A model generated the notes under the pieces. The model saw nothing but the letters and a program-made list of their open reading frames with translations, was not told the DNA's origin and did not search any database. A DNA stretch of 64,000 nt, taken from a virus. Shown here one piece after another: positions 1 through 64,000 of the stretch (positions are counted from its first letter, which is position 1; every line of letters starts with the position of its first letter). Location of the stretch: the IMG/VR virus record IMGVR_UViG_3300020160_000289, positions 27,549 through 91,548 of that record. One strand, written 5' to 3'. The position numbers were made by a program, and so were the translations under genes.

Positions 1-734
1 GTAGATCCAGCATTACCTGCGTTACCTACACTGCCAGTAGCACCTGTTAGTCCGGTTGATCCTTGATTACCAGTGGCGCCAGTCGATCCTTGTGATCCCG
101 TTGAGCCAGCTGGTCCAGTAGCACCTGTTGTTCCTTGTAGACCTGTAGCACCAGTAGAACCTGGATTACCTAGTCCACCAGCACCTCCAGTAGCACCAAC
201 TGGTCCTGTCGAGCCGGTAGCACCGGGATAACCTGTAGCACCCTGACCGCCTGTTGCTCCTGTGCCACCAGTTTGTCCTGTCGCGCCCTGTGGCCCTGTT
301 GAACCAGCTGGTCCAGTAGAACCTGTTGATCCGGTGGCACCCGTTCCGCCAACCCCGCCAACACCTCCGCCAGCACCTGTAGCACCTACTGGTCCAGTAG
401 AGCCTGTGGTTCCCTGAGCACCTGTAGCACCTTGAGGGCCTGTTGATCCGGTAGAACCTGTAGTTCCTCGTAGCCCCGTAGCACCAGTGGAACCAAACGG
501 TCCAGTGGCACCTGTAGCACCCGTTGTTCCAATTGGACCCGTAGCACCTGTGCCTCCTTGAAAACCTGTAGAACCAGAATTTGGAGAAATAAACGATAAA
601 ACGCCTGTTCCATCCGTGGATAAAATGTAGCCAGTGGCGCCGACTTCAGATGGTAAGGTTAAAGTAACCGTACCTGTGTTGGGCGATTTTAGGGTTACGC
701 TTCCTTGTTGACTGGTATCTAAATTAATTGACAT
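1..734 (-). CDS. Collagen-like (Gly-X-Y) fibre protein, truncated at window edge
   Basis: Manual translation from ATG at 734: [48 protein letters not shown] followed by long [22 protein letters not shown] repeats running off the window. It is missing from the ORF track because there is no stop. A TAAATA motif lies upstream. Confidence 0.9.
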
Positions 735-755
735 AGCTTATGACTTGTTATCCAA

Positions 756-761
756 TATTTA
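756..761 (-). promoter_or_regulatory. T4-type late promoter core TAAATA
   Basis: GATAAATA on the minus strand, 22 nt before the collagen gene start. Confidence 0.7.
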
Positions 762-770
762 TCTGTAAAT

Positions 771-1469
771 TTATGTTGTGATTTCCACAGTTTCGACTCT
801 TGCTACAAACCTTACAGGGTTTGAATCTGCGGCAGTTGCTACTACTTGAAGTCCTCCGTATACTGTATCTGCTATGACATTGACGTCATAGGCAGCATTG
901 CTTGACCAAATTTTTGTTTTGTTTACTACTTTTACAGCAGTAGAAGCAGTTCCTGTTACTTTAGAAATTATTCCATTAAATTCCCAAGCACCTTCGTTAG
1001 CAGATGTTGTGGCTTTTGCTGTAACTAAAATTTTAAAAGAAAACGCAGAATTATTTGGTAGTATAATTTGATTAGTCGTTCCTGCCGCAGTTCCATCTGT
1101 AGTTAATGCGGTTGCTATTGCGGCGGCTACTTGTCTACGTAGTATATAAAATCCTGCTTGAGCATCTCCGTCAAACTGGAAATTGCCCGAAGAGATTATA
1201 TGAGCATAGTTAATGTTTCTAGTAATAGCACCAGGGCCTACTACAAGATTGCCAGCGATACCGGCTCCGCCATACACAACCAATCCGCCTGTAGCAGTAC
1301 TAGTAGCATTTGTAGAAGTAGTTACAATTACTCTTTTAGCAGTAAACGGATCTAAGCTGGTAATTGCTGATTGAATCTGCCAGGCGTTGCCGTTCCAGAC
1401 CCAGGTCCTGGTTCCTATATTATAGGTATCGCCTACATTGGGATTTGAGGGAAAATTTAAATCTGCCAT
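771..1469 (-). CDS. Virion structural / tail-fibre-associated protein
   Basis: 232 aa. N-terminal FPSNPNVGDTY..TWVWNGNAW module common in phage fibres, plus one STATGGLVVYGGAGI repeat. Confidence 0.7.
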   Translation of the reverse strand: MADLNFPSNPNVGDTYNIGTRTWVWNGNAWQIQSAITSLDPFTAKRVIVTTSTNATSTATGGLVVYGGAGIAGNLVVGPGAITRNINYAHIISSGNFQFDGDAQAGFYILRRQVAAAIATALTTDGTAAGTTNQIILPNNSAFSFKILVTAKATTSANEGAWEFNGIISKVTGTASTAVKVVNKTKIWSSNAAYDVNVIADTVYGGLQVVATAADSNPVRFVARVETVEITT

Positions 1470-1485
1470 AATTAATTAACCGTTC

Positions 1486-1491
1486 TATTTA
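1486..1491 (-). promoter_or_regulatory. Late promoter core TAAATA
   Basis: Intergenic GTTAAATA upstream of the ORF starting at 1469. Confidence 0.6.
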
Positions 1492-1494
1492 ACA

Positions 1495-4400
1495 TTACAT
1501 GGCTCCTGTAAATTGGATCCAATAGTACCGTGTACCACTCCATATCCACTGATACTCAACGCCAATGCTTGGATCAATCCAAAAATCGCCCAACCTGTTA
1601 GTTGATGTTGTAGGTGGAGTAGTTGATACTGTTACCCTTGGTGTATATAACGGTGTTCCCCCTTGACTATAAACATCTCCTTGTATATAAACATCACCTG
1701 TAACGCCTATACCGCCCGATACTTGGACAGCATTACCTGCTACAGTTGATGTAGAATTGCCTGTGTTTGTAAACGAAACTATATTCGTAGTTGTAGCGCC
1801 ACGGTTTGTTATACTCTGTAACGTGCTTGTATTCCATACAGTAACCGCGCCAGTTGAAGTGCTAATCGCTGTATCTGTTCCAGCAGTTATGAAGCTTACA
1901 TAACTACCAACACCGCCTGTTCCTGATGTTAAAACTTCGTATCCAGCAACGAATAATTTTTCACCAATATAAACTGTTCCGCCAATGCCTGCCCCGCCAA
2001 TGATAGTTATTGCTCCGGTCAGTGTGCTTGTTGCCGAAGTAGAGTTGACTAATTCTAAAGAACCAAATTTAGCAGATCCCCATGTTCCTGTATTAGAGAA
2101 AGCAGCCGGATAGTTTTCAACTCCGCCGGGATAGACATTAGTTTTATAAACTAATTTTTGAGTAGCATTATCCATACCTAAGAAGGCATGGTTATCATAG
2201 GCAGTATTAAGTGTGCTTGTTGTGTTATAGTGAAGTACTAGACCTCTATCGTACCCGTCGTTAATGCCTAATAGCGTATCGTTGGCACCAGCGCCTAACT
2301 CGATAACAGGATCAGTTATATAAGTTTGTGTAGAATTTACAAAAGTTTGACTACCAAATACCTGTAACGAACCATTAATTACTGCGTTACCGTTGACATT
2401 TAGTGCCCCGCCAATACCTACGCCACCAGTTACAACTAATGCTCCGTTGGTTGTAGCAGTACTTGCCGTAGCATTAGTAATACGAATAGCGTTATTAGTT
2501 GTAGATCCTCTATTCGTGACACTTTGTAAAGTACTAGTATTCGAGATTGTAATAGTACCGGTATTGGATGTAACTGAAAGATCAGCACCTGCTGTTAGAG
2601 TTTGAACACCTAAGTTAGTAATGGTAACAATACCGGTACCGGAATTTACACCTATATAGGTCGAACCTTGTATAGCAATTACACCGGTGTTGTCAATAGT
2701 AAATGAAGTTGCTGTGCCAACAGTGACAGCACCGGATCTAATACTAATTCCTGTTCCGCCAACTGGGGTAACACTTGTTACGACTCGATTTGATTGATCG
2801 TAAAGGGCACCTGCGAATACGTTTCCTGCTATTCCTGCGCCACCTGCTATAATTACAGCACCGGTACTTGTGCTTATTGAAGCAGTAGTAGCAGTTACAT
2901 TAAGAATGCCGGAAACGTTAACAGTATTTAGATTTGAAGTAAGGAGAACGTCTAGAGTATTACCAATAGTTGCGTTACCTTGCGGAATGCTAAGTCCGCC
3001 AATAATGATTGAATTAGTGGTAGAATTTCCTCTGGAGGTAACAGCGGTAAGGTCGTCAATACTTTGAATTATTACGTTACCGGTACTGGTATTAATAGAA
3101 ATACCGCCACCCGATGCTGTGTTAATAGATGTTACACCATAAGTTCCTAGGGTAGCATTTGTAATTACTAAACTTCCATTAGCATAGATGTTGTTAGCTT
3201 TAATATCTCCACCAACTTCTAGCTGTGCAGTAGCAGTGGTTACATTGATACCAACAAAATTTGAACCAAATCCTCCTTGTTGGACACGAATAACTTCATT
3301 TGGTCCAAGTGCTAAACCTAAAGCACTGTTTACATTTAGAGAAAAATATCCTGTTGAATTTGTTCCTGTAAAGTATAGATCTAATAATCCGCCAGTTGAA
3401 TCGTTCCATGATTGGAGACGATAATTTCCGTTTACGTTTAATGGGGATCTCGAATCAACGCCACCGTCTCCAACAGTTACTTCTCCAGTTACATACGTTC
3501 GTTTAGCAACATACAATCCGCCGGATAACTGTACGGCAAATTGACTTCCGTTAATTGTAGCTTGAGATGTATTAGAGAATGTTATTGCTCTATCAGTTGT
3601 TGCCCCGCGCTGTGTAACTAATTGAAGAGTATCAGTTTCTGTCGTTAATGTCTTAACGCCATTTGAGTAAATGTCCTTGGCCCAAATGTCTCCAGTGACT
3701 CCGATACCGCCTGCTACTGTTAGTGCTCCAGTAGTAGTAGAAGTAGACGACGTAGCATTAGTAATGTTTATAGCATTAGTAGTAGTAAATCCTCTACCGG
3801 TCACTGTCTGCAAGGTGCTATTATTCCAAACATACACTTGTCCAGTTTGACTACTTACCGAAGTATCAGTGCCGGCATATAGTGCTGTTATACCTAAACT
3901 GCCGATGCTACCTTGAGTAACAACTAAGCTACCGTCTGAATAGAGATTGGCACCGTAAATATCGCCGCCGACACCTAATCCGCCAACTATAGTGACCGCA
4001 CCAGTTACTGTACTAGTTGCCTGAGAAGTATTTGTAAATTGTACTACAACGTTAGTAGAACTTCCTCTACTGGTTACGGTCTGTAATGTGCTTGTAGTCC
4101 ATACGGTTACTGCTCCAGTTGAAGTGTTTACCGCGGTATCTGTTCCGGCAGTAAGAGTTGTTACAGCATACTGAGGAATAGTTACAATAGAAATTAACTT
4201 GCCGTCGACGTCATAAAAGTTAGCGCCGCTATAAACTCTCTTGGCAAAGTATGCTCCACCGTTGGATATTAGTGAGCCAGAACCACTACCGCTAGAATCG
4301 CCAGTACTTTCTAATTTTAGTGTACCAAATCTTGCGGCACCCCACGTTCCTAAACTAAGGAATGAAGGAGTAATTTGACTAAATGGTCCAGTGGCTACTC

Positions 4401-7071
4401 CAGTTTTAAAGATCAACGTTTCTGATGCGTTGTCCATACCAAAGAAGCTTCGTCTGTATGTTGCTGTGCTAATGACCGCGCTAGGATTATAGTGGAATAA
4501 TAAACCTCGATCAAATCCGTCGTTTATTAAGATATCAGAATTGTCTGGGTTAGTACCTAAATCTATTACAGGGTCTGCGATAGAAGTCTGAGTACTGTTC
4601 ACTATTGTGGTCGTACCTTTAACAGTTAGGTTACCAACAACAGTAGCACTTCCACCCACATAGATATCTTTGCCAATACCTACGCCACCGTTAACAACAA
4701 TAGCACCGGTGGTGGTCGATACAGCATTATCCATGCTGGTAGCAAACAACTGATTAGTAAAGTTTAAACTGCCGTTTACCTGTAGATCGCTTTCGATTGT
4801 GGTCAATGACCCCGATGGATCTAATACAAGATTACCGCTAATTGTTTGAACTCTGTTTGACGAGAATAATAATGAACCAACCTGAATACTTGTTGGCTGA
4901 AGCACTGACGCATTAACGCCGTCACTGATTGTTAAACTTGATAACGGTCCTAATCTAAAGTTGGCCGTTCCAAAATCCACGTTGCCTGAACGCTGATTAA
5001 TACGGAACTGATCGCCGACACGGAAATCTCCAAGTTGATCAACTGTTTGATAGTAAACTTTTGCGCCGTTTAGTTTGACAATTTCATTATCTTGTACAGT
5101 TAGTGTCGGATCGTTGGTAAAATCTTTTCCTGAGCCAATGAAGCTCATGTTAAACGCAATGGCTTTTATGTCAATACCTTCACCGTCGGCATAGATACCA
5201 TAATTTCCGTAGCAGGCTGCGCTGCCGATACATCTTAACTCACCACCAAACTGTCTGTAGTCTGCTAGAGTAATCTGAAGGGCGCTGGCAACAACTGTGG
5301 CTGTATAAGAAGCAGTTGTTGAATAGATATTTTGTGCGCCCTGCCCATCATCTTTAAAATCTATACTGGTAGTGGCTCCATCTGCGTGGATCAATATTGT
5401 AGTATAAACATCAGAATTATAAGCAGTAGTGCTAGGAGTAAACGTGGTGGTGTTTCTACAAATGTTACTAACACGGATTTCATCCATGTAACCCTTTAAC
5501 GATACACTAGGTACTACTCCGTTACCACCAATTTCTAAAGCATCGCTGTTAGTGATACTGGCTGTTGCTGTGGTAGTTCCTTCTAGAACACCGTTAACAA
5601 ACAATCTGTTGGTGTTAAACGCATCTCGAGACATTTGCACATGATACCAACTGCCTGCGCTCAATGCTGTAGTTGCTGTGAATAGGATAGTACCGTGTTG
5701 GCCGACTAGCTTATTGTCGGCTCCAATGTACATACCAAAGGTAGTCGAAGGTGCCGACCCTTTGTTAAACAGTTGTTGTTTAGCATTAATGGAATCTAAA
5801 TAGACCCAAGATTCTAACGTGTAGGCGTTTAGGCCGTACTGTAAATCACTGTCACTAACAATGTTTAATAAGTCGCCGTTGGTTGTAAAATGTGCTGATG
5901 CTGTTCCAATTTTACGTTGGAAGCTGTCCATTGCTACATTACCGTAGACATTAATTACTTTGCCGCTACGATCTTGTGCTTCAACAAAGCCGCTGGCCTT
6001 GCCAGTTAGATATATGTATTCTGGAGTTACTTCATTAATAACGCCACTAGCCGCTACGGTACCTGTAGAGCTGATGTAATATAAATTATGCCCTACGGTG
6101 AATGTACCTGTGCTGTTGGCTAATCGTAATCGTGTACGGCCGGCGCCGCCCCAACCGGCTGATCCACTTTCGTAATGGATTCCTTTGTTGGCAAAATAGC
6201 TAAAGCCGTTTAGTAACTCTACTCGTGTACCGTTAGTAACATATACTGCGGTAGCATTTGGAGTAATGAATGTTGCTTCGTTGAATAAAAATGCCGCTTC
6301 AAGACTGGTAGAATCTACAAGAGCACCATCTAAGTATGCGCCGCCACCAGCATCTGTGCTGTCGTAGCCATATGGATCGCCTGATACAGGATTAGATCCT
6401 TTTGTAATAACACTAACTCGTTCTACATAGGGACTACGTGTTGTAATTTTCATTCCAGGATCGTATTCAAACGCATAACCTGGTTTATAAAATCCGCCAA
6501 CTGTAAGGTCGCTGATTGTAGTTTCGCCATTTAATAAAAATGCTGAACTGGTATTTGTTGCTGTAGTAGGTTTTACATATACTTGTCGAAGGCCTGCGCC
6601 ACGAACACTGACTCCGGTAGGAACAGTTAGTGGAAATTGTTCAGTATAGGTACCAGCAAGGATGTGTACAACTGCATTTTCTCCCACTGCGCCCGCAAGC
6701 TCTAAACCTTGCTTAATTGTTTGTACTGCGCTCTGAGGAATTTTTCCGTTAGCAGTATCATCACCTTGTTCGGAAACATAAAATACATGTTGGTCGGCTC
6801 GAAGGATATCCGTACCTTGTATTCTTAGTGTTCCGCCAATGTTTACATCACTGGAAAAGCCAACGCCGCCTAAAACTGTTAGGGCACCAGAAGTTGAATT
6901 CGTCGAAGAAGTAGTGGAAACAATGTTTAGCGGGCCGCCAAACGTAGATTGGCCAGATAGGCCTATGCCCCCTTTGATTATTAGGGCACCTGTAGTTGTG
7001 CTTGTCGATGTGGCAGTTAATCCGTTAAGGACTACCGCACCGTTTTTAACGATGAAATCACTTTGTGCCAT
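1495..7071 (-). CDS. Large tail fibre/appendage protein (beta-helix + LamG/ConA-like domain + Thr-rich repeats)
   Basis: 1858 aa. YVSEQGDD..G..AVQTIKQGL..AGTYTE beta-helix cap; TLESWVY..WYHVQMSR..LFVNG..GYMDEIRVS LamG-like motif; many STxTGALxVxGGxGI and TLQxVTxRG repeats. Confidence 0.8.
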   Translation of the reverse strand: MAQSDFIVKNGAVVLNGLTATSTSTTTGALIIKGGIGLSGQSTFGGPLNIVSTTSSTNSTSGALTVLGGVGFSSDVNIGGTLRIQGTDILRADQHVFYVSEQGDDTANGKIPQSAVQTIKQGLELAGAVGENAVVHILAGTYTEQFPLTVPTGVSVRGAGLRQVYVKPTTATNTSSAFLLNGETTISDLTVGGFYKPGYAFEYDPGMKITTRSPYVERVSVITKGSNPVSGDPYGYDSTDAGGGAYLDGALVDSTSLEAAFLFNEATFITPNATAVYVTNGTRVELLNGFSYFANKGIHYESGSAGWGGAGRTRLRLANSTGTFTVGHNLYYISSTGTVAASGVINEVTPEYIYLTGKASGFVEAQDRSGKVINVYGNVAMDSFQRKIGTASAHFTTNGDLLNIVSDSDLQYGLNAYTLESWVYLDSINAKQQLFNKGSAPSTTFGMYIGADNKLVGQHGTILFTATTALSAGSWYHVQMSRDAFNTNRLFVNGVLEGTTTATASITNSDALEIGGNGVVPSVSLKGYMDEIRVSNICRNTTTFTPSTTAYNSDVYTTILIHADGATTSIDFKDDGQGAQNIYSTTASYTATVVASALQITLADYRQFGGELRCIGSAACYGNYGIYADGEGIDIKAIAFNMSFIGSGKDFTNDPTLTVQDNEIVKLNGAKVYYQTVDQLGDFRVGDQFRINQRSGNVDFGTANFRLGPLSSLTISDGVNASVLQPTSIQVGSLLFSSNRVQTISGNLVLDPSGSLTTIESDLQVNGSLNFTNQLFATSMDNAVSTTTGAIVVNGGVGIGKDIYVGGSATVVGNLTVKGTTTIVNSTQTSIADPVIDLGTNPDNSDILINDGFDRGLLFHYNPSAVISTATYRRSFFGMDNASETLIFKTGVATGPFSQITPSFLSLGTWGAARFGTLKLESTGDSSGSGSGSLISNGGAYFAKRVYSGANFYDVDGKLISIVTIPQYAVTTLTAGTDTAVNTSTGAVTVWTTSTLQTVTSRGSSTNVVVQFTNTSQATSTVTGAVTIVGGLGVGGDIYGANLYSDGSLVVTQGSIGSLGITALYAGTDTSVSSQTGQVYVWNNSTLQTVTGRGFTTTNAINITNATSSTSTTTGALTVAGGIGVTGDIWAKDIYSNGVKTLTTETDTLQLVTQRGATTDRAITFSNTSQATINGSQFAVQLSGGLYVAKRTYVTGEVTVGDGGVDSRSPLNVNGNYRLQSWNDSTGGLLDLYFTGTNSTGYFSLNVNSALGLALGPNEVIRVQQGGFGSNFVGINVTTATAQLEVGGDIKANNIYANGSLVITNATLGTYGVTSINTASGGGISINTSTGNVIIQSIDDLTAVTSRGNSTTNSIIIGGLSIPQGNATIGNTLDVLLTSNLNTVNVSGILNVTATTASISTSTGAVIIAGGAGIAGNVFAGALYDQSNRVVTSVTPVGGTGISIRSGAVTVGTATSFTIDNTGVIAIQGSTYIGVNSGTGIVTITNLGVQTLTAGADLSVTSNTGTITISNTSTLQSVTNRGSTTNNAIRITNATASTATTNGALVVTGGVGIGGALNVNGNAVINGSLQVFGSQTFVNSTQTYITDPVIELGAGANDTLLGINDGYDRGLVLHYNTTSTLNTAYDNHAFLGMDNATQKLVYKTNVYPGGVENYPAAFSNTGTWGSAKFGSLELVNSTSATSTLTGAITIIGGAGIGGTVYIGEKLFVAGYEVLTSGTGGVGSYVSFITAGTDTAISTSTGAVTVWNTSTLQSITNRGATTTNIVSFTNTGNSTSTVAGNAVQVSGGIGVTGDVYIQGDVYSQGGTPLYTPRVTVSTTPPTTSTNRLGDFWIDPSIGVEYQWIWSGTRYYWIQFTGAM

Positions 7072-7110
7072 TCAGTTTCCCTTTCCACGTGAAGGCGGCT
7101 TTAATAGAAA

Positions 7111-7116
7111 TATTTA
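7111..7116 (-). promoter_or_regulatory. Late promoter core TAAATA
   Basis: GATAAATA just after a terminator and 40 nt upstream of the ORF starting at 7071. Confidence 0.7.
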
Positions 7117-7124
7117 TCCGTATG

Positions 7125-7148
7125 TTAAAAAGGGCTCCTAAGAGCCCT
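7125..7148 (-). terminator. Intrinsic terminator
   Basis: AGGGCTC-TTAG-GAGCCCT followed by a T run on the minus strand, right after the stop at 7154. Confidence 0.8.
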
Positions 7149-7153
7149 AAGTG

Positions 7154-10100
7154 TTAGGTTACAATAGCCATTCGTAACGCTCGTATGTTCATACTCACCG
7201 GAGTATAGTTAGGAGTAAAGACCACTTGTATATCACCTGTGTTATAGCTAACATCAAATGCTCCAAGTTCTCCTGTGTTGGTAAGAATGCCATACTGACT
7301 GATGTACACGCCATTTTGTGTTGCGCTTCCGTCGTAAGTTACCATCAACTCTACTACATGGAATTTATTAGGTGTACCAGTATCAGTCACTTGAACTAGA
7401 TATTTTGCTGTTGTAAATTGATTTCCTACATAAGTATCGATCAATACTGGACTAGTATCATTTTTACCCGCTACTTTAGAAGAACTAATTTTGTTAGAAT
7501 CAGCCGCTGTTCCAGTACCAATTAATAGAGACCCTGCTTTAGCATAGCCGCCGGCAGTAATGTTTCCGCTGATACCTACGCCACCAAATACCTGTAATGC
7601 TCCAGTTGCTGTAGTACCGTCGTTTCCGCTAGATGTATTGATCCTTACATCACCGTTGGAAACGTATAATGCCCATTTCTTAGTAGCAGTTGCGCCGCCA
7701 GTAAATGTTGGAGCATTATCGATATATAATGTGGTAGCATTGTCCCAGTTAGGCGCAAGTGTACCAAGTATTGTCGGTTGACCCAAACTGTGAATTGCTA
7801 AAGTACCGGCATTTGCTCCGATTGTTGTTAAATCAACATATGAAGAAGCAGGCAATGATAAACCTGCGCCAGTTGTTCCAATGACAGATTTTGATACTGT
7901 GCCGTTTCTTGTGATAGATCCGCCAATGTAAACATCTTTAGCAATGCCCGCACCGCCATCAACAATTATCGCACCGCTATTTGTTCCAATGGATGTTGTT
8001 GTAGACTGTACACGTATGTTTCCGCCGATCCAAACATCTTGTCCAATACCTACTCCGCCAACAACAGTTAAATCTCCTGTAGTCGTCGATACAGCATTTG
8101 ATCCGCTGGTGATACTAGCAGTCTCAATATTGATTCTGGTAGCATTAATGGTCTTGCCAACGCCCAATCCACCGGCAATTACAATGGCACCTGTAGTTTT
8201 ATCAGTACTATCAATAGTACTTAATACATCTAAACGTTCAACAGTCAATGTATTAACAACACTAACCAATCCACCAACGTTTAAATCACCGTAAATGCCT
8301 GCGCCACCTTGTACAACCAATGCGCCTGTGTCGGAACTAGTGCTTTCTGTAGCATCGTATATTCTTGTTTGGCCGCCAACATTAAGTCTCTTGCCAATGC
8401 CAACACCGCCATCAACTACTAACGCACCGCTAGCGGTATTATAGGACTCTGTTAGATTGTAAACATGTATCGTACCTGTAGTAGTTACACTGCCGCCAAT
8501 GTTAAGATCTTGACCAATACCAACGCCACCATTAATAATAACAGCACCGGTGCTAGTACCATATGACGGAGTTTGATTCGAGAAGTAGAATGTATTGGTA
8601 AATTCACCGCCAATTCCTGCGTTAACTGTACCGGTTGTTAAAATTTGTGCGCCGTTGATCCAGCCTTGATCGGCTACATACAAATACTTTGTGCCAATGC
8701 CGCCGTCTGGAACTTTTATAGCATTATTTTCAATGCTGGTTATGCTCCAATGCTCGGCTGTATTTGTTACAGTATTGGCAAATATAGAATTATTGCCAAA
8801 GTATGCTCCGCCTGTTACTCTTAAGGTGCCTGTTAAGTTGTCTGTTGAAACATTATTGTCTCGTAAAACTAAACTACCAGCTTCTAAAGTACTCCAGGTC
8901 CCTGAGTTGTAGTAATCACCATACGGATCGTTACCGCCTACATCTGAATCGATGCCTTGTTTAAAAATAAAGCGTTGTGTAGTATTTTCTAAACCTAAGA
9001 AAGCTCTAAAATCACTTGCTGTGTTGACAGCAGTTTGATAATGAATTAATAAACCCTTGTCATAGATATCTGGTACTGTTAAGATACCTTTATTAGGAGC
9101 ACCGCCAATATCAATTACAGGATCAACAATATATGTATTTGTAGAATTAACTGTTACCTGTGTACCTTGACCTAATAGTAATAAGTCGCCTTCAATTATG
9201 GCGCTGCCTTTAACTGTTAGATCTCTACCTACCCAAGCACCTCCAGCAACTACTAATGCATTTGACGCTTCTGTTCCTGTAGAAGTAGCAGTACTTCCAA
9301 TGATTAAATTCTTACCTATTCCAACGCCACCTGCTACAGTAAAAGGTGCTGTCGCAGAATCAGTAGCAATGGTATCATTAACAACTTTAATTGTATCGGC
9401 TGTTAAGTTTCTTCCAACAGCAACACCACCAGTTACTACTAATGCGCCTACACCTTGACCTATTGAGTCCGTATTATCGGAAATTTGTATAAGACTTTCG
9501 AATCTCGATGGACCAGCAACTCCAATACCACCAGAAGTTATTTGAACAGCATTGCCGCCTACAGTTGATGTACTGCCTTGATTAGATGTAAAGAATCCTC
9601 GTTGAGCCCATATGTCTTGTCCAACTCCGAGGCCGCCGTTAATAACAAGTGCGCCTGTTGAAGTTGATACAGCATTTTGTGTACTTTGAATAGTGGCCGT
9701 AGTTAGGACAGCAAGATAGCCACCAACATAAACATTACCGCTGATGCCTGCTCCACCGCCTTTAGACAGTATCAACGCACCGGTTTGTGTACTAACTGCC
9801 TGCGTACTTGTGGAAATTAAGATACCGTCGGGGAATTCTGCCAAACCTACGTTTGCTGTAGCACGAGTTAAAATTTCGCTGTCGTTTAATTGGAACGGAC
9901 CGTAAAAGCTGCCGCCGCCTTGACCGTAAATTCCGTTACCAAAACTAATACCGCCATTAACCTGTAGGGCTTGGCCTGCTGCAGTTGATGTACTGCCTTT
10001 TGTTTCGCCGATGAAGACTGTACCAGAAGTAATATAAACTGACCAGGCTTTTTCAATTGTTAAATTGGCGCCACCTGTTGGTGCGCCTTTAATATATAAA

Positions 10101-10420
10101 CTTGTTGCGTTTGTATAGGTTGCGTTTTCACTAACTGCGTCTAAAACACTGCTACCAAAGTAGTTTACAACGCCCCAGGCTGTTCTACCAGATGTTAAAC
10201 TATCTGTAAATGTGGCATCGCCTAAGGCAAATTGGGCACCCAGGTTATGATTAATACCAGTTACATTACCTGTTCGTTTGATGGAACCTGCAATGTTAAC
10301 ATCTTTTGCGATTCCTGCTCCGCCGTAGACAATTAAAGCGCCGCTAGTAGTGTTGGTAGATTGGGTTACCCCTTCTATCTGCAGGCCTTCCTTGACAACG
10401 AAATCTTTATATAGTGCCAT
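7154..10420 (-). CDS. Tail fibre-like structural protein with GALxVxGGxGI repeats
   Basis: 1088 aa. More than 12 copies of S/T-rich TGALVVxGGVGIG; C-terminal TAKYLVQVTD..HVVELMV..YISQYG domain shared with the next gene. Confidence 0.75.
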   Translation of the reverse strand: MALYKDFVVKEGLQIEGVTQSTNTTSGALIVYGGAGIAKDVNIAGSIKRTGNVTGINHNLGAQFALGDATFTDSLTSGRTAWGVVNYFGSSVLDAVSENATYTNATSLYIKGAPTGGANLTIEKAWSVYITSGTVFIGETKGSTSTAAGQALQVNGGISFGNGIYGQGGGSFYGPFQLNDSEILTRATANVGLAEFPDGILISTSTQAVSTQTGALILSKGGGAGISGNVYVGGYLAVLTTATIQSTQNAVSTSTGALVINGGLGVGQDIWAQRGFFTSNQGSTSTVGGNAVQITSGGIGVAGPSRFESLIQISDNTDSIGQGVGALVVTGGVAVGRNLTADTIKVVNDTIATDSATAPFTVAGGVGIGKNLIIGSTATSTGTEASNALVVAGGAWVGRDLTVKGSAIIEGDLLLLGQGTQVTVNSTNTYIVDPVIDIGGAPNKGILTVPDIYDKGLLIHYQTAVNTASDFRAFLGLENTTQRFIFKQGIDSDVGGNDPYGDYYNSGTWSTLEAGSLVLRDNNVSTDNLTGTLRVTGGAYFGNNSIFANTVTNTAEHWSITSIENNAIKVPDGGIGTKYLYVADQGWINGAQILTTGTVNAGIGGEFTNTFYFSNQTPSYGTSTGAVIINGGVGIGQDLNIGGSVTTTGTIHVYNLTESYNTASGALVVDGGVGIGKRLNVGGQTRIYDATESTSSDTGALVVQGGAGIYGDLNVGGLVSVVNTLTVERLDVLSTIDSTDKTTGAIVIAGGLGVGKTINATRINIETASITSGSNAVSTTTGDLTVVGGVGIGQDVWIGGNIRVQSTTTSIGTNSGAIIVDGGAGIAKDVYIGGSITRNGTVSKSVIGTTGAGLSLPASSYVDLTTIGANAGTLAIHSLGQPTILGTLAPNWDNATTLYIDNAPTFTGGATATKKWALYVSNGDVRINTSSGNDGTTATGALQVFGGVGISGNITAGGYAKAGSLLIGTGTAADSNKISSSKVAGKNDTSPVLIDTYVGNQFTTAKYLVQVTDTGTPNKFHVVELMVTYDGSATQNGVYISQYGILTNTGELGAFDVSYNTGDIQVVFTPNYTPVSMNIRALRMAIVT

Positions 10421-10440
10421 TTCTTTTTAATCCTTAAAGT

Positions 10441-12186
10441 TTACCTACTGATGCCGGTTTTTATAACCTTAACCTGTTTAACTGAAGCCTGATTTGCCGT
10501 GAACAACAATCTTACTAGCCCATTTCCACTTATGTTATAATCCACGTCAAACACTCCAACTGCCCCTCCTGTAGTAATAATACCGTATTCTGACTTATAA
10601 ACGTTGCCATCGTTGTCCACTAATACGACTATTTCAACTACGTGAAATTTTGCCCCAGGTCCTACGCCATCAGCTATTTGAATTAAGTTCTTGGAAGTCC
10701 TATAACTCGAAGCAGGAAAACTGTCTATTACCGTAGTACTTGTGTTATTTATGCTGGTACTGCGTGTAAACAGCTGACCGTCTCCAAAACGGATGCTTCC
10801 CGAGACCTGTAATTTGTCTACGCCATTGTCGATCTGTGGGCCTAATAGTAAATTTCCGCTTGATTTTACAACTGCTAGCCTGACGGTGTTGGCAGTATCG
10901 CTGTAAAGTGTTAAACCACCTTCGAATAGATTGGTGCCGCCCTGTCCTGAAAAGTTATTTCCGCCAACTTGCCATGTGTAACTCTGTCCGTTTGTGGCAG
11001 TATTACGCATTCTAAAGTAGACTCTGTCTGTTGCTATGTTACTTTCTAAAGTAATGCTTTTTCCAACAAATAAATCACCGCCAATTCCAACTCCGCCCCA
11101 TACTTGGACGGCTCCAGTTTGCGTACTTGTAGCTAGAGCAGGGTTGTTAACTTTGAATGGAGCAGTAATTGTACCACCATTCCAATATAGATTGTCTAAC
11201 GGAACGCCTTCGGAGAAATATCGTTGAGCAAAAACATCGCCATTAACACCAAGTCCGCCGCCAACTTGTAGTGCTCCAGTAAAGGTACTTGTGGCAGATG
11301 TAAGGTCGTATATTTTTACTGGGCCGCCAATATTCATGTTGCCGCCAATACCTACGCCGCCGGCAACTACTAACGCACCACTATCTGTAGTTGTTGATGT
11401 TTCTGTGCTGGTTAATCTTAGTTTACTAGCCTGAAAAGTTCCAGTTGAAGAAATTTCAGTAAAGAAACCTTTTCCAGGAATTTTAACACCAATGTCAGTT
11501 GCGTTAATTTGTTTATTTGTAATGTCCTGACTTAAGGTATCGCCTACTAATTGAAACCAGTAAACAGGATCTGTATCTAAAATTTCTTGTTCAGTAAACG
11601 TAGTATAATAATATCTACCCTTGTACAGAGTACCGTTAGATACGTAAACTATAGCACCAGATAGTTTAGCAGATGTATTAGCATCTGTTGATCTTGTCCA
11701 AGTTCCGTTTGTGCCAATTCCTAAATTAGAAACTATATAGATACCATTTTCAACAGGATCGTCCTGCTGAGAAACTAAAACACGATCATCTTTTAATAAA
11801 GAAACTCCGTCAACTTCAATAGGAGCACCTCCTACCAAGTCAATCGTTCCGGTAGTTGCGGCTTTTACTGGACCTTTGAACGCAGTAACTGCATTTAATT
11901 GAGGAATGCTTACAGGCCCGTTGATAGTAAATGTTCCGGTCCCGTTTGGATTGTAAACTACATCCCCATTTGGTATTAAGCTCTGTATGAATGTTGCCGT
12001 TGTAGTTGCGCTAAAGTTAATAAATCCTAAACTAGTTGCGTAGGTAGTTTGAGAATTTACTGTAACGATTGTAAAACCAGTAGACGTACTCGGAGTATTA
12101 CCCAACGCAGCCTGAGTTTGTTGTAGTGTAATAAACCCGGTCGGTGATGTAGGGTTTCTAACTGATCCGCTTAATAATATTGCCAC
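10441..12186 (-). CDS. Tail fibre-like structural protein
   Basis: 581 aa, GTG start. VKAATT..DGVSL..DRVLV..Q..ENGIY..WTRSTDA fibre module; same C-terminal domain as 7154..10420. Confidence 0.75.
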   Translation of the reverse strand: MAILLSGSVRNPTSPTGFITLQQTQAALGNTPSTSTGFTIVTVNSQTTYATSLGFINFSATTTATFIQSLIPNGDVVYNPNGTGTFTINGPVSIPQLNAVTAFKGPVKAATTGTIDLVGGAPIEVDGVSLLKDDRVLVSQQDDPVENGIYIVSNLGIGTNGTWTRSTDANTSAKLSGAIVYVSNGTLYKGRYYYTTFTEQEILDTDPVYWFQLVGDTLSQDITNKQINATDIGVKIPGKGFFTEISSTGTFQASKLRLTSTETSTTTDSGALVVAGGVGIGGNMNIGGPVKIYDLTSATSTFTGALQVGGGLGVNGDVFAQRYFSEGVPLDNLYWNGGTITAPFKVNNPALATSTQTGAVQVWGGVGIGGDLFVGKSITLESNIATDRVYFRMRNTATNGQSYTWQVGGNNFSGQGGTNLFEGGLTLYSDTANTVRLAVVKSSGNLLLGPQIDNGVDKLQVSGSIRFGDGQLFTRSTSINNTSTTVIDSFPASSYRTSKNLIQIADGVGPGAKFHVVEIVVLVDNDGNVYKSEYGIITTGGAVGVFDVDYNISGNGLVRLLFTANQASVKQVKVIKTGISR

Positions 12187-12187
12187 G

Positions 12188-15100
12188 TTATGCTCCTACC
12201 ACCAAGATGAACGGTGTCATAGTTGCGTACAAACTCTTTTCAAAGGTTCGTCCAGCAAGTACACCAGTACTCTGACTAATAACTAATGTTGGTCCGATTC
12301 TAAAATCTCCGTTTTGGTCTGTTGATGTAAAGAACACCTTACCGTTATTTAATTGAACCACTTCTTTGTTCTGTTGTGGGTCAGCAGTACCTACTTGAGG
12401 CAGAGCACCGTATTGTGTACCAGCACCTACATACTCAAATAAGTATCCAGACGCTGAAATGTAACTCTGTTGATAGAATCTTACTGTAGCACCATCGATG
12501 AATAATGTTGGGTCTGTTACGTTTTGTTCTAGTCGAACAATGTGATACTGTCCTTTTCGATTAAAGTAACCGTTACCTGTGTTTACAGAATTATAATTTC
12601 CACCGTATATTAAATCGTATCCTACCGCATCAATGATTGCTCCAACATCTCGATAACACTTATCTTTAGGATAATTTGGAGCGTCGGTAAACGCAGTATC
12701 AATATACGCAATAACTTCAGCTTTGATAAAATCTCTATTTGCCAATAGTAAGTCAAATGCGTTGATAACTTGAGTACTTGTACTTGCTACTTGACTAATT
12801 GGTTGTTTTGCTGGTGCTACTCCGGGACCATTGTTAATAATATTTGTAATATTATCTATTTTATCTTGTACTAAGGAAACTTCGATACTAGTTCCAGTTG
12901 ACGCAGATAATACTTGCGGAACTTTAAATTGGTAAGTGTTATCTAATGATGTTCCGGTAATAATATTACCGACTATGGTCTTAATATAGTCATACGCGGC
13001 AGTTGTTTGAGGAATTTGATCGTCAATGGCAGTATCAGCGGCATTAAATCCGTAGTAGTATACGCCGCTGGTAATACTTTGCCTGTTGCCGCCGTGTAAT
13101 AGATCAAAACTTAATGAATCGACTATGTACCCAACATCTCTATAACAAATTTCTCTATCGTAACTAAACTCTTGATTATCTAAATCTATACGAGCAATAA
13201 CTTCATCTTGAATAAATGCTTTATTAGCTCTTAATATATCGTAACTTGCTAGTATATTGGTGCTAGTTGAAACTACTCCGTTTGGAACAATTAAGTCAGT
13301 TACTCCAGTAGTTCCACCTGTCAATATTGACAGAATTAAATCAACATTATTTTGTACTGTTTGAGAAATCTTAACAGTACCCGTAGATAAATTTAACACT
13401 TGTGCTGTAGAAGTTGTAGCATCTACCGGTTCGTTGACTATGACTTTGCCTACTAATTCTTTAATATATCTTATAGCATTTGTAGTTGTTGTTAGTTGTG
13501 AAATTATTTCTCCAGTATAGGCATCTTGGTTCCAGTACTGTAATCCGGCAAACGTGCTTTCAGTTGTACCTTCGTACAACAAATCAAAAGCAATACTATC
13601 GATAATTAAACCAGTGTCTCTCTTACATTTTGTTTTATCATATAAAAATCCAGTGTTGTAAGTGTTATTAATATAGGCAATAGTTTCTGCTCTAATAAAA
13701 TCTCTATTAGCATTTAATAGTTTAACAGCGTTGACAGTAGAAGTGCTGGTGCTTGCTGTTACAGAAATTGATTCTTTAACCGTAACTTCGTCTGGACCGC
13801 GCTCAATAATATTATTAATTAAATTAACATTATTCTTAACTATTTGTGCTTCGACTGTTGTTCCAGTCTGTGTACTAATAACCTGAGTGATTAATGTTTG
13901 TTGTGGGTCCGTAATTAAAGTTCCCGTAACAATATTTTCAACAATACTTTCAATGAAATTATAAGCACTGGTAGTCTGTGGAATTTCTTTAGGTATTGCT
14001 GTGTCTTCTCCGTTATATCCGTAATAGTATACACCGCTTTGAACAGCTTGTTTGTTACCACCGTAGAGTAAATCAACGCTTACGCTGTCGATCATATAAC
14101 CTATATCTCGGAAACATTTTTCTTTGTCGTAAACAAACCCTGTAAAATTACTGTTAATATAAGAAACAATTTCGTCTTGAATAAATGTTCTATTGGCTAA
14201 CAATAAATCAAAAGCATAAGTTGAGTTAATGTCACTGCTCGCAGTTAAACTAATAGAAGTTAATGTTCCGGCAATCGCAGGTCCATTGTTGATAATATTT
14301 GTGATTTTATCAACCTTTGCTTTGGCCTTTGTTATTGTAGTACTATTAGCAGGCAACATATAAGTTATCTGATTTGTAGTATTTCCTGCGCTAGGAATAA
14401 TTTCAACTCCGCTGATAATATTACCAAGTATGTCTTTTAGTCGATTATAAGCGGCTGTAGTTTGGGGAATTTCATTTAAAATAGCTGTAGACGTACTAAT
14501 ATATCCGTAATACAACACTCCGCTCTGAATACTCTGCTTATTGCCGCCGTGTAGTAGATCAAATGCCACACTGTCAATCATGTATCCTGCGTCTCTTTGG
14601 CATTTAGCAGAGTCGTAAGTAAATCCACTTGTCTTAGTAGTTTCAACATAGGCAATAACTTCAGCTATTAGATATTCTTTGTTAGAAAGTAACAAATTAT
14701 AAGCATAGTTTGTATTTGTAGAAGAACGTCTTTTTCCGTTAGGAACAATAATATCAGTGACTCCGTTAGTTCCGGTGTTTAAAATATCAATAATAAAACC
14801 AAAGTTATTTCCAACAACAGCCGATTCGTTTGATGTTGCCACTAATGTTGAAGTAGTTTGTGTAACGGTACTTTGATATCTTGTGCCGCTCTGATTATTA
14901 ACTACAACTTTTTGCGCCAATGAGCTAAGGTATATAATAGCGTTAGTAGTAGTTGTTATTTCGTTGGCAATATTTCCAACATAACTATTTTGATTCCAAT
15001 ATTGGATTCCGGCAAATGTACTTTGACTATCGTTAGTTGACGGATATAATAGATCAAACGCAATACTGTCAACAATTAATCCTGTATCTCTCAAACACTT

Positions 15101-18100
15101 GGCCTGATCATATACAAAGTTAGATGTTTGATCAACATAGGCAACAACTTCATGTTGTAGATATTCCTTATTTGCCTGAAGTAAAGTATATGCCGAAATT
15201 GTTGAAGTGGACGTACTCGCAGTTATTCCGTTTGGTACAATTATGTCTGTTACGCCTTCGGTACCGTTTTCAAGAATAGTTAAGATTACATCAAAATCCT
15301 TCCCTACATTGGCAGCAACAATTGATGTGGAACTAGTTATTGTACTAGTCACTTGAGTAACAGTACTTTGATATCTATATCCAGATGTATTATTACGAAC
15401 AACTTGTTGTGCTAGAGACTTTAAGTAACTAATTGCTCTAGTTGTAGTGGTTTCTTCACCAGGAATAACACTTGCGTTTTGGTTCCAATATTGAAGGCCG
15501 GCAAATGTACTCTGGCTTGTTCCTTGGAATAATAAATCCTGTGCTAGAGAATCAACGATCAGTCCTGTATCTCGACTGCACTTAGCAGGATCGTAACTAA
15601 ATTTACTTGGCCATAGATCGTCAACAAATGCTACAGTTTCTTCTTGGATAAATCTTCTATTCTTATCAAGCAACTTTTTAGCATTTAATATATTGATGTT
15701 AGGGTCAACATATTGTCTAGGTCGAGTAATTTCTGGACTACTAGTAGATCCGTCTTTGATTATATTAGCGATAATGTCAAATTTAGATCCTAGAGATCCG
15801 ACAGCATCGATTCCGCCAGTTAAAGTTGAATCAAATATCTGTGAATACGCAGTTTGATACGTTCCAAGATCGTTGGTAGAATTAATATAGGCAATTACTT
15901 CTTCTTGGATAAATGATCGATTAGCTTGTAAGGCAAGATACGCATTATAATCTTCCGGAATTAACGATTCTGTTAAAGAAACAGGAACCTTAGCGTTGGC
16001 CGCATTGGGTCCGTTGTTAATAATATCAACAATAAGATCAATGCTATCTTGTAATTTTGTTACTTCTGTTATTGTGGCAGTAGAAATATTTGTTATTTGA
16101 GGAACAAAAGTCTGATAAGTAGAAGTTGTTATTCCTTGTACTACATACGGAATTAATTGTCGGATATAATTATAGGCCGCAGTAGTTGCTGGGATCTCAT
16201 TAGCTATCGCAGTTGAAGAAGAATTGTATCCGTAGTAACTAACGCCACTTTGAATAGCCTGTCTGTTACTCGACACATCTCCGTACGGATGTAGCAAATC
16301 AAACGCTACGCTGTCAATCATATACCCTACGTCTCGATAGCAAAGGCCGGCATCGTAAGTAAATCCAGAAGTTTTTGTTGTTTCAACATAGGCAATCGCT
16401 TCTTCTTGGATATATGTTTTATTACCTAATAATAAATTATAAGCCTTTGTTCTTTCTTCTGTTCCTGATATTTCACCGTTAGGAATAATTTTATCAGTTA
16501 CTCCTGCAACTCCATCAACGATGATATCTAATATTACCTCAAAATCATTTCCTACGATTGTAGCGGCTACGATCGAAGCAGGTGGCGGAGAAATATTTTG
16601 TGTAACAGTAGATTGGTAACGAGTTCCTGAGCTAACGCTACCTGTTATATTTTGAACAATTTCTTGTGCTAACTGCTTAACATACCTAATGGCATTAGTA
16701 GTAGTGGTCAGTTCGTTGGCAATGGTGCCAATATACTGATCTTGATTCCAGTATTGAAGACCGCTAAAATTACTCTGACTTAGTTCAGTTGTTGGGTATA
16801 ACAGATCTACGGCAATAGAGTCAATTATTAGTCCAGTGTCTCTCTTACATTTTGCCTGATTATATACTAATCCGGCGACCGGTTCATTTTGTATTACTCG
16901 AAGAGCGAGATTTTTAGCATAGCTAACTGCTAAAGATGTGGTTGTTTCTTGGCCAGGAACAAGTGTCACTTGATTTGTAACAGTTGACGACAATGACTCG
17001 TCGACTATACTTGACAATACTGTATAATATGCGTTACCACAGAAATATAAATTAAAAAACGCATCGTAATTTAAGTCTTGATACCCGGATACTATTGGAC
17101 GGTCTAAAGTTATCGATCTAAAATTGACATCAATTACCTGTGTACCAGTAGTGATATAAGGAATGCCTGTATCTGGATTTACAGAGTTTCCAAAAACATC
17201 AGTCACATAAAGTGTATGACCGACTGCGACGTCAGTTACATCGATATCATTGATAGTGTAACTGTTAGTAACAAGGGTGTTAGTGTTAATTGTGGCAATC
17301 AGGTATCCTGGATATCCTGCTGAATTAACGTAAGGAACCCTATCACCATTGTAATCAAGGTAAGTATCAGGGGCAACAACTTCCATAACTTGCCCGATGT
17401 GTGGACGATCTCTATCGTTAGGAATAAAGACTTCCATTCTTTGTTTGTTTGGCCAAAAACCTAATGGGTAGAAATCACTGTTAGGTACGTTTGTAGGATA
17501 CGCAGGGTTTCTAACAAATCCTGCGAATGCCAATTTGCCTAAACCTTTTGCCGTTAAACAAGTATCACCAAAGTTTGCGTTAGAGTTAGTAATAGAAGCA
17601 ATGCCGCCGTTCTCAACAATAACAGCCTGACTACACATAATAGTAAACACAGAAACTAACTGTGCGTATCCGTTATTAATAATGTGGACTCCGATACCGC
17701 CTTGTGTAACTTGCGTGAACGCATCAAACACAAAAGATTGAATAGGTGATCGTATACTCGGAGCGTTCCCGTCAACTAATGCGCCACCCCCAGACCCTAT
17801 AGGATCAAGTCTACGATCAGCATACTTGTCTCCGTCATTTACAGTCCATGCTGTGGGTATATCAGCATCTAAGAACGGATATACCGAAGTTTCTCCAAAA
17901 TAGATTGTTGCGTTATCGCTAGGACTTACAGTAGGAGAACTTAATGTAATTAAGTATACATTATCTGACACGGTTGTGATCGCAGTTATTGTAGACGCAT
18001 TATTAACGCCATTGGGACTTAGACCAGTTGGATATATTAATCCGTAAAGATCTTCTTTAGGATTTGGAACACTGCTTTCGCCGCTTTGGATGATTGATGA

Positions 18101-19522
18101 AATTAAATTAAAACTTTCAATTATTCTAGTATTAACAACTTGACCGTTGTCTAAATTTAAATTGATAACCTGGAAGGTAGAAGTATCAAATAAATTAGTT
18201 ACAGTATTATTGACAATAATATCTACTGATAAATCTCTAATATAATTAATTGCCGCGATTGTTTGAAATTGTTCTCCGGAAATTAAACTGGTATTCCCGG
18301 ACCAATAGGCTAGCCCTGCTTCGATACTTCTTTTGTTCCCGCCGAATCGAGCGTCACCAGCAACCGCATCAACGATATATCCTACATCGCGATAACACTT
18401 AACTTGATTATATACTAAATCTGGAAATTGATCTTCTACGAATGCAACAGCTTGTGTTTGTAGAAATATCCTATTCTTTTCTAGTAACAACTGAGCATTT
18501 CTATATCCTTCGTTGGCAGCATCATTGACTGCCATACCTACAGAAATAGTACCTGTATATACAGAAACTACAATTTGATTTTGATCTGCTGTCCAGGTTG
18601 ATGTTCCTGCGGCTAACGGAATTTGTATTGTTTGATTTGGGTTAAACATTGTCCCGTCTTTCAACCACGGACCACTTTGATTGGTACAGTTTTGAATGTA
18701 CGGAGAATGATATAAATCTATAGGATTTTCTAAGTTAGGAGGAAACGCACACATGTATGCGCCAGTTGTGTATGTACCTTGACCTCCGGGAGCATATCTT
18801 TCAACACTTCCTCTACGTAGATTACGCATTTGCATTTGTGCAATGTATACACCAGAATTAACATGGAATAAATCTAAATCTTTATTCAATGGTTCAACAA
18901 AAGTAGTTCTTAAGTCATTACCAACCACCGAAGTGTATGCCTTTAGAGGTATTGGGTTATCTTCAAAATAAGTACCTGCGGCAACTCTAATTGTTGTGCC
19001 TTCGGTATACAATGGACTACGAACAGCTCCACTGATTGTTCTACATGCTCTTGTAGAATCAAGCGCAGATCCGTCATTATTATCATTTCCGTTTGGAGTA
19101 ACATATAGGGTCAACGGATTAATTGGAAATGTTCCTAGAGGAATACCGCTTACAGTAAAATCCCCGGTTACCGAACCGTCGCCAGTTACTGCTAAATCTT
19201 GTTCAATGTCTACATCACCTGCTATTTGAACTTTCTGAAATGGTGTTAGTATAATATTTGAGTTAGAGTCTACACCGTTAATTTCAATTTCAGTGCCATT
19301 TTGCGTGGATCTAATAACCTGACTTGTGAAACTTAGTTTACCTAAAGTATTTGTAAAAGTAGCTTTACCACTATCGTCTGTTTGTAACGTATAACCAGTA
19401 TTAGACTCCGGAGCAACGCCGAGCGCAGGCTGAGCATTATCTACTCCTAGATAATCCCATCTATCTGGTTTTAAATTCTCTGGGCGAGGAACCGGTTTTC
19501 TATTACTTAATAAACGTGGCAT
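12188..19522 (-). CDS. Giant beta-helix virion protein with 10 phycobiliprotein-like CxRD repeats
   Basis: 2444 aa. YVTPNGNDNNDG..ACRTISGA..GTYFEDNP beta-helix start; 10 copies of Y(D/N/P)xxxCxRDxGxxxD; paralog of 19942..26514. Confidence 0.8.
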   Translation of the reverse strand: MPRLLSNRKPVPRPENLKPDRWDYLGVDNAQPALGVAPESNTGYTLQTDDSGKATFTNTLGKLSFTSQVIRSTQNGTEIEINGVDSNSNIILTPFQKVQIAGDVDIEQDLAVTGDGSVTGDFTVSGIPLGTFPINPLTLYVTPNGNDNNDGSALDSTRACRTISGAVRSPLYTEGTTIRVAAGTYFEDNPIPLKAYTSVVGNDLRTTFVEPLNKDLDLFHVNSGVYIAQMQMRNLRRGSVERYAPGGQGTYTTGAYMCAFPPNLENPIDLYHSPYIQNCTNQSGPWLKDGTMFNPNQTIQIPLAAGTSTWTADQNQIVVSVYTGTISVGMAVNDAANEGYRNAQLLLEKNRIFLQTQAVAFVEDQFPDLVYNQVKCYRDVGYIVDAVAGDARFGGNKRSIEAGLAYWSGNTSLISGEQFQTIAAINYIRDLSVDIIVNNTVTNLFDTSTFQVINLNLDNGQVVNTRIIESFNLISSIIQSGESSVPNPKEDLYGLIYPTGLSPNGVNNASTITAITTVSDNVYLITLSSPTVSPSDNATIYFGETSVYPFLDADIPTAWTVNDGDKYADRRLDPIGSGGGALVDGNAPSIRSPIQSFVFDAFTQVTQGGIGVHIINNGYAQLVSVFTIMCSQAVIVENGGIASITNSNANFGDTCLTAKGLGKLAFAGFVRNPAYPTNVPNSDFYPLGFWPNKQRMEVFIPNDRDRPHIGQVMEVVAPDTYLDYNGDRVPYVNSAGYPGYLIATINTNTLVTNSYTINDIDVTDVAVGHTLYVTDVFGNSVNPDTGIPYITTGTQVIDVNFRSITLDRPIVSGYQDLNYDAFFNLYFCGNAYYTVLSSIVDESLSSTVTNQVTLVPGQETTTSLAVSYAKNLALRVIQNEPVAGLVYNQAKCKRDTGLIIDSIAVDLLYPTTELSQSNFSGLQYWNQDQYIGTIANELTTTTNAIRYVKQLAQEIVQNITGSVSSGTRYQSTVTQNISPPPASIVAATIVGNDFEVILDIIVDGVAGVTDKIIPNGEISGTEERTKAYNLLLGNKTYIQEEAIAYVETTKTSGFTYDAGLCYRDVGYMIDSVAFDLLHPYGDVSSNRQAIQSGVSYYGYNSSSTAIANEIPATTAAYNYIRQLIPYVVQGITTSTYQTFVPQITNISTATITEVTKLQDSIDLIVDIINNGPNAANAKVPVSLTESLIPEDYNAYLALQANRSFIQEEVIAYINSTNDLGTYQTAYSQIFDSTLTGGIDAVGSLGSKFDIIANIIKDGSTSSPEITRPRQYVDPNINILNAKKLLDKNRRFIQEETVAFVDDLWPSKFSYDPAKCSRDTGLIVDSLAQDLLFQGTSQSTFAGLQYWNQNASVIPGEETTTTRAISYLKSLAQQVVRNNTSGYRYQSTVTQVTSTITSSTSIVAANVGKDFDVILTILENGTEGVTDIIVPNGITASTSTSTISAYTLLQANKEYLQHEVVAYVDQTSNFVYDQAKCLRDTGLIVDSIAFDLLYPSTNDSQSTFAGIQYWNQNSYVGNIANEITTTTNAIIYLSSLAQKVVVNNQSGTRYQSTVTQTTSTLVATSNESAVVGNNFGFIIDILNTGTNGVTDIIVPNGKRRSSTNTNYAYNLLLSNKEYLIAEVIAYVETTKTSGFTYDSAKCQRDAGYMIDSVAFDLLHGGNKQSIQSGVLYYGYISTSTAILNEIPQTTAAYNRLKDILGNIISGVEIIPSAGNTTNQITYMLPANSTTITKAKAKVDKITNIINNGPAIAGTLTSISLTASSDINSTYAFDLLLANRTFIQDEIVSYINSNFTGFVYDKEKCFRDIGYMIDSVSVDLLYGGNKQAVQSGVYYYGYNGEDTAIPKEIPQTTSAYNFIESIVENIVTGTLITDPQQTLITQVISTQTGTTVEAQIVKNNVNLINNIIERGPDEVTVKESISVTASTSTSTVNAVKLLNANRDFIRAETIAYINNTYNTGFLYDKTKCKRDTGLIIDSIAFDLLYEGTTESTFAGLQYWNQDAYTGEIISQLTTTTNAIRYIKELVGKVIVNEPVDATTSTAQVLNLSTGTVKISQTVQNNVDLILSILTGGTTGVTDLIVPNGVVSTSTNILASYDILRANKAFIQDEVIARIDLDNQEFSYDREICYRDVGYIVDSLSFDLLHGGNRQSITSGVYYYGFNAADTAIDDQIPQTTAAYDYIKTIVGNIITGTSLDNTYQFKVPQVLSASTGTSIEVSLVQDKIDNITNIINNGPGVAPAKQPISQVASTSTQVINAFDLLLANRDFIKAEVIAYIDTAFTDAPNYPKDKCYRDVGAIIDAVGYDLIYGGNYNSVNTGNGYFNRKGQYHIVRLEQNVTDPTLFIDGATVRFYQQSYISASGYLFEYVGAGTQYGALPQVGTADPQQNKEVVQLNNGKVFFTSTDQNGDFRIGPTLVISQSTGVLAGRTFEKSLYATMTPFILVVGA

Positions 19523-19543
19523 CGTTTTCTCTTATGTTTTATT

Positions 19544-19930
19544 TTAATTGTTTGCTGTTTCTAACACGCTTAATACAAGTTTACACGAGCCGGCTGCGTC
19601 TGAATAAGCTCTGATACTATCTTGACTTTCGAGAATCATCTTGCCAGTAATTAACGATGCTGAGTCATTGGGCGGAATTGGGAAGTTCATTACCAACTCC
19701 GATGTTGTATTTGGCTCTTGTGCGTTATTACCTTGGGCGTCAGGAAGAACTCTAAATCTTCTATGATGACTGAAAGTAACAGTATGTGTAGCTTGACTAT
19801 CAACGTTGGCCACCTGTGCCATCAAGATAATAGAAGTAACTCCGATTGGTGCTACATAAACAGTAGCAGTAGTATTAGTATCTAAAATCTTTGTCTTTGT
19901 CTTAAACGTGTTTAATGGAATTAATGCCAT
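19544..19930 (-). CDS. Small virion structural protein
   Basis: 128 aa with GGAG SD. TVYVAP..IILMAQVAN..KMILESQDSIRA pattern is similar to 27369..27686. Confidence 0.65.
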   Translation of the reverse strand: MALIPLNTFKTKTKILDTNTTATVYVAPIGVTSIILMAQVANVDSQATHTVTFSHHRRFRVLPDAQGNNAQEPNTTSELVMNFPIPPNDSASLITGKMILESQDSIRAYSDAAGSCKLVLSVLETANN

Positions 19931-19941
19931 GTATTTCTCCT

Positions 19942-22900
19942 TTATTCGCTGCCGCCCGCTTCAACAGCTAAGATGAATGGTGTCATCTGGGCAAACAAGC
20001 TCTTTTCAAATGTCCTGCCAGACAACACACCTGTTGCCTGACTAATCACTAATGTTGGACCGATACGGAAATCTCCGTTTTGGTCTGTTGAAGTAAAGAA
20101 CACCTTACCATTATTTAACTGAACAACTTCTTTGGTCTGTTCGGGGTCAACTCTTCCTACTTGAGGCAAGGCACCGTATTGTGTTCCTGCTCCGCAATAT
20201 TCAAACAAGTAGCCTGACGCACTTTGATAACTTCGTTGATAGAAGTTAACTGTACTACCGTCAACAAATAACAATTGATTTCTTACGTTATCTTCCAAAG
20301 TAGCGATATGGTAAGTACCTTCTCTTGTGTAATATGTCTTAGCTGCCTCGACACTCCTAAAGTTGCCCCCAGTTTGTAAATCCGCTATGAGAGCATCGAT
20401 CATTAAGCCGGCATCTCTTCGACATTTTTGTTTATTGTATACAAACGTTTGAGGGAACGTTTCATTGATATAGGCAATCGTTTCTGCTTTGATAAATTCT
20501 TTATTAGCAAGTAATAACGCAAATGCTTTTAATCTATTCGGATTAGCATTTTGTACAAGACCAACTGGTACCTTTTCGCCTGCTTCGTCTGGGCCGTTTC
20601 TAATAATATCAGTTATAATATCAACCTTTGACTGAAGTACTGCAGCTTCTGCTAAAGTGGCAGGGTTTAAATTAGTTACCTGAGGTACTGCTGTTTGGAA
20701 ATTTGGAGATGTTGGAGTACCAGTTACAATATCTCCAACAATGGCTTTGATAAAATTATAGGCAGCTTCTGTTTGTGGAATTTGATTATCAATCGCAGAG
20801 TCGGCAGGGTTAAATCCGTAGTAGTAAACTCCTGACATGATACTTTGTCTGTTACCGCCATGAAGCATATCAAAGCAAACTGAGTCTACAATATATCCAA
20901 CATCTCGGCGACACTTAGTTTCATCGTAGCTAAAACCGCCGCCGTAAGTTGAAGTTATGTAGTTAATAACTTGTGTTTTGTAAGATTCTTTGCTTGCTTG
21001 GACGTTGGCTACTGCTGTCAATGCTGTAAAGTCAGTAGTTTTAAAACCGTTTGGAACGATATCATCTGATATTCCAACAATTCCGTTATCTAATATGTCA
21101 AGTATGTTGTCAAAACGTTGGCCAGCAACTACACCTGGTGCGCCGCCAGCAGTTGATACTACTAACGATTTTAGATAAGCAATCGCGCCCCTAGTCTGTA
21201 CGATTTGATCAATAATATCTCCAGTATAGCTGTCTTGATTCCAATATTGTAATCCAGCAAATGTACTTTGAGAAATGCTATCGTAAAGCATGTCAATAGC
21301 AATACTGTCAACAATCAACCCTGTATCTCTTGAACACTTGGCTTCATCGTAAGTAAATCCTCCGTAGATAGCATCTACATAGCTTACAGTTTCGTTCATT
21401 AGAAAGATTTTATTCTTTTTAAGCAAAGCAATAGCATCATTTTTTCCAGCAACTGCAGTTCCTGTAGTCTTAACTTGCGGTGCGGCCTGTGGTCCAGCTA
21501 GTATTACTCCTGTAATAATACCTAGACTATCACTAATAAATCCAGTTGAATTATTTCCTGACGGAAAACCATTGTCAATAGTTTGAGCTACACTAGTGCT
21601 GTATGTAGCAGTCATTAAAATATTTGATACTACATTGTTAGATATGTCTCTTAGATAGTTAATAGCGTCAATTGTTTCGGTCTCTTGGCCTAATATTTTA
21701 CTTTGACCAGTTGGATACGGACTAGTAACTGTTTTGCTACTTAAAATGTTATAGTATGCGTTTCCACAGCAATAGATATTAAAATAATTTCCGTTGCCGT
21801 ATTGGCCGCCACCTTGTAGAATAGGGTTACTCAGTGTAATTGATTGATAATTAACTTCGGTGATTGTCGTACCTGTTGTTAAGTAAGCAACTCCGTCACC
21901 GTTATCATCTGCTTCATATCCAAACTGATCTCTTATATAAACAGTCTGTCCTACTGAAACTCCCGTTACATCAATTCCATCAACTGTATAACTGCTGGTC
22001 GTTAAACTAGATGTGTTGACAATGGCTGTTAAAAATCCCGGAAATCCTTGTTCGTTAATGTACGGAACAGTTATTCCGTCGTAGTTTACATATTCGTCTG
22101 GAGGAACAACTTCCATCACTAAACTAATGTGTGGTCTATTGGCAGGATCTGGCACAAACACACATACCTGCTGGCTAGTAGGGAAATAGCCTTGTGGATA
22201 ATATTCGTTAGCTTCAAAGCTATTTGTTAACTCGTTATAGGCAACGTTGGCCGGATTGTAAATTGTTCCTCCAAATTTACGTCTTCCATACCCTCGAGAT
22301 AAAAGACATAAGTCACCAAAGTTATTATTTGAGTTGGTAATAGAAGCAATACCGCCGGCATCAGTTTCAACAGCAATGTTACAGAAAATTGTAAACACAG
22401 ATACTAACTGAGCATAGCCTTCATTGATAATATGAATTCCTCTTCCACCTTGGGTAATTTGTGTAAACGCATCAAACACAAAAGATTGAATTGGACTTCT
22501 AGTAGATGGCGCAAATCCGTCGACGAGAGCACCGCCACCGGAGCCGTTAGGATCAATTCTTCTATCAGCAAATCCGTCAAGACTCCATTCGCCTGGCATA
22601 TTTTTATCTTCTTCTGGGTATACTGTCGTATAACCAATATACATAATATCATTTGTTGCTGACGCAATCGTTGAAGTACTTAGATGTAGAATGAACTGAG
22701 TTAATGTGGAATTTGTACTAGGAGGTGCGAAAGGTGGACCATTTTCTATAATAGTAGCGATAGCATCAAAATTGTTTCTTACTAAATCTCTAGCAACATA
22801 ACCGCCATTCAATTGACTGTTAATAAGTTGCGGTACAACGATTGTAGCAGTAGTTGAGCTTGAACCAGGGACTGTAATTTGTTTGGATGTTTGGTATAAA

Positions 22901-25900
22901 GAAGTTACTGGATTATTAGCAATAACTTCTAATGCTAGATTTTTAAAATATAAGATAGCGCCAGCAGTTTCTTTTGTTTGTCCTTCGATTACACTAACCG
23001 CATTATCCCAGTAGGCATATCCTGCTTCTAAAGATTTAATATTTGATCGATTAACAATATCTTGAGCAACAGCATCCACGATTAACCCAACATCTCTAAA
23101 ACATTTTTCTTCATTGTACTTGAATACGTAAGGGTTGATAAATGTAGTATTAACAAACTCAACTACTTCGGCAACAATAAAATCTCTGTTTGCTACTAGT
23201 AGATCATATGCTCGAAGAACTGATGTTGATGTGCTAATATCTAAACCTATCGATGATAGCTCCGGAGCAGCCGATGGTCCGTATTTTATAATTTTTCTAA
23301 TTAAGTCAATGTTATCGCCAACCGCTCGAGACTCATCAGCAGTTGCTGCCAGATAGTCTGTATTTTGTAAAATATTAGGCTGATATGTTCTTGTAGCAGT
23401 TATACGTTGAACAACTTTGTCAACTAACGCTTTCATGTACTTGTAAGCCGCCATGGTCTGCGGTATTTCATTTATAAGAACTGTGCTGGTGGAGTTATAT
23501 CCGTAATAAGAAACTCCTGCTTGTACGCTTTGTCTATTGCCGCCGCGTAATAAATCCATAGTAACGCTGTTTACTATGTACCCAGCATCTCTTCTACATT
23601 TTGTTTGATCGTATACAAAACCGCTTGGTTTATTTGCTTCAACATACGCCACTACCTCATCTTGAATAAATGACTTATTATTTTTTAAAGTTTGAACAGC
23701 ATATAATACATCAACATCTGTAGATACAGCACCGTTTGGTACGATTGTATCAGTGACCCCTGCTGTACCAACTGTTAAAATATTCAATATTACATCATAT
23801 TTGTCAACAAGATCAGACACGACTGTGACACTAGTAGCCGTTACTGAGGTATCTTGTATAGCTGTGCTTAGTTTGCTAACAGTAAAATTTTGTACTATTT
23901 GTTCTGATATCTGTTTAGCATAATTAAAAGCATTTCTTGTAATAGTCTCTTCGCCAGGTATCTCAGTTGTGCCTTGATTCCAATATTGTAGTCCGGCAAA
24001 AGTTGATTGGCTTGATCCTCCATATACTAGATCTAACGTTAAGCCGTCTAAAATTAATCCAGTATCTCGTTCGCAATGTGATTCATTGTAAACAAAATCT
24101 AATTTTGTAAAAGTAGTATCAACATAGGCCACTACTTCGTGTTGTAAGAATTCTTTATTAGCTACTAAAAGATCGTAGCTGTTAACAATTTCCGATATTG
24201 TGCTAGGATTAACACTATTAGAAACTAAAGATGAAGTTTGCTTTCCTTGAATTCGGCGATTGATTAATACAATATTCCTGCTAACAAGTTCAACGGCAGC
24301 ATTTGTGCCGGTAGTTAAATTGACAATCTGTGTAACTGTTGATTGATAACTGTCTAATAGTTGATTTTTTAATATTACATCTCTAACGATTGAACCTAGA
24401 TAAGTTATTGCTGAAACTGTTTCGTCTATTTGGTTCGCTATTACTGCTCCGTTAGAGTAACTTGCGCCAGCGGCAGTTGATTGCTCATTGCCACCATATA
24501 GCAAGTCAGTTGCTAAGGCATCGATTAATAGTCCAGTATCTCTAAAACATTTTGATCTATCGTAGGTAAAACTTGGAATTGATTGTCCTACGTAAGTTTC
24601 ATTTACAAATGATACTACTTCCGCTTGTAAGAATCCTCTATTAGCATTTAACAATGCCGCGGCATTTTCGTAACCTGGTTGATTTTCTAGAATGTCTACT
24701 AGTAAACTAATCGAGTTATCAATTCCGCCTACTACTACTGAGCCGCCATTAGATGCTGTATTAAATGATTGAAATGCTATCGTACCTGTAGTTTTTGTAA
24801 CAGTTACATTAGATACGATATCTTTAGCAATAACTCCAATCCTATTAAACGCTGCAATAGTTGCAGTAGTTTCGTTGCCTAAAATTTGAACATTGTTTAC
24901 ATAATAAGATTTACCAGCAGTAACAATACTTTCGTTGCCGCCTAAAATAACATCATTAACAAGAGCATCTACAACATAACCAACGTCTCTTCTACATTTT
25001 ACTCTGTCATAAACAAGATCTGAATAAAAGAAATCTACATATGAAACAACTTCGTCTTGTATAAAAGATTTATTATCTACTAATAATCCTTTAGCAGTTT
25101 GAAAATTTGGATCAGGATTTTCAATAGCGTCAATAGTGGCGACTAGTATATCTGGATCAATTAAAATACCTTTTCCGTTAATAGACATTCCTATCTCGGG
25201 CATCTGACCTGAAATTTCAGGGAGTATGTTTACAGTTATAACCGTGGTGTTGATTACGTATGTGGATGTAGCAACTACTAATGGAACTTGAACTGTTTGA
25301 TTTGGCACAAACATTGTTCCATCAAACAGCCACGGACCTGATTGATTAGTACAGTTTTGAATATAGGGACTGTGAAATACGTCAATTGGATTATCTAGCT
25401 TAGGTGGAAAGGCAACACAATACGCACCGGTTGTGTATGTGCCAGCACCGCCCGGCACGTAGCGAGTAACTTCTCCTCGACGAAGGTCTCGCATGGTCAT
25501 CCCAGTAATATAAACACCGCTGTTTACATGGAACAAATCAACTGCGTTGTTTAATGGAAATACAAAAACTCCCCTTAAGCTGTCTCCATATACAGATGTG
25601 TAAGGCAACAATTCAATAGGATTGTCTTCGTAATATTTTCCAGGAGCAACTTTAATAACAGTACCTTGTTTGTAATAAGGACTTTTAGTTGCTCCACTAA
25701 TCGTACGGCAAGCACGGCTTGAGTCCATGGCTCTACCATCATTTTCGTCACTACCGTTTTCGTTTACGTATAGTATATTATTAACAACAGGGGCAGTTCC
25801 AATTGGATTTCCGCCGTAGACTCGAATGTCTCCGTTAATTTGTACGCTCTTGTTTAGGGTTCTTTCTAGTAGAGGTATATCTGGAAAGAATTGAACGTTA

Positions 25901-26514
25901 GTATATGTACCAACAGTATCTACTTGCTTAGTAAAAATATTTTCTAAGTAAGCACTCTTCCAGTAAGAAGTAGTATTACCGATACTGTAATCAGAAATAA
26001 TATTAGTATTGGTAATAAATTCTGTTACTGTAAATCCGTTAGTAACTGTGGTAACAAATGTCCCGGAACTTAGATAGGGTAATAGATCAGTATCAATCTC
26101 TCCAAGTAGACTAATCGTGTCGCTTGATGTAGTATCGCCTAATTTAATATTTCCTTGGGCAAAGAAATTTCCTGTAGCAAATACATCACCGTCAACTCGT
26201 AGGTCAGAGTTGATAAATGTATCATCTGTACCGCCTGGTGTAATATTAAATGGACCGTAGATGGTCGAAACTGTGCTACTAGATGTTGAGCTTTCTATGG
26301 TTATTAAACCGATAGTAGCGGTATTAAGGATTATTTTGGCAGCTCTAATTGTGCCTGTGTTAACATCTAACTCGTATGCCGGAGCAGATTGTCTAATACC
26401 AATTCGGCCGTTTACAACGTCAACATATAGCAAATCATCGTCAATTGCTATGTCTATGCCGTCTCGTCGCAAGTTGCTTGCGAGTAACGGACCAGTAATG
26501 CGACCAATGGCCAT
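19942..26514 (-). CDS. Giant beta-helix virion protein with 8 phycobiliprotein-like CxRD repeats
   Basis: 2190 aa. Same beta-helix scaffold and near-identical C-terminus as 12188..19522; 8 CxRD repeats in two blocks (5+3). Confidence 0.8.
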   Translation of the reverse strand: MAIGRITGPLLASNLRRDGIDIAIDDDLLYVDVVNGRIGIRQSAPAYELDVNTGTIRAAKIILNTATIGLITIESSTSSSTVSTIYGPFNITPGGTDDTFINSDLRVDGDVFATGNFFAQGNIKLGDTTSSDTISLLGEIDTDLLPYLSSGTFVTTVTNGFTVTEFITNTNIISDYSIGNTTSYWKSAYLENIFTKQVDTVGTYTNVQFFPDIPLLERTLNKSVQINGDIRVYGGNPIGTAPVVNNILYVNENGSDENDGRAMDSSRACRTISGATKSPYYKQGTVIKVAPGKYYEDNPIELLPYTSVYGDSLRGVFVFPLNNAVDLFHVNSGVYITGMTMRDLRRGEVTRYVPGGAGTYTTGAYCVAFPPKLDNPIDVFHSPYIQNCTNQSGPWLFDGTMFVPNQTVQVPLVVATSTYVINTTVITVNILPEISGQMPEIGMSINGKGILIDPDILVATIDAIENPDPNFQTAKGLLVDNKSFIQDEVVSYVDFFYSDLVYDRVKCRRDVGYVVDALVNDVILGGNESIVTAGKSYYVNNVQILGNETTATIAAFNRIGVIAKDIVSNVTVTKTTGTIAFQSFNTASNGGSVVVGGIDNSISLLVDILENQPGYENAAALLNANRGFLQAEVVSFVNETYVGQSIPSFTYDRSKCFRDTGLLIDALATDLLYGGNEQSTAAGASYSNGAVIANQIDETVSAITYLGSIVRDVILKNQLLDSYQSTVTQIVNLTTGTNAAVELVSRNIVLINRRIQGKQTSSLVSNSVNPSTISEIVNSYDLLVANKEFLQHEVVAYVDTTFTKLDFVYNESHCERDTGLILDGLTLDLVYGGSSQSTFAGLQYWNQGTTEIPGEETITRNAFNYAKQISEQIVQNFTVSKLSTAIQDTSVTATSVTVVSDLVDKYDVILNILTVGTAGVTDTIVPNGAVSTDVDVLYAVQTLKNNKSFIQDEVVAYVEANKPSGFVYDQTKCRRDAGYIVNSVTMDLLRGGNRQSVQAGVSYYGYNSTSTVLINEIPQTMAAYKYMKALVDKVVQRITATRTYQPNILQNTDYLAATADESRAVGDNIDLIRKIIKYGPSAAPELSSIGLDISTSTSVLRAYDLLVANRDFIVAEVVEFVNTTFINPYVFKYNEEKCFRDVGLIVDAVAQDIVNRSNIKSLEAGYAYWDNAVSVIEGQTKETAGAILYFKNLALEVIANNPVTSLYQTSKQITVPGSSSTTATIVVPQLINSQLNGGYVARDLVRNNFDAIATIIENGPPFAPPSTNSTLTQFILHLSTSTIASATNDIMYIGYTTVYPEEDKNMPGEWSLDGFADRRIDPNGSGGGALVDGFAPSTRSPIQSFVFDAFTQITQGGRGIHIINEGYAQLVSVFTIFCNIAVETDAGGIASITNSNNNFGDLCLLSRGYGRRKFGGTIYNPANVAYNELTNSFEANEYYPQGYFPTSQQVCVFVPDPANRPHISLVMEVVPPDEYVNYDGITVPYINEQGFPGFLTAIVNTSSLTTSSYTVDGIDVTGVSVGQTVYIRDQFGYEADDNGDGVAYLTTGTTITEVNYQSITLSNPILQGGGQYGNGNYFNIYCCGNAYYNILSSKTVTSPYPTGQSKILGQETETIDAINYLRDISNNVVSNILMTATYSTSVAQTIDNGFPSGNNSTGFISDSLGIITGVILAGPQAAPQVKTTGTAVAGKNDAIALLKKNKIFLMNETVSYVDAIYGGFTYDEAKCSRDTGLIVDSIAIDMLYDSISQSTFAGLQYWNQDSYTGDIIDQIVQTRGAIAYLKSLVVSTAGGAPGVVAGQRFDNILDILDNGIVGISDDIVPNGFKTTDFTALTAVANVQASKESYKTQVINYITSTYGGGFSYDETKCRRDVGYIVDSVCFDMLHGGNRQSIMSGVYYYGFNPADSAIDNQIPQTEAAYNFIKAIVGDIVTGTPTSPNFQTAVPQVTNLNPATLAEAAVLQSKVDIITDIIRNGPDEAGEKVPVGLVQNANPNRLKAFALLLANKEFIKAETIAYINETFPQTFVYNKQKCRRDAGLMIDALIADLQTGGNFRSVEAAKTYYTREGTYHIATLEDNVRNQLLFVDGSTVNFYQRSYQSASGYLFEYCGAGTQYGALPQVGRVDPEQTKEVVQLNNGKVFFTSTDQNGDFRIGPTLVISQATGVLSGRTFEKSLFAQMTPFILAVEAGGSE

Positions 26515-26604
26515 TCTAGCTCCTTATACACCGAGTTTCACGGATAACCACCTTGCATTGCGGGTTTACCACAGTATAATCCTGCCAAAAATTTGGCATC
26601 GTTG

Positions 26605-26610
26605 TATTTA
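26605..26610 (-). promoter_or_regulatory. Late promoter core TAAATA
   Basis: Intergenic AATAAATA about 90 nt upstream of the ORF starting at 26514. Confidence 0.6.
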
Positions 26611-26641
26611 TTTGGAAAGCAATATTTGTGCCGTATAGGCG

Positions 26642-27364
26642 TTAGCCTGGAGGGAAATATCCGTCGTATCCAAGCATTGCTACTACTGGCTTTGCTGGCA
26701 CTGGTCCGGAGAAAGTTATATAACTTCCAGTATTAAATGTAAATGTTAATGCTGTACCTTCTGTCAGTGTTCCAGTTAACGCATTAGAGATTGTAATGTT
26801 AAATGTATTGTCTAAAGTTCCTAACACCACAGTTCCGTTTGGTATAGACGAGTCGCCTGTGACTGTTGTTCCTGGTTGAACGTTAAACACATTGTCGAGT
26901 TGTAGTATTGTATTTCCGGCAGTAGTTGTTGCTGTAGTTGTAGCCGAAGCTGGGTTAGGATCTGTTGTTAGATCGTAGTTAGTTCCGGGAATTTGAAATA
27001 CGTTATCAACATAGACCATAACGTTTTGAGCGCCGGCATCGTATGACGGTTGATAATCTTGGTTTAATGGTCCAAACAAATTGCTATAATAATTTCCACT
27101 TCCTAAATTTTGAGCCACGATCGTAGCCGGTCGTACCATTCTAACTCTTTCCCAAACATTATTTGATAGAGCTTCAAACTCTAGCATTGTTAAATTATGT
27201 CTAATTTGGCCCGGAGTTACGTCAAGCGGAAGTTCTTGAGTTGTTCCAGATGGCAGTCTTAAACTTTGTGTGGTATCGATAATAGCACGGCCATCTTGCT
27301 CTACAGCAAGAGTATTGCTTTGCGGACTATGAGAATCTAAATTTAGTCTTTTATAAAATTTCAT
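26642..27364 (-). CDS. Hypothetical structural protein
   Basis: 240 aa. LRLPSGTT..PGQIRHN..FE and VYVDNVFQIPGTNY motifs are typical of phage fibre/baseplate modules. Confidence 0.65.
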   Translation of the reverse strand: MKFYKRLNLDSHSPQSNTLAVEQDGRAIIDTTQSLRLPSGTTQELPLDVTPGQIRHNLTMLEFEALSNNVWERVRMVRPATIVAQNLGSGNYYSNLFGPLNQDYQPSYDAGAQNVMVYVDNVFQIPGTNYDLTTDPNPASATTTATTTAGNTILQLDNVFNVQPGTTVTGDSSIPNGTVVLGTLDNTFNITISNALTGTLTEGTALTFTFNTGSYITFSGPVPAKPVVAMLGYDGYFPPG

Positions 27365-27368
27365 AGTA

Positions 27369-27686
27369 TTAACCTACTAGAACATAGCTACATGTGCAGG
27401 TAATAATTGTATTTTGACTTGCCTGAGCTTGCACGCTGTCACCGTCTTGTAAAATAAATCTTTCTGTGTCCATGCTAAAAGTTTCTCCGGCCGGAACAGA
27501 AATTTGATTTAAAATTATATTTGCGTCACCTGCGGCAATAGCAGACGGTACCATCCATACGCTCACTGTTGCGTCAACAGTTAAACTTGAATTACAAAAT
27601 ATTAAGCAGGTAACAGCGTTTTCTCCGTTGGCTACAAAGACTTCTGTTTTTTGTGATGCGCTTAATTGCGAGTTAGTGATTGCCAT
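27369..27686 (-). CDS. Small virion structural protein
   Basis: 105 aa, resembles 19544..19930 (FILQDGDSVQA). Confidence 0.65.
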   Translation of the reverse strand: MAITNSQLSASQKTEVFVANGENAVTCLIFCNSSLTVDATVSVWMVPSAIAAGDANIILNQISVPAGETFSMDTERFILQDGDSVQAQASQNTIITCTCSYVLVG

Positions 27687-27695
27687 ATAAATTCC

Positions 27696-28724
27696 TTATC
27701 CAAATATAATGCTGTATACCAATGCTTTTCTAGCCGATACTAGTTCACCTGTAACTGTAACGTCTGGATTAGCACCCACGTCAATTGTTTTAAAGAACAA
27801 TCCAGTGCCGCCTGCTCCAGGAGTTGATGTTGTATAAACTTTAACTACACCGTATTCTGCTTGAGGCGGTGTGTTAGACATTCCGACTGACAGTCCATTA
27901 TTTACAACTGTTGTACCTGTTCCGATAGTTGTCAAGAACAAGTTTGCGTTTGGTGCTAGTGTTCTAAGAGTTGTTCCTACAACTGCTAGGCTTCCTAATT
28001 GGATACTACTGCCTTGAACAATCATAGTTCCTACACCATCAATGTAGGTTGTTATTTTACTAGGTACACCTGTAACGCTATCGTCTGCGACAGTGATATA
28101 AGTATTACCTTGTCTTAATTCTAAAGATGTTAGAGCATTAGTAGCGGTGCCTCGTAAAGCCGAGTTATCAACGTAGTATTTGTTTGGAATGTCATCGTCA
28201 TGGACAACACGACTAGCGTAATTAGTTTGGCCTGCTACAGATAACACCGCGGCTGATCCTCGACCTAAGAAGTTAAGGGTGCGTCTATTAAATCCGTCTA
28301 GCGGAGCACTACTTGATAGTACGATTCCACCAACTTCGATCGCTGTACCAGTGCTTCCAGACTTTATTGTCCAAAGTCCTTGAGTTGTTTTATTAGTTTG
28401 CGTAGAAGCAACAATTGACCAAGACCTAGCATCGTCATATAAGAACGTAGCGGCTGTAATTAAACTACCGTTATTTCCTCTATCAACTAAAATACCAGCT
28501 TGTCCTAGTGTTACGTAGTTGTTACTTTCACCAGAGTTTAAAACTAAGATGTTATCTCTAACATTGGTATTTGTAGACGAGATAGCTGTTTGAACGCCAC
28601 GGACGTCAAGGTTTCCTGTAATAATTACAGTACCGGTATTAACACCAGTGTCAAGAGTCAGTATACCGGCATTGCCAGTTTTGATCTTTAGATCACCAGA
28701 ATATGATAAAACGTCTAAGGCCAT
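27696..28724 (-). CDS. Structural protein (fibre-like)
   Basis: 342 aa. ITGNLDVRG..STNTNVRDNILVLN..AGILVDRG module also present in the large fibres. Confidence 0.65.
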   Translation of the reverse strand: MALDVLSYSGDLKIKTGNAGILTLDTGVNTGTVIITGNLDVRGVQTAISSTNTNVRDNILVLNSGESNNYVTLGQAGILVDRGNNGSLITAATFLYDDARSWSIVASTQTNKTTQGLWTIKSGSTGTAIEVGGIVLSSSAPLDGFNRRTLNFLGRGSAAVLSVAGQTNYASRVVHDDDIPNKYYVDNSALRGTATNALTSLELRQGNTYITVADDSVTGVPSKITTYIDGVGTMIVQGSSIQLGSLAVVGTTLRTLAPNANLFLTTIGTGTTVVNNGLSVGMSNTPPQAEYGVVKVYTTSTPGAGGTGLFFKTIDVGANPDVTVTGELVSARKALVYSIIFG

Positions 28725-28742
28725 GTATTCTTCCTTTATACA

Positions 28743-28748
28743 TATTTA
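28743..28748 (-). promoter_or_regulatory. Late promoter core TAAATA
   Basis: GCTAAATA between the terminator and the AAGGAAG SD of the ORF starting at 28724. Confidence 0.65.
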
Positions 28749-28758
28749 GCAGATCATA

Positions 28759-28782
28759 AGAAAAGGGCCAAAGCCCTTTTCT
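28759..28782. terminator. Intrinsic terminator (bidirectional shape)
   Basis: AGAAAAGGGC-CAAA-GCCCTTTTCT, downstream of 28799. Confidence 0.8.
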
Positions 28783-28798
28783 GTTGTGCTAATACAAA

Positions 28799-29515
28799 TT
28801 AATTATTAGCCAAAGTAACGGTGTCATTGGTTACTGCAGTAGTGATATTCCACTTGACCCAAGACTCGTCAGCAAATTCGTGACCAGCTGAACCATATTG
28901 TTTTAGTTTTGCCTTGCGGCCATTTAACTTCATAACATAGTATGTTTTACCGGCATAGTCAGTTGCTGTTAAATCAGCTTCGCCGGCTGCGTCGGCAACA
29001 CCATCATACACTAATTTAACACGGCCAACACCTTCTGATGTAGCTACTAGATATTTGTTACTGCCTGTTTGACGGATAATATCGCCTAATAGACGTGCTG
29101 TTCCACCAGTACCGGATACTAGACCAGCGGTACCACTAGCAGGAATATAAGCATATATAGCAAGACCGTTAGCACGAGCAGCCGCTGTTAAACCAATTGC
29201 GTATGTGGCAGCAGATCCAGTTGTTGCTGGACTTACTGTTACAGTAACACTACCTGTTGAAGTATAACCACTACCTGCGTTTCCGACACTAAATGCTGTT
29301 ACGCGACGATCGGTTCCGATAGTTAATGTACCAGTGGCAGCTTGGCCGCCGGCAATTTGAGGTGTTGAACCTGCCCATGTATAGTTTGTTGTAGTAGAAT
29401 ATAGTGTACCTGTTGTAACTACCGCTACTGAAGCAAATCCTTCTCCGCCTACGCCTTCACCGTCTAACGCTACGTTAGTGTTGGCAAAAAATTTCTTTTG
29501 AATTGGACGTCCCAT
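28799..29515 (-). CDS. Structural protein, possibly head decoration
   Basis: 238 aa, Gly/Thr/Ala-rich, directly after the capsid gene with its own promoter and terminator. The function is inferred from position only. Confidence 0.55.
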   Translation of the reverse strand: MGRPIQKKFFANTNVALDGEGVGGEGFASVAVVTTGTLYSTTTNYTWAGSTPQIAGGQAATGTLTIGTDRRVTAFSVGNAGSGYTSTGSVTVTVSPATTGSAATYAIGLTAAARANGLAIYAYIPASGTAGLVSGTGGTARLLGDIIRQTGSNKYLVATSEGVGRVKLVYDGVADAAGEADLTATDYAGKTYYVMKLNGRKAKLKQYGSAGHEFADESWVKWNITTAVTNDTVTLANN

Positions 29516-29586
29516 TTTTTTCTCCTTATTTGGCTACAGGGCGTTCTATGCCCATACGCGGTGGGGACCGCATAACTGTAGTCGTG

Positions 29587-29592
29587 TATTTA
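29587..29592 (-). promoter_or_regulatory. Late promoter core TAAATA
   Basis: GTTAAATA immediately after the capsid terminator. Confidence 0.7.
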
Positions 29593-29594
29593 AC

Positions 29595-29620
29595 AAAAAA
29601 CCCGCCGAAGCGGGTTTTTT
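29595..29620 (-). terminator. Intrinsic terminator of the major capsid gene
   Basis: CCCGC-TTCG-GCGGG-TTTTTT on the minus strand; cUUCGg tetraloop as in T4 terminators. Confidence 0.92.
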
Positions 29621-29645
29621 GATTGGTTTAAAGTAACTTTTCGAA

Positions 29646-30824
29646 TTAACGGAAAGAAACGTTTGCGCTTGTGATAGCAACTTTGCCTAGGTAGTCAGCT
29701 GCATTACCTAGAGAAGAAGCAGTGTTTGTCAACTCAACATAGCCGTAGCGTGTTAAGAAGCCAACTACTGGTTCGAATGTTGCTGGGTCTAGAACAACAC
29801 CAGAACTCATTAGAGGAATGTAAGGGCAATAGAATGCCGCTGCATCAGCCTCGGAAGGTCCTTTGTAACCAATTAGACATTGGTTGTTGTCGTCTGTATC
29901 GCTTAGATAAGCATCAACATAGATTCTCATGCTGTTATTCAATGTACCAACAAACTTAGTGTTTGTAGGAGCTTCGAATGTACCTTCTGTTGTACGAGCA
30001 AATGCGCTTGTAGTAGCAGATTGTAGGATTGTCAAAGCCTGGTTAGAAATAACTGCCCAGTTAGCAGAACCACGACGTGTACGCTGAGCGATCAAGTTAG
30101 CAACACGGTTGATCTGAACTGCCAATGCGGCATGCTCGTCACCAACGAATGTAGCTGTACCAGATACAGCGGCTTGGTCATAAGTTTGTTCAACTGTGCC
30201 TAGAGCACGTAAAGAACCTAGAATTTCTTGGTCGATTTCAGCAGTAATTTCTTGTGCTAAAGCGGCCATGATTTCTGCTTCGATGTCAATACCTTGCATA
30301 GCTTGAGCATCTTGTGCTGCCTCGAAAGTCCAACGAGCGCTTAGTTTACGAGACTTAGCTTCGACTGGTGCTTTCAAGATTTGAATGCTCATACGCTTGC
30401 CTGGTTGGCCTTCTAAGATAGAAGTTGTTTGAGCTTTCGGTGTTGCATTGTTGTTACCGGAGTAACCAGCTGCAATCTTGAATGGGCTTAGTGCCTCATC
30501 TCCAGCTACCACGGAATCGCCGCTTGATGTATCAGCGTAACGAACACGTAGAGTATGGATTTGTGCTACTGGGCCTGTCATTGGTTGAACACCAACGATT
30601 TCGTTAGCAATAACGGTTGGCATAACACGACGAATAACTGGAAGAATAACGCGGTTTAAAGTTGCGATATTACCAGTGCTTGTAGCACCTGCGGATGCAG
30701 ATTCTGCCAAGTACTTGCGTGTGTTTTCCAAGCAAACTGCCATTGAAGACTTACGTGTACCGGATAGGCCTTCAAGCAGAGCTTCTTTGGTCTCTGACCA
30801 TCTTTCATTTAATAATTGTGACAT
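29646..30824 (-). CDS. gp23: Major capsid protein (T4 gp23 family)
   Basis: 392 aa. VGVQPMTGP, KSRKLSARWTFEAAQD, EITAEIDQEI, AFYCPYIPL, FEPVVGFLTRYG. Confidence 0.97.
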   Translation of the reverse strand: MSQLLNERWSETKEALLEGLSGTRKSSMAVCLENTRKYLAESASAGATSTGNIATLNRVILPVIRRVMPTVIANEIVGVQPMTGPVAQIHTLRVRYADTSSGDSVVAGDEALSPFKIAAGYSGNNNATPKAQTTSILEGQPGKRMSIQILKAPVEAKSRKLSARWTFEAAQDAQAMQGIDIEAEIMAALAQEITAEIDQEILGSLRALGTVEQTYDQAAVSGTATFVGDEHAALAVQINRVANLIAQRTRRGSANWAVISNQALTILQSATTSAFARTTEGTFEAPTNTKFVGTLNNSMRIYVDAYLSDTDDNNQCLIGYKGPSEADAAAFYCPYIPLMSSGVVLDPATFEPVVGFLTRYGYVELTNTASSLGNAADYLGKVAITSANVSFR

Positions 30825-30850
30825 TTTATGTCTTCTCCTTGAATATTAAA

Positions 30851-31951
30851 TTATTTTAGTCCCGCTAATTTGCGGATATCTAAAATATTATCTGAGCCTA
30901 CCTGTGGCTGTTTGTTTTCACGATCTCCAGTTACAACTGCGCTTTCAGATAGCATTTCTGGGGCTTTCGCCTTTACTGCTTTCTTCATACCGCCTTCCAT
31001 AACTGCTGGTAGGTATTTGTCAAATGCTTCATTCAGTTTTGCAGTCTGTACAGACTCTAGCAATTCTTTCATGATTCCCTTTTTGTCAGCACTTAGTGGT
31101 GCTAACAATTCCGCCATTACTTCTTTGCGATTAGCAACGTCATGAGCAACGCGGATTTCGCGGTCTTTAGACTCTACTAATTTTGCCTTTTCAGTAACAA
31201 CAGATCTTGCTTCAGCTAGCTCTAGCTCTTTCTTTTCGATAACCTTTAACAGTTTTGATGTTTCAGATTTTTCGTTCAAGTAGCTTGTGCTGAACTCTTG
31301 AGCAAACGCTTCAAATAAACGACGACCGAATGAGTTTTCACGAGCTGAGTCGATGTCTTCCTTGAGCTGTTTCATCTCTTTGGTCAATGTCTTCTTAACT
31401 GTTTCTTCAACAATTCCGGCGCTACGTTTAATAAACTTAGCTCTAACTTCTTCAAATTTGCCTTTAGCTTCGCGGACTAGACGAACTTTAGCTTCAGCTA
31501 AATCGCGCTTGTCTACAGCAAACTCGTTTATTTCTCTTGCTAGAGCAGTTACAATGAACTGTTCTAACTTAGCAAAATTCTCACTAACTTTCTTACGATC
31601 GCTTTGGAACTCTACCATTTCCTTACCTAGCTGTTTTAGAATAAATGATTCCATAACTTTGGCATCACTACCCATCTTGCGTTGATAAGCAACCTTAGCT
31701 TCCGCTAATGCTTTTTTATCTTCAGCAAGTTCAGCCATTTCAACGGCCAATCTCTCACCGACCATCTTGTCAAGTGCTTCAACCATTACGCTCTTATCAT
31801 GAGAATAACGTTGAGCAAACTCTTCACGAAGTTCAGCAGTGACTTGGTCGCGATTCTCTTGAATCTTCTGATTTAAAGCAGATTCAATCATAGACTTATC
31901 GTCTTCTGACATCATGCCACTTTCGACCAGCTTATTGAATGCGTCCAACAT
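30851..31951 (-). CDS. gp22: Prohead core scaffolding protein (gp22-like)
   Basis: 366 aa Glu/Lys coiled coil between the protease and capsid genes; GRRLFEAF motif. Confidence 0.85.
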   Translation of the reverse strand: MLDAFNKLVESGMMSEDDKSMIESALNQKIQENRDQVTAELREEFAQRYSHDKSVMVEALDKMVGERLAVEMAELAEDKKALAEAKVAYQRKMGSDAKVMESFILKQLGKEMVEFQSDRKKVSENFAKLEQFIVTALAREINEFAVDKRDLAEAKVRLVREAKGKFEEVRAKFIKRSAGIVEETVKKTLTKEMKQLKEDIDSARENSFGRRLFEAFAQEFSTSYLNEKSETSKLLKVIEKKELELAEARSVVTEKAKLVESKDREIRVAHDVANRKEVMAELLAPLSADKKGIMKELLESVQTAKLNEAFDKYLPAVMEGGMKKAVKAKAPEMLSESAVVTGDRENKQPQVGSDNILDIRKLAGLK

Positions 31952-31963
31952 CGCTTTGTCTCC

Positions 31964-32596
31964 TTAGGGTTTTAACCCATTAATAATATTAAGCATCGCC
32001 TCGCGGAGATACTTCTGGGCCTTTGGATCTTGTTTTACCTCTTGCGCCACCCTAAACGCTCTACTACCGCCTCTCATATTCATAAGATGCTCGTAGACTG
32101 GTGTAGGATAAGCTCCTGGCGCACTTGGCTGGGCAACAATGTCGACTGTGATAATCTCAAATTCGGATACTTTACCGCTAGCCTCGTCAACGTTTCCGCT
32201 GCCTCGACTGCTGACGCCAAGTTTTACACCGGCTTCAAGCATAGTACGAACTAAATTGCCCATCGGAGTAGGAAGGACTTTCATCTTTCCATAACCATTA
32301 GGACCGTCCATCCACATATCTGTTATCATGTGTGACACACGGTCTAAATTTACTTTTAAGTCATCTGGATGATCAACTTCGCCTAGAACACTATAACCAT
32401 TTTGAATCTGGTCATTTAAAGTTTTAACGGCATTTGTAATTTCATCTACAGGATACACACGCTGGTTAGCATTGCGTATACCGCCTTGGATAGCAATACC
32501 TTTTAGAAAAAGGTTCTTGCCATCTTTGTCGTCAGATTCTAAAACTACTCTAGCTTGATCAAAACTTAAATGTTCTCTTAGGTATGATAATTTCAT
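31964..32596 (-). CDS. gp21: Prohead protease (gp21)
   Basis: NANQRVYP, GEVDHP, KLGVSSRGSG, DIVAQPSAPGA. Confidence 0.96.
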   Translation of the reverse strand: MKLSYLREHLSFDQARVVLESDDKDGKNLFLKGIAIQGGIRNANQRVYPVDEITNAVKTLNDQIQNGYSVLGEVDHPDDLKVNLDRVSHMITDMWMDGPNGYGKMKVLPTPMGNLVRTMLEAGVKLGVSSRGSGNVDEASGKVSEFEIITVDIVAQPSAPGAYPTPVYEHLMNMRGGSRAFRVAQEVKQDPKAQKYLREAMLNIINGLKP

Positions 32597-32609
32597 CCCG
32601 ATTTCCTAA

Positions 32610-33635
32610 TTAAGCGTTACGATTAGGAGCACCATTTAATGGGCTCTTTACAACACCAACGCTTGTCTGTCCTGCTTTGTCACCTGATCCAGAACCAACT
32701 GGGCCTGCTGACTTGTTATTACCTGGATATCCAGAGCCTTGCTTGCTTGTAGCAGAACCGCTCTTCATGCTTGAGGAAGAACTGCTAGAGATGTTCTTTT
32801 CAACACCTTTAGTGAATTCACCTTTTGTAGCGCCTAAAAGACCACGTGAGCCTTTGTCAGCGTTAGGGCTTGTACCAGTATTGCTACTAGTGTCAGCACC
32901 TTTACCACCTAGGATATTGTGTGCTGATGCGCCTGTAGTAGGCTTGCCTTTACCAGAACTTACTGGGCTTTTTGTATCAGATACAGAAGTTTGACCAGCC
33001 ATTTCGCCTTTACCAGAACCTACTGGACCTGGAGTCTTCATGCTGTTCTTTTCCCAGTCGTTACCTACTTTTTCACGGTATTCACGAGTCATTTGACGTG
33101 ATTCAAATTGACCCATACCCATGGATTCGTCTTCATCTTCTTCGTCTGCTTCTTCGTCATCAGCTTCTTCGCCGTCTTCTTCGCCGCCAAAATCAGGATC
33201 TTCTTCACCATCATTGTGCTCTGGCTCATTTTGTTCATCAGCCATTAGTGCTTCAAATTCAGCTTTTAGTTCTTCTAGAGCATCCTCTAGATCGGAAATT
33301 CTTTCTTCTTCGGTTCCCTCAGCGTCATCACCGATATCGCCGGCCATGTCACCTTCGTCACCCATATCGCCCATAGCGGAAGGGTCACTTAGATCGCCGA
33401 CCATGTCGTCGGTTTCGTCGCCACCAATTTCTAGGGTAGTTTCTTCTTCGATGGATTCATCATCTTCTTCATCAGAAGCTTCTTCCATTTCTTCCTCTTC
33501 CTTTGCTTCTTCAGCAATCATATTTTCGTATATTTCTCTAGACTTCTCAACAACGATTTCATGGAACAATTCATTTGCCTTGTCCATTTCCTCGTTGACT
33601 AGAAGATCTAATAGTTGTTCAAACTTGTTAGACAT
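32610..33635 (-). CDS. Acidic prohead core/internal protein (positional analogue of gp67/gp68)
   Basis: 341 aa. Very acidic N-half and G/S/K-rich C-half; located between portal and protease. Confidence 0.6.
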   Translation of the reverse strand: MSNKFEQLLDLLVNEEMDKANELFHEIVVEKSREIYENMIAEEAKEEEEMEEASDEEDDESIEEETTLEIGGDETDDMVGDLSDPSAMGDMGDEGDMAGDIGDDAEGTEEERISDLEDALEELKAEFEALMADEQNEPEHNDGEEDPDFGGEEDGEEADDEEADEEDEDESMGMGQFESRQMTREYREKVGNDWEKNSMKTPGPVGSGKGEMAGQTSVSDTKSPVSSGKGKPTTGASAHNILGGKGADTSSNTGTSPNADKGSRGLLGATKGEFTKGVEKNISSSSSSSMKSGSATSKQGSGYPGNNKSAGPVGSGSGDKAGQTSVGVVKSPLNGAPNRNA

Positions 33636-33677
33636 TGCGGTATTCTCCTTTAATTAGATGCGGCAAGGCTGTCGATG

Positions 33678-33683
33678 TATTTA
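33678..33683 (-). promoter_or_regulatory. Late promoter core TAAATA
   Basis: TGTAAATA upstream of the AAGGAG SD of 33635; a second copy lies at 33782-33787. Confidence 0.6.
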
Positions 33684-33816
33684 CAGCCAAGATGTAATAC
33701 TTATGTGAAATGGGTCGAAAACGGTCAATTCCGACAAAAGGTGACAGAGTTTTAACTCTTTTTTGATTTGTTTTGTAAAAATATTTAACGATTTATTAGA
33801 AAAATTAACTAATAAG

Positions 33817-34059
33817 TTATTGAGCCATCTCGGGAGGAGGCGGTGCGTACATCACTTTTACAAACTCTAAATGTTCTTTTTGCTCTTTCTCTCGAGCATC
33901 TCCAGCTTTTCGTAAATCATTTAACATACGTAAAGTTAATCGTGTCTTACGTGTGTCTTTAGCACTTACAATAGATTTGTCGTCAAACGGATTGTACCTA
34001 TCATCATTGTCTAGGGCACTTTCGGTTTCTTTAAAGTAAATAAATTCGTTTAGCAACAT
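33817..34059 (-). CDS. Small head-module protein
   Basis: 80 aa. MLLNE start (L-x-E, gp21-type cleavage motif) and DTRKTRLTL motif; follows the portal gene. Confidence 0.7.
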   Translation of the reverse strand: MLLNEFIYFKETESALDNDDRYNPFDDKSIVSAKDTRKTRLTLRMLNDLRKAGDAREKEQKEHLEFVKVMYAPPPPEMAQ

Positions 34060-34064
34060 ATCAA

Positions 34065-34070
34065 TATTTA
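34065..34070 (-). promoter_or_regulatory. Late promoter core TAAATA
   Basis: GATAAATA 5 nt upstream of the ATG at 34059, which would give a near-leaderless transcript. Confidence 0.55.
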
Positions 34071-34077
34071 TCCAAAT

Positions 34078-35784
34078 TTATGCCGTAGGAGCCGGTGCGC
34101 CGTTGCCCATATCAGTAGGTGCTCCGCCTGCCTCAGCGCCAGGTTCGGGAGCAAGTTCTCCTGCCTGTCCTAGATTTTCCATATCGCTCTGCATACCACC
34201 GCTAGTAACTCCGCCTGAACGTAGTTCTGAACTAGCACTTGGTGCTTTCATACTTAAACCGTTTTCTTCTTTCCACATTTCTTCGTTTTCTGCCATTTCT
34301 TCTTGTGTTAGACCTAAGTAGCGTTTTAAAGCAAAGCGTTTGCTGATATGTGGAATAGTTACAATGGTTCCAAAGCTACTAATTCTAGCAGTATCCATTT
34401 CAGTTTGACGATATGCGGCAAAGTTTTGTGGAGGATTAAACTGTAATTCAAATACATTAGGGTCAAAGTTAATGCCTTTGTCCTGTAGATATTCCTTGAA
34501 TCCTACATCAAATTTCTCATTTAACAGGCTTTGTAATCGCTCGCAGTACTTGTTAAATCTTAATTCCTGTATGTAAGCAGTACCGACTCTGCCATCATTG
34601 AAACTGCTTCCTCCGTCATCTGGTCCAGTAGGTAAGTAGCTACTAGGAATACGTAAAGCACGGAACAACTTGTTAGTAAAATAACGTAAATCATCAATTT
34701 CTCCTAGGTTAGTGCCACCTGGTAAAATTTCAACTTTACTGCCTCGACCTTCGCTTGTCTGTGGAAAAAAGTAGTCTTCGTTAATGCTTAACGGGTTGTA
34801 GCTACTGTCCACAACAGTTTGTCCACCTCCAGTAACTGAAGGAATTCGTCGCTGATTAACTTCGTTTTTAACACGCTCAACAAAAGACATAGCAAGGTGA
34901 CTTGGCATATTACCAACGTCAATATAAAATACCCTTCGTTCTGGAGCACGTTGGACGCGGTAGATAATGATAGCATCTTCTAGTAATTCCTTTTGCTTGT
35001 AAACTTTAAAAATACTTTCTAAAAGACTGTTTCCAAAAGGAAAGTTATTGTCTAACCCTTCACTCATTGACAAATGAACTACGTGTTTAGCATCAATTGC
35101 CCATTGAGTTTGATTGACTCCAAACCTGTTTCCTACGTTTGTAGGATAGGAGCCTGTCATCGATCTGCCGGTGCCGCCAGAGGTACTAACGTTTCCATTA
35201 GGAGGCCCGCCGTTTGTAGCATTAGGTGCGATCTGTGTCACACTTAAATTTAAAAAATTAGGATTTAGATCACGGATTACATACTGTTCAGGATGCTTTC
35301 CATCGCTTTCATTGACGATAATCTTGTCAACTTTTTGCGGATCTACATAAAACCAAGCCTGTGTTTCTGGGTCTCTAACAAAGAAACAATCGCCATATTT
35401 GAATGCGTTTCTTACAATTTTAAAGATGCGTGTTTGAAATTTATTAAGTTTTGTCCACTGCTGTAGATACTTTTTAATAACTTTTACTTCAGTAGGAGTA
35501 GCTTGATCTTTAAAGAAAATTTGGAACGGAGTACCGTTTTCTTCATTTAGTTGGCAACAAAACTCTGCTAAAATATCAAGAGCGGCATTTACTTCACTGT
35601 CGCTGTCCATGGTATCGTACTGCTGATATCGATCAAGACGATTTGGATGTCCTGAATAAACATCTGGTAGATAAGAACTATAATTAGATCGGCTACCTGT
35701 TGGGCGGTCAGCACCACCGCCACTTAATGGACTAAGTGCTCCTGAAGTATTTGCTACTGGTGTAAAGTATTTTTTCCAAGACAT
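34078..35784 (-). CDS. gp20: Portal vertex protein (gp20)
   Basis: EDAIIIYRVQRAPERRVFYIDVGNMP, EDYFFP, LPGGTNLGEIDD, ALRIPSSYL. Confidence 0.97.
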   Translation of the reverse strand: MSWKKYFTPVANTSGALSPLSGGGADRPTGSRSNYSSYLPDVYSGHPNRLDRYQQYDTMDSDSEVNAALDILAEFCCQLNEENGTPFQIFFKDQATPTEVKVIKKYLQQWTKLNKFQTRIFKIVRNAFKYGDCFFVRDPETQAWFYVDPQKVDKIIVNESDGKHPEQYVIRDLNPNFLNLSVTQIAPNATNGGPPNGNVSTSGGTGRSMTGSYPTNVGNRFGVNQTQWAIDAKHVVHLSMSEGLDNNFPFGNSLLESIFKVYKQKELLEDAIIIYRVQRAPERRVFYIDVGNMPSHLAMSFVERVKNEVNQRRIPSVTGGGQTVVDSSYNPLSINEDYFFPQTSEGRGSKVEILPGGTNLGEIDDLRYFTNKLFRALRIPSSYLPTGPDDGGSSFNDGRVGTAYIQELRFNKYCERLQSLLNEKFDVGFKEYLQDKGINFDPNVFELQFNPPQNFAAYRQTEMDTARISSFGTIVTIPHISKRFALKRYLGLTQEEMAENEEMWKEENGLSMKAPSASSELRSGGVTSGGMQSDMENLGQAGELAPEPGAEAGGAPTDMGNGAPAPTA

Positions 35785-35785
35785 A

Positions 35786-38392
35786 TTATTGGTATAGGTT
35801 TCCGTTTAGCGATCTAGTTGCATCAAGCTGTCTTTCATCAAATTCAACAGCTCGCTTAATTAAGCCGAGCGTTTGTCTAGATATGTTATTTAACGTTTGC
35901 AGCTCTTCTAGCAATTTTTCACTGCCGCCTATACCTAGGGCACTGGCTGCTCCTTGTACACCTTGACGAGCATCTTGAACTAACGGATCGGCCGCCCTGG
36001 CTAGTTTTTGTCCAAATTCAGTTACTGCCTTAGTTGCGTCAGCCAAGGCCGCTTGTGGATTGTTTGCTACGTTTTGGATCTTAGTAGATACTTCGCTAGC
36101 AGATGGTAATCCGCTGATAAACTCTTTTATAGAACTTCGTGTTATGCCGCCTCCGCCTAACGGAACAACTGCTTCGTTGCCGTGTAATCGCACATCGTAC
36201 CCAGTTTTTGGTCCATTAAAAACTCCGCCAGTGCGTGCAGCAGGAGGTACTTTCTTAGCTTCCTCGGCATCTTTTCTCTTTAGCTCTTCAACTTTTTTAG
36301 CTAGCGAACCCAACGTAACATCCTTGCCCTCTTTCATTAGGTCTTCTTGGGCTCGATTTCTGTACTGATTGTCATTCATCTTTTGCTGAGTTTGAGCAGC
36401 CGGTGCCCTAGCTTGAGGAGCAACAGCATTGCCTGCTGTACCCTTTCTAGCTTCTTCTTCTCGTTGTTTTATTATGCTGTCCTGGATGGGTTTAAGTTTC
36501 TTAAACCCAGCTATCTCTGCTTCAATCTGAGCTTTTTCTTCAGCTGTTAATTTTTCCTTAGAATCTGCATTAGCCTTGGCGCTGTCTTTTAATTTTGTTT
36601 CTCTCATCTGTATTTCATGAGCAGTTCTAGCGGCATCGGCTTTGGCATCATATATTGCTTTTTCCGCATTTAATTTCTTTCTATCGTTCTCAGCATCTTT
36701 TTCGTCGTAAAGCCAACTAGGCAATATTCCTTTTTTAACTTCAATTAATATATTTTTAAACGCCCATAGTATGTCATTGATAATTTTATCTTGGCCTTCT
36801 TTGGTAAAAATATCTTTGACAAATCTTTGAAGGAAGGCGCCTAGCATCCTTGCGCCTTCTTGTATTGCTGGCATATTATCTCTAGCAAAATTTAAAAGAC
36901 TTTTAGCAACTTCAGACACAACAGGACCCATTGCTTCAAACACTGGTAACAACGCACCCATTAGTTCAGACCCTAATGCTTTTAGAGCTTTTTCTGCTTG
37001 GGCGGCTGCGGCTGCGGCTGAAGTGTTTTGTTTTAATTGCTTTTCACGTTCATCTCGAATTGCTTGTTGAATTGCAGCTTCTTCTGTTAAACCTTTTGCT
37101 TTGTATTTGTTTACAGTTTCTTGTACAGACATCAACGTAGTGGCAAACTTATCACCAGTCATACCACCGGCACGCATTACAGTTTCAAATTGTTTTAAAT
37201 CTTTAATATTACCTGCTACTGCTTTACCAAAAGTTTTGTCTAGAGCAAGTTGACTTTCTTGCAAAGTTTTTCCATTTTTAACAATTTTGTAAAATTCTTC
37301 AATACTTTGACCACCTTGCTGCATGGTAGCCATGTACATTTGTGCTTCTTCTGTCAACGGAGGAAGTCCCATTAGTTTGGCCTTAAGGGCGTCGGCTGCG
37401 CCTTTGCCTCCACTTTCCATTGCTAAACGTAGTGCAGCATTGGCTTTTTCTCTTTCGTCTGCGTCTAATCCATTTAGGTAGCTTTGAAAGTTAGCATCCT
37501 GAGTCATCGACTCTTGTTGTTTTTCTAATTCTTCTCTACTCTTACCAGTTAGTCGAGCTAGCACATCAAGTTCTTTTCCGTAGTTTGCTACAGATTGAGA
37601 AACACCACGATAGTCTTTCTTTTGAGCTTCACTTAGTCCGCCGTTGACTTTAACATAGTTGGCCGCAAGTTCGTTTATGTCTTTGAACCCGTAACCTAAT
37701 GCTAGCAGATTATTACCTAAGTTACCTGTAGTTAATGCCTTGGCTATTCCTCTAAATGCGCGAGCTCCGTCGTCTGTACTACTGCCTAGTAAACTGATAG
37801 ATTTAGCATTTTCTTTAATAAATGAACCATACTGTTCCATAGTTAGGCCGGCTTCTAATGCCTGTAGTCTAACTTGATTTAAGTCTCCTCCAAGATTAAC
37901 ACCTACCTTAGATAAGTCTCTAAACGCATTTAGGTTAGCTTCTTGGAACTGTGCCATCTTTTCAAATAAGCCAGCAACTAGACCGAGCCCTAACGGAAGA
38001 TCTTTAAATGCTCCAAACAGTCCACTTACACTGGCAGTACCGTCGAGCAACTTGCCAGCAAAGTCAGTTAGATTGCCTACAGTTTTAAATGCACTGGCAG
38101 TTAGGTCACCAATGACTCCGCCTAACACTAGGGCAGTTTTTGCTAGTCCACCCATTGCCACTGACGCAATTTTGCCAGCGCCAAAGGCAGCTTGCCCTAA
38201 AGCATTTGCTCCTTTGTTAGCTTCAGCAATGGCTTTTGGATCCATACCGGACCTTGATGCTAGATTAACCAATCTAGTCATCTGGGCGTTAGAACCAGAT
38301 ACCGCTTGCAACAGAGCTTTTAACGTCGCTTCCGTGGCCGCATTATCTAATGCTACATCATTATCGCCAATTCTTCCGGTTACTTCTGCCAT
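35786..38392 (-). CDS. Tape-measure-like / tail length determinant
   Basis: 868 aa, Ala/Gly/Leu-rich helical; C-terminal ARTGGVFNGPKTGY..LHGNEAVVPL motif typical of tape measure proteins; adjacent to tail chaperones. Confidence 0.7.
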   Translation of the reverse strand: MAEVTGRIGDNDVALDNAATEATLKALLQAVSGSNAQMTRLVNLASRSGMDPKAIAEANKGANALGQAAFGAGKIASVAMGGLAKTALVLGGVIGDLTASAFKTVGNLTDFAGKLLDGTASVSGLFGAFKDLPLGLGLVAGLFEKMAQFQEANLNAFRDLSKVGVNLGGDLNQVRLQALEAGLTMEQYGSFIKENAKSISLLGSSTDDGARAFRGIAKALTTGNLGNNLLALGYGFKDINELAANYVKVNGGLSEAQKKDYRGVSQSVANYGKELDVLARLTGKSREELEKQQESMTQDANFQSYLNGLDADEREKANAALRLAMESGGKGAADALKAKLMGLPPLTEEAQMYMATMQQGGQSIEEFYKIVKNGKTLQESQLALDKTFGKAVAGNIKDLKQFETVMRAGGMTGDKFATTLMSVQETVNKYKAKGLTEEAAIQQAIRDEREKQLKQNTSAAAAAAQAEKALKALGSELMGALLPVFEAMGPVVSEVAKSLLNFARDNMPAIQEGARMLGAFLQRFVKDIFTKEGQDKIINDILWAFKNILIEVKKGILPSWLYDEKDAENDRKKLNAEKAIYDAKADAARTAHEIQMRETKLKDSAKANADSKEKLTAEEKAQIEAEIAGFKKLKPIQDSIIKQREEEARKGTAGNAVAPQARAPAAQTQQKMNDNQYRNRAQEDLMKEGKDVTLGSLAKKVEELKRKDAEEAKKVPPAARTGGVFNGPKTGYDVRLHGNEAVVPLGGGGITRSSIKEFISGLPSASEVSTKIQNVANNPQAALADATKAVTEFGQKLARAADPLVQDARQGVQGAASALGIGGSEKLLEELQTLNNISRQTLGLIKRAVEFDERQLDATRSLNGNLYQ

Positions 38393-38420
38393 TGTTATTT
38401 TCCTGGATTCTGTGCGTACA

Positions 38421-38453
38421 TAAATAATACGCAGACTTGTACTAGATTATTTA
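38421..38453. promoter_or_regulatory. Face-to-face late promoter pair
   Basis: TAAATA on the plus strand at 38421-38426 (towards 38468) and on the minus strand at 38448-38453 (towards 38392). Confidence 0.65.
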
Positions 38454-38467
38454 TCGGAGAATCAAAC

Positions 38468-39337
38468 ATGGTTTCAGAACAAAAAATTACGCCCAATCCA
38501 TTAGTAGGACTAATGCGTCAACCCAAGATTTTTATCAGGCTACCGAGTGGTGGTGAATATTGGGAAACGGGCTCTATTGATGTTCCAGATAACAGAGAGT
38601 TTCCTGTTTACTCAATGACGGCTCGAGACGAACTTATGTTAAAAGTTCCAGATGCTCTTATGAATGGTCAAGCAGTTGTTGATGTAATTCAGCATTGTAT
38701 GCCTAACATCAAGAACGCATGGAAAGCACCTAATCTAGATCTTGATGCTATACTGATCGCTATTCGCATTGCCACTTACGGTGAAAAGATGACTATCCCG
38801 TTAAGAATTAACGACGACGTTGATAATGAGTACACATTAGATCTACGTGTGGTGCTTGACGGACTACAAAATCAGATCTCTTGGGATCCTGTCGTACCTA
38901 TCAATGACGACCTTACTGTTTACGTAAGGCCGCTCAGTTATAAAGTCATGACGGACAGCGCACTTCAAACATTTGAAACACAAAAGATTATTCAACTGGT
39001 CAGCGATGATGCTATTCCAGAAGATCAAAAAATTGCAGCTTTTAAAGAAAGTTTTGCTAAATTAAATCAAATGACAATCAGTGTGATCAACAACAGCGTG
39101 TTCAAAGTTGAAAGCAGTCAAGGTACTACTGTTGACCAACGACACATTCAAGATTTCATGACCAATGCTGATAAAACAGTTTTTGATAAAGTTAAAAATC
39201 ACATTGATAAACTTAGAGAAAACAATTCTATCAAACCTTTAAAGATTGCTACCACAACAGAAATGCGTGCAGCGGGCGTAGTTGAAGACGAAATAGAATA
39301 TCCACTACAGTTTGATCCTACAAATTTTTTCGTCTAA
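38468..39337 (+). CDS. Baseplate hub assembly chaperone (gp26-like)
   Basis: 289 aa. IRLPSGG, MTARDELML, DLDAILIAIRIATYGE, ends NFFV like T4-family gp26. Confidence 0.75.
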   Translation: MVSEQKITPNPLVGLMRQPKIFIRLPSGGEYWETGSIDVPDNREFPVYSMTARDELMLKVPDALMNGQAVVDVIQHCMPNIKNAWKAPNLDLDAILIAIRIATYGEKMTIPLRINDDVDNEYTLDLRVVLDGLQNQISWDPVVPINDDLTVYVRPLSYKVMTDSALQTFETQKIIQLVSDDAIPEDQKIAAFKESFAKLNQMTISVINNSVFKVESSQGTTVDQRHIQDFMTNADKTVFDKVKNHIDKLRENNSIKPLKIATTTEMRAAGVVEDEIEYPLQFDPTNFFV

Positions 39338-39342
39338 GGCTT

Positions 39343-39561
39343 TTGTCTCTTAGCTTAGATGAAATTCAAGAGCTAAGTGACAAGATGGAAAAAGAGACAA
39401 AAGCCTATAAACTAGAACTTTATAGAATATGCTGGTTTATGCGAGGTAGTCTATCTGTCACTGAAGCGTTTGAACTTACTAATGAAGATATTGATGTGAT
39501 GGGGAATCTAATTAAAGATAATTTAGAAACTACCAAGAAGAGCCAACTGCCCTTCTTTTAA
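39343..39561 (+). CDS. gp51-like baseplate hub assembly protein (possibly made as a -1 frameshift fusion)
   Basis: 72 aa, TTG start with a poorly spaced SD; CWFMRGSLSVTEAFEL; follows the gp26-like gene in the -1 frame. Confidence 0.65.
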   Translation: MSLSLDEIQELSDKMEKETKAYKLELYRICWFMRGSLSVTEAFELTNEDIDVMGNLIKDNLETTKKSQLPFF

Positions 39562-40379
39562 ATGTAGCAACCTAAGAACTTGCTGTAACCAACGCTTTCA
39601 CGCTGTACATTTTGTTTGAATACTGGATTGCCTTGAGCATCAGCACCGGCTAATTTCTGTCCTCCACCACCTTGAACATACTGATTAAACCCACCGCCTG
39701 TTTGCGTTGCCATGCTTTTACCTGCGGCACGTTGACCTTGTAGTCTAGCTTTAGTTGCAGCTTGTTGTGCTTTAGGATCAGGAGTGTTTGAAGCTACAGC
39801 ATTTACTTTGCCTTGTTGCTGTCCAATGCCAGGTTGGACTGGAGGAGTGGTTGCCGCAGTAGCAGGATTTGCTGCCATCTGATCTTGTGCTACCTGAGCC
39901 GCAGCCGCTTGTTTCTGTTTTCTAATATCTGCCGGAGTTGGTTGAGCAACTGCTTCAGGTTCTGTTGCTGCCGGCGCTGTTGGCTCCGGAGTATTATTGG
40001 CCACCGCCGCTACCTGTCCTTGCTGTTGACCAATTCCTGGTTCAACTTTAGGAGCACCTAATTGTTTTTGTAAATCTGCTATCTCTGCTTTCTTCTGAGC
40101 AATCTGCTGTCGTATGTCAGTCGGGTCAGCAACTCCTGCTGTACTAGCACCTGTACTTGCCGGAGCTGTACCACCTGTAGCTGGAGCAGTTTGAGGAGCA
40201 GGACCACCAGCTACTGCCAGCTTACCGCCTTGATACCCCTGCTTAAATGCAGAACCCATACCTGCAAGGCCACCTATTGCAGCACCAGTTCCTTTAGCAA
40301 GTCCCCTAGCACCTGTAGCTAGAGCAGATCCAAGACCTTCATCAGTTTGTTGTTCCGAGATTAATTCTTTAATATTCAT
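39558..40379 (-). CDS. Low-complexity putative internal head protein
   Basis: 273 aa, Ala/Gln/Gly/Pro-rich. MNIKELISE start with I-x-E motifs resembles gp21-processed capsid-targeting leaders; late promoter upstream. Confidence 0.55.
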   Translation of the reverse strand: MNIKELISEQQTDEGLGSALATGARGLAKGTGAAIGGLAGMGSAFKQGYQGGKLAVAGGPAPQTAPATGGTAPASTGASTAGVADPTDIRQQIAQKKAEIADLQKQLGAPKVEPGIGQQQGQVAAVANNTPEPTAPAATEPEAVAQPTPADIRKQKQAAAAQVAQDQMAANPATAATTPPVQPGIGQQQGKVNAVASNTPDPKAQQAATKARLQGQRAAGKSMATQTGGGFNQYVQGGGGQKLAGADAQGNPVFKQNVQRESVGYSKFLGCYI

Positions 40380-40409
40380 GTCATTTTCCTAAACAGGGAT
40401 TAATACGTT

Positions 40410-40415
40410 TATTTA
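40410..40415 (-). promoter_or_regulatory. Late promoter core TAAATA
   Basis: CATAAATA 30 nt upstream of the ORF starting at 40379. Confidence 0.65.
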
Positions 40416-40422
40416 TGTGGTT

Positions 40423-40543
40423 AAATGAGCTAACGCTCATTTGCTTCTTCGCTAATCGCTCGAAGCAATTTTATATGAAACATATAGTGCGAAGCACTTA
40501 AATATTATCTAGATTAAGCGGTCACACTAAGCCCGCTAAGGGC
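40423..40543. repeat. Cluster of short inverted repeats (hairpins)
   Basis: AAATGAGC/GCTCATTT, TTGCTTC/GAAGCAA, TATATG/CATATA, AGTGC-GAA-GCACT, GCCC/GGGC. Confidence 0.85.
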
Positions 40544-40880
40544 AAAGTTGGTTGTGAACATTATCTGAGTATCACAGTCACATAGCGTTAGAGCGGTTAC
40601 AGTGGCGGTTGTCCGGTACCACGAGCTCTGTCTTAACAACGGCGGCTTACAAATATACGCTATCATATTTGTAAAGCGTGGGGTTATGGTTAGTTCCCCA
40701 TCCTTGGGCCTTTTAAAATTTTCTTCAAACAATCAAACCGCGGCAGTTTAGCGATCTACGTCCTGTAAAGGATAGTGATTGAGTACTCTTTGCGGCGAGA
40801 GATTTCCATCCCAGCGACCCGAGGTCCTGGTTTAGGGCACCAGAAGTTTGCCAGTGCGAGCGTTATTACCGCGTGATGAG
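40505..40880 (-). ncRNA. Candidate large structured non-coding RNA (family unassigned)
   Basis: Largest non-coding gap in the window, richer in GC than other intergenic spacers, with multiple stems and a 7-bp loop-distal pairing. Strand is inferred from the flanking genes. Confidence 0.55.
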
Positions 40881-40881
40881 C

Positions 40882-41310
40882 CTAAATTTTATTTTTTATG
40901 TGAGAGCCATGGACACGGACTGAGATCTGTCCGTTATAATATTCATTTGATTCTAATACTTTGCGGTCGAATTGTTCTCGGGCCTCAATGTAAGATGTTT
41001 CTGCTTTGCTTTTACAGTAGTGTAAAATTTCTCTTGTGAAGTTTTCTTTGCCGTGCAACTCAACGTCCTTGTTGAGTTCTAAGTTTGAGCCATAATAGTC
41101 TTGCCAGTCGCTTTCTATTTTGCTTCTGATCTTCTTTTTCTTCTTGTTGCCGTTCTTTAACTTTACAGTCTTGTAGGTCGTTTTACTAAACTTTGCTAAT
41201 TTTTTGCCAACATAAAGCCTGCCAGAAGTATTACATGAGATGAGATAAACGAATCCCACACAATCCTCAGGCAGTTCTGTGACTATAGAACCTTTATGGT
41301 ACCAAGTCAT
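40882..41310 (-). CDS. GIY-YIG endonuclease (T4 endonuclease II-like)
   Basis: 142 aa. GFVY..YVGKK, YYGS, FTREIL, IEAREQF, YYNG. Confidence 0.8.
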   Translation of the reverse strand: MTWYHKGSIVTELPEDCVGFVYLISCNTSGRLYVGKKLAKFSKTTYKTVKLKNGNKKKKKIRSKIESDWQDYYGSNLELNKDVELHGKENFTREILHYCKSKAETSYIEAREQFDRKVLESNEYYNGQISVRVHGSHIKNKI

Positions 41311-41313
41311 TGA

Positions 41314-41508
41314 TTACTTTGCTGCCTTAGCTTCCTTGCGAGCGTTCTTCTCGGCAGTGATTTCATTGCGGCGGGCTTTGACTGCCTTGCCGACATCAGC
41401 TAATGCCTTGCGGGCGCGAGTACCTGCGGCGCTGTTACCTTTTTCAAACTTTTCGTTTTCTGACATATATGCTTCGTATGCAGCTAGTAAATCTTGTTGT
41501 GTGTTCAT
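41314..41508 (-). CDS. Histone H1-like Hc1-family DNA-binding protein
   Basis: 64 aa. KGNSAAGTRARKAL motif and basic tail. Confidence 0.75.
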   Translation of the reverse strand: MNTQQDLLAAYEAYMSENEKFEKGNSAAGTRARKALADVGKAVKARRNEITAEKNARKEAKAAK

Positions 41509-41801
41509 TTTTGTTTCCTTTTTTCTCTATCTTCTTTTCTTCGAGCTTTGGCTTCTTCCTTTTCTCGAAGTTGATTTCTATGTTCAGCCCATAATCTTTT
41601 TTGTTCTGCTTTATAGGCTTCTCTAAAAATCATTACTTCTGATCTATAAGCATGCATGTGGTCTTGTAGATCAGTTATTGCCCGCTTTAGCCTTAGCGAA
41701 GGTTCGTGGGTTGCGTTCTTTTTAAATGCTATGTGAGCATTGTGTATCTCCGCAACTTTATCGATAAATTCACTATAGACCTTGTCGTAATTGTTTAGCA
41801 T
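41505..41801 (-). CDS. Hypothetical basic helical protein
   Basis: 98 aa, translationally coupled to gp46 and the Hc1-like gene; R/K/E-rich C-terminus. Confidence 0.65.
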   Translation of the reverse strand: MLNNYDKVYSEFIDKVAEIHNAHIAFKKNATHEPSLRLKRAITDLQDHMHAYRSEVMIFREAYKAEQKRLWAEHRNQLREKEEAKARRKEDREKRKQK

Positions 41802-43579
41802 TATGCTTCAATGTAGTCGGCACTATTTGAGTAAGAGGTAAAACCATTTTCTTTTATAACTTTCAAAACGTTATTAACTCTACCAATTAACTCATCTTTG
41901 TGCGATATCAAGTATATATTCTTATTTCGTTCCCTGGCCATCTTTTTTAGGACCGCAAGCCCAGCTTCAACTCCGGCAGCATCCATGCCTGCGTCGATCA
42001 ACTCGTCAATGAATAACAAATTAATATGTTGATATAAATTTTCCCAAACATCACGGAAGGCAAAGCTCAAGGACAATATCAAACGATTGCGTTCTCCACG
42101 TGACAAGTTATCAAAGTCTAAGTCTTGCCCTAACTGAGTGATCTCAACATTAAGATCGTTAAGGAATTTTACCTGATGCGGTAGGCCTAGTTTAGAAATG
42201 TAATAGCTCAATCGCTTGTTCAAGTAGTTCAAGTTCTGGTCAATAATTTTCTTACGAATAAAACTATCTTTGTTTGTTAACAATTTTAACAGGAATTCTT
42301 GATGATCTCTATACTTTGTAAGCTCGTTTACAGTTGCCCAGTCGATCGGTTGAAGTGCTGTATGTTTTAGCTCTTCAATTTGTTCTTCGTACGGGTTTGC
42401 TTCTACAACTTTAGATTCTAAACTACGCTCTAAGCTAGCAAGATTATTTTTATGTCCCAACGCTTCTGCTTCTGTCTCATAAAATGTTTCCGGCCTCCGA
42501 GGAACATCACCTGTACCTATTTCATCTACAATCTTTTTTAAATCCTGCGATACTTTATCAAAGTATTTCATGGCTTCGCCTAAATGATGAGTAGCACTAG
42601 CAGTCATTTCTTCGTGTTTATGGTCGTGAAGTTCTTGTTCGCAAGCATGACAAGTCTTATTTGCTAGACTTTCTAATTCTTTTCCATACTTTGTTAGACT
42701 TTTTTCGGCTTGACCGACAGCAGATTCTAAAGTTGCTCGCTGTTTGTTTAAATTTTGAATCTTAGTTTTGTGTTCAAGCCATGCTTTAAGCTGAGCATGG
42801 GCCGCTAATTCTGCGTCGATGTCAACGCTTTCTAATTGTAATATTGCCTTGCCCAGGCTTTCTAATTCTTGATCTTTCTTAGTTTCCCAAGCACTGCTCT
42901 TTAAACCTAGGCTGTTGATGCTCTTTTGAACGTTTTCGTTGGCAGTTTTAATACCTTCGATCTTAAATGTTTCAGTTTGAATAGCATCTTTTGTGGTTTT
43001 AACTTCAGTTTTAAGCTTCTCTGCCTTCTCTGATAATAGAGTTATGCCTAACAGTTGCTCAATTACTTCACGTTGATCTGCCGCTTTAAGACTCAAAAAC
43101 GGTTCAGTATAGGTGTTCAATGCCACTAGATGCTTGAACATAGTATGGGTCATGCCCAGCATCAGCTCGATTGCCTTCTGTGTTTCTCTACTGTCGCCCT
43201 GCGACTCGTCATCATCCTTGGCTTTTTGCTCTTCTTCATTAACAAACAGCCTGAGTATGTTAGGTTTGCGACCTCGTTCGATACGAAATGCTTGCCCGTT
43301 AACCTCGAACTCAACTGTAACCAGCATGTGCTTGGCATTAGTCTTGTTAATTAAGTTTTCTTTTCTAATATTGGTCAATGCTTGGCCGTAGAGAGCATAG
43401 CTGATTGCGTTAACAATCGTAGTTTTGCCTGTGCCATTGCGAGATCCGCTGTCATCCCCACCTAGGTCTAAGTTTTCGCCTAGTACTAAAGTTAGTGCTT
43501 CTTTAGAAAAATCAACGGCTTGTGTTTGATTACCGACACTTAGGAAGTTTTTTACTGTTATATTTTTTATTTTGAACAT
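41801..43579 (-). CDS. gp46: Recombination endonuclease ATPase subunit (Rad50/SbcC-like)
   Basis: Walker A NGTGKTT, CHAC zinc hook, LSRGE signature, LLFIDE Walker B, ISH. Confidence 0.95.
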   Translation of the reverse strand: MFKIKNITVKNFLSVGNQTQAVDFSKEALTLVLGENLDLGGDDSGSRNGTGKTTIVNAISYALYGQALTNIRKENLINKTNAKHMLVTVEFEVNGQAFRIERGRKPNILRLFVNEEEQKAKDDDESQGDSRETQKAIELMLGMTHTMFKHLVALNTYTEPFLSLKAADQREVIEQLLGITLLSEKAEKLKTEVKTTKDAIQTETFKIEGIKTANENVQKSINSLGLKSSAWETKKDQELESLGKAILQLESVDIDAELAAHAQLKAWLEHKTKIQNLNKQRATLESAVGQAEKSLTKYGKELESLANKTCHACEQELHDHKHEEMTASATHHLGEAMKYFDKVSQDLKKIVDEIGTGDVPRRPETFYETEAEALGHKNNLASLERSLESKVVEANPYEEQIEELKHTALQPIDWATVNELTKYRDHQEFLLKLLTNKDSFIRKKIIDQNLNYLNKRLSYYISKLGLPHQVKFLNDLNVEITQLGQDLDFDNLSRGERNRLILSLSFAFRDVWENLYQHINLLFIDELIDAGMDAAGVEAGLAVLKKMARERNKNIYLISHKDELIGRVNNVLKVIKENGFTSYSNSADYIEA

Positions 43580-44592
43580 TATAGGCTATTATAGATATCT
43601 AATAAAGTCTTTTTATCGAACTGATCGCTGTCGATATTAACAAGTTGCTCAGTTACAATCTGATCAACGCTTTCAAATTTACTGTCTACTTGATCTTCTA
43701 GTACAGCATCTAAATTATCTTTGTCCTGTATTAAACTGATTTCTCTAACATCGTGTTCTTTAACAAATGTCTCTTTGATAAAGTTAGCTTCTTCAAAGCT
43801 GATATCGATATCTAGGTTGACTTTTAGATACATTTTACTTTTCATAATTGTATCTTTTTCGTCAATTAATCGACTAAGTTTAACTGATCTAAATTTAGGA
43901 GCATCGGGCCAGACACGATATTCAGGAGTTCCTCCCCAATCCATAAACATCATACCTCGATCATCGTCCCATGTATCGGAAAAATTGTGCGGAAACGCAT
44001 TGCCGATATAGACAATCTTGTCACGGGCTTGTCGTTTATGGAAGTGACCACTAAAAACATAGTCTTGATGCTTGAAGTGATTGGCCTGTAATTCCCCGTG
44101 ATCAGGCATTTGTACCATAGCGTTCATATAGAACAGGGGTAATTCAAAATGCCCGAACATGTATTTGCTTTTAACTTGACTGATAGTCTTCCACTCGTCA
44201 CCTACTAACCACGGTACAAGGGTAACATCGCCTAAAGTGGTGACAGAGTCTACGACAGTTACGCCGGGAATATGGCGTCCGAACGCACTACTATGGATGT
44301 CTCGCTTGTCCTTGTAGAACAAATCATGGTTACCTGGGAACCAAAAGAACTGCTCAAATGCGGCACCTAGCTTTTCTAAGCACCGCATTGAAGTATCTAA
44401 CGTAATTAAATTGATTGAGTTACGATTATGATGCCAATCCCCGAGGAAGATACAAGTTTCACAACCTTCTTTTTTAGCTTCAACAATAAACCAATCTACA
44501 AAATCTTCACAATCTTGATTGTGTGTAGAACTATTTGATTTTAGTCCAAAATGTATATCGGTAAAACAAGCAACTTTCTTGAATAATGGCAT
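43579..44592 (-). CDS. gp47: Recombination endonuclease nuclease subunit (Mre11/SbcD-like)
   Basis: DIHFG, GDWHH, GNHD, GHFE, SGHFH phosphoesterase motifs. Confidence 0.95.
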   Translation of the reverse strand: MPLFKKVACFTDIHFGLKSNSSTHNQDCEDFVDWFIVEAKKEGCETCIFLGDWHHNRNSINLITLDTSMRCLEKLGAAFEQFFWFPGNHDLFYKDKRDIHSSAFGRHIPGVTVVDSVTTLGDVTLVPWLVGDEWKTISQVKSKYMFGHFELPLFYMNAMVQMPDHGELQANHFKHQDYVFSGHFHKRQARDKIVYIGNAFPHNFSDTWDDDRGMMFMDWGGTPEYRVWPDAPKFRSVKLSRLIDEKDTIMKSKMYLKVNLDIDISFEEANFIKETFVKEHDVREISLIQDKDNLDAVLEDQVDSKFESVDQIVTEQLVNIDSDQFDKKTLLDIYNSL

Positions 44593-44613
44593 TAATTAGG
44601 CTCTCCTAGAACT

Positions 44614-44643
44614 AGTATAACAGAATTACACTAGTAAGATCAA
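44614..44643 (-). promoter_or_regulatory. sigma70-type promoter for gp47-gp46
   Basis: TTGATC-18 nt-TATACT with an extended -10 TG; GGAG SD downstream. Confidence 0.7.
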
Positions 44644-45545
44644 GCCCCTTCCTCTTCTTCGACGTCCGGTTCTTCTGATTTAGGCTGTCTAAAGTGTTTG
44701 TACAACTCTGCTTGTCGAGCAGTTTCTTCTGCGTATTCATCTCGACTTTGACGAGTAGAACTAGGAGTTAACCCATTTACTTCTAACATGTCATCACGAA
44801 TATTCTGCATCTTCTTTTCAATGTTTAATACTCGAGTAAAACTGTTAGTAACGGCAGCGGTATAGTAGGCAAACGGGTTTTCACTTTTTGATTCGTCAAA
44901 CTGTAATCCAATTTGGCTTAGTTGTAGGATCGCCTGTCCGCGCATTTCTTCATTGTAGGTATACCCCCGCCAATTGCTACGTTGTGCGTAACGTTCGCTA
45001 AGTTTAATAAACATGCGACCTAAGTTTTCTGTAATTCGACCATGGTCTTTGCTAAAGTTGCCTTTGTCTAAAGTTCCTTTCCAGTGACTTTTTCCAACAC
45101 ATACTAGTTCATCATTGTCCTCAAATTTCCAATGCTGGAAAGGAGGAAAGTTAATTTTGTCATGAGCATCTGCTGTACTTTTAACTGTTTTCTTTCTTCC
45201 AGGAGCCTCTGGAATATGATCAAACGTCATGATTCTAAAAACTAATTCGTTTTTTTGTATAGTTTTATAGTCCGGAGTCACATCTGCTAGTTTAATTTTT
45301 TTATCTCCGTCTAACCTTGCTTGATTAAACGCAAGCAATCCTAGTCTTTTTGCTTTAATTCTTTTTGCTTCGGCGATCGTTCTAATATTAATCTTATCTA
45401 GATTTGTTAAGATTATATCGTGCTGACTATATTCTGGTTTGATAAAACTTGAAAACGTAACCTTACTTCTATGTATTTCTGCTAATAAATCTCTATTATT
45501 TAAATACCGGACTTTGCGTCCTGTGGGCGATATTGATGTGGCCAT
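44640..45545 (-). CDS. gp55: Late-transcription sigma factor (gp55-like)
   Basis: YLNNRDLL, NWRGYTYNEEM, FDESKSENPFAYYT, EKK motifs; gp55-gp47-gp46 synteny. Confidence 0.88.
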   Translation of the reverse strand: MATSISPTGRKVRYLNNRDLLAEIHRSKVTFSSFIKPEYSQHDIILTNLDKINIRTIAEAKRIKAKRLGLLAFNQARLDGDKKIKLADVTPDYKTIQKNELVFRIMTFDHIPEAPGRKKTVKSTADAHDKINFPPFQHWKFEDNDELVCVGKSHWKGTLDKGNFSKDHGRITENLGRMFIKLSERYAQRSNWRGYTYNEEMRGQAILQLSQIGLQFDESKSENPFAYYTAAVTNSFTRVLNIEKKMQNIRDDMLEVNGLTPSSTRQSRDEYAEETARQAELYKHFRQPKSEEPDVEEEEGA

Positions 45546-45570
45546 CTTGGTGTGGTCTCCTTTATTTGTT

Positions 45571-45600
45571 AGTGTAGCATTTACGCAACACCGTTGTCAA
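45571..45600 (-). promoter_or_regulatory. sigma70-type promoter for gp55
   Basis: TTGACA-18 nt-TACACT with an extended -10 TG; AAGGAG SD downstream. Confidence 0.8.
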
Positions 45601-45619
45601 CCATTAAAAAACTGTGTTT

Positions 45620-45635
45620 TATTTATGGGTAAATA
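45620..45635. promoter_or_regulatory. Back-to-back late promoter pair
   Basis: TTATTTA-TGGG-TAAATAA palindrome: TAAATA on the minus strand at 45620-45625 and on the plus strand at 45630-45635. Confidence 0.65.
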
Positions 45636-45654
45636 ACGGTATAGGAAAATAACT

Positions 45655-46854
45655 ATGGCCACATTAGACGAACTAGACGCACAATGGAACGCACAATATG
45701 CGGTAGTGCTAGCAAAGAACAAAGAACGCATCGCCGCTCTAACAGCCGTTGCTCTATCTGCCGAATATCAAAATGGCAACGAAGCTACTAAAAGCCGTCT
45801 GGAAAGCCAATCGGGACCTGCTGAAGCAGCCAGATTAGCATTTAACGAAGAAAATCAAAAGCTCACGGCAATAGCAAATGAATTTAATGCAGCCAAGCGC
45901 GAAGCGGCCGCCGCCGCCAAGGCCGCCGCCGCAGAAGCAAAAGCTGCCGAACCTGAATCTACTGTTAAAACTCCGGGAGCGACAAACGATTCTCAGAGCG
46001 ATCAAGCAACAACTAATGCCTATGCTAATCCTAGTTTAACACCGGATCCGACGACACAAACATTTGACGACGGCAGTTCTATCCAAACATTCGATGACGG
46101 ATCTACTTTAGTCACAGATTCCGAAGGTGGATATTCATCAACTAACAGTACTGATTCTGATTCAGGGCAAGAGTCTCGTTTTGGTAATCTTAGAAGTATT
46201 TTTGGAGGTGCTATATCTAAAGGAGCAGAACCCTCAACTTCTAAAGGCGCATCGGCAAAATGGGGCGGAGCAAAAGATCTTAGAGCTTATTTGCGTGTAC
46301 CTGGCTCTTATCTATCAAGCAACTATACAAGCGCATTGAGAGAATTTGCAGGAATATTATTTCCCTATACGCCGGACATTAGTTATGACAATCAGGCAAA
46401 TTATTCTGCGGTAAATCCTACACACTCTAACTATACACAATATTTTTTCAAGAACAGTTCTGTTAGTGCGATATCAGTAACTGGAAAATTTACAGTACAA
46501 AATGAAAAAGAAGCAATTATATACCTAAGCGTTCTTCACTTATTAAGATCTTTAACAAAGATGCGCTTTGGCGACGACTCCAACGCCGGAGCCCCACCGC
46601 CGGTTTGTAGGTTTGACGCATACGGTGATTTTATGTTAAGCAATGTTCCTGTTTCAGTAGCATCTTTTAAAACTGAATTACCAAATAATGTTGATTATAT
46701 TTCAGTTAAGAGCGGAAATTTTAAAACTAGTTTAGTTCCTACAATTTCTACTATTAACCTTTCATTGAATTTAATGTACAGTAGAAAAGAAATTCAAGAA
46801 TTTTCTGTCGACGGATGGTTGTCAGGAAGTCTTAAAGGTAGAGGATATCTATGA
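45655..46854 (+). CDS. Baseplate tail-tube cap/initiator (gp48/gp54-like)
   Basis: 399 aa. LFPYTPDISY, GAPPPVCRFDAYG, VPVSVASFKTELP tube-fold motifs; precedes the gp53-like gene. Confidence 0.65.
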   Translation: MATLDELDAQWNAQYAVVLAKNKERIAALTAVALSAEYQNGNEATKSRLESQSGPAEAARLAFNEENQKLTAIANEFNAAKREAAAAAKAAAAEAKAAEPESTVKTPGATNDSQSDQATTNAYANPSLTPDPTTQTFDDGSSIQTFDDGSTLVTDSEGGYSSTNSTDSDSGQESRFGNLRSIFGGAISKGAEPSTSKGASAKWGGAKDLRAYLRVPGSYLSSNYTSALREFAGILFPYTPDISYDNQANYSAVNPTHSNYTQYFFKNSSVSAISVTGKFTVQNEKEAIIYLSVLHLLRSLTKMRFGDDSNAGAPPPVCRFDAYGDFMLSNVPVSVASFKTELPNNVDYISVKSGNFKTSLVPTISTINLSLNLMYSRKEIQEFSVDGWLSGSLKGRGYL

Positions 46855-47150
46855 CAACTTATTCTAAAACAAGTCCGTATTATACAACTGAAGAAACTGG
46901 ATCGTATCTGGATGTTATTAATTTTAGAGATATTCCGGCGCAATCCGACGATATTCTTTTTATGGTAACCCAACAATATACGCATCGCCCAGATTTGCTT
47001 GCTTACGATCTCTATAGTGATGTTAACTTGTGGTGGGTATTTTCTGTAAGAAATAAAGATGTCTTAAAAGATCCTATATATGATATGACAGCAGGACAGA
47101 GAATATATCTTCCTAAATTATCTACAATAACAAACTCTCTAGGATTGTAA
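46851..47150 (+). CDS. Baseplate wedge protein gp53-like (LysM-like)
   Basis: HRPDLLAYDLYSDVNLWWVF..N..KDP..G..IYLP. Confidence 0.82.
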   Translation: MTTYSKTSPYYTTEETGSYLDVINFRDIPAQSDDILFMVTQQYTHRPDLLAYDLYSDVNLWWVFSVRNKDVLKDPIYDMTAGQRIYLPKLSTITNSLGL

Positions 47151-47151
47151 T

Positions 47152-50100
47152 ATGGCTGATAATTGGCAAGGTCCTCCATCAAATGATCCAGGAGACAACT
47201 CTAATATATTAAACAATTATAAGTCAGTGACCTATAATTTTACTCTTGCGGCCATTAGTCCTACTGATCTAAAAAATCCTTCTTCTTATAGAAATAACAA
47301 ATTAAAATATATAATTGCCGCTAGCAAGGGCAAAGGTATCAACGCCATGTCTTCGGATGTAGTTCCTATCGAAACAAACATTACCGAAACTGAAACAATT
47401 AGAGAAGGCGGCCGAGTGTTAACTACTGTAGATAAGGTCACAGGAGTCAAAGTAGATTCTAAAACAGGAGAATCGGCAGTCAATAGCTTTAATGAACTTA
47501 GTCCCGGTGCCTTGGATTTGTTTATTGATGGGCTAGAAGTTGAATCAATTATTGCCCCTAACAATCAAACAGGTGTCGCTACTTCTACTAAACTTAGATT
47601 TGAAATTTTTGAACCTTATAGTGCTAACGGTTTTATTGAAGCTATCCACGTTGCAGCAGTGGCAGCAGGATGGACCGGATATTTAGGCGCGGCATACTTG
47701 ATAAAAATAGAATTTTTAGGATATCCTGATAATATTACAGACCCAGTTGCTGAACCAGAAACTGTTAAAGCTACCAAATATATTCCAATAAGACTAACCG
47801 GAACAGAAATGGAAGTTACTGAAAACGGTACTAGGTATAGATGTTCAGCTATTCCGTTCAACGAAGCCGCACACAGTATTCCTAATCAAATTTTCACTGA
47901 CGTGTCTTTCAGCGGCGACGATGTGGGATCAGTATTAACTAATCTTTTTGAAAATTTAAACAAAAGTTCCGAAGCTAGAGAGCAAAAAGAAAAATCAGCA
48001 GACGCTGCCAAAGTCTTTGACAAGTACGAAATTTATTTTCCCGAGTTGCCAAAAGAAGGCGAAGCAATATCGCTAGATTCTAATCTTAAGAAGAACGATA
48101 TAGCTGGAGCAAAAATAAATGAAAATTTAAGATCTAACAACATTTATAAATTTCCTCCAATTGAAAATTCTCCTAATGCTGATCGTCCTAAGAACATGAA
48201 ACAAAATACCGAGACTGGAGAAATGTATGATGCAGGAGACATTCCTCCTCCGGCCGGAACACAAAAGAAAACACCTCAAGTACAATTTTCTAAAGGCGCT
48301 AATATAACAGAGATCATTGAGGCTGTAATTCGAGATAGTCATTTTTTAAAAGAAATTTTAGAAGACGTTGAAAAGTCCAAAGACTCTGACGGCATGATAT
48401 CTTATTTTCAAATAATGATCAATACCATTCCAGGAGCAATGGATAGTACAACTAATCAACAAAAATTTACATATCAATATATTGTTGTTCCGTACAAGGT
48501 ACATTTTTCTAGATTACCAGGCCAAGAAAAATCAAAGTACAAAGCTGAGAACATGAAACGATATGTAAAAAGAGAGTACAACTATCTTTATACAGGAAAA
48601 AATATTGATGTATTAGCATTTAAATTAAATTTTAACAACTTATTTTTCCAGGCTGCTGTACCAAAAATGGCCAACAGCGATCAATCCGGTACCGCAGACG
48701 GCGCTGGAGCATCTAATCAATCCGATGTCAAACAACCAACCGGCGCCGGCTCTGGAGCAGACCAATCTCAATTAGGCGTTGCAGCTACTAGGAGTGATGG
48801 CAACGCAGTTACATCTAGTGGTAAAGGCCAAAGTTCGCAAACAGATCCGTATTTTAAAATTGCTGAGCTTGCTCATAATTCGATCTTAGAAAGTGTCAAT
48901 CTAATAACAGGTGATATAGAAATATTAGGAGATCCTTTTTATCTTTCTACATCGGGCATGGGCAATTATTTGCCTAAATTAAAAGATAATGCCATGACAG
49001 CCGACGGCGAAGCATCTTTTAATACTGGTCCGGTTGTGGTACGAATTAATTTTAGAAACCCAATTGATATTGACAACACAACCGGATTTGTAAGATTTTC
49101 AGATAAGGTACCTTTTAGCGGAATATATCAGGTACTTAAATGTAGAAACTCTTTTAGAGACGGAGTTTTTAAGCAGACATTATCCATTATGAGATTCCCG
49201 GGGCAGATAGAAAATAACCCTATTAAATTAAAAGAAACACCTGCCTTTGATTTTATTGAAGGTCCTAAGATCGGAGAACAAACAGTTATTGATTCAGCTC
49301 CGGCTGATGTTGGTAAATTTGGTGCTAAGTCAAATGACCTTAACATATATTCTCTAGTAGGCAAAGGCTTCCCGCAAGTAGGTGCCGTATCGGCACAATT
49401 TAAAACTGCCGCCGGTCTGCTTGGCGCAGGCTCAGCATTGTTAAATCAAGCAACGTCCGGATTACCTACAGGATTAAATTTAGCGGCAGGCGCAAATTCT
49501 TTACTTAAAGGAATACCTGCTGGAGTCGACACACTGGCTAAACTAGCAACATCAAATTTTAGTTTAAATCCAGCGGCCGCATTAACACAGGCTGGAAATA
49601 TAGCATCGTCTGTTATCCCCGGAGATCCTGGATCATTGCTAACACAGAATTTTTCATCGTCGGCTGCTAACATAGTTAACAATGCCTACAATGCTTCGGC
49701 AAATGCCGGAATTAAAACTTCTTATAGTTTAAATTCTGCGTTAGGTGCGACCAGGGGACTTCTTGGAAATTCTCTAGCAACTGCTAGTAGTCTAGGAGAC
49801 CCGTCATCATTTATCAACAGCGTTGGGGACAAAGTTTCAAACATTACTTCTATCCTACCAAACGGCGAGACTGGCGGATTAACACCTGCTCAGGCGGCAT
49901 CAGTTATTTCTGATGCGACGGCAAGAGGTGTATCTGCTGCATCTGCTTTAACCAACGCCAACGCATTTGGATTCAACCTTTCTGGATCTTCATTGACTCC
50001 GGCAAGTATTACAGCTAAGTTGGGAATTGATGCTAGCCAACTATCTGGATTAACAGGGAAACTTGATAGTAAACTTGCGGCTGAAGTTGAATCGATCGCC

Positions 50101-50790
50101 AAGTCAATTCCGGAAAATGTTAATTTAAACTCCGTTAAAGATACTGGTATTGTAATGGCCAATCTAGCAAAAGACTCACTACAGAATTTGCCAGCGATGC
50201 CACTTAAACTTAAGGCACCAGCCGCCGACCTTCCGGCGAGATCTTTTAGTTCTGAGCTTACTGCAGAACAACGTGCCGCTGTTATAACAGAAGCCACAGA
50301 AAAAGGAATCCCGGTAGAACAGGCCTTAAGAAATGCGGCAATGTTTGGTATTAATATTCCAAACTTGTCTTCTGCCGCTAAGGCAATTTCTCTAGCTGAC
50401 TTGCCTCAGCCGTTGCGAGGAGGTTTGCCAGGCGCTGGACTTAACCTTCCTGGGTTGATGGATTCTGCTTTAGGAAAACTAACGTCAGTACAAAAGAGCC
50501 TAGCAGGGATCGTCCCCGGTGCCGGAGCATTTGGTTCTATAGAAAACGGTATATCAAGTGTTCAACAAGCACTAGGTAATCCAGGATCTGCGGTCACTCA
50601 ATTGGCAAACTTAGGAAAGAGCGTTACTTCTAAGTTTGGAAGTTTAACTGCATCCGCAGCCGGACCTTTAGACAAGCTAATGAACAATGCCGTAAATAGC
50701 TTAAACGATCCTAACGCCGCACCTTATACAGGAACAGATCCTATAGTAAGAAGACGTCTAGGTTTACCTCCGATAGAAGAAGAAGCATAA
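47152..50790 (+). CDS. Baseplate hub protein (gp27/gpD-like) with long low-complexity tail
   Basis: 1212 aa between gp53 and gp5. IEILGDPF..FSGIYQVLKCRNSFRDGVFKQTL hub signature. Confidence 0.6.
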   Translation: MADNWQGPPSNDPGDNSNILNNYKSVTYNFTLAAISPTDLKNPSSYRNNKLKYIIAASKGKGINAMSSDVVPIETNITETETIREGGRVLTTVDKVTGVKVDSKTGESAVNSFNELSPGALDLFIDGLEVESIIAPNNQTGVATSTKLRFEIFEPYSANGFIEAIHVAAVAAGWTGYLGAAYLIKIEFLGYPDNITDPVAEPETVKATKYIPIRLTGTEMEVTENGTRYRCSAIPFNEAAHSIPNQIFTDVSFSGDDVGSVLTNLFENLNKSSEAREQKEKSADAAKVFDKYEIYFPELPKEGEAISLDSNLKKNDIAGAKINENLRSNNIYKFPPIENSPNADRPKNMKQNTETGEMYDAGDIPPPAGTQKKTPQVQFSKGANITEIIEAVIRDSHFLKEILEDVEKSKDSDGMISYFQIMINTIPGAMDSTTNQQKFTYQYIVVPYKVHFSRLPGQEKSKYKAENMKRYVKREYNYLYTGKNIDVLAFKLNFNNLFFQAAVPKMANSDQSGTADGAGASNQSDVKQPTGAGSGADQSQLGVAATRSDGNAVTSSGKGQSSQTDPYFKIAELAHNSILESVNLITGDIEILGDPFYLSTSGMGNYLPKLKDNAMTADGEASFNTGPVVVRINFRNPIDIDNTTGFVRFSDKVPFSGIYQVLKCRNSFRDGVFKQTLSIMRFPGQIENNPIKLKETPAFDFIEGPKIGEQTVIDSAPADVGKFGAKSNDLNIYSLVGKGFPQVGAVSAQFKTAAGLLGAGSALLNQATSGLPTGLNLAAGANSLLKGIPAGVDTLAKLATSNFSLNPAAALTQAGNIASSVIPGDPGSLLTQNFSSSAANIVNNAYNASANAGIKTSYSLNSALGATRGLLGNSLATASSLGDPSSFINSVGDKVSNITSILPNGETGGLTPAQAASVISDATARGVSAASALTNANAFGFNLSGSSLTPASITAKLGIDASQLSGLTGKLDSKLAAEVESIAKSIPENVNLNSVKDTGIVMANLAKDSLQNLPAMPLKLKAPAADLPARSFSSELTAEQRAAVITEATEKGIPVEQALRNAAMFGINIPNLSSAAKAISLADLPQPLRGGLPGAGLNLPGLMDSALGKLTSVQKSLAGIVPGAGAFGSIENGISSVQQALGNPGSAVTQLANLGKSVTSKFGSLTASAAGPLDKLMNNAVNSLNDPNAAPYTGTDPIVRRRLGLPPIEEEA

Positions 50791-50791
50791 C

Positions 50792-53095
50792 ATGTCATTT
50801 TTAACAAGAAAAAGATATAAATTACCACACCCAGGTCCTTGGGTCGGAGTTATTACAAATCACCTTGACCCTACTTATATGGGAGGTTTAGAAGTTTCTT
50901 TAATTAAATCTACGATGGGAGAACTTGAATTACAAAACGAAACGGTTGTAGTTAGACACATGACTCCTTTCTACGGAGTTACTCCTATATCAGCAGAAGG
51001 AACAAACTCATCAGATTTTAATGATGTTCAAAAAAGTTATGGAATGTGGTTTGTTCCCCCTGATCTAGGCACAAGGGTAATGTGTATATTTGTAGACGGT
51101 GATCCCAATCAAGGCTATTGGATAGGATGTGTACCTGACCAGTTTCAGAATCATATGGTTCCTGGAATCGCATCAAGCAAAGCGTCTGCGATGACTGCCG
51201 AACAAGAAAAGAAATACGGAACAAGAAATGTTCCTGTGGGAGAATTTTTAAAGAAAGGTAGAGATCTTTCAATTGGTCGGCCCGACGATTTTACTAAACC
51301 TATACATCCCTTTGCTGATCGATTGTTAGCACAGGGATTGTTGACAGACACAATTAGAGGGGGCAGTTCTAGTTCGGCTCGTCGAGAAGTTCCGAGTGCT
51401 GTATTTGGTATTAGTACTCCCGGCCCACTAGATAAAACCGGAAAAAAGGGTTATATTGGTTACGGAAAAGTAGCAACAGCGCCAGTTAGTAGACTAGGCG
51501 GATCTTCTTTTGTAATGGATGACGGAGATAAAGACGGCCAAAATGAACTAGTAAGAATACGAACAAGAACAGGCCACCAAATCTTATTACACAACAGTCA
51601 AGATTTAATTTATATTGCCAACAGTAAAGGTAGTGCTTGGATTGAACTTACAAGTAATGGCAAGATAGATATATTTGCTGAAGACAGCATAAGCATTCAT
51701 ACTGAGCAAGATTTTAACTTTAGGGCCGATCGAGATATTAATTTAGAAGCTGGCAGAGATTTAAAAATTTCAGTCGGTAGAAATATGCAAACTGAAGTTA
51801 CTAAGGATTTAGTCTTAGTAGTTTCTCGAAATGGTTTTATAACCTATTCTGGTACATTAGATCATAGTGTTGATTCCGATGCTGTATTTTCTTATGGTAC
51901 AAATTTACATGTTGGTGCTGGAGGTTCTATCTTTAATACAGCAACTAAGAATTATCATGTGACCGCCGGAACTAATATCTTTGAAACTGCAGTTGGCACG
52001 ATGAATTTAAAATCCGGAGGCAACATGCTACAGAGTACTGGCGCCACATTTAATGTTGGTGCGGTTGGGCTGTACTTGGCTACTGCTAGCGATATACATT
52101 TAAACGGTCCAGCGGCGTCCTCGGCCAAATCTGCTACTGCTGCCGATTCTGCTACAATTCCGTCTGCGCTTCCTCGATACTATTTGCCTAATAGACAAAA
52201 AGACTCAGGGTGGGATGATGGTAAGTTTTATAAAGCAACCGACCTTAATTCTATCATGAAGCGTGTTCCAACTCATGAACCTTGGGATCACCATGAAAAC
52301 GTTAATAGGTCGCTGTTTGAACCGACACTCACTGATACAGATGCGCCTACTCCTACTAAACAGCAAAAACAAAAAGGAACAGGGCCAGTAAGTCCTGTAA
52401 CTCAGTCTCCGGGAGAAGCAGGTAGGGGTACACAAGGTAATCCTAATCCAGCAAGACCGATATCCCCTCCGGTGCCAAATTTAAATAGGGCCGACATGCC
52501 AGCGGATTGGACTAAAGATTTAGCATTTTATAAGAAAGTTAAAGAAGTTGCTACGGCATTAAATTGTTCTCACATTGACTTATTATGTTGTATGGCGTTT
52601 GAAACAGGAAGAACGTTTAATCCAGCTTTAAGAAATAGTATCGGAGCAACTGGATTGATACAATTTATAAGACCAACTGCCATTGTCTTGGGAACAACTA
52701 CAGATTATCTAGCTACATTAACTAGAGTACAACAAATGGACTGGGTACTAAAATATTTTAAAGCAGGACCTATTAGAAAACTATCATCAGTTACATTAGA
52801 AGATCTTTACATGGCTATCCTTTGGCCAGCCGCAGTAGGTAAGCCAAATGACTATGTTCTATTCTCAAGTCCGTCTAAAGCCTATGAGCAGAATAAAGGC
52901 CTTGATAAAAATAAAGATGGTAACATTACTAAAGAAGAAGCGGCTGCTAAAGTTAGAGATCAGTTGAATTATATTAGAGGACAGTTGCTAAAGATACCAG
53001 ACGAGGGCGGAGTATGGACAGACAGCTCAGGCAATCCTATTTTGTCAGGAGATGGTACTCCAGTAAGATACGGCCCTTACCCGCCCGTTCGTTAA
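50792..53095 (+). CDS. Baseplate central spike (gp5/VgrG-like) with C-terminal lysozyme-like domain
   Basis: DP..GGLEV and GMWFVPPDLGTRV OB-fold; RTRTGHQI..IELTSNGKI beta-helix; IHLNG; AFETG..N..GATGLIQF muramidase motif. Confidence 0.82.
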   Translation: MSFLTRKRYKLPHPGPWVGVITNHLDPTYMGGLEVSLIKSTMGELELQNETVVVRHMTPFYGVTPISAEGTNSSDFNDVQKSYGMWFVPPDLGTRVMCIFVDGDPNQGYWIGCVPDQFQNHMVPGIASSKASAMTAEQEKKYGTRNVPVGEFLKKGRDLSIGRPDDFTKPIHPFADRLLAQGLLTDTIRGGSSSSARREVPSAVFGISTPGPLDKTGKKGYIGYGKVATAPVSRLGGSSFVMDDGDKDGQNELVRIRTRTGHQILLHNSQDLIYIANSKGSAWIELTSNGKIDIFAEDSISIHTEQDFNFRADRDINLEAGRDLKISVGRNMQTEVTKDLVLVVSRNGFITYSGTLDHSVDSDAVFSYGTNLHVGAGGSIFNTATKNYHVTAGTNIFETAVGTMNLKSGGNMLQSTGATFNVGAVGLYLATASDIHLNGPAASSAKSATAADSATIPSALPRYYLPNRQKDSGWDDGKFYKATDLNSIMKRVPTHEPWDHHENVNRSLFEPTLTDTDAPTPTKQQKQKGTGPVSPVTQSPGEAGRGTQGNPNPARPISPPVPNLNRADMPADWTKDLAFYKKVKEVATALNCSHIDLLCCMAFETGRTFNPALRNSIGATGLIQFIRPTAIVLGTTTDYLATLTRVQQMDWVLKYFKAGPIRKLSSVTLEDLYMAILWPAAVGKPNDYVLFSSPSKAYEQNKGLDKNKDGNITKEEAAAKVRDQLNYIRGQLLKIPDEGGVWTDSSGNPILSGDGTPVRYGPYPPVR

Positions 53096-53119
53096 CGGCA
53101 AAATCATGGATATTAAACC

Positions 53120-53129
53120 TAAATAAATA
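53120..53129 (+). promoter_or_regulatory. Late promoter core TAAATA (tandem)
   Basis: TAAATAAATA just before the gp25 ATG. Confidence 0.6.
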
Positions 53130-53134
53130 TTACT

Positions 53135-53569
53135 ATGGCCTATAAAAATATTGTAATTACACCTCCTAATTTACAGAATGTAACGACTAAGAAGACTAGT
53201 CAGTTCTATAAAGGATTTAGTACACTTGATGAAAATTCAACTAGTGTTAAGCTATTTGACCATGACGTTATTAAACAAGATCTTATTAATCAGTTTAACA
53301 CTAGAAAAGGCGAGCGTGTAATGAATCCTAATTTTGGATCTGTTATATGGGACTTGATATACGAACCACTAACTCCTGCAGTTAAACAACAAATTTCTTC
53401 TGATATTGATAGAATTCTAGCCTCAGAGCCTAGAGTAGTACCTACATTAGTTAATATTGTTGAACAAGACTACGGGTTCTTGCTTGAACTTACTCTTACC
53501 TATAAAGGCCTTGATGTGAGTGACAGCATGATTTTACAATTTGACAAGAATGTTGGACTATCTGGTTAA
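53135..53569 (+). CDS. gp25: Baseplate wedge subunit gp25
   Basis: IKQDLINQFNTRKGERVMNPNFGS..LIYEP..EPRV. Confidence 0.93.
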   Translation: MAYKNIVITPPNLQNVTTKKTSQFYKGFSTLDENSTSVKLFDHDVIKQDLINQFNTRKGERVMNPNFGSVIWDLIYEPLTPAVKQQISSDIDRILASEPRVVPTLVNIVEQDYGFLLELTLTYKGLDVSDSMILQFDKNVGLSG

Positions 53570-53594
53570 TAAACCGGGTAGTTTATACACCTAA

Positions 53595-53600
53595 TAAATA
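53595..53600 (+). promoter_or_regulatory. Late promoter core TAAATA
   Basis: AATAAATA 24 nt upstream of gp6. Confidence 0.65.
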
Positions 53601-53624
53601 CGCTATAACTAGGCAAAATGATCT

Positions 53625-56600
53625 ATGATACCTTCAACAAACTCTAAATTATTGGTAGCAGAGGATTGGAAAAAAGTTTACCAATCCTTCAAGAACTCTG
53701 ATTTTAAGAGTTACGATTTTGAAACCCTACGTAGGACAATGATTGCCTACCTCCGTGAAAAGTATCCGGAAGATTTCAACGACTATATTGAGTCAAGTGA
53801 GTATGTTGCTCTTATCGATCTTATCGCATACTTGGGTCAAAATTTAAGTTTCCGGGTTGACTTGAATGCCCGTGAAAACTTCCTAGAAACCGCACAGCGC
53901 CGCGACAGCATTTTACGTCTAGCACAGTTAATCAACTATAACGCTAAAAGAAATACTCCAGCTAGCGGATTCTTAAAACTTACCGCTATTTCTACAACAG
54001 ATAACGTGTTTGATGCCAACGGCAGTAACTTAGCTAATTCTGTTATCGGATGGAACGATGTAAGTAATCTAAATTGGTATCAGCAGTTTGTCACCATCCT
54101 AAATTCTGCTATGCCGTCTACTACAACGTTTGGCCGCCCAGATGATAGAAAAGTTATTAACGGAATACCAACTGAGCAGTATACAATTAATTCTGCTAAT
54201 TTAGATGTGCCTGCCTATACCTTTACAAAAAATATCGGCGGCATCACTATGCCATTTGAAATAGTTGGGTGTACTTTTTCTGGACAGAATTATGTTTACG
54301 AAACTACTCCAAAGCCAGCTGATCAATTTAGATTTATCTTTCAAAACGATTCAAAGGGTAGTTCCAGTGCTAACACTGGTTTCTTTGTTCACTTTAAACA
54401 GGGTACACTGAACTTAACTGGATTTGGTGTCGACTCTCCGGTTGCTAATGAGATTGTGGGAATTAATGCCACTAATGTCAACAACGACGATGTGTGGTTA
54501 TGGCAACTTAGTGGCGACGGTGCTTTTTTAAATAATTGGACCAAGGTAAGTGCCCTATCCGGTAACAACATCATTTATAATAGTCTAAGTAATTCTCAAA
54601 GAAATATTTTTGCAGTTACCACTAGAGAAAACGATCAAATTGATTTAAATTTTGCCGACGGCACATTTGGAAATTTGCCTAAAGGACAATTTAGATTATT
54701 TTACAGACAAAGCAACGGCTTGAAGTATTCAATCAAGCCGGAAAATGTTAACGGCGTACAAATTAATATTCCATATTACACCAAGTCTGGACAGCAACAA
54801 ACTTTAACTTTAACATTTAGTCTACAATATACTGTTACAAATAGCGAAGGTCCCGAAAGTAATACTAATATTAAAACTAAAGCCCCCCAGGCATACTATA
54901 CACAGAATCGTATGATTACTGCTGAGGATTATAATATTGCTCCTTTAACAGCTGGCTCAGACATTTTAAAAGTTAAAAGTGTTAACAGGATTTCAAGTGG
55001 TATTTCTAAGTACTACGAGCTAAGTGATGTTAGCGGAAAATATTCCAGTACAAACATATTTGGAAACGATGGACTTATCTATCAAGACGATAAAACACAG
55101 ACTTTTAGTTTTTCTTTTACAACAAAGAACGAGATTTATTCTGTTTTAATTAATCGACTAATTCCAATATTAGAGTCTACAAGTACTCGAAACTTTTATT
55201 TGAATAATTGGCCTAGACCGCTACTAACAGATCCGAGTACCTTATGGAAACAAGTTACTAAATCTACAAATCAAACCACAGGGTACTTTACAGACACGTT
55301 GGGAAATCCTTTACAAACAGGTTCTTTCTCGTCCGGAAATCTTACCTATGTAACCGCCGGTGCCCTTATAAAATTTATTCCTGCCCCAGGTTTTGTATTT
55401 TCTAAAAACGGAAAACTAATCTCTGCATCTAAAGCCGATTCTACAACACGGACAGTTAAGTGGGTAAAAACAACATTGGTTATTGGAGATGGTTCATACA
55501 ACGGAAACGGAGCCCTACCGGATGGAACCGGTCCAGTAACATTAACTCAAATAGTCCCTGACGGGTGTTATGCTGAACAGGTTATACCTACATTTGATAC
55601 AAACCTTAGCTATGCTTTAAAGACAGACATGGTAAACCTTAGTCTTTCTAAAAGAAATTTTGGATTAAGTTTTGCCGAAGATACAAGATCTTGGTATTTG
55701 ATCAACGATACAGATTTAAATTTAACTAGTCCTTTTAGTCTAGCATATCAGAAAGATACAACTAATACTAGTCTAGACTCAAGCTGGATGGTTGCTTTTA
55801 TTTGGGACGGAATCAACTATCAGGTAAGATATAGAATTACAGATTACATTTTTGAAAGCGAAAAAGAAACCGCGTTCTTCTTTGATAAAACTTCAAGAAA
55901 TTATGATTTTGAAACTAATACAGTTATCAAAGATCAAATAACTGTGTTGGGAATTAATTCAAGTCCAACAACATCAACATCTTTGATTGTCGATTACGGC
56001 TGGCAAATTGATAGCAATGTTATTGAATCTGATGGATATGTTGAACCTAAGAAAGTTGTAGTTTCATTTTTAGATCAGTTTAATGATAGTCAAATTGATA
56101 ATCCAGATGCATTTTCTGAAATTGTTCAACCTGGATCGATAAACGCTTTTACAACTTTTAAAGACAAGTTTGTGTATTTTAAAAGATCAGCAGACGAACT
56201 TACATACAACGTAACTGATGATTACATTTTAGCTTATCCAACACAGGGAGATATACCCGATGATTCTAATATAAGAGAAGAGGGGCAATTATTTTATCTA
56301 TATGATCCCTTAGTCGATGTTGTTGTTAGCTACTCTACTTCAACTGAAATTCCGTTTACATTGGCGCCTGCTTATTTTGCAAAAGCAGGAAGAAAAGATT
56401 TAAAATTTCACTATAGACACAATAGTGGAGATGACAGACGATTAGACCCAAGTAAAACTAATCTTATTGACGTTTATGTTCTTACTAGCTCGTATGATAT
56501 ATCTTATAGAAACTGGCTAGTAACTAATTCGGGAATAGAACCTCTGGCTCCTACTAGTTCATCTTTAGAAGAAAATTACTCATCGGTGCTAGAACCAATT

Positions 56601-57041
56601 AAAGCGATTAGTGATCAGATAGTTTATCAACCAGTAAAATACAAAGTGTTATTTGGTCCTCAGGCCAATATCAATTTACAAGCAACATTTAAAGCAGTTA
56701 AGAACAGCACAAGATCAACAACAGAAAATGAATTGAAAACTAAAATTCTTTCAGCAATTGAAGGTTTCTTTTCGTTAGAAAATTGGGAGTTTGGTCAAAC
56801 TTTTTATTTTAGCGAATTGGCTACTTACGTTATGAATCTTTTAACACCGGATATTACTAACTTTATTGTAGTACCAAAATCTGATGTTTCGTTTGGTAGT
56901 CTGTATGAGATTGCTTGTCAAAACAACGAAATTTTTATTAACGGTGCCTCGGTTGACGATATAGAAATTATAGATGCAATTACTTCAAGTCAAATTAAAA
57001 CCACATCAACAATTATTAACAGCACAGTAGGAGTATATTAA
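53625..57041 (+). CDS. gp6: Baseplate wedge subunit gp6
   Basis: DFETLR, LIDLIAY, ENFLETAQRRDSILRLAQLINY, FADGTFGNLP, QNRMITAEDY. Confidence 0.9.
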   Translation: MIPSTNSKLLVAEDWKKVYQSFKNSDFKSYDFETLRRTMIAYLREKYPEDFNDYIESSEYVALIDLIAYLGQNLSFRVDLNARENFLETAQRRDSILRLAQLINYNAKRNTPASGFLKLTAISTTDNVFDANGSNLANSVIGWNDVSNLNWYQQFVTILNSAMPSTTTFGRPDDRKVINGIPTEQYTINSANLDVPAYTFTKNIGGITMPFEIVGCTFSGQNYVYETTPKPADQFRFIFQNDSKGSSSANTGFFVHFKQGTLNLTGFGVDSPVANEIVGINATNVNNDDVWLWQLSGDGAFLNNWTKVSALSGNNIIYNSLSNSQRNIFAVTTRENDQIDLNFADGTFGNLPKGQFRLFYRQSNGLKYSIKPENVNGVQINIPYYTKSGQQQTLTLTFSLQYTVTNSEGPESNTNIKTKAPQAYYTQNRMITAEDYNIAPLTAGSDILKVKSVNRISSGISKYYELSDVSGKYSSTNIFGNDGLIYQDDKTQTFSFSFTTKNEIYSVLINRLIPILESTSTRNFYLNNWPRPLLTDPSTLWKQVTKSTNQTTGYFTDTLGNPLQTGSFSSGNLTYVTAGALIKFIPAPGFVFSKNGKLISASKADSTTRTVKWVKTTLVIGDGSYNGNGALPDGTGPVTLTQIVPDGCYAEQVIPTFDTNLSYALKTDMVNLSLSKRNFGLSFAEDTRSWYLINDTDLNLTSPFSLAYQKDTTNTSLDSSWMVAFIWDGINYQVRYRITDYIFESEKETAFFFDKTSRNYDFETNTVIKDQITVLGINSSPTTSTSLIVDYGWQIDSNVIESDGYVEPKKVVVSFLDQFNDSQIDNPDAFSEIVQPGSINAFTTFKDKFVYFKRSADELTYNVTDDYILAYPTQGDIPDDSNIREEGQLFYLYDPLVDVVVSYSTSTEIPFTLAPAYFAKAGRKDLKFHYRHNSGDDRRLDPSKTNLIDVYVLTSSYDISYRNWLVTNSGIEPLAPTSSSLEENYSSVLEPIKAISDQIVYQPVKYKVLFGPQANINLQATFKAVKNSTRSTTENELKTKILSAIEGFFSLENWEFGQTFYFSELATYVMNLLTPDITNFIVVPKSDVSFGSLYEIACQNNEIFINGASVDDIEIIDAITSSQIKTTSTIINSTVGVY

Positions 57042-60000
57042 TGGCTAAAGATTTATCTCAGGTATCAGATAAAAACGAACCTACAACTAGAAAATCTGTT
57101 AATCTATTGCCTGTTTTATTTAGAACAGACAAAAATTCAAAATTTTTAGCAGGAACACTTGATCAGTTAATACAACCTCCGCAACTAAAAAGAATTGACG
57201 GATGGGTGGGTAGTAAAATTACCCCTACATTTAATTCAAGTACTGATAATTACTTGCCTTCGAACTTAAAACTAAGACAAGATTATCAGGTTGAGCCATC
57301 ATTAGTAGTAACTAACAAGCTCTTACAAGTTACTAAAACAACGTCATACGATGATGTAATAAATCAACTTAATTTTGAAGGAGCAAATACTTCAAAATTA
57401 AACAGATTGTTTAACCCTGAAGTTTATTCCTACGATCCTCACATTGACTGGGATAAGTTCATTAACTTTGAAAAATACTATTGGCTTCCAAACGGTCCGG
57501 ATGCAGTTGTAATAACTGATAAGACAAAAGAAGTTGTTAGTACATACAATGTAACTGATACTGCTGATGGAAATTATTTTGTATTTTCGCCAGACGGTCT
57601 TACGCCTATTCCTCAAATAACTTTATATAGGGGAGTTACCTATAAATTTAATATTAATTCTGATAAAACATTTTGGATTAAAACTGCCAGGGTGGCAGGC
57701 AAGGAAGCACCATTTCGATCAGTTGAAAACAACGGAATTAAAAAAGGAGTTGTTACATTAACTGTTAATAATTTAACACCGTTCACCTTGTATTTTGTGT
57801 CCGAAGAAAACGCAGTCAACGGCGGCGAAATTGTTATTAAGAAGATTGAAGAAAACACATTCATTGATGTTGAAAATGAAATCGTAGGAAAACAAAATTA
57901 TACATCTACTAACGGAATAGAATTGACCAATGGATTAAAAATTAAATTCGTTGGAACTGTTATACCCGAAACGTATGCTAACAAAGAATTTATTGTAGAA
58001 GGTGTAGGCGATAAAATCAAATTAATTGATATAGATTCTTTATCGAATCCAGAAAAATATGCTCCGGTATTTGATGAAAGATATGATAATAGCGGGTTTG
58101 ATTCTTTAGGGTATGATCAACAAAGTGCTCTTGCCACCGTGCCAGATTATATAACCATTAACAGATCTAGTCAAGATAGAAACGCTTGGAGTCGTTATAA
58201 TCGCTGGTTCCACGAAGATGTACTTATTACGTCAGCTAATGCTAATGGTGTTCCTTTGCTGTTACCGATAGGAAGCAGAGCAAAAAGGCCAATTATTGAA
58301 TTTGAATCAGATCTTCAATTATACAATTATGGAAGTGTATCTAAACCAAATGTACAATTTGTCGATACCTCTACCAAGGATGTGTTCACTGACATTGAAG
58401 GACAGCTAGGTTATTACGTCGACGGACAAGAATTAGGTCAAGGCGACAGAATTATATTCACAGCTGATAACGATTCTTTTGTAAACGGAAAAACATTTAT
58501 AGTTAATTTTATAAATTTAAACGGAAAGTTTAGGATTAATTTAGAGGAAGAAGCAGATGTTACCCCTAGCGTGGGAGATTCTGTAACAGTTACTAAAGGG
58601 ACAACATACAAAGGTACTAACTGGTGGTACAACGGTACAACTTGGGTATATTCTCAGCAAAAAGAAAAAGTAAATCAATGTCCAAAATTTGATATTTTCG
58701 ACATCAATGGTATAAGCTATAGTGATACTTCTGTATATAATACATTATTTGCTGGATCAAAAGTTTTTGGTTATTCAATGGGAACTGGTGCCAATGATCC
58801 TATTTTAGGATTTCCGTTAAGCTATAAAAATATTGCTAATCAAGGATATTATCTGTTTAAAAATTATTTTATGACAGATCAAAGTTTCATTATTAATAAA
58901 CAAATTGATGTCTCTGCCGGTTACCTAAAGAAAAACATTTCTAAATCAAACTATTCGTATATAAATGTTTGGTCAGATAAGCAACCTTATGATATTCCTA
59001 TACTTCAATATCAGGTAATAACTGAAGGTACTACTGATATAGAAATAACATCTGTGTCTAATCCTGGATATCAAAATTTAGAAATTGACGTCTTTGTTAA
59101 CAACGTAAAGAAAACACTTCAAACAGATTATACTCTTTATGCTAATGGTAGAAGGTATTACGTTATTTTTAAATCTTCATTGGCAACAGGCAGTACTGTT
59201 TTATTAAAAATTAGAACTTCGGGAACTATAAGCGATACAGGAAGTTATGAAACTTCGATTGGTTGGACAAATAATCCTCTAAACGGTCCTATCGCAGAGT
59301 TTACTTTAAGTGAGCTGTCTGATCACGTTAAATCGATGGTCGATCGACATCCTGACTTCAAAGGATCGTTTCCCGGAACGAGTAATATTCGAAATCTTAA
59401 AACATTATCTTCTTATGGAACACGATTAGTTTCTAATCAAAATCCTCTTGCGTTTGCCGGATATTTTATTGCCAACGACGAGTTTAATTTAATTTCCGCA
59501 ACAAGATTAGTCAGTAAGCATTATAATCAATTTAAACTAGGTCTAATTGATCAAATTTCTAAATTGGCAGGTAAGTACTCGCCTATACAGGCATTAGATA
59601 TTGCTCTTTATAACATGAATGTGAATAAGGATACATCATTTCCTTATTCGTTAAGCGATATGCTAGGCTACGGTACTAATGCTGTAACAAGAGAATATCC
59701 TGTAACAGACAGCAGAAATAAAACATATTCTTTACTTTCTAATTTTAAGTTAACTGATGTATCTACCCGAGCTGTTATTGTTTATCAGATTACTGCCTCC
59801 GGAAAAATTAATCAATTATTAGCAGGAATAGATTACGAATTTGATTTATACGATTCGTCTGTTCATATTAACATATCATTATCTAAAGGAGATACAATTA
59901 GGATTGATGATTATCCTGATACTCAAGGATGTTTTGTTCCACCGACTCCTTCTAAATTAGGTCTGTATCCAAAATTTGCTCCTAGGATTTATCTAGACGA

Positions 60001-63000
60001 CACGTATGCCGATACTCCTCAACGGGTCATCGAAGGGCACGACGGCAGTATTATGCTTGCCTACGGCGATGATCGAGATGACATAATTTTAGAATACGAA
60101 AAGCGTGTATTTAATAATATTAAAACAAACTACAATCCGGAGTTAGTAAACATTGATTCTGTGAGACCTGGAGCATTTAGATCTAACGATTATACTCCTA
60201 CAGAAATTAATAATATTCTTTCAAGAGAATTTTTAAAATGGGATTCTTTTTACGGATTTAATTATTCTGATAATACAACAACGGGTGATAGTCCCAAAAC
60301 TTGGAATTTTAGATCAGGTAAAGATCTTGTAACTAAATTACCATTGCCTGGTAATTGGAGAGCAATTTACAAATATTTCTTTGATACAGATAGACCTCAT
60401 ACCAACCCTTGGGAAATGTTAGGCTTACCAATTAAGCCAAAATGGTGGGACGCAGTATATGGAGTTGCTCCATATACCAGGGGTAATGAAATACTTTGGG
60501 ATGACCTTGAGAATGGTGTAATAAGAGATCCTGCCGGTATTAAAACTAACAAATTTTATTCTCGACCAGGCCTATCGTCCATTATTCCTGTAAACGACAG
60601 CGGCGAATTGTTGATGCCAAATGCAGCTAATATTGCTACTAATCTTAATTTCTTAGATTTAGATAGTAATTGGGCATTTGGTGATATGGGACCAGTTGAA
60701 ACGGCCTGGAGACGTAGCAGTAACTATCCATTCGCTTTACAAATCTTATCAGCATTGACGCATCCTGCTAGCTACAGCTCACTGTTATTTGACACCAGTC
60801 GAATGAAATTAAGCCCGGCAGGACATTATGTCTACGGAGACTTTAATGATTATATCAGTTTTGATGTATTAAAAATATATCAAGATGTAGTTGACGATTC
60901 AACAATTTTATCTGCAGGTTACAGCGTATTCTTAATTGAAGCCGGAAAGCAACGAAATAAAGATTACATCACTAAATTAAAAAATGAAATTGCCTTATTG
61001 ACATCTAGATTAAGCTATAAAGCAGGCGGCTTTATTAATAAAGATAAGTTTAAAATCATAATTGATTCTGTTAACCCTAATTCTAGTAATCCTGGAGTAT
61101 CTCTATCTAACGAAGACTATGAAGTTTTCTTAGATAAGAGCAGTCCTATTAAGAGTTTAGGTGTAAGCGGAGTAATCGTACAGAAAACAAATAAAGGATA
61201 TTCAATTAGAGGATACGATACTAAAGATCCTTACTTTACTTGCCTAATGCCTGTCTTTTCTTCTGTTGATCCTGCGATTACTATCGGCGGAAAAAGTGAA
61301 ACATACGTTGAATGGACACCGTCTTCCTTTAATCCAATGTCGGGATTTGATACAACTTCCATTAGTACCAATGACGGATATAAATTTTATAAGCAAGGAC
61401 AAATTGTAAAATATCAAAATTTATTTTACAGATGTACAATAAGTCATAATGCCGGTACTTCTTTTAATACAGCAAACTTTCAAAAATTAGTCTCAATTCC
61501 TACAAAGGGAGGAGTTACTATACAAATTCCAAGTCGTTGGGAAAAAACCACTATAGAAATTCCTTATGGGACTGAATACGAAAATATCTCAGATCTATAT
61601 TCAGTCTTAATTGGATACGGACATTGGTTAGAAACCCAAGGATTAATTTTTGATGAATATAATTCTGAGTTAGGCGAATTATTAGATTGGACATTTACTT
61701 CAAAAGAAGCCATTTATTGGGCCACACAAAATTGGGCAGTAGGCAGTGTTATCACACTAAGCCCGTTTGCTTCTATACTAAAATTTAGCAGTAGTGTTGC
61801 CGTCGTTGATGATTTGACTAATATTTTTTACGAGTACAGTATACTAAAAGCAGACGGTGCTGCACTACCGGTTAAAAATATCTCCACAGTAAGAGATGAA
61901 AGTTTGTTCAAACTTACAACAACCAACACAACTGATGGAATTTATTTTGTAAGATTAAATTTGGTACAAAAGGAACATACTATTGTTCTTGATAACAGTA
62001 CACAATTTAATGATATCATTTACGATATCGAAACAGGATATAGACAACGAAGAATTAAACTGTTAGGCTTTGTTACAGATAACTGGAACGGAGATATCTT
62101 TAGTCCCGGGTTTATATATGATGAAGCAAATATTTCTTCTTGGGAAAGATACAAAGATTATTCTGTCGGCGATGTAGTATTCTTTTCCGGCAATTACTAT
62201 GTTGCCAATATAAAGTTAGTTGGGACTGAAAACTTTAACTATAATAATTGGAGTGTACTAGGAGAAAAACCCGTTGCCCAGTTGTTGCCTAATTTTGATT
62301 ATAAGATCAATCAGTTTGAAGATTTTTATAGTTTAGATATAGATAATTTTGATATTTCTCAACAACAACTATCACAGCATTTAACTGGATATAGTCCTCG
62401 ACAATACCTTGACAACATATTTGTTGATTCTATTGCCCAGTACAAATTTTATCAAGGGTTTATCAAAGAAAAAGGTACTAAAAATACTATTGATAAACTA
62501 GGAAAAGCAAGTATTGTTTCTCAAGGAAGTTACATTGACTTCTATGAAAATTGGGCAGTAAGAATTGGAGAGTATGGATCTTTTCCAACAAGCCAGACTC
62601 TTGAATTTAATTTAGACGAAACTAAATTTAAAGAAAATCCACAAATTGTTAAATTTGTTGATATTCCTCCAGTTGAACCTAACGAGTTTATAAATTACAG
62701 AACACCTAGTCAGGTTGTTATTAAACCTGATAACTATGATAACAATCCGTTTGTTACATCTAATTCATTAGCATCTAGCGGTACATTATTGCCTACGGCA
62801 GGGTATGTGAGATTAGACGATGTAACCGCGACTGCGTTTAACAAAAATAGTTTATTAGACGTTGCCAACAATCGTGGAATCAGGGATGGCGATACAGTAT
62901 GGATTGGATTTAATTCAAACGGTGACTGGGACGTTACTAGATATTCACAAATTGAAACAACAGTTATAGATGCTGCAATTTATATTCCCGGCGTATCTCT

Positions 63001-64000
63001 GTTATTAACCACAGACTATTTCCATGGTTTAAGAACCGGTGACCTAATAAGCGTAAGTCAGTTTGATTCTCAAGTTGATGGAATATACACTGTTGAAGCT
63101 GTTCCTGAATTAAATCAAATTATTGTTAGTTCTGTTCTATCCGATTTAACAATACCATTTAGTCCTGCTATTGGATTAATTTTTAAATTTATAAGTTCTA
63201 GATTTGAAACCTTTGACGATTTGGCAGACTTGCCTACACTTCACAGATTTGAAACCGGAGAAAAAGTTTGGATTGATAATACAGATATTACCTCTGATGA
63301 GTCTAAGTGGGCAGTTTATGAAAAGATAGATAATTTTTTAATTGATAAGTTTGAGTCTCCTTATAATGAGTATGAGTTGACTAGTAATCAAAGATTTGGA
63401 TATGCTATAACAGGAAATTCCCAAGGAACTCATATTGCTATTAGTTCTCCAAATTATCTTTCTCCTGTATCTCAAACAGCAGGAAGAATTTATACATATA
63501 GAAAAACAGGTCCAGGTGTCAGTGATTTAACATACACAGGAAATATTTTACCTAATGTAACAAGTATCCAAACTTATTTTACAGGAACAAATGTTTCTAG
63601 CTTTGGATCAGTAATGAAATTTGACAGCGACAATGATATTATCATTGCCGGAGCTCCACTAGCATCTGGTGTTCGATATTCTCTATCAGCAAACAAATTC
63701 AGTCCAGTGTCGTCTTCAAGTTTATATTTTCCTCCTAATAACTATATAGAACAGGGATTTATTACATTAACAAGAATTAATTTTGAAGAGGCCAGCTCTC
63801 CTGCTAGAATTGCTCTAGCTAGTCCACAGCCGCAGGCAGGAGCACGTTTTGGATCGGAAATTTTCTTAGGTAATATTACATCTTCTCAAAAGATTTTATT
63901 TGTATCAAGTCCTGAACAAGACGGTGTGGGCGCCGTACATTATACTAAGATCAATGTTAGCTCTTTAACTTCAATTGTTGATTCTGGGGTATCTGTTACA
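57041..64000 (+). CDS. Very large baseplate wedge/fibre protein (gp7-position), truncated at window end
   Basis: ATG at 57041 overlaps the gp6 TAA. MAKDLSQVSDKNEPTTRKSVNLLPVLFRTD.. stays in frame to the window end (>=2320 aa; spot-checked at the start, the end and internal motifs). FG-GAP-like repeats near 63400-63950. Confidence 0.8.
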   Translation, partial: MAKDLSQVSDKNEPTTRKSVNLLPVLFRTDKNSKFLAGTLDQLIQPPQLKRIDGWVGSKITPTFNSSTDNYLPSNLKLRQDYQVEPSLVVTNKLLQVTKTTSYDDVINQLNFEGANTSKLNRLFNPEVYSYDPHIDWDKFINFEKYYWLPNGPDAVVITDKTKEVVSTYNVTDTADGNYFVFSPDGLTPIPQITLYRGVTYKFNINSDKTFWIKTARVAGKEAPFRSVENNGIKKGVVTLTVNNLTPFTLYFVSEENAVNGGEIVIKKIEENTFIDVENEIVGKQNYTSTNGIELTNGLKIKFVGTVIPETYANKEFIVEGVGDKIKLIDIDSLSNPEKYAPVFDERYDNSGFDSLGYDQQSALATVPDYITINRSSQDRNAWSRYNRWFHEDVLITSANANGVPLLLPIGSRAKRPIIEFESDLQLYNYGSVSKPNVQFVDTSTKDVFTDIEGQLGYYVDGQELGQGDRIIFTADNDSFVNGKTFIVNFINLNGKFRINLEEEADVTPSVGDSVTVTKGTTYKGTNWWYNGTTWVYSQQKEKVNQCPKFDIFDINGISYSDTSVYNTLFAGSKVFGYSMGTGANDPILGFPLSYKNIANQGYYLFKNYFMTDQSFIINKQIDVSAGYLKKNISKSNYSYINVWSDKQPYDIPILQYQVITEGTTDIEITSVSNPGYQNLEIDVFVNNVKKTLQTDYTLYANGRRYYVIFKSSLATGSTVLLKIRTSGTISDTGSYETSIGWTNNPLNGPIAEFTLSELSDHVKSMVDRHPDFKGSFPGTSNIRNLKTLSSYGTRLVSNQNPLAFAGYFIANDEFNLISATRLVSKHYNQFKLGLIDQISKLAGKYSPIQALDIALYNMNVNKDTSFPYSLSDMLGYGTNAVTREYPVTDSRNKTYSLLSNFKLTDVSTRAVIVYQITASGKINQLLAGIDYEFDLYDSSVHINISLSKGDTIRIDDYPDTQGCFVPPTPSKLGLYPKFAPRIYLDDTYADTPQRVIEGHDGSIMLAYGDDRDDIILEYEKRVFNNIKTNYNPELVNIDSVRPGAFRSNDYTPTEINNILSREFLKWDSFYGFNYSDNTTTGDSPKTWNFRSGKDLVTKLPLPGNWRAIYKYFFDTDRPHTNPWEMLGLPIKPKWWDAVYGVAPYTRGNEILWDDLENGVIRDPAGIKTNKFYSRPGLSSIIPVNDSGELLMPNAANIATNLNFLDLDSNWAFGDMGPVETAWRRSSNYPFALQILSALTHPASYSSLLFDTSRMKLSPAGHYVYGDFNDYISFDVLKIYQDVVDDSTILSAGYSVFLIEAGKQRNKDYITKLKNEIALLTSRLSYKAGGFINKDKFKIIIDSVNPNSSNPGVSLSNEDYEVFLDKSSPIKSLGVSGVIVQKTNKGYSIRGYDTKDPYFTCLMPVFSSVDPAITIGGKSETYVEWTPSSFNPMSGFDTTSISTNDGYKFYKQGQIVKYQNLFYRCTISHNAGTSFNTANFQKLVSIPTKGGVTIQIPSRWEKTTIEIPYGTEYENISDLYSVLIGYGHWLETQGLIFDEYNSELGELLDWTFTSKEAIYWATQNWAVGSVITLSPFASILKFSSSVAVVDDLTNIFYEYSILKADGAALPVKNISTVRDESLFKLTTTNTTDGIYFVRLNLVQKEHTIVLDNSTQFNDIIYDIETGYRQRRIKLLGFVTDNWNGDIFSPGFIYDEANISSWERYKDYSVGDVVFFSGNYYVANIKLVGTENFNYNNWSVLGEKPVAQLLPNFDYKINQFEDFYSLDIDNFDISQQQLSQHLTGYSPRQYLDNIFVDSIAQYKFYQGFIKEKGTKNTIDKLGKASIVSQGSYIDFYENWAVRIGEYGSFPTSQTLEFNLDETKFKENPQIVKFVDIPPVEPNEFINYRTPSQVVIKPDNYDNNPFVTSNSLASSGTLLPTAGYVRLDDVTATAFNKNSLLDVANNRGIRDGDTVWIGFNSNGDWDVTRYSQIETTVIDAAIYIPGVSLLLTTDYFHGLRTGDLISVSQFDSQVDGIYTVEAVPELNQIIVSSVLSDLTIPFSPAIGLIFKFISSRFETFDDLADLPTLHRFETGEKVWIDNTDITSDESKWAVYEKIDNFLIDKFESPYNEYELTSNQRFGYAITGNSQGTHIAISSPNYLSPVSQTAGRIYTYRKTGPGVSDLTYTGNILPNVTSIQTYFTGTNVSSFGSVMKFDSDNDIIIAGAPLASGVRYSLSANKFSPVSSSSLYFPPNNYIEQGFITLTRINFEEASSPARIALASPQPQAGARFGSEIFLGNITSSQKILFVSSPEQDGVGAVHYTKINVSSLTSIVDSGVSVT

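Follow-up and report, generated by a model that had tools for sequence, protein, structure and literature searches.

The window analysed here, a stretch of 64,000 nucleotides from a 91.5-kb viral contig (IMGVR_UViG_3300020160_000289), contains two giant genes with a short ORF between them (Table 1). P0001 matches PHROG tail fiber, short tail fiber, and virion structural protein families (E-values from 7e-95 to 1e-18) but no Pfam family, and P0002 matches PHROG tail fiber families (E 1e-102). They are paralogues from an uncultured freshwater jumbo myovirus, giant proteins of the tail fibres or baseplate fibres in which a beta-rich scaffold with a conserved C-terminal domain is interrupted by arrays of a six-helix domain of about 160 aa (hereinafter, the unit). 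The original prediction had given the coordinates, the strand, the numbers of C-x-R-D sites, and the virion fibre context of both genes correctly. Part 2 of the P0001 scaffold is 47-68% identical to 12 aligned sequences, one of which is its P0002 paralogue (51%) while the other 11 come from 10 related contigs; its AlphaFold model is all-beta but of poor quality (pLDDT 48.6), and nothing matched it in Pfam or among PDB sequences. The C-terminal domain of P0001 is common to many cyanophage fibre proteins, with no match in the PDB or Pfam. The ORF between the giant genes, which matched no Pfam family, is a possible assembly factor.

Table 1. Features of the two giant fibre genes, in window coordinates
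Feature	Position	Strand	Description	Evidence
P0001, giant fibre-type protein	12188..19522	(-)	2444 aa, 10 CxRD sites	ORF and translation
P0002, giant fibre-type protein, paralogue of P0001	19942..26514	(-)	2190 aa, 8 CxRD sites	
P0001 scaffold part 2	16973..18055	(-)	Residues 490-850, non-helical	Kept across the jumbo-phage clade
P0002 scaffold part 2	21715..22767	(-)	Residues 1250-1600	51% identical to the P0001 segment
P0001 C-terminal domain	12191..12535	(-)	PHROG matches at residues 2344-2441	phrog_3442 and phrog_17885 (tail fiber protein)
P0002 C-terminal domain, paralogous to that of P0001	19945..20289	(-)	PHROG matches at residues 2073-2185	phrog_3442 and phrog_17885
ORF between the giant genes	19544..19930	(-)	128 aa	phrog_1276 (unknown function), E 1e-11
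Single unit in the P0001 N-terminal scaffold	18074..18508	(-)	Residues 339-483, Cys376	Deep unit HMM
P0001 C-terminal unit array	12524..16975	(-)	Residues 850-2333, nine CxRD sites	HMM map, motif list, alignment
Reference unit for the structure model	13778..14242	(-)	P0001 residues 1761-1915, Cys1803	AlphaFold2
P0002 N-terminal array	22843..25107	(-)	Five units, residues 470-1224; Cys 507, 656, 814, 973, 1138	
P0002 C-terminal array	20305..21708	(-)	Residues 1603-2070	HMM map

The capsid protein places this phage among freshwater jumbo phages with genomes of 330-355 kb that lack psbA and hli; given this grouping, the identification as a cyanophage was rejected, and the host is probably not a cyanobacterium. 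The capsid protein of the lineage is 68-71% identical to those of GAP32, PA5oct, and Phosso; the cultured members of this lineage contain no units.

The Cys residues of the C-x-R-D sites are located at positions 376, 892, 1061, 1315, 1476, 1641, 1803, 1966, 2126, and 2289 of P0001 and at positions 507, 656, 814, 973, 1138, 1727, 1868, and 2031 of P0002, with only 0.03 and 0.04 such motifs, respectively, expected by chance from the composition of each protein. Both proteins are otherwise poor in Cys, as originally noticed for the repeats: the motif accounts for 10 of the 16 Cys residues in P0001 and 8 of the 18 in P0002. The period of the unit is about 160 aa (Cys spacing 160-169) and its helical core is about 148 aa, rather than the approximately 140 aa first proposed; furthermore, the 18 tandem domains of that proposal correspond to 18 C-x-R-D sites but, in the HMM map, to only 13 whole or nearly whole units. 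The incomplete units that retain the motif are the front half ending each array C-terminally, the Cys892 unit, which lacks helices A and B, and the shortened Cys1727 unit, and pieces without the motif occupy residues 850-882 and 1193-1259 of P0001 and 1603-1676 of P0002. The Cys376 unit is recovered by the deep unit HMM at E 8e-47 (profile positions 2-147). The C-terminal array of P0001 starts with a G-helix piece, followed by the unit without helices A and B, a whole unit, and an A/B+H remnant, and continues with six whole units and the front half. In P0002, the five N-terminal units have HMM E-values from 3e-37 to 5e-53, and the C-terminal array consists of a back half (profile positions 75-147), the shortened unit, the whole Cys1868 unit, and a front half (profile positions 3-79, Cys2031). 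The mean column identity in an alignment of 16 units is 38%, with Y38, C43, R45, D46, G48, D57, G70, Y73, T90, and A93 invariant. The HMM map located no units in other ORFs of the contig.

The AlphaFold2 model of the reference unit (pLDDT 87.3, pTM 0.83) consists of six helices. All 35 matches listed by Foldseek against the PDB are phycobiliproteins, the best one with TM 0.70 over 154 of the 155 columns; in VIA-align, the top 8 are phycobiliprotein or ApcE chains (Z 12.9-15.7, rmsd 2.0-2.9), and a photocobilin that binds bilin (Z 11.7) ranks below them, together with haem globin sensors (Z ~11). BFVD models of cyanophage fibre proteins have the same fold and match the reference unit with TM 0.78-0.88. 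When the unit profile was compared to PDB sequences, 14 of the 18 matches were phycocyanin alpha chains (one labelled CpcA), the best one at E 0.005 with C43 aligned on Cys84 of phycocyanin alpha, and a phycocyanin-alpha HMM recovers exactly the 10 and 8 C-x-R-D sites of P0001 and P0002. The alignment of the unit profile with phycocyanin alpha by hhalign has a probability of 89% (P 2e-6), or 94.6% (P 7e-8) with a profile of 400 units, whereas reversed or column-shuffled controls reach at most 1%; it covers 66-95 columns over helices B to G, extending beyond the motif. No unit matched Pfam PF00502, the scores being below the threshold, and a search of five cyanobacterial genomes yielded no match at E <= 0.05. 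The alignment on Cys84, the structure matches, and the profile-profile probabilities together support a phycobiliprotein-type fold, and we conclude with high confidence that the units are remote homologues of bilin-binding globins, that is, phycobiliproteins and their BBAG relatives. The original prediction of a globin fold, of the equivalence of C-x-R-D with the bilin site Cys84-Arg86-Asp87 of phycocyanin alpha, on which the profile, HMM, and hhalign alignments agree, and of an alignment to KCARDIGYY...GG, which HMMER and hhalign reproduce, is thus borne out.

The unit family consists of 1425 clusters, with no match in Pfam and with 2 to 39 units per protein. Among approximately 1540 units from 150 representative proteins, the site residues are conserved in 95% (C), 96% (R), and 98% (D), and the Cys is present in 13 of the 13 units of S-PM2 and P-HM2, in line with the expectation that it would be kept across homologues. 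Exactly one Cys is found in 80% of the units and more than one in about 16% (exactly two in 13%), for example, SCANVQ in marine cyanophage units; the number of sites is odd in 62 of the 150 proteins, so that obligatory disulfide pairing is unlikely. The residue preceding the Cys is most often Lys (52%), as in phycocyanin alpha. The most invariant residues, D57 (100%) and Y73 (98%), lie outside the phycobiliprotein signature positions and could, together with R45 and D46, make up a polar network without pigment, which counts against bilin binding.

The closest known system, C-phycocyanin alpha (CpcA; PF00502), resembles the units in its globin-like fold of helices A, B, E, F, G, and H (TM 0.70, Z up to 15.7), in domain size (about 150 aa), and in Cys84, Arg86, and Asp87, which correspond to the K-C-x-R-D-x-G-Y...G-G signature that the units keep at the start of helix E. 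Unlike phycobiliproteins, the units, which run from helix A to helix H, have no N-terminal X-Y hairpin and hence would not form an alpha-beta monomer or an (alpha-beta)3 ring of the known kind; are fused head-to-tail within beta-rich fibre proteins of the virion, with 2-39 units per chain; possess the additional invariant D57 and Y73 and a confidently modelled, predicted G-H loop of about 22 residues; and are encoded by phages, including those without photosynthesis genes. The core-membrane linker ApcE, which attaches its bilin autocatalytically, is similar in that a phycobiliprotein-type domain is part of a large multidomain protein (Z 13.0-13.9), but this protein of the phycobilisome core has a single copy of the domain ahead of its linker repeats and is neither a repeated array nor a virion protein. 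The bilin biosynthesis-associated globins (BBAGs) of non-photosynthetic bacteria are phycobiliprotein paralogues outside the phycobilisome, and the CXRD motif of BBAG-1 and BBAG-3 takes several bilins, which are attached without lyases; the BBAGs tested so far were photoinert (Rockwell, Martin and Lagarias 2023, PMC10151467). The likeness, as drawn from their description, includes the link to genes for heme oxygenase (HO) and FDBR in organisms that make no light-harvesting use of these proteins; however, a BBAG is a cytoplasmic protein of one domain whose gene lies next to a pre-PcyA gene, whereas the phage units are arranged in tandem within virion proteins, and those phages that have an HO-FDBR pair carry it away from the unit genes. 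In T4-like cyanophages, the unit is contained in giant tail-fibre, gp7-like baseplate, and virion structural proteins (phrog_5342, phrog_4527, phrog_701), for example, S-PM2d088, S-PM2d218, PHM2_086, and PHM2_096 (E 1e-12 to 1e-30). These proteins share the C-terminal domain and the fibre context with P0001 and P0002 but contain 2-5 units among many other modules, whereas P0001 and P0002, from a different phage lineage, are mostly units.

As originally noted for the window, HO, FDBR (ferredoxin-dependent bilin reductase), and CpeT genes were not found in the contig, which covers 25% of a genome. In the suggested search of the relatives, overlapping HO-FDBR gene pairs were present in two relatives from the clade (G003 and G010) and in G004, and FDBR in G028 and G029, but no CpeT-type lyase was found in 12 related contigs and no CpeS-type lyase in 25. 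Units are encoded in 8 of the 14 viral contigs chosen only for FDBR, a co-occurrence that is inseparable from shared descent because units are in any case present in 8 of the 13 jumbo-clade contigs that were sampled through their capsid protein. Two near-complete relatives (G001 and G002) contain units but neither HO nor FDBR, whereas P-SSM2 and the pelagiphage Mosig encode both HO and FDBR but no units, and two complete phages of 60-65 kb similarly have bilin genes without units. The proposal that the units serve phage-made bilins as acceptors on the virion is therefore not generally valid.

All 18 domains keep the site of pigment attachment, so that a bile pigment may be present on the virus particle. 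The fold and site conservation, the BBAG precedent, the HO-FDBR pairs in relatives, and the adsorption pattern described below appear to favour this possibility, whereas the lack of a PF00502 match, the dissociation of bilin genes from units, the contig without bilin genes, the negative lyase searches in related contigs, the units with more than one Cys, the photoinert BBAGs, and the probable non-cyanobacterial host appear to count against it. We tentatively infer, with confidence slightly short of even, that each unit still binds a linear tetrapyrrole, such as biliverdin, phycocyanobilin, or phycoerythrobilin, at its lone Cys.

A serious competing explanation, which we rate as plausible but well below even, is that the units are pigment-free structural modules derived from an ancestral bilin-binding globin that was recruited as a rigid helical spacer; cassette duplication would lengthen and diversify the fibres, and C, R, and D, together with D57, Y73, and T90, would form a fold-stabilising polar network in the former pigment pocket. 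The variation from 2 to 39 units per protein, with duplicating cassettes and split pieces, is what a building block would show, and the invariant D57 and Y73 belong to the phage family, not to phycobiliproteins; the near-complete genomes with units but without bilin genes or lyases, the bilin makers P-SSM2 and Mosig without units, and the unmatched PF00502 point the same way. However, a buried Cys at a helix start can normally be exchanged for Ala, Ser, or Val, so that its retention in 95% of units that are otherwise 25-45% identical counts against a mere spacer, as does the Lys that precedes it in 52%, matching phycocyanin alpha. Moreover, the three best-conserved motif residues are precisely those by which phycobiliproteins and CXRD BBAGs attach and coordinate their bilin (PMC10151467).

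Binding of some ligand other than a covalent bilin, be it haem or another porphyrin, biliverdin without a covalent bond, a metal ion with Cys, Asp, and Tyr as its ligands, or a host-surface molecule, with the arrays acting as multivalent capture or adhesion modules, appears unlikely. Binding is the usual job of fibre proteins, the fold is common to haem globin sensors and the biliverdin- and B12-linked photocobilin, BBAG-2 proteins bind biliverdin without the CXRD motif (PMC10151467), and the conserved C, D, D, Y, and T would fit a ligand that is a metal or polar; nevertheless, the invariant positions include no conserved haem-ligating His, phycobiliproteins clearly outscore haem globins (Z 15.7 vs 11), and the sequence signature is specific to phycocyanin alpha. 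It is highly improbable that the resemblance itself is an artefact, with a chance short motif and a generic helical bundle over-read by AlphaFold and the searches. The low single-unit HMM scores against phycobiliproteins (at best, the PDB match given above), Z scores of the middling kind frequent for helical bundles, and the empty cyanobacterial searches would fit such an artefact, but the alignment is not confined to the motif, the reversed and shuffled controls reach no more than 1%, two structure aligners rank only phycobiliproteins first with the best matches covering 139-154 of the 155 residues, the independent BFVD models agree, and the motif lies in the first turn of helix E, as it does in phycobiliproteins.

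If the units do bind bilins, the Arg and Asp of the motif would keep the pyrrole nitrogens and the propionates in place in the manner of phycobiliproteins. The bilin would be attached in the cytoplasm as assembly proceeds, probably with no need for a lyase, as in the BBAGs of the CXRD type, and its source would be either the host or an HO-FDBR pair of the phage. The outcome would be chromophore-studded fibres; more speculatively, the chromophores might render the fibres light- or redox-responsive and so gate adsorption. The phages S-PM2, P-HM2, and P-HM1 adsorb only in the light, via a route independent of photosynthesis (PMC6628666). These light-requiring phages carry 9, 4, and 4 units, respectively, whereas P-SSM2, P-SSP7, and P-GSP1, which adsorb in the dark, carry none, in a comparison of six phages of known behaviour (three light, three dark) that represent about four independent lineages.

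The window encodes two giant proteins on the minus strand, P0001 (2444 aa) and P0002 (2190 aa), in which a unit of about 160 amino acids is repeated around a C-x-R-D motif, as claimed in the original prediction. All 18 sites reported there were recovered, 10 in P0001 and 8 in P0002, where the composition of each protein gives a chance expectation of 0.03 and 0.04, respectively. Both proteins are poor in Cys (16 and 18 residues), and the motif holds more than half of these in P0001 and nearly half in P0002; in the regular stretches, the distance from one motif Cys to the next is 160-169 residues. An alignment of 16 units, which provides the residue numbering used here, has a mean column identity of 38%, with Y38, C43, R45, D46, G48, D57, G70, Y73, T90, and A93 invariant. 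A hidden Markov model (HMM) built from 400 diverse units mapped 13 whole or nearly whole units, along with partial pieces, onto P0001 and P0002, and none onto the other ORFs of the 91.5-kb contig.

Both proteins consist of an N-terminal part, a beta-rich scaffold, and a C-terminal domain, with units inserted at two places. The second part of the scaffold (the non-helical residues 490-850 of P0001 and the paralogous region of P0002) is 51% identical between the two proteins and 47-68% identical to its matches in 10 related contigs; an AlphaFold model of these residues, produced with 13 homologs, was poor (pLDDT 48.6), and the scaffold did not match any PDB sequence. The C-terminal domain is common to many cyanophage fibre proteins according to the PHROG profiles. 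Pfam and NCBI-style annotation assigned no family to any of the three components, units, scaffold, or C-terminal domain. The tail fibre profile phrog_5342 matches P0001 and P0002 at E values of 7e-95 and 1e-102, phrog_17885 covers the C-terminal domain, and the adjoining genes, which encode baseplate wedge, portal, and major head proteins, place the two ORFs within a structural gene module. Judging from this profile match and genomic position, P0001 and P0002 are predicted to be tail-fibre or baseplate-fibre proteins. Two further giant structural ORFs flank this region, one encoding a protein of more than 2320 aa that matches phrog_10938, the other a gp7-like baseplate wedge protein of 1858 aa; neither contains units.

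Coordinates, in the window, of the fibre genes, the partial units, and other structural genes
Feature	Position	Strand	Remark
P0001	12188-19522	-	ORF
P0002	19942-26514	-	ORF
Front half of unit	12524-12772	-	end of P0001 C-terminal array, profile positions 2-83
Remnant unit	15746-15946	-	P0001 residues 1193-1259
Back piece of unit	16877-16975	-	start of P0001 C-terminal array, profile positions 74-106
Front half of unit	20305-20535	-	end of P0002 C-terminal array, profile positions 3-79
Back piece of unit	21487-21708	-	start of P0002 C-terminal array, profile positions 75-147
Baseplate wedge protein	1495-7071		gp7-like
Major capsid protein	29646-30824		
Giant structural ORF	57041-64000		phrog_10938

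In the C-terminal arrays, each is opened by a back piece of a unit that lacks the motif and terminated by a front half comprising helices A, B, E, and F. These complementary pieces could fold together, so that the array would form a closed loop adjacent to both the scaffold and the C-terminal domain. Other partial pieces include a shortened unit at Cys1727, a unit at Cys892 that lacks helices A and B, and, conversely, a remnant in P0001 in which A and B are joined directly to H, without E-F-G and the C-x-R-D motif; the latter two suggest deletion or nested insertion events. Two subtypes of units were distinguished, T (CxRDTGL...FAGLQYW) and Y (CxRD[VA]GY...GGN[RK]QS...YYGY). In P0001, they follow each other along 12524-16975 like nested brackets, as T Y / T T Y Y / T Y; in P0002, the order is irregular. 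A strict alternation of two subtypes, resembling that of the alpha and beta chains, is ruled out by the order in both proteins, and the order in P0001 is consistent with T-Y cassettes of about 1 kb having been inserted, in nested fashion, inside other pairs.

The phycobiliprotein-like fold proposed for the unit was borne out by structural modeling. AlphaFold2, run without templates on a single unit (P0001 residues 1761-1915) with an alignment that consisted only of 16 paralogous units, produced a six-helix model (pLDDT 87, pTM 0.83), in which C43 lies in the first turn of the helix formed by residues 40-60. The 35 PDB matches listed by Foldseek were all phycobiliproteins, with the globin-like helices A-H, the best one being phycoerythrin beta (5b13_G, TM 0.70 over 154 of 155 columns). 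In a VIA-align search of 48,161 representative chains, the first eight matches were phycobiliprotein or ApcE chains (Z 12.9-15.7, rmsd 2.0-2.9, 117-139 residues; top match, Z 15.7, rmsd 2.2 over 139 residues), followed by a bilin-binding photocobilin (Z 11.7) and then by haem globin sensors (Z about 11 (11.4)). At the conserved unit positions, neither the invariant residues nor the most frequent ones include a His, the proximal haem ligand. In VIA-align, residue 1 of the model falls on residues 29-47 of the matched phycobiliprotein chains, and the hhalign matches begin at alpha residue 38-39; given these starting points, the unit comprises helices A-H without the X-Y hairpin. The fold of the unit recurs (TM 0.78-0.88) in BFVD models, built independently, of fibre proteins from S-PM2, ACG-2014d, S-CAM1, and S-ShM2, none of which is annotated as phycobiliprotein-like; a search of the ESM Atlas gave no usable match.

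At the sequence level, the relationship is visible with profiles only. Among the 18 matches of the unit profile to all PDB sequences, 14 were phycocyanin alpha chains (one labelled CpcA), and the best match, 6jpr_A (E 0.005), placed C43 on Cys84. Our reference set comprised 198 distinct phycocyanin alpha and beta sequences that were extracted from cyanobacterial genomes by a DNA pattern. A phycocyanin-alpha HMM derived from this set recovered exactly the ten sites of P0001 and the eight sites of P0002, and hhalign aligned the units to the alpha alignment with 89% probability (P 2e-6, 66 columns) and to alpha plus beta with 85% (94 columns, helix B to G). With the 400-unit profile, these values rose to 94.6% (alpha, P 7e-8) and 93.6% (alpha plus beta), whereas the controls, reversed and 30 column-shuffled alignments, yielded 1% or less. 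HMMER and hhalign agree in aligning the C-x-R-D motif with the bilin site, that is, Cys84, Arg86, and Asp87 of phycocyanin alpha, as the original prediction had it, and the units and phycocyanin alpha have the signature K-C-x-R-D-x-G-Y...G-G in common. The Pfam phycobiliprotein family PF00502 was not matched by the whole proteins (E <= 1), by 16 single units (E <= 10), or by the six-frame translation of the contig (E <= 1), so that the units represent a new, remote branch rather than a family-level member. Thus, the units possess the globin-like A-H fold and the Cys-x-Arg-Asp site at the start of helix E, but neither reach the curated threshold of the family HMM nor contain the X-Y hairpin that builds the alpha-beta monomer. 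The fold of the units and their homology to phycobiliproteins are well supported, and the family represents a branch of the bilin-binding globins that is new, unannotated, and carried by phages; in five cyanobacterial genomes, the unit profile found no cellular homologs at E <= 0.05.

This family is large. The unit profile matches 1425 clusters (representatives at 50% identity) at E <= 0.001, of which 615 still match at E <= 1e-30, and a single protein can contain as many as 39 units. In UniProt, the proteins are called, for instance, 'uncharacterized' or 'tail protein', and the family has no Pfam model. Conservation of the Cys, on which the original prediction depended, extends across the homologs: across about 1540 units, taken from the 150 best-matching proteins, C43 is kept in 95%, R45 in 96%, D46 in 98%, D57 in 100%, Y73 in 98%, and T90 in 89%. 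The motif is present in 1330 of the 1422 core-covering units, and 80% contain exactly one Cys. In S-PM2 and P-HM2, all 13 units retain the Cys, within C-x-R-D in 10 cases and C-[VI]-D-D in 3. Because most units have a single Cys and the site count is odd in 62 of the 150 proteins, pairwise disulfides are not the general reason for this conservation, and disulfide pairing is unlikely for units other than the marine ones with a second Cys. In marine cyanophage units (giant ORFs of S-PM2, loci L005 and L006), a second conserved Cys is often found within D-P-x-S-C-A-N-V-Q, in the final helix of the unit before.

The cyanophage-like setting in which these proteins had been placed does not hold. The major capsid protein encoded in the window is less than 60% identical to those of cyanophages, 68-71% identical to those of the proteobacterial jumbo phages Phosso, GAP32, PA5oct, and CBB, and 77-92% identical to its counterparts in a clade of uncultured IMG/VR phages, whose nearly complete genomes measure 330-355 kb. 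These identities indicate that the window comes from a jumbo phage and not from a T4-like cyanophage. The contig represents about 25% of a genome. A cyanobacterial host is not supported either: psbA is absent from the contig and 26 related ones, and hli from 25 related contigs, five near-complete genomes being among those checked. The host is probably not a cyanobacterium. Freshwater and lake metagenomes of at least three studies contain near-identical DNA. Among cultured phages, units were detected in cyanophages only (264 and 186 records), and none were found in the cultured relatives GAP32 and Phosso.

The original prediction noted that genes for bilin synthesis or CpeT-type lyases are missing from the window, and the whole 91.5-kb contig (25% complete) likewise encodes no heme oxygenase (HO), ferredoxin-dependent bilin reductase (FDBR), or CpeT. 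Overlapping HO-FDBR gene pairs are present in two relatives from the clade (G003 and G010) and in a complete 222-kb phage (G004), where they are separated by tens of kb from the genes for the fibres; G028 and G029 also encode FDBR. Neither gene was found in the unit-bearing genomes G001 (93% complete) and G002 (100% complete), and searches for lyases found no CpeT (T-type) in 12 related contigs and no CpeS (S-type) in 25. Such overlapping HO and bilin-reductase genes were observed in three unit-bearing uncultured phages without psbA (L207:3414-4602, L208:3316-4519, and L209:3324-4527), in the first case adjoining genes for ClpS and Hsp20. Of the viral contigs of at least 60 kb selected by the presence of FDBR, 8 of 14 encode units, including G014 (11 units) and the complete G018 (10 units), and none carries psbA. 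Even the most sensitive search detected no units in P-SSM2, which encodes HO and FDBR, or in the SAR11 pelagiphage Mosig, which encodes hemO and pcyX, and two complete 60-65 kb phages with FDBR likewise have none. In Mosig, hemO-pcyX (L408:39650-40886) is directly adjacent to the genes for the neck proteins and to a series of 2OG-Fe(II) oxygenase genes, with the tail-fibre genes about 6 kb away. A within-clade control, 13 contigs sampled by their capsid protein, contained units in 8 cases and FDBR in 2. Units are thus common within the jumbo clade regardless of FDBR, and the co-occurrence of units with bilin genes, being inseparable from common descent, is weakened as independent evidence.

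BBAG-1 and BBAG-3, bilin biosynthesis-associated globins, are phycobiliprotein paralogs of non-photosynthetic bacteria that contain CXRD and bind several bilins without lyases (Rockwell et al. 2023, PMC10151467); as phycobiliprotein-related globins with the CXRD motif as defined there, the units match the BBAG-1/3 type. The cyanophages S-PM2, P-HM2, and P-HM1 adsorb in the light only, and P-SSM2, P-SSP7, and P-GSP1 adsorb in the dark (PMC6628666). The light-requiring phages encode 9, 4, and 4 units, respectively, in giant baseplate and fibre proteins, and no units were found in the dark-adsorbing ones, a result that a deep HMM search over the whole structural half confirmed for P-SSM2; this correlation is based on no more than about four independent lineages. 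We tentatively favor bilin binding at the unit Cys as the single most likely function. Speaking for it are the BBAG precedent, the HO-FDBR pairs of relatives, the units in contigs selected by FDBR, the adsorption phenotypes, and the cpeT genes of the light-requiring phages; speaking against it are the phages with bilin genes and no units, the unit-bearing genomes in which HO and FDBR were not found, the negative lyase searches in related contigs, and the within-clade control. A serious rival, and a real possibility, is a purely structural, pigment-free role of the units: the most invariant residues, D57 and Y73, are not phycobiliprotein signature positions and might belong to a pigment-free network.

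A bolder extension of bilin binding, which we consider improbable at present, is that, in many large aquatic phages, the unit arrays of the fibres would bear bilins in covalent linkage, which would serve as a photoreceptor or antenna gating fibre deployment. If true, this would explain why cyanomyoviruses such as S-PM2 and P-HM2 adsorb in a light-dependent but photosynthesis-independent manner, as well as why phages of non-photosynthetic hosts encode HO and bilin reductase, genes whose purpose has been called 'enigmatic' (PMC11480375). Phycobiliprotein-type globins were so far familiar as subunits of antennae and, from 2023 on, as the orphan bacterial BBAGs; here, a domain of this type, with the predicted pigment site intact, is what virion fibres are mainly built from across a large family that lacks annotation. 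Were the units to carry chromophores, phage particles would be colored by pigment and might respond to light. Neither such a virus nor phycobiliprotein-like domains in virions are described in the literature searched (mostly without subscription journals). Even under the pigment-free alternative, a light-harvesting fold would have been recruited as a modular fibre spacer and spread by nested cassette duplication. The cultured phages S-PM2, P-HM2, and Syn9 make two questions testable, namely, the cause of light-dependent cyanophage adsorption (PMC6628666) and the role of phage bilins in phycobilisome-free hosts (PMC11480375).

Among the cyanophages, the lyase-like gene cpeT is present in the three light-requiring phages S-PM2, P-HM1, and P-HM2 and not in P-SSM2. 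In S-PM2 (LN828717.1), cpeT (L001:3602-4129) is located 1.5 kb upstream of the gene for the 3779-aa protein S-PM2d218 (L001:5578 onward), which contains four units; the interval is occupied only by tRNAs, two small ORFs, and one 2OG-Fe(II) oxygenase.

Follow-up and report, generated by a model that had tools for sequence, protein, structure and literature searches.

A Predicted Pseudoknotted RNA with Twin Boxes Extends the Polynucleobacter-1 Motif in a Freshwater T4-like Phage

What occupies the 502 nt (40380–40881) that separate a GIY-YIG nuclease gene (40882–41310, minus strand) from the next minus-strand open reading frame (39558–40379) in the genome of an uncultured freshwater T4-like phage? 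The original prediction, made from the letters of a 64-kb window (the whole stretch of DNA that was analyzed), held that about 500 nt at this locus contain no credible open reading frame and could encode a large, pseudoknotted noncoding RNA with many helices. We find that the gap very probably contains one structured RNA of ~380–460 nt on the minus strand, which starts ~20 nt past the stop codon of the GIY-YIG gene. The 5′ third of this RNA corresponds to the Rfam family RF01718, and the rest is a conserved extension that is absent from Rfam.

Coding Status, Strand, and Identity of the 5′ Domain

The gap at 40380–40881 is noncoding, as had been proposed. The sole sizable sense frame within it, a 72-aa frame with a TTG start (40514–40732), corresponds to a stretch that is free of stop codons in only 3 of 53 unique relatives, and 215 of the 235 gap runs inside the alignment of the relatives are not multiples of three. 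The functional strand was determined to be the minus strand, since the Rfam match is confined to this strand and the helices contain many G–U pairs, which would read as A–C on the plus strand. The fold of the minus strand has a z-score of −2.83, and none of 100 shuffled sequences folded equally well; together with the covariation in relatives described below, this value supports a large, conserved RNA. The minus strand was already implied by the operon that the original prediction had inferred.

The 5′ domain was identified with cmscan as a full-length copy of RF01718 (Polynucleobacter-1). The match scores 115.4 bits, relative to a gathering score of 37 (E = 2.4e-24), and covers model positions 1–141 of 141. 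It spans the 5′ 136 nt of the RNA (40727–40862, minus strand) and is the only copy of RF01718 in the 91.5-kb virus record. The helices of this domain are compensated at columns 10–14/29–33, 42/61, and 73–77/87–90, with 4–18 double changes among 32 sequences. The RNA had been described as unassigned. For its 5′ domain this is not so, and part of the novelty is therefore gone, as the original prediction had itself allowed for a match to a described family. The 3′ extension lies under no Rfam model, and no Rfam family was found above threshold in 40491–40726.

No signatures of tRNA, tmRNA, RNase P, or group I/II introns had been recognized by eye, and none was found in the Rfam search. A group I or group II intron with a homing endonuclease was rejected on two grounds. 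None of the intron families among the Rfam models, including RF00028 and RF00029, matched at E values up to 10, and there is no room for the 5′ half of an intron because the Hc1-like gene stops 3 nt before the start of the GIY-YIG gene.

The Polynucleobacter-1 motif was first described in 2010 (Weinberg et al. 2010, Genome Biol 11:R31, PMC2864571) and has been an orphan motif since then, entered as a small RNA of 141 nt. According to the supplement of that paper, the motif follows GOS11034 / PSSM2_218-like genes, and the paper reports that it is found in no purified phage and that its 3′ half is sometimes undetected (PMC2864571). The RNA described here has in common with Polynucleobacter-1 the match to the whole model, the PSSM2_218-like gene upstream, and the lake-water habitat of the libraries that hold it. 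However, the model ends at 40727, whereas the RNA goes on for another ~240–310 nt with two pseudoknots and twin boxes. The catalogued motif accounts for no more than the 5′ third of the whole, a larger RNA with two pseudoknots.

The two descriptions also differ in distribution. In place of a motif with no purified-phage copy, we find a family of 83 loci on viral and lake metagenome contigs in three clades (A, B, and C). Most of these loci are T4-like, and the family also occurs in island-like loci that carry a recombinase. The pattern search of the metagenomes gave 45 loci, and the motif pattern in genome contigs was absent from the loci among the matches listed. With the gap as query, blastn found no match among 50,697 phage records, and hence no cultured relative with the RNA at that sensitivity.

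Helices, Pseudoknots, and Junction of the 3′ Extension

What is new in this RNA is a covarying extension beyond RF01718 that contains two pseudoknots, an ACCGCC junction, and twin boxes. The core of the extension (40491–40726, minus strand) was delimited by blastn and covariation. In about half of 43 viral loci, blastn similarity of 72–94%, mostly 72–80%, extends over ~350–470 nt of the 502-nt gap, as far as query positions ~380–474. Pair statistics were obtained from the clade A alignment, and clades B and C were checked by direct sequence look-up. RNAalifold applied to a MAFFT alignment of all clades gave 35 pairs only, because clades B and C were misaligned.

Covariation in relatives, which the original prediction had proposed as a check, was found. 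The 3′ part contains 52 pairs that are 93% paired in 21 clade A relatives, and 25 of them are changed on both sides. The covariation score for this part was determined to be 0.368, compared with 0.175 for shuffles (none of 500 reached the score) and 0.05–0.09 for slid partners. In the alignments, conservation and compensatory changes appear to run ~240–310 nt past the Rfam model in the 83 loci.

All of the stems that had been named at the outset were recovered in place. They include CCAGGACC/GGTCCTGG (40811–40830), CAATCA/TGATTG enclosing TCCT/AGGA (40730–40781), GGGG/CCCC (40679–40700), a 10-bp stem (40647–40674), and the helices AGAGC/GCTCT, GTGG/CCAC, CGG/CCG, and GCCC/GGGC. The 10-bp stem lies inside a long hairpin, Hb (40645–40677, minus strand), whose 12 pairs are 95.6% paired, with 10 changed on both sides.

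The 7-nt loop of Hb, AUAGCGU (40657–40663, minus strand), forms pseudoknot 1 with ACGCUAU (40582–40588, minus strand). The six core pairs of pseudoknot 1 are 99% paired in the 21 clade A relatives and five of the six are compensated; the seventh pair is 76% paired. Eight distinct complementary sequence pairs are found over the three clades, and the pseudoknot proposed originally from a single sequence thus holds in its relatives. Pseudoknot 2 joins GUUGU (40634–40638, minus strand) to ACAAC (40608–40612, minus strand), which is located in a loop beside the invariant ACCGCC. Three of its five pairs are compensated, with 94% paired, and relatives contain GUCAU/AUGAC and GCUGG/CCAAC instead.

The junction domain (40590–40629, minus strand) is composed of an outer helix, AGAGC/GCUCU, an inner helix, GUGG/CCAC, and a conserved GGUACCG-N4-ACCGCC core. 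In these two helices (helices 7 and 8), four of five and one of five pairs, respectively, are compensated, and 95–97% are paired. None of 32 sequences departs from the ACCGCC of the junction. Where a UAA linker otherwise stands, clades B and C have an extra hairpin. An 11-nt GAAA tetraloop receptor (CCUAAG / UAUGG) was considered and rejected: CCU..A and GAUGG are invariant in the 32 sequences, but the AA platform between the C–G pairs is not kept and varies as AA, GA, AG, AU, GG, GC, and AC. In total, the RNA contains two pseudoknots and about 60 invariant positions.

GOLLD, ROOL, OLE, and raiA belong to the large structured orphan RNAs that phages and bacteria carry. Like these, the RNA described here has an ornate, pseudoknotted structure and a length of several hundred nucleotides, is known from comparative genomics, and is often phage-borne. 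It differs from them in giving no match to GOLLD, ROOL, OLE, or raiA at E values up to 10 and in being smaller than GOLLD and ROOL. To our knowledge, twin boxes have not been described for any of the four.

Ends of the RNA and Neighboring Genes

The original prediction placed the RNA in an operon with the gene for the nuclease. The RNA does lie directly downstream of the gp46, Hc1-like, and GIY-YIG genes and on the same strand; as for its production, we infer that it is probably made by read-through of this operon. At its other end, a small terminator-like hairpin follows box 2 (40486–40498, minus strand; a 5-bp stem with a 3-nt loop, then AUAUGUUUCA) and is a possible 3′ end; in relatives it is found with CUGC/GCAG or with CUAC/GUAG. 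Two conserved terminal hairpins (40423–40466, minus strand) are either part of the RNA or terminators. The first of these has an invariant GAGCG-N3-4-GCGAA interior, a motif with exactly one occurrence in the 64-kb window, and the stems covary over clades A and C.

The T4 late-promoter consensus is TATAAATA. A word that resembles it, CATAAATA (40410–40417, minus strand), precedes the downstream gene where the RNA unit ends, and relatives have ATAAATA-like words at the equivalent position. CATAAATA may be the late promoter of the downstream gene, and the RNA probably ends at the hairpins ahead of it. The downstream gene encodes a low-complexity protein of 273 aa (39558–40379, minus strand) and is not conserved beside the RNA in most relatives. 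Contigs from three lake-water metatranscriptome libraries of three studies, which come from relatives only and are mostly 88–95% alike, cover the GIY-YIG gene and pieces of the RNA (40555–40636, 40722–40789, and 40597–40628 joined to 40708–40797). DNA carry-over is possible in these libraries, so the contigs were not counted as evidence of transcription.

The GIY-YIG gene encodes a protein of 142 aa that consists of the catalytic domain only. Residues 3–129 match PF19835 (SegE_GIY-YIG) with an E value of 1.4e-31, and phrog_447 also matches; a PDB sequence search with the protein gave nothing below an E value of 0.3. The reading frame is a homologue of PSSM2_218 from cyanophage P-SSM2, with which it shares 33% identity (tblastn, E = 7e-9). 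A GIY-YIG homologue adjoins the RNA in 64 of the 83 loci. In two others (L220 and L041), a PDDEXK_15 nuclease is found in its place. In clade C, a 188-aa protein that consists of a tyrosine recombinase catalytic domain alone is encoded downstream of the RNA, after a variable cassette of 369–871 nt.

It must be asked whether the RNA is simply a cis-acting element of an mRNA, either a stabilizer or processing signal in the 3′ UTR of the nuclease operon or, for the downstream gene, a leader or riboswitch. The RNA shares the strand of the GIY-YIG gene and begins 20 nt past its stop codon, no promoter-like site is found between the two, and in clade C the RNA is upstream of the cassette and the recombinase gene, all of which would suit such an element. 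Polynucleobacter-1 was, moreover, graded as a possible cis-regulator in the 2010 paper (PMC2864571). However, the RNA is 3′ of the nuclease gene in phages and 5′ of the variable cassette in islands, which is not how a fixed element of a UTR would be placed; in L020 and in clade B, the gene that comes next points toward the RNA. The terminator-like hairpins and the late-promoter-like word stand between the RNA and the downstream gene, the downstream genes differ between loci and are unrelated, and two pseudoknots with so many invariant positions far exceed the needs of known stabilizers. We consider a cis-acting element quite unlikely. A riboswitch or cis-regulatory leader in particular was rejected, given the lack of a constant 5′-UTR position and downstream genes that are unrelated or convergent.

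The relationship between the RNA and the nuclease was addressed through their inheritance and through homologues of the nuclease. The divergence of the RNA is weakly correlated with that of the GIY-YIG protein (rho = 0.23), which speaks against a partnership of the two, whereas each correlates with gp46 at rho values of 0.56–0.59. Because the identities of both track that of gp46, a freely hopping cassette of GIY-YIG gene and RNA was rejected, and the pair appears to be strongly constrained and mostly vertically inherited. Homologues in P-SSM2, phiM7, and ACP17 are followed directly by another gene, and that of Melnitz-3 has a gap of 148 nt behind it; RF01718 is absent at all four. The GIY-YIG family thus works without the RNA, which is evidence against an obligate nuclease–RNA pair, and a strict co-occurrence of enzyme and RNA, as in RNA-guided systems, was rejected on the same four homologues.

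Twin Boxes and Possible Functions of the RNA

The extension contains two boxes with the same letters, AGAUAAU, on the minus strand: box 1 at 40560–40566 and box 2 at 40504–40510, 56 nt downstream. In relatives the spacing is 48–59 nt and at least 11 variants of the boxes are found, and the two boxes are the same in about 47 of 50 unique sequences. The variable positions of one box are mirrored solely by the same position of the other, with 0–1 exceptions in 36 clade A sequences, and no other column of the RNA in the clade A alignment partitions the sequences as the boxes do. Each box belongs to a duplicated module in which GUGUGAC and a spacer of 7–10 nt precede the same 7-nt box. A hairpin between the boxes, CUUUGCCC / GGGCUUAG (40527–40547, minus strand; helix 11, supported by the alignments), is followed by GUGUGAC, and the conserved GUGUGAC also stands ahead of box 1. 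The short stems that flank the boxes shift register between sequences. Since the boxes drift between lineages, stay identical to one another, and covary with nothing else in the RNA, their pattern implies an external reader, which would tell A from G.

Direct RNA repeats, A-rich words, and an adjacent nuclease gene are also features of ToxI of the type III toxin–antitoxin systems and of CRISPR-like repeats. In contrast to those, about 7–12 nt and the GUGUGAC are repeated here, there are no whole tandem units, and the spacers and hairpins of the modules differ; no CRISPR or ToxI match was found in the Rfam search of the gap.

Several simpler explanations of the boxes were rejected. The box 1–box 2 pairing proposed by alifold has no compensated pairs and breaks whenever the boxes change. 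The word AUUGUUU at the end of the Rfam domain (40727–40733) can form wobble pairs with many boxes, yet it is constant while the boxes vary. A small open reading frame or ribosome hopping between the boxes was dismissed because the AUG varies in position and frame and is missing from clade C. A Shine–Dalgarno sequence, anticodon loop, box C/D, DnaA box, and lambda boxB, compared by eye, each suit some box variants only. Two more sense copies of box-like words are found elsewhere in the window, relative to an expectation of 0.87 matches in all; they were judged to be chance, one being within an open reading frame and the other within a giant open reading frame.

As possible roles of the RNA, the original prediction had named a ribozyme, a replication primer, and an RNA associated with the nuclease. 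The reading that we favor, at low confidence, is a trans-acting RNA whose twin boxes dock one nucleic-acid partner, alongside the neighboring DNA enzyme. The RNA would fold compactly, be stable, and act in trans, with each of the identical boxes docking the same partner sequence in a sequence-specific way. The RNA may then be a scaffold or specificity subunit for the domain-only GIY-YIG nuclease, the PD-(D/E)XK nuclease, or the small tyrosine recombinase. All steps beyond folding and the display of two identical boxes are conjectural. Against docking, a search from −800 to +1500 nt and through the rest of the window revealed no complement to the boxes in a consistent position. Seven nucleotides are also short for a guide, and in thermodynamic folding the boxes do not clearly stand out as unpaired (predicted accessibilities of 0.47 and 0.50, compared with 0.42 overall).

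Another proposal is a stable, folded decoy or sponge RNA, whose boxes would mimic and soak up a factor of the host or of a rival phage, for example a small RNA, the recognition site of a nuclease, or a defense sensor. The changes in the boxes would then reflect an arms race, and the nuclease would be unrelated in function. Boxes that change fast and yet remain identical would be expected of such an RNA; the failure to find a partner in cis, the GIY-YIG homologues that work without the RNA, and the RNAs in island-like loci without a nuclease are consistent with it as well. However, no candidate partner was found, the recurring adjacency to three unrelated domain-only DNA enzymes would be a coincidence, and the large invariant core exceeds the needs of a sponge. 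A decoy is therefore regarded as unlikely.

The constant size of the unit between the boxes raises another possibility. A self-processing RNA might cut or join at the boxes through a catalytic core and so free, circularize, or splice the segment of 48–59 nt, or that segment might be copied over and over, with the boxes as realignment sites, the role that direct repeats play at the template ends of telomerase and DRT2. Identical direct repeats around a unit of constant size would suit junction-restoring cleavage and ligation or template jumping, and a large invariant core with pseudoknots is typical of ribozymes. Nonetheless, no ribozyme family matched at E values up to 10, no polymerase or reverse transcriptase gene is nearby, and the metatranscriptome contigs, which are of relatives only, contain no skipping or back-joining between the boxes. 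We regard self-processing or templating as very unlikely.

The boxes could also be read in the DNA. Iterons and crossover cores are direct repeats that are identical within a replicon and differ between replicons, as the boxes do, and twin 7-bp words laid over an RNA gene could be protein-read sites of this kind, tied to the neighboring enzymes and cassettes. The variable cassette and the tyrosine recombinase that follow the RNA in clade C, and the gene content downstream of the RNA, which is variable in phages too, would fit. Yet the surroundings of the boxes are under selection at the RNA level, as indicated by compensatory and G–U pairs, and boxes 48–59 bp apart are too close for recombinase synapsis. 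A tyrosine-recombinase core site or integron attC was rejected in clade A, where neither box has conserved inverted arms. The boundaries of the clade C cassette carry no copy of the box, and most loci have a nuclease rather than a recombinase. The probability of sites at the DNA level is accordingly put very low, a shade below that of self-processing.

Returning to the trans-acting RNA, it has parallels in the omega RNAs of IscB/TnpB (formerly HEARO) and the bridge and seek RNAs of IS110/IS1111. In those systems, as here, a large RNA lies beside a small DNA enzyme and short variable segments are set in a conserved scaffold. Here, unlike there, the enzymes have different folds (GIY-YIG, PD-(D/E)XK, and tyrosine recombinase) and transposon ends are lacking. 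Both variable segments have the same sequence, whereas those of bridge-type RNAs match two different DNAs; no complement to a target occupies a consistent place, and the GIY-YIG family also exists without the RNA. The likeness may serve as a lead. In its strongest form it would make the RNA a programmable specificity subunit in which both boxes pair with one and the same core sequence, carried by two DNA partners or present twice in a single partner, and thereby direct a bare nuclease or recombinase. This is the least probable of the proposals made here; if true, it would constitute a novel class of DNA cleavage and joining that is directed by RNA and tied to adjacent variable cassettes.

RNAs this large and this conserved usually prove to be ribozymes, ribonucleoprotein scaffolds, or guides. 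The constraint on the twin boxes, which drift between lineages and remain identical within an RNA, is unusual and directly testable, and the regular neighbors of the RNA, three unrelated domain-only DNA enzymes, hint at where the reader of the boxes may be sought. The Rfam model and the annotation pipelines for phages could be extended to annotate this 0.4-kb gap.

Identity and setting of the RNA

A single above-threshold match was found in the window using cmscan and Rfam 15: Polynucleobacter-1 (RF01718) at 40862-40727 of the minus strand, scoring 115.4 bits (cut-off 37) with the full model covered. The original prediction of an unassigned RNA thus fails for the 5′ third. One paper was found to name the motif, Weinberg et al. 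2010 (PMC2864571), and the literature describes the 141-nt motif alone. The supplement to that paper reports the motif from fresh-water and estuary samples and one Polynucleobacter genome, mostly downstream of genes similar to PSSM2_218 of cyanophage P-SSM2, and notes that no purified phage was seen to carry it. The GIY-YIG gene of the window is homologous to PSSM2_218, with 33% identity, and the gene context therefore matches that published for the motif.

The RNA lies in a gap of 502 nt (40380-40881) directly past the gene for the GIY-YIG protein (40882-41310, 142 aa; PF19835, E 1.4e-31, residues 3-129). The surrounding genes are all on the minus strand and include a gp46/SbcC-like ATPase (41801-43579), a 98-aa ORF, and a 64-aa protein similar to the chlamydial histone H1-like Hc1 (41314-41508; PF07432, E 5e-13). 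A histone-like protein is uncommon for a T4-like phage; many related phage contigs keep its gene as a neighbor of the GIY-YIG gene. The gap is followed by a low-complexity ORF of 273 aa (39558-40379), with convergent baseplate genes beyond. This ORF is rich in Ala, Gly, and Pro and is missing from most related loci; its sole Pfam match, to Diphtheria_T, falls below the cut-off of 27 bits (16.8 bits, E 0.008) and is probably spurious. The window is the final 64 kb of a 91.5-kb record with an estimated completeness of 25%, and no tRNA or tmRNA was found within these 64 kb. A single frame that is open for at least 2320 aa (57041-64000, plus strand) continues past the window end.

To gather relatives, contigs were searched for a pattern combining two invariant words of the Polynucleobacter-1 motif; this yielded 43 true loci on viral contigs and 45 loci on metagenome contigs. 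The motif-bearing loci, including the window, total 83 (53 unique) and split into clades A (window-like), B, and C. In roughly half of the 43 viral loci, blastn similarity to the whole gap (72-94% identity, mostly 72-80%) extended to query position ~380-474, far past the 141-nt model. No Rfam family matched the extension at threshold.

Fold of the 3′ extension

The gap was originally described as having no credible ORF, and the stops and gap lengths in relatives show it to be non-coding. Its sole sizeable sense ORF encodes 72 aa from a TTG start; the counterpart of this ORF is free of stops in 3 of 53 unique relatives, and 215 of 235 alignment gap runs have a length that is not a multiple of three. 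The minus-strand fold was more stable than all 100 shuffles (z -2.83), and the plus-strand fold gave a z of -1.89. Because G-U pairs are frequent in the extension and pseudoknot helices, the minus strand is assigned as the RNA strand.

All of the helices originally listed were located at their coordinates. Pairing was counted in a clade A alignment of 21 sequences, using a structure from RNAalifold plus the originally predicted pseudoknot. The 52 pairs of the extension were 93% paired, and the covariation check proposed with that prediction revealed compensatory changes, with both sides changed in 25 pairs. The covariation score was 0.368, compared with 0.175 for shuffles (0 of 500 reached the observed value) and 0.05-0.09 for slid partners. 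The predicted pseudoknot, between the long-hairpin loop (40663-40657) and 40588-40582, was confirmed: its six core pairs were 99% paired and five were compensated, and other lineages carry quite different but still complementary sequences at this site (UUAGUGU/ACACUAA, UUAGCAG/CUGCUAG, and ACAAUA/UAUUGU; CUCUAAU/AUUAGAG in clade B; CCACUUA/UAAGUGG and CUACUUA/UAAGUAG in clade C). A second pseudoknot joins GUUGU (40638-40634) to ACAAC (40612-40608), adjoining an invariant ACCGCC; three of its five pairs are compensated, with GUCAU/AUGAC and GCUGG/CCAAC in relatives. The RNA is a real, large, doubly pseudoknotted, full-length form of Polynucleobacter-1.

Twin boxes and the 3′ end

Past the first pseudoknot sits a duplicated module, its copies separated by a conserved hairpin. 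Both copies are built alike, from GUGUGAC (AUGUGAC in copy 1), a spacer of 7-10 nt, three pyrimidines, and a 7-nt box. In the window the box is AGAUAAU at both 40566-40560 and 40510-40504. At least 11 box forms occur across relatives (AGAUAAU, GGAUAAU, GAAUAAU, GCAUAAU, GGAUGAA, AGAUGAU, GGAUGAU, AGGAUAAU, AGCGAAA, GACAAAAG, and GGUGAAA), and the two copies, 48-59 nt apart, match each other exactly in about 47 of 50 unique RNAs. Non-identical pairs differ by one or two bases, as in contig loci L238 (918-1153; GCAUAAU and ACAUAAU) and L030 (9304-9773; GACAGGAAU and GACAAGUAU), which may represent either steps in a change of box or the misassembly of short contigs.

Among 36 clade A sequences, each variable box position is mirrored solely by its counterpart in the other box (0-1 exceptions, compared with 2-7 for the next best column). 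Pairing of box 1 with box 2 was unsupported by the relatives' sequences, and a search of the RNA and its flanks found no box complement at a consistent place. The box covariation is parallel, not complementary, which implies that both boxes are treated alike by a reader outside the RNA or by a copying step, one that distinguishes A from G. A role of the RNA as a decoy for a host or rival factor is one alternative, which we consider unlikely. A self-processing or templating RNA with the boxes as equivalent junctions is improbable, and a reading of the boxes as DNA slightly more so. An 11-nt word comprising box 2 and its 3′ flank, AGAUAAUAUUU, recurs at 30886-30896 (minus strand) inside a 366-aa ORF, at its 3′ end; ~0.03 matches are expected by chance, in a post hoc search.

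No promoter-like site was found between the GIY-YIG ORF and the RNA. Past box 2 are a terminator-like hairpin (40498-40486) and two conserved hairpins (40466-40423), the first with an interior GAGCG-N3-4-GCGAA found nowhere else in the window. Before the next gene stands CATAAATA (40417-40410, minus strand), a word similar to the T4 late-promoter consensus. These elements suggest that the RNA arises by transcriptional read-through from the nuclease operon, with its end between about 40480 and 40420. The matching contigs in three lake metatranscriptome libraries all come from relatives; they span the GIY-YIG gene and conserved parts of the RNA and are silent on transcription, ends, and strand.

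Neighboring DNA enzymes and possible function

In 64 of 83 loci the RNA lies close behind the end of a GIY-YIG homologue. A PDDEXK_15 nuclease replaces this homologue in two loci (L220 and L041). In phage contig L020 the GIY-YIG gene (6489-6917, within 4678-8167) lies between two radical-SAM genes, one with a B12-binding domain; one of these two, together with an ORF of 151 aa, separates the GIY-YIG gene from the RNA. Clade C loci have a divergent upstream gene (DUF6641), and downstream of the RNA they carry first a variable cassette (369-871 nt), then a conserved hairpin, and then a tyrosine recombinase of 188 aa that comprises the catalytic domain and nothing else; a nearby outer-membrane efflux gene makes this setting look like a bacterial island. 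Homology among these relatives stops right past the terminal hairpins of the RNA and restarts at a GTGGCA-NAAA-TGCCAC hairpin before the recombinase (L202:5343-6396, minus strand; also L240, L208, L224, L241, and L199). The interval differs at each locus, with different small ORFs, and resembles a hot spot for cassettes. Three unrelated, domain-only DNA enzymes thus accompany the RNA, on either side.

Genes downstream of the RNA vary in the phage loci too. Among the alternatives, a cis-acting UTR element is the one that the variable gene context speaks against most, and we regard that explanation as quite unlikely. The RNA is absent beside the GIY-YIG homologues of four phages (P-SSM2, phiM7, ACP17, and Melnitz-3), and GIY-YIG identity and RNA identity each track gp46 identity (rho 0.56-0.59). 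Both observations disfavor an obligate enzyme-RNA pair, and the tracking indicates that the GIY-YIG gene and the RNA are resident, strongly constrained genes rather than a hopping cassette. Tentatively, we favor a mechanism in which the folded RNA would act in trans: its twin boxes would dock one partner sequence, and it may work together with the neighboring minimal DNA enzyme.
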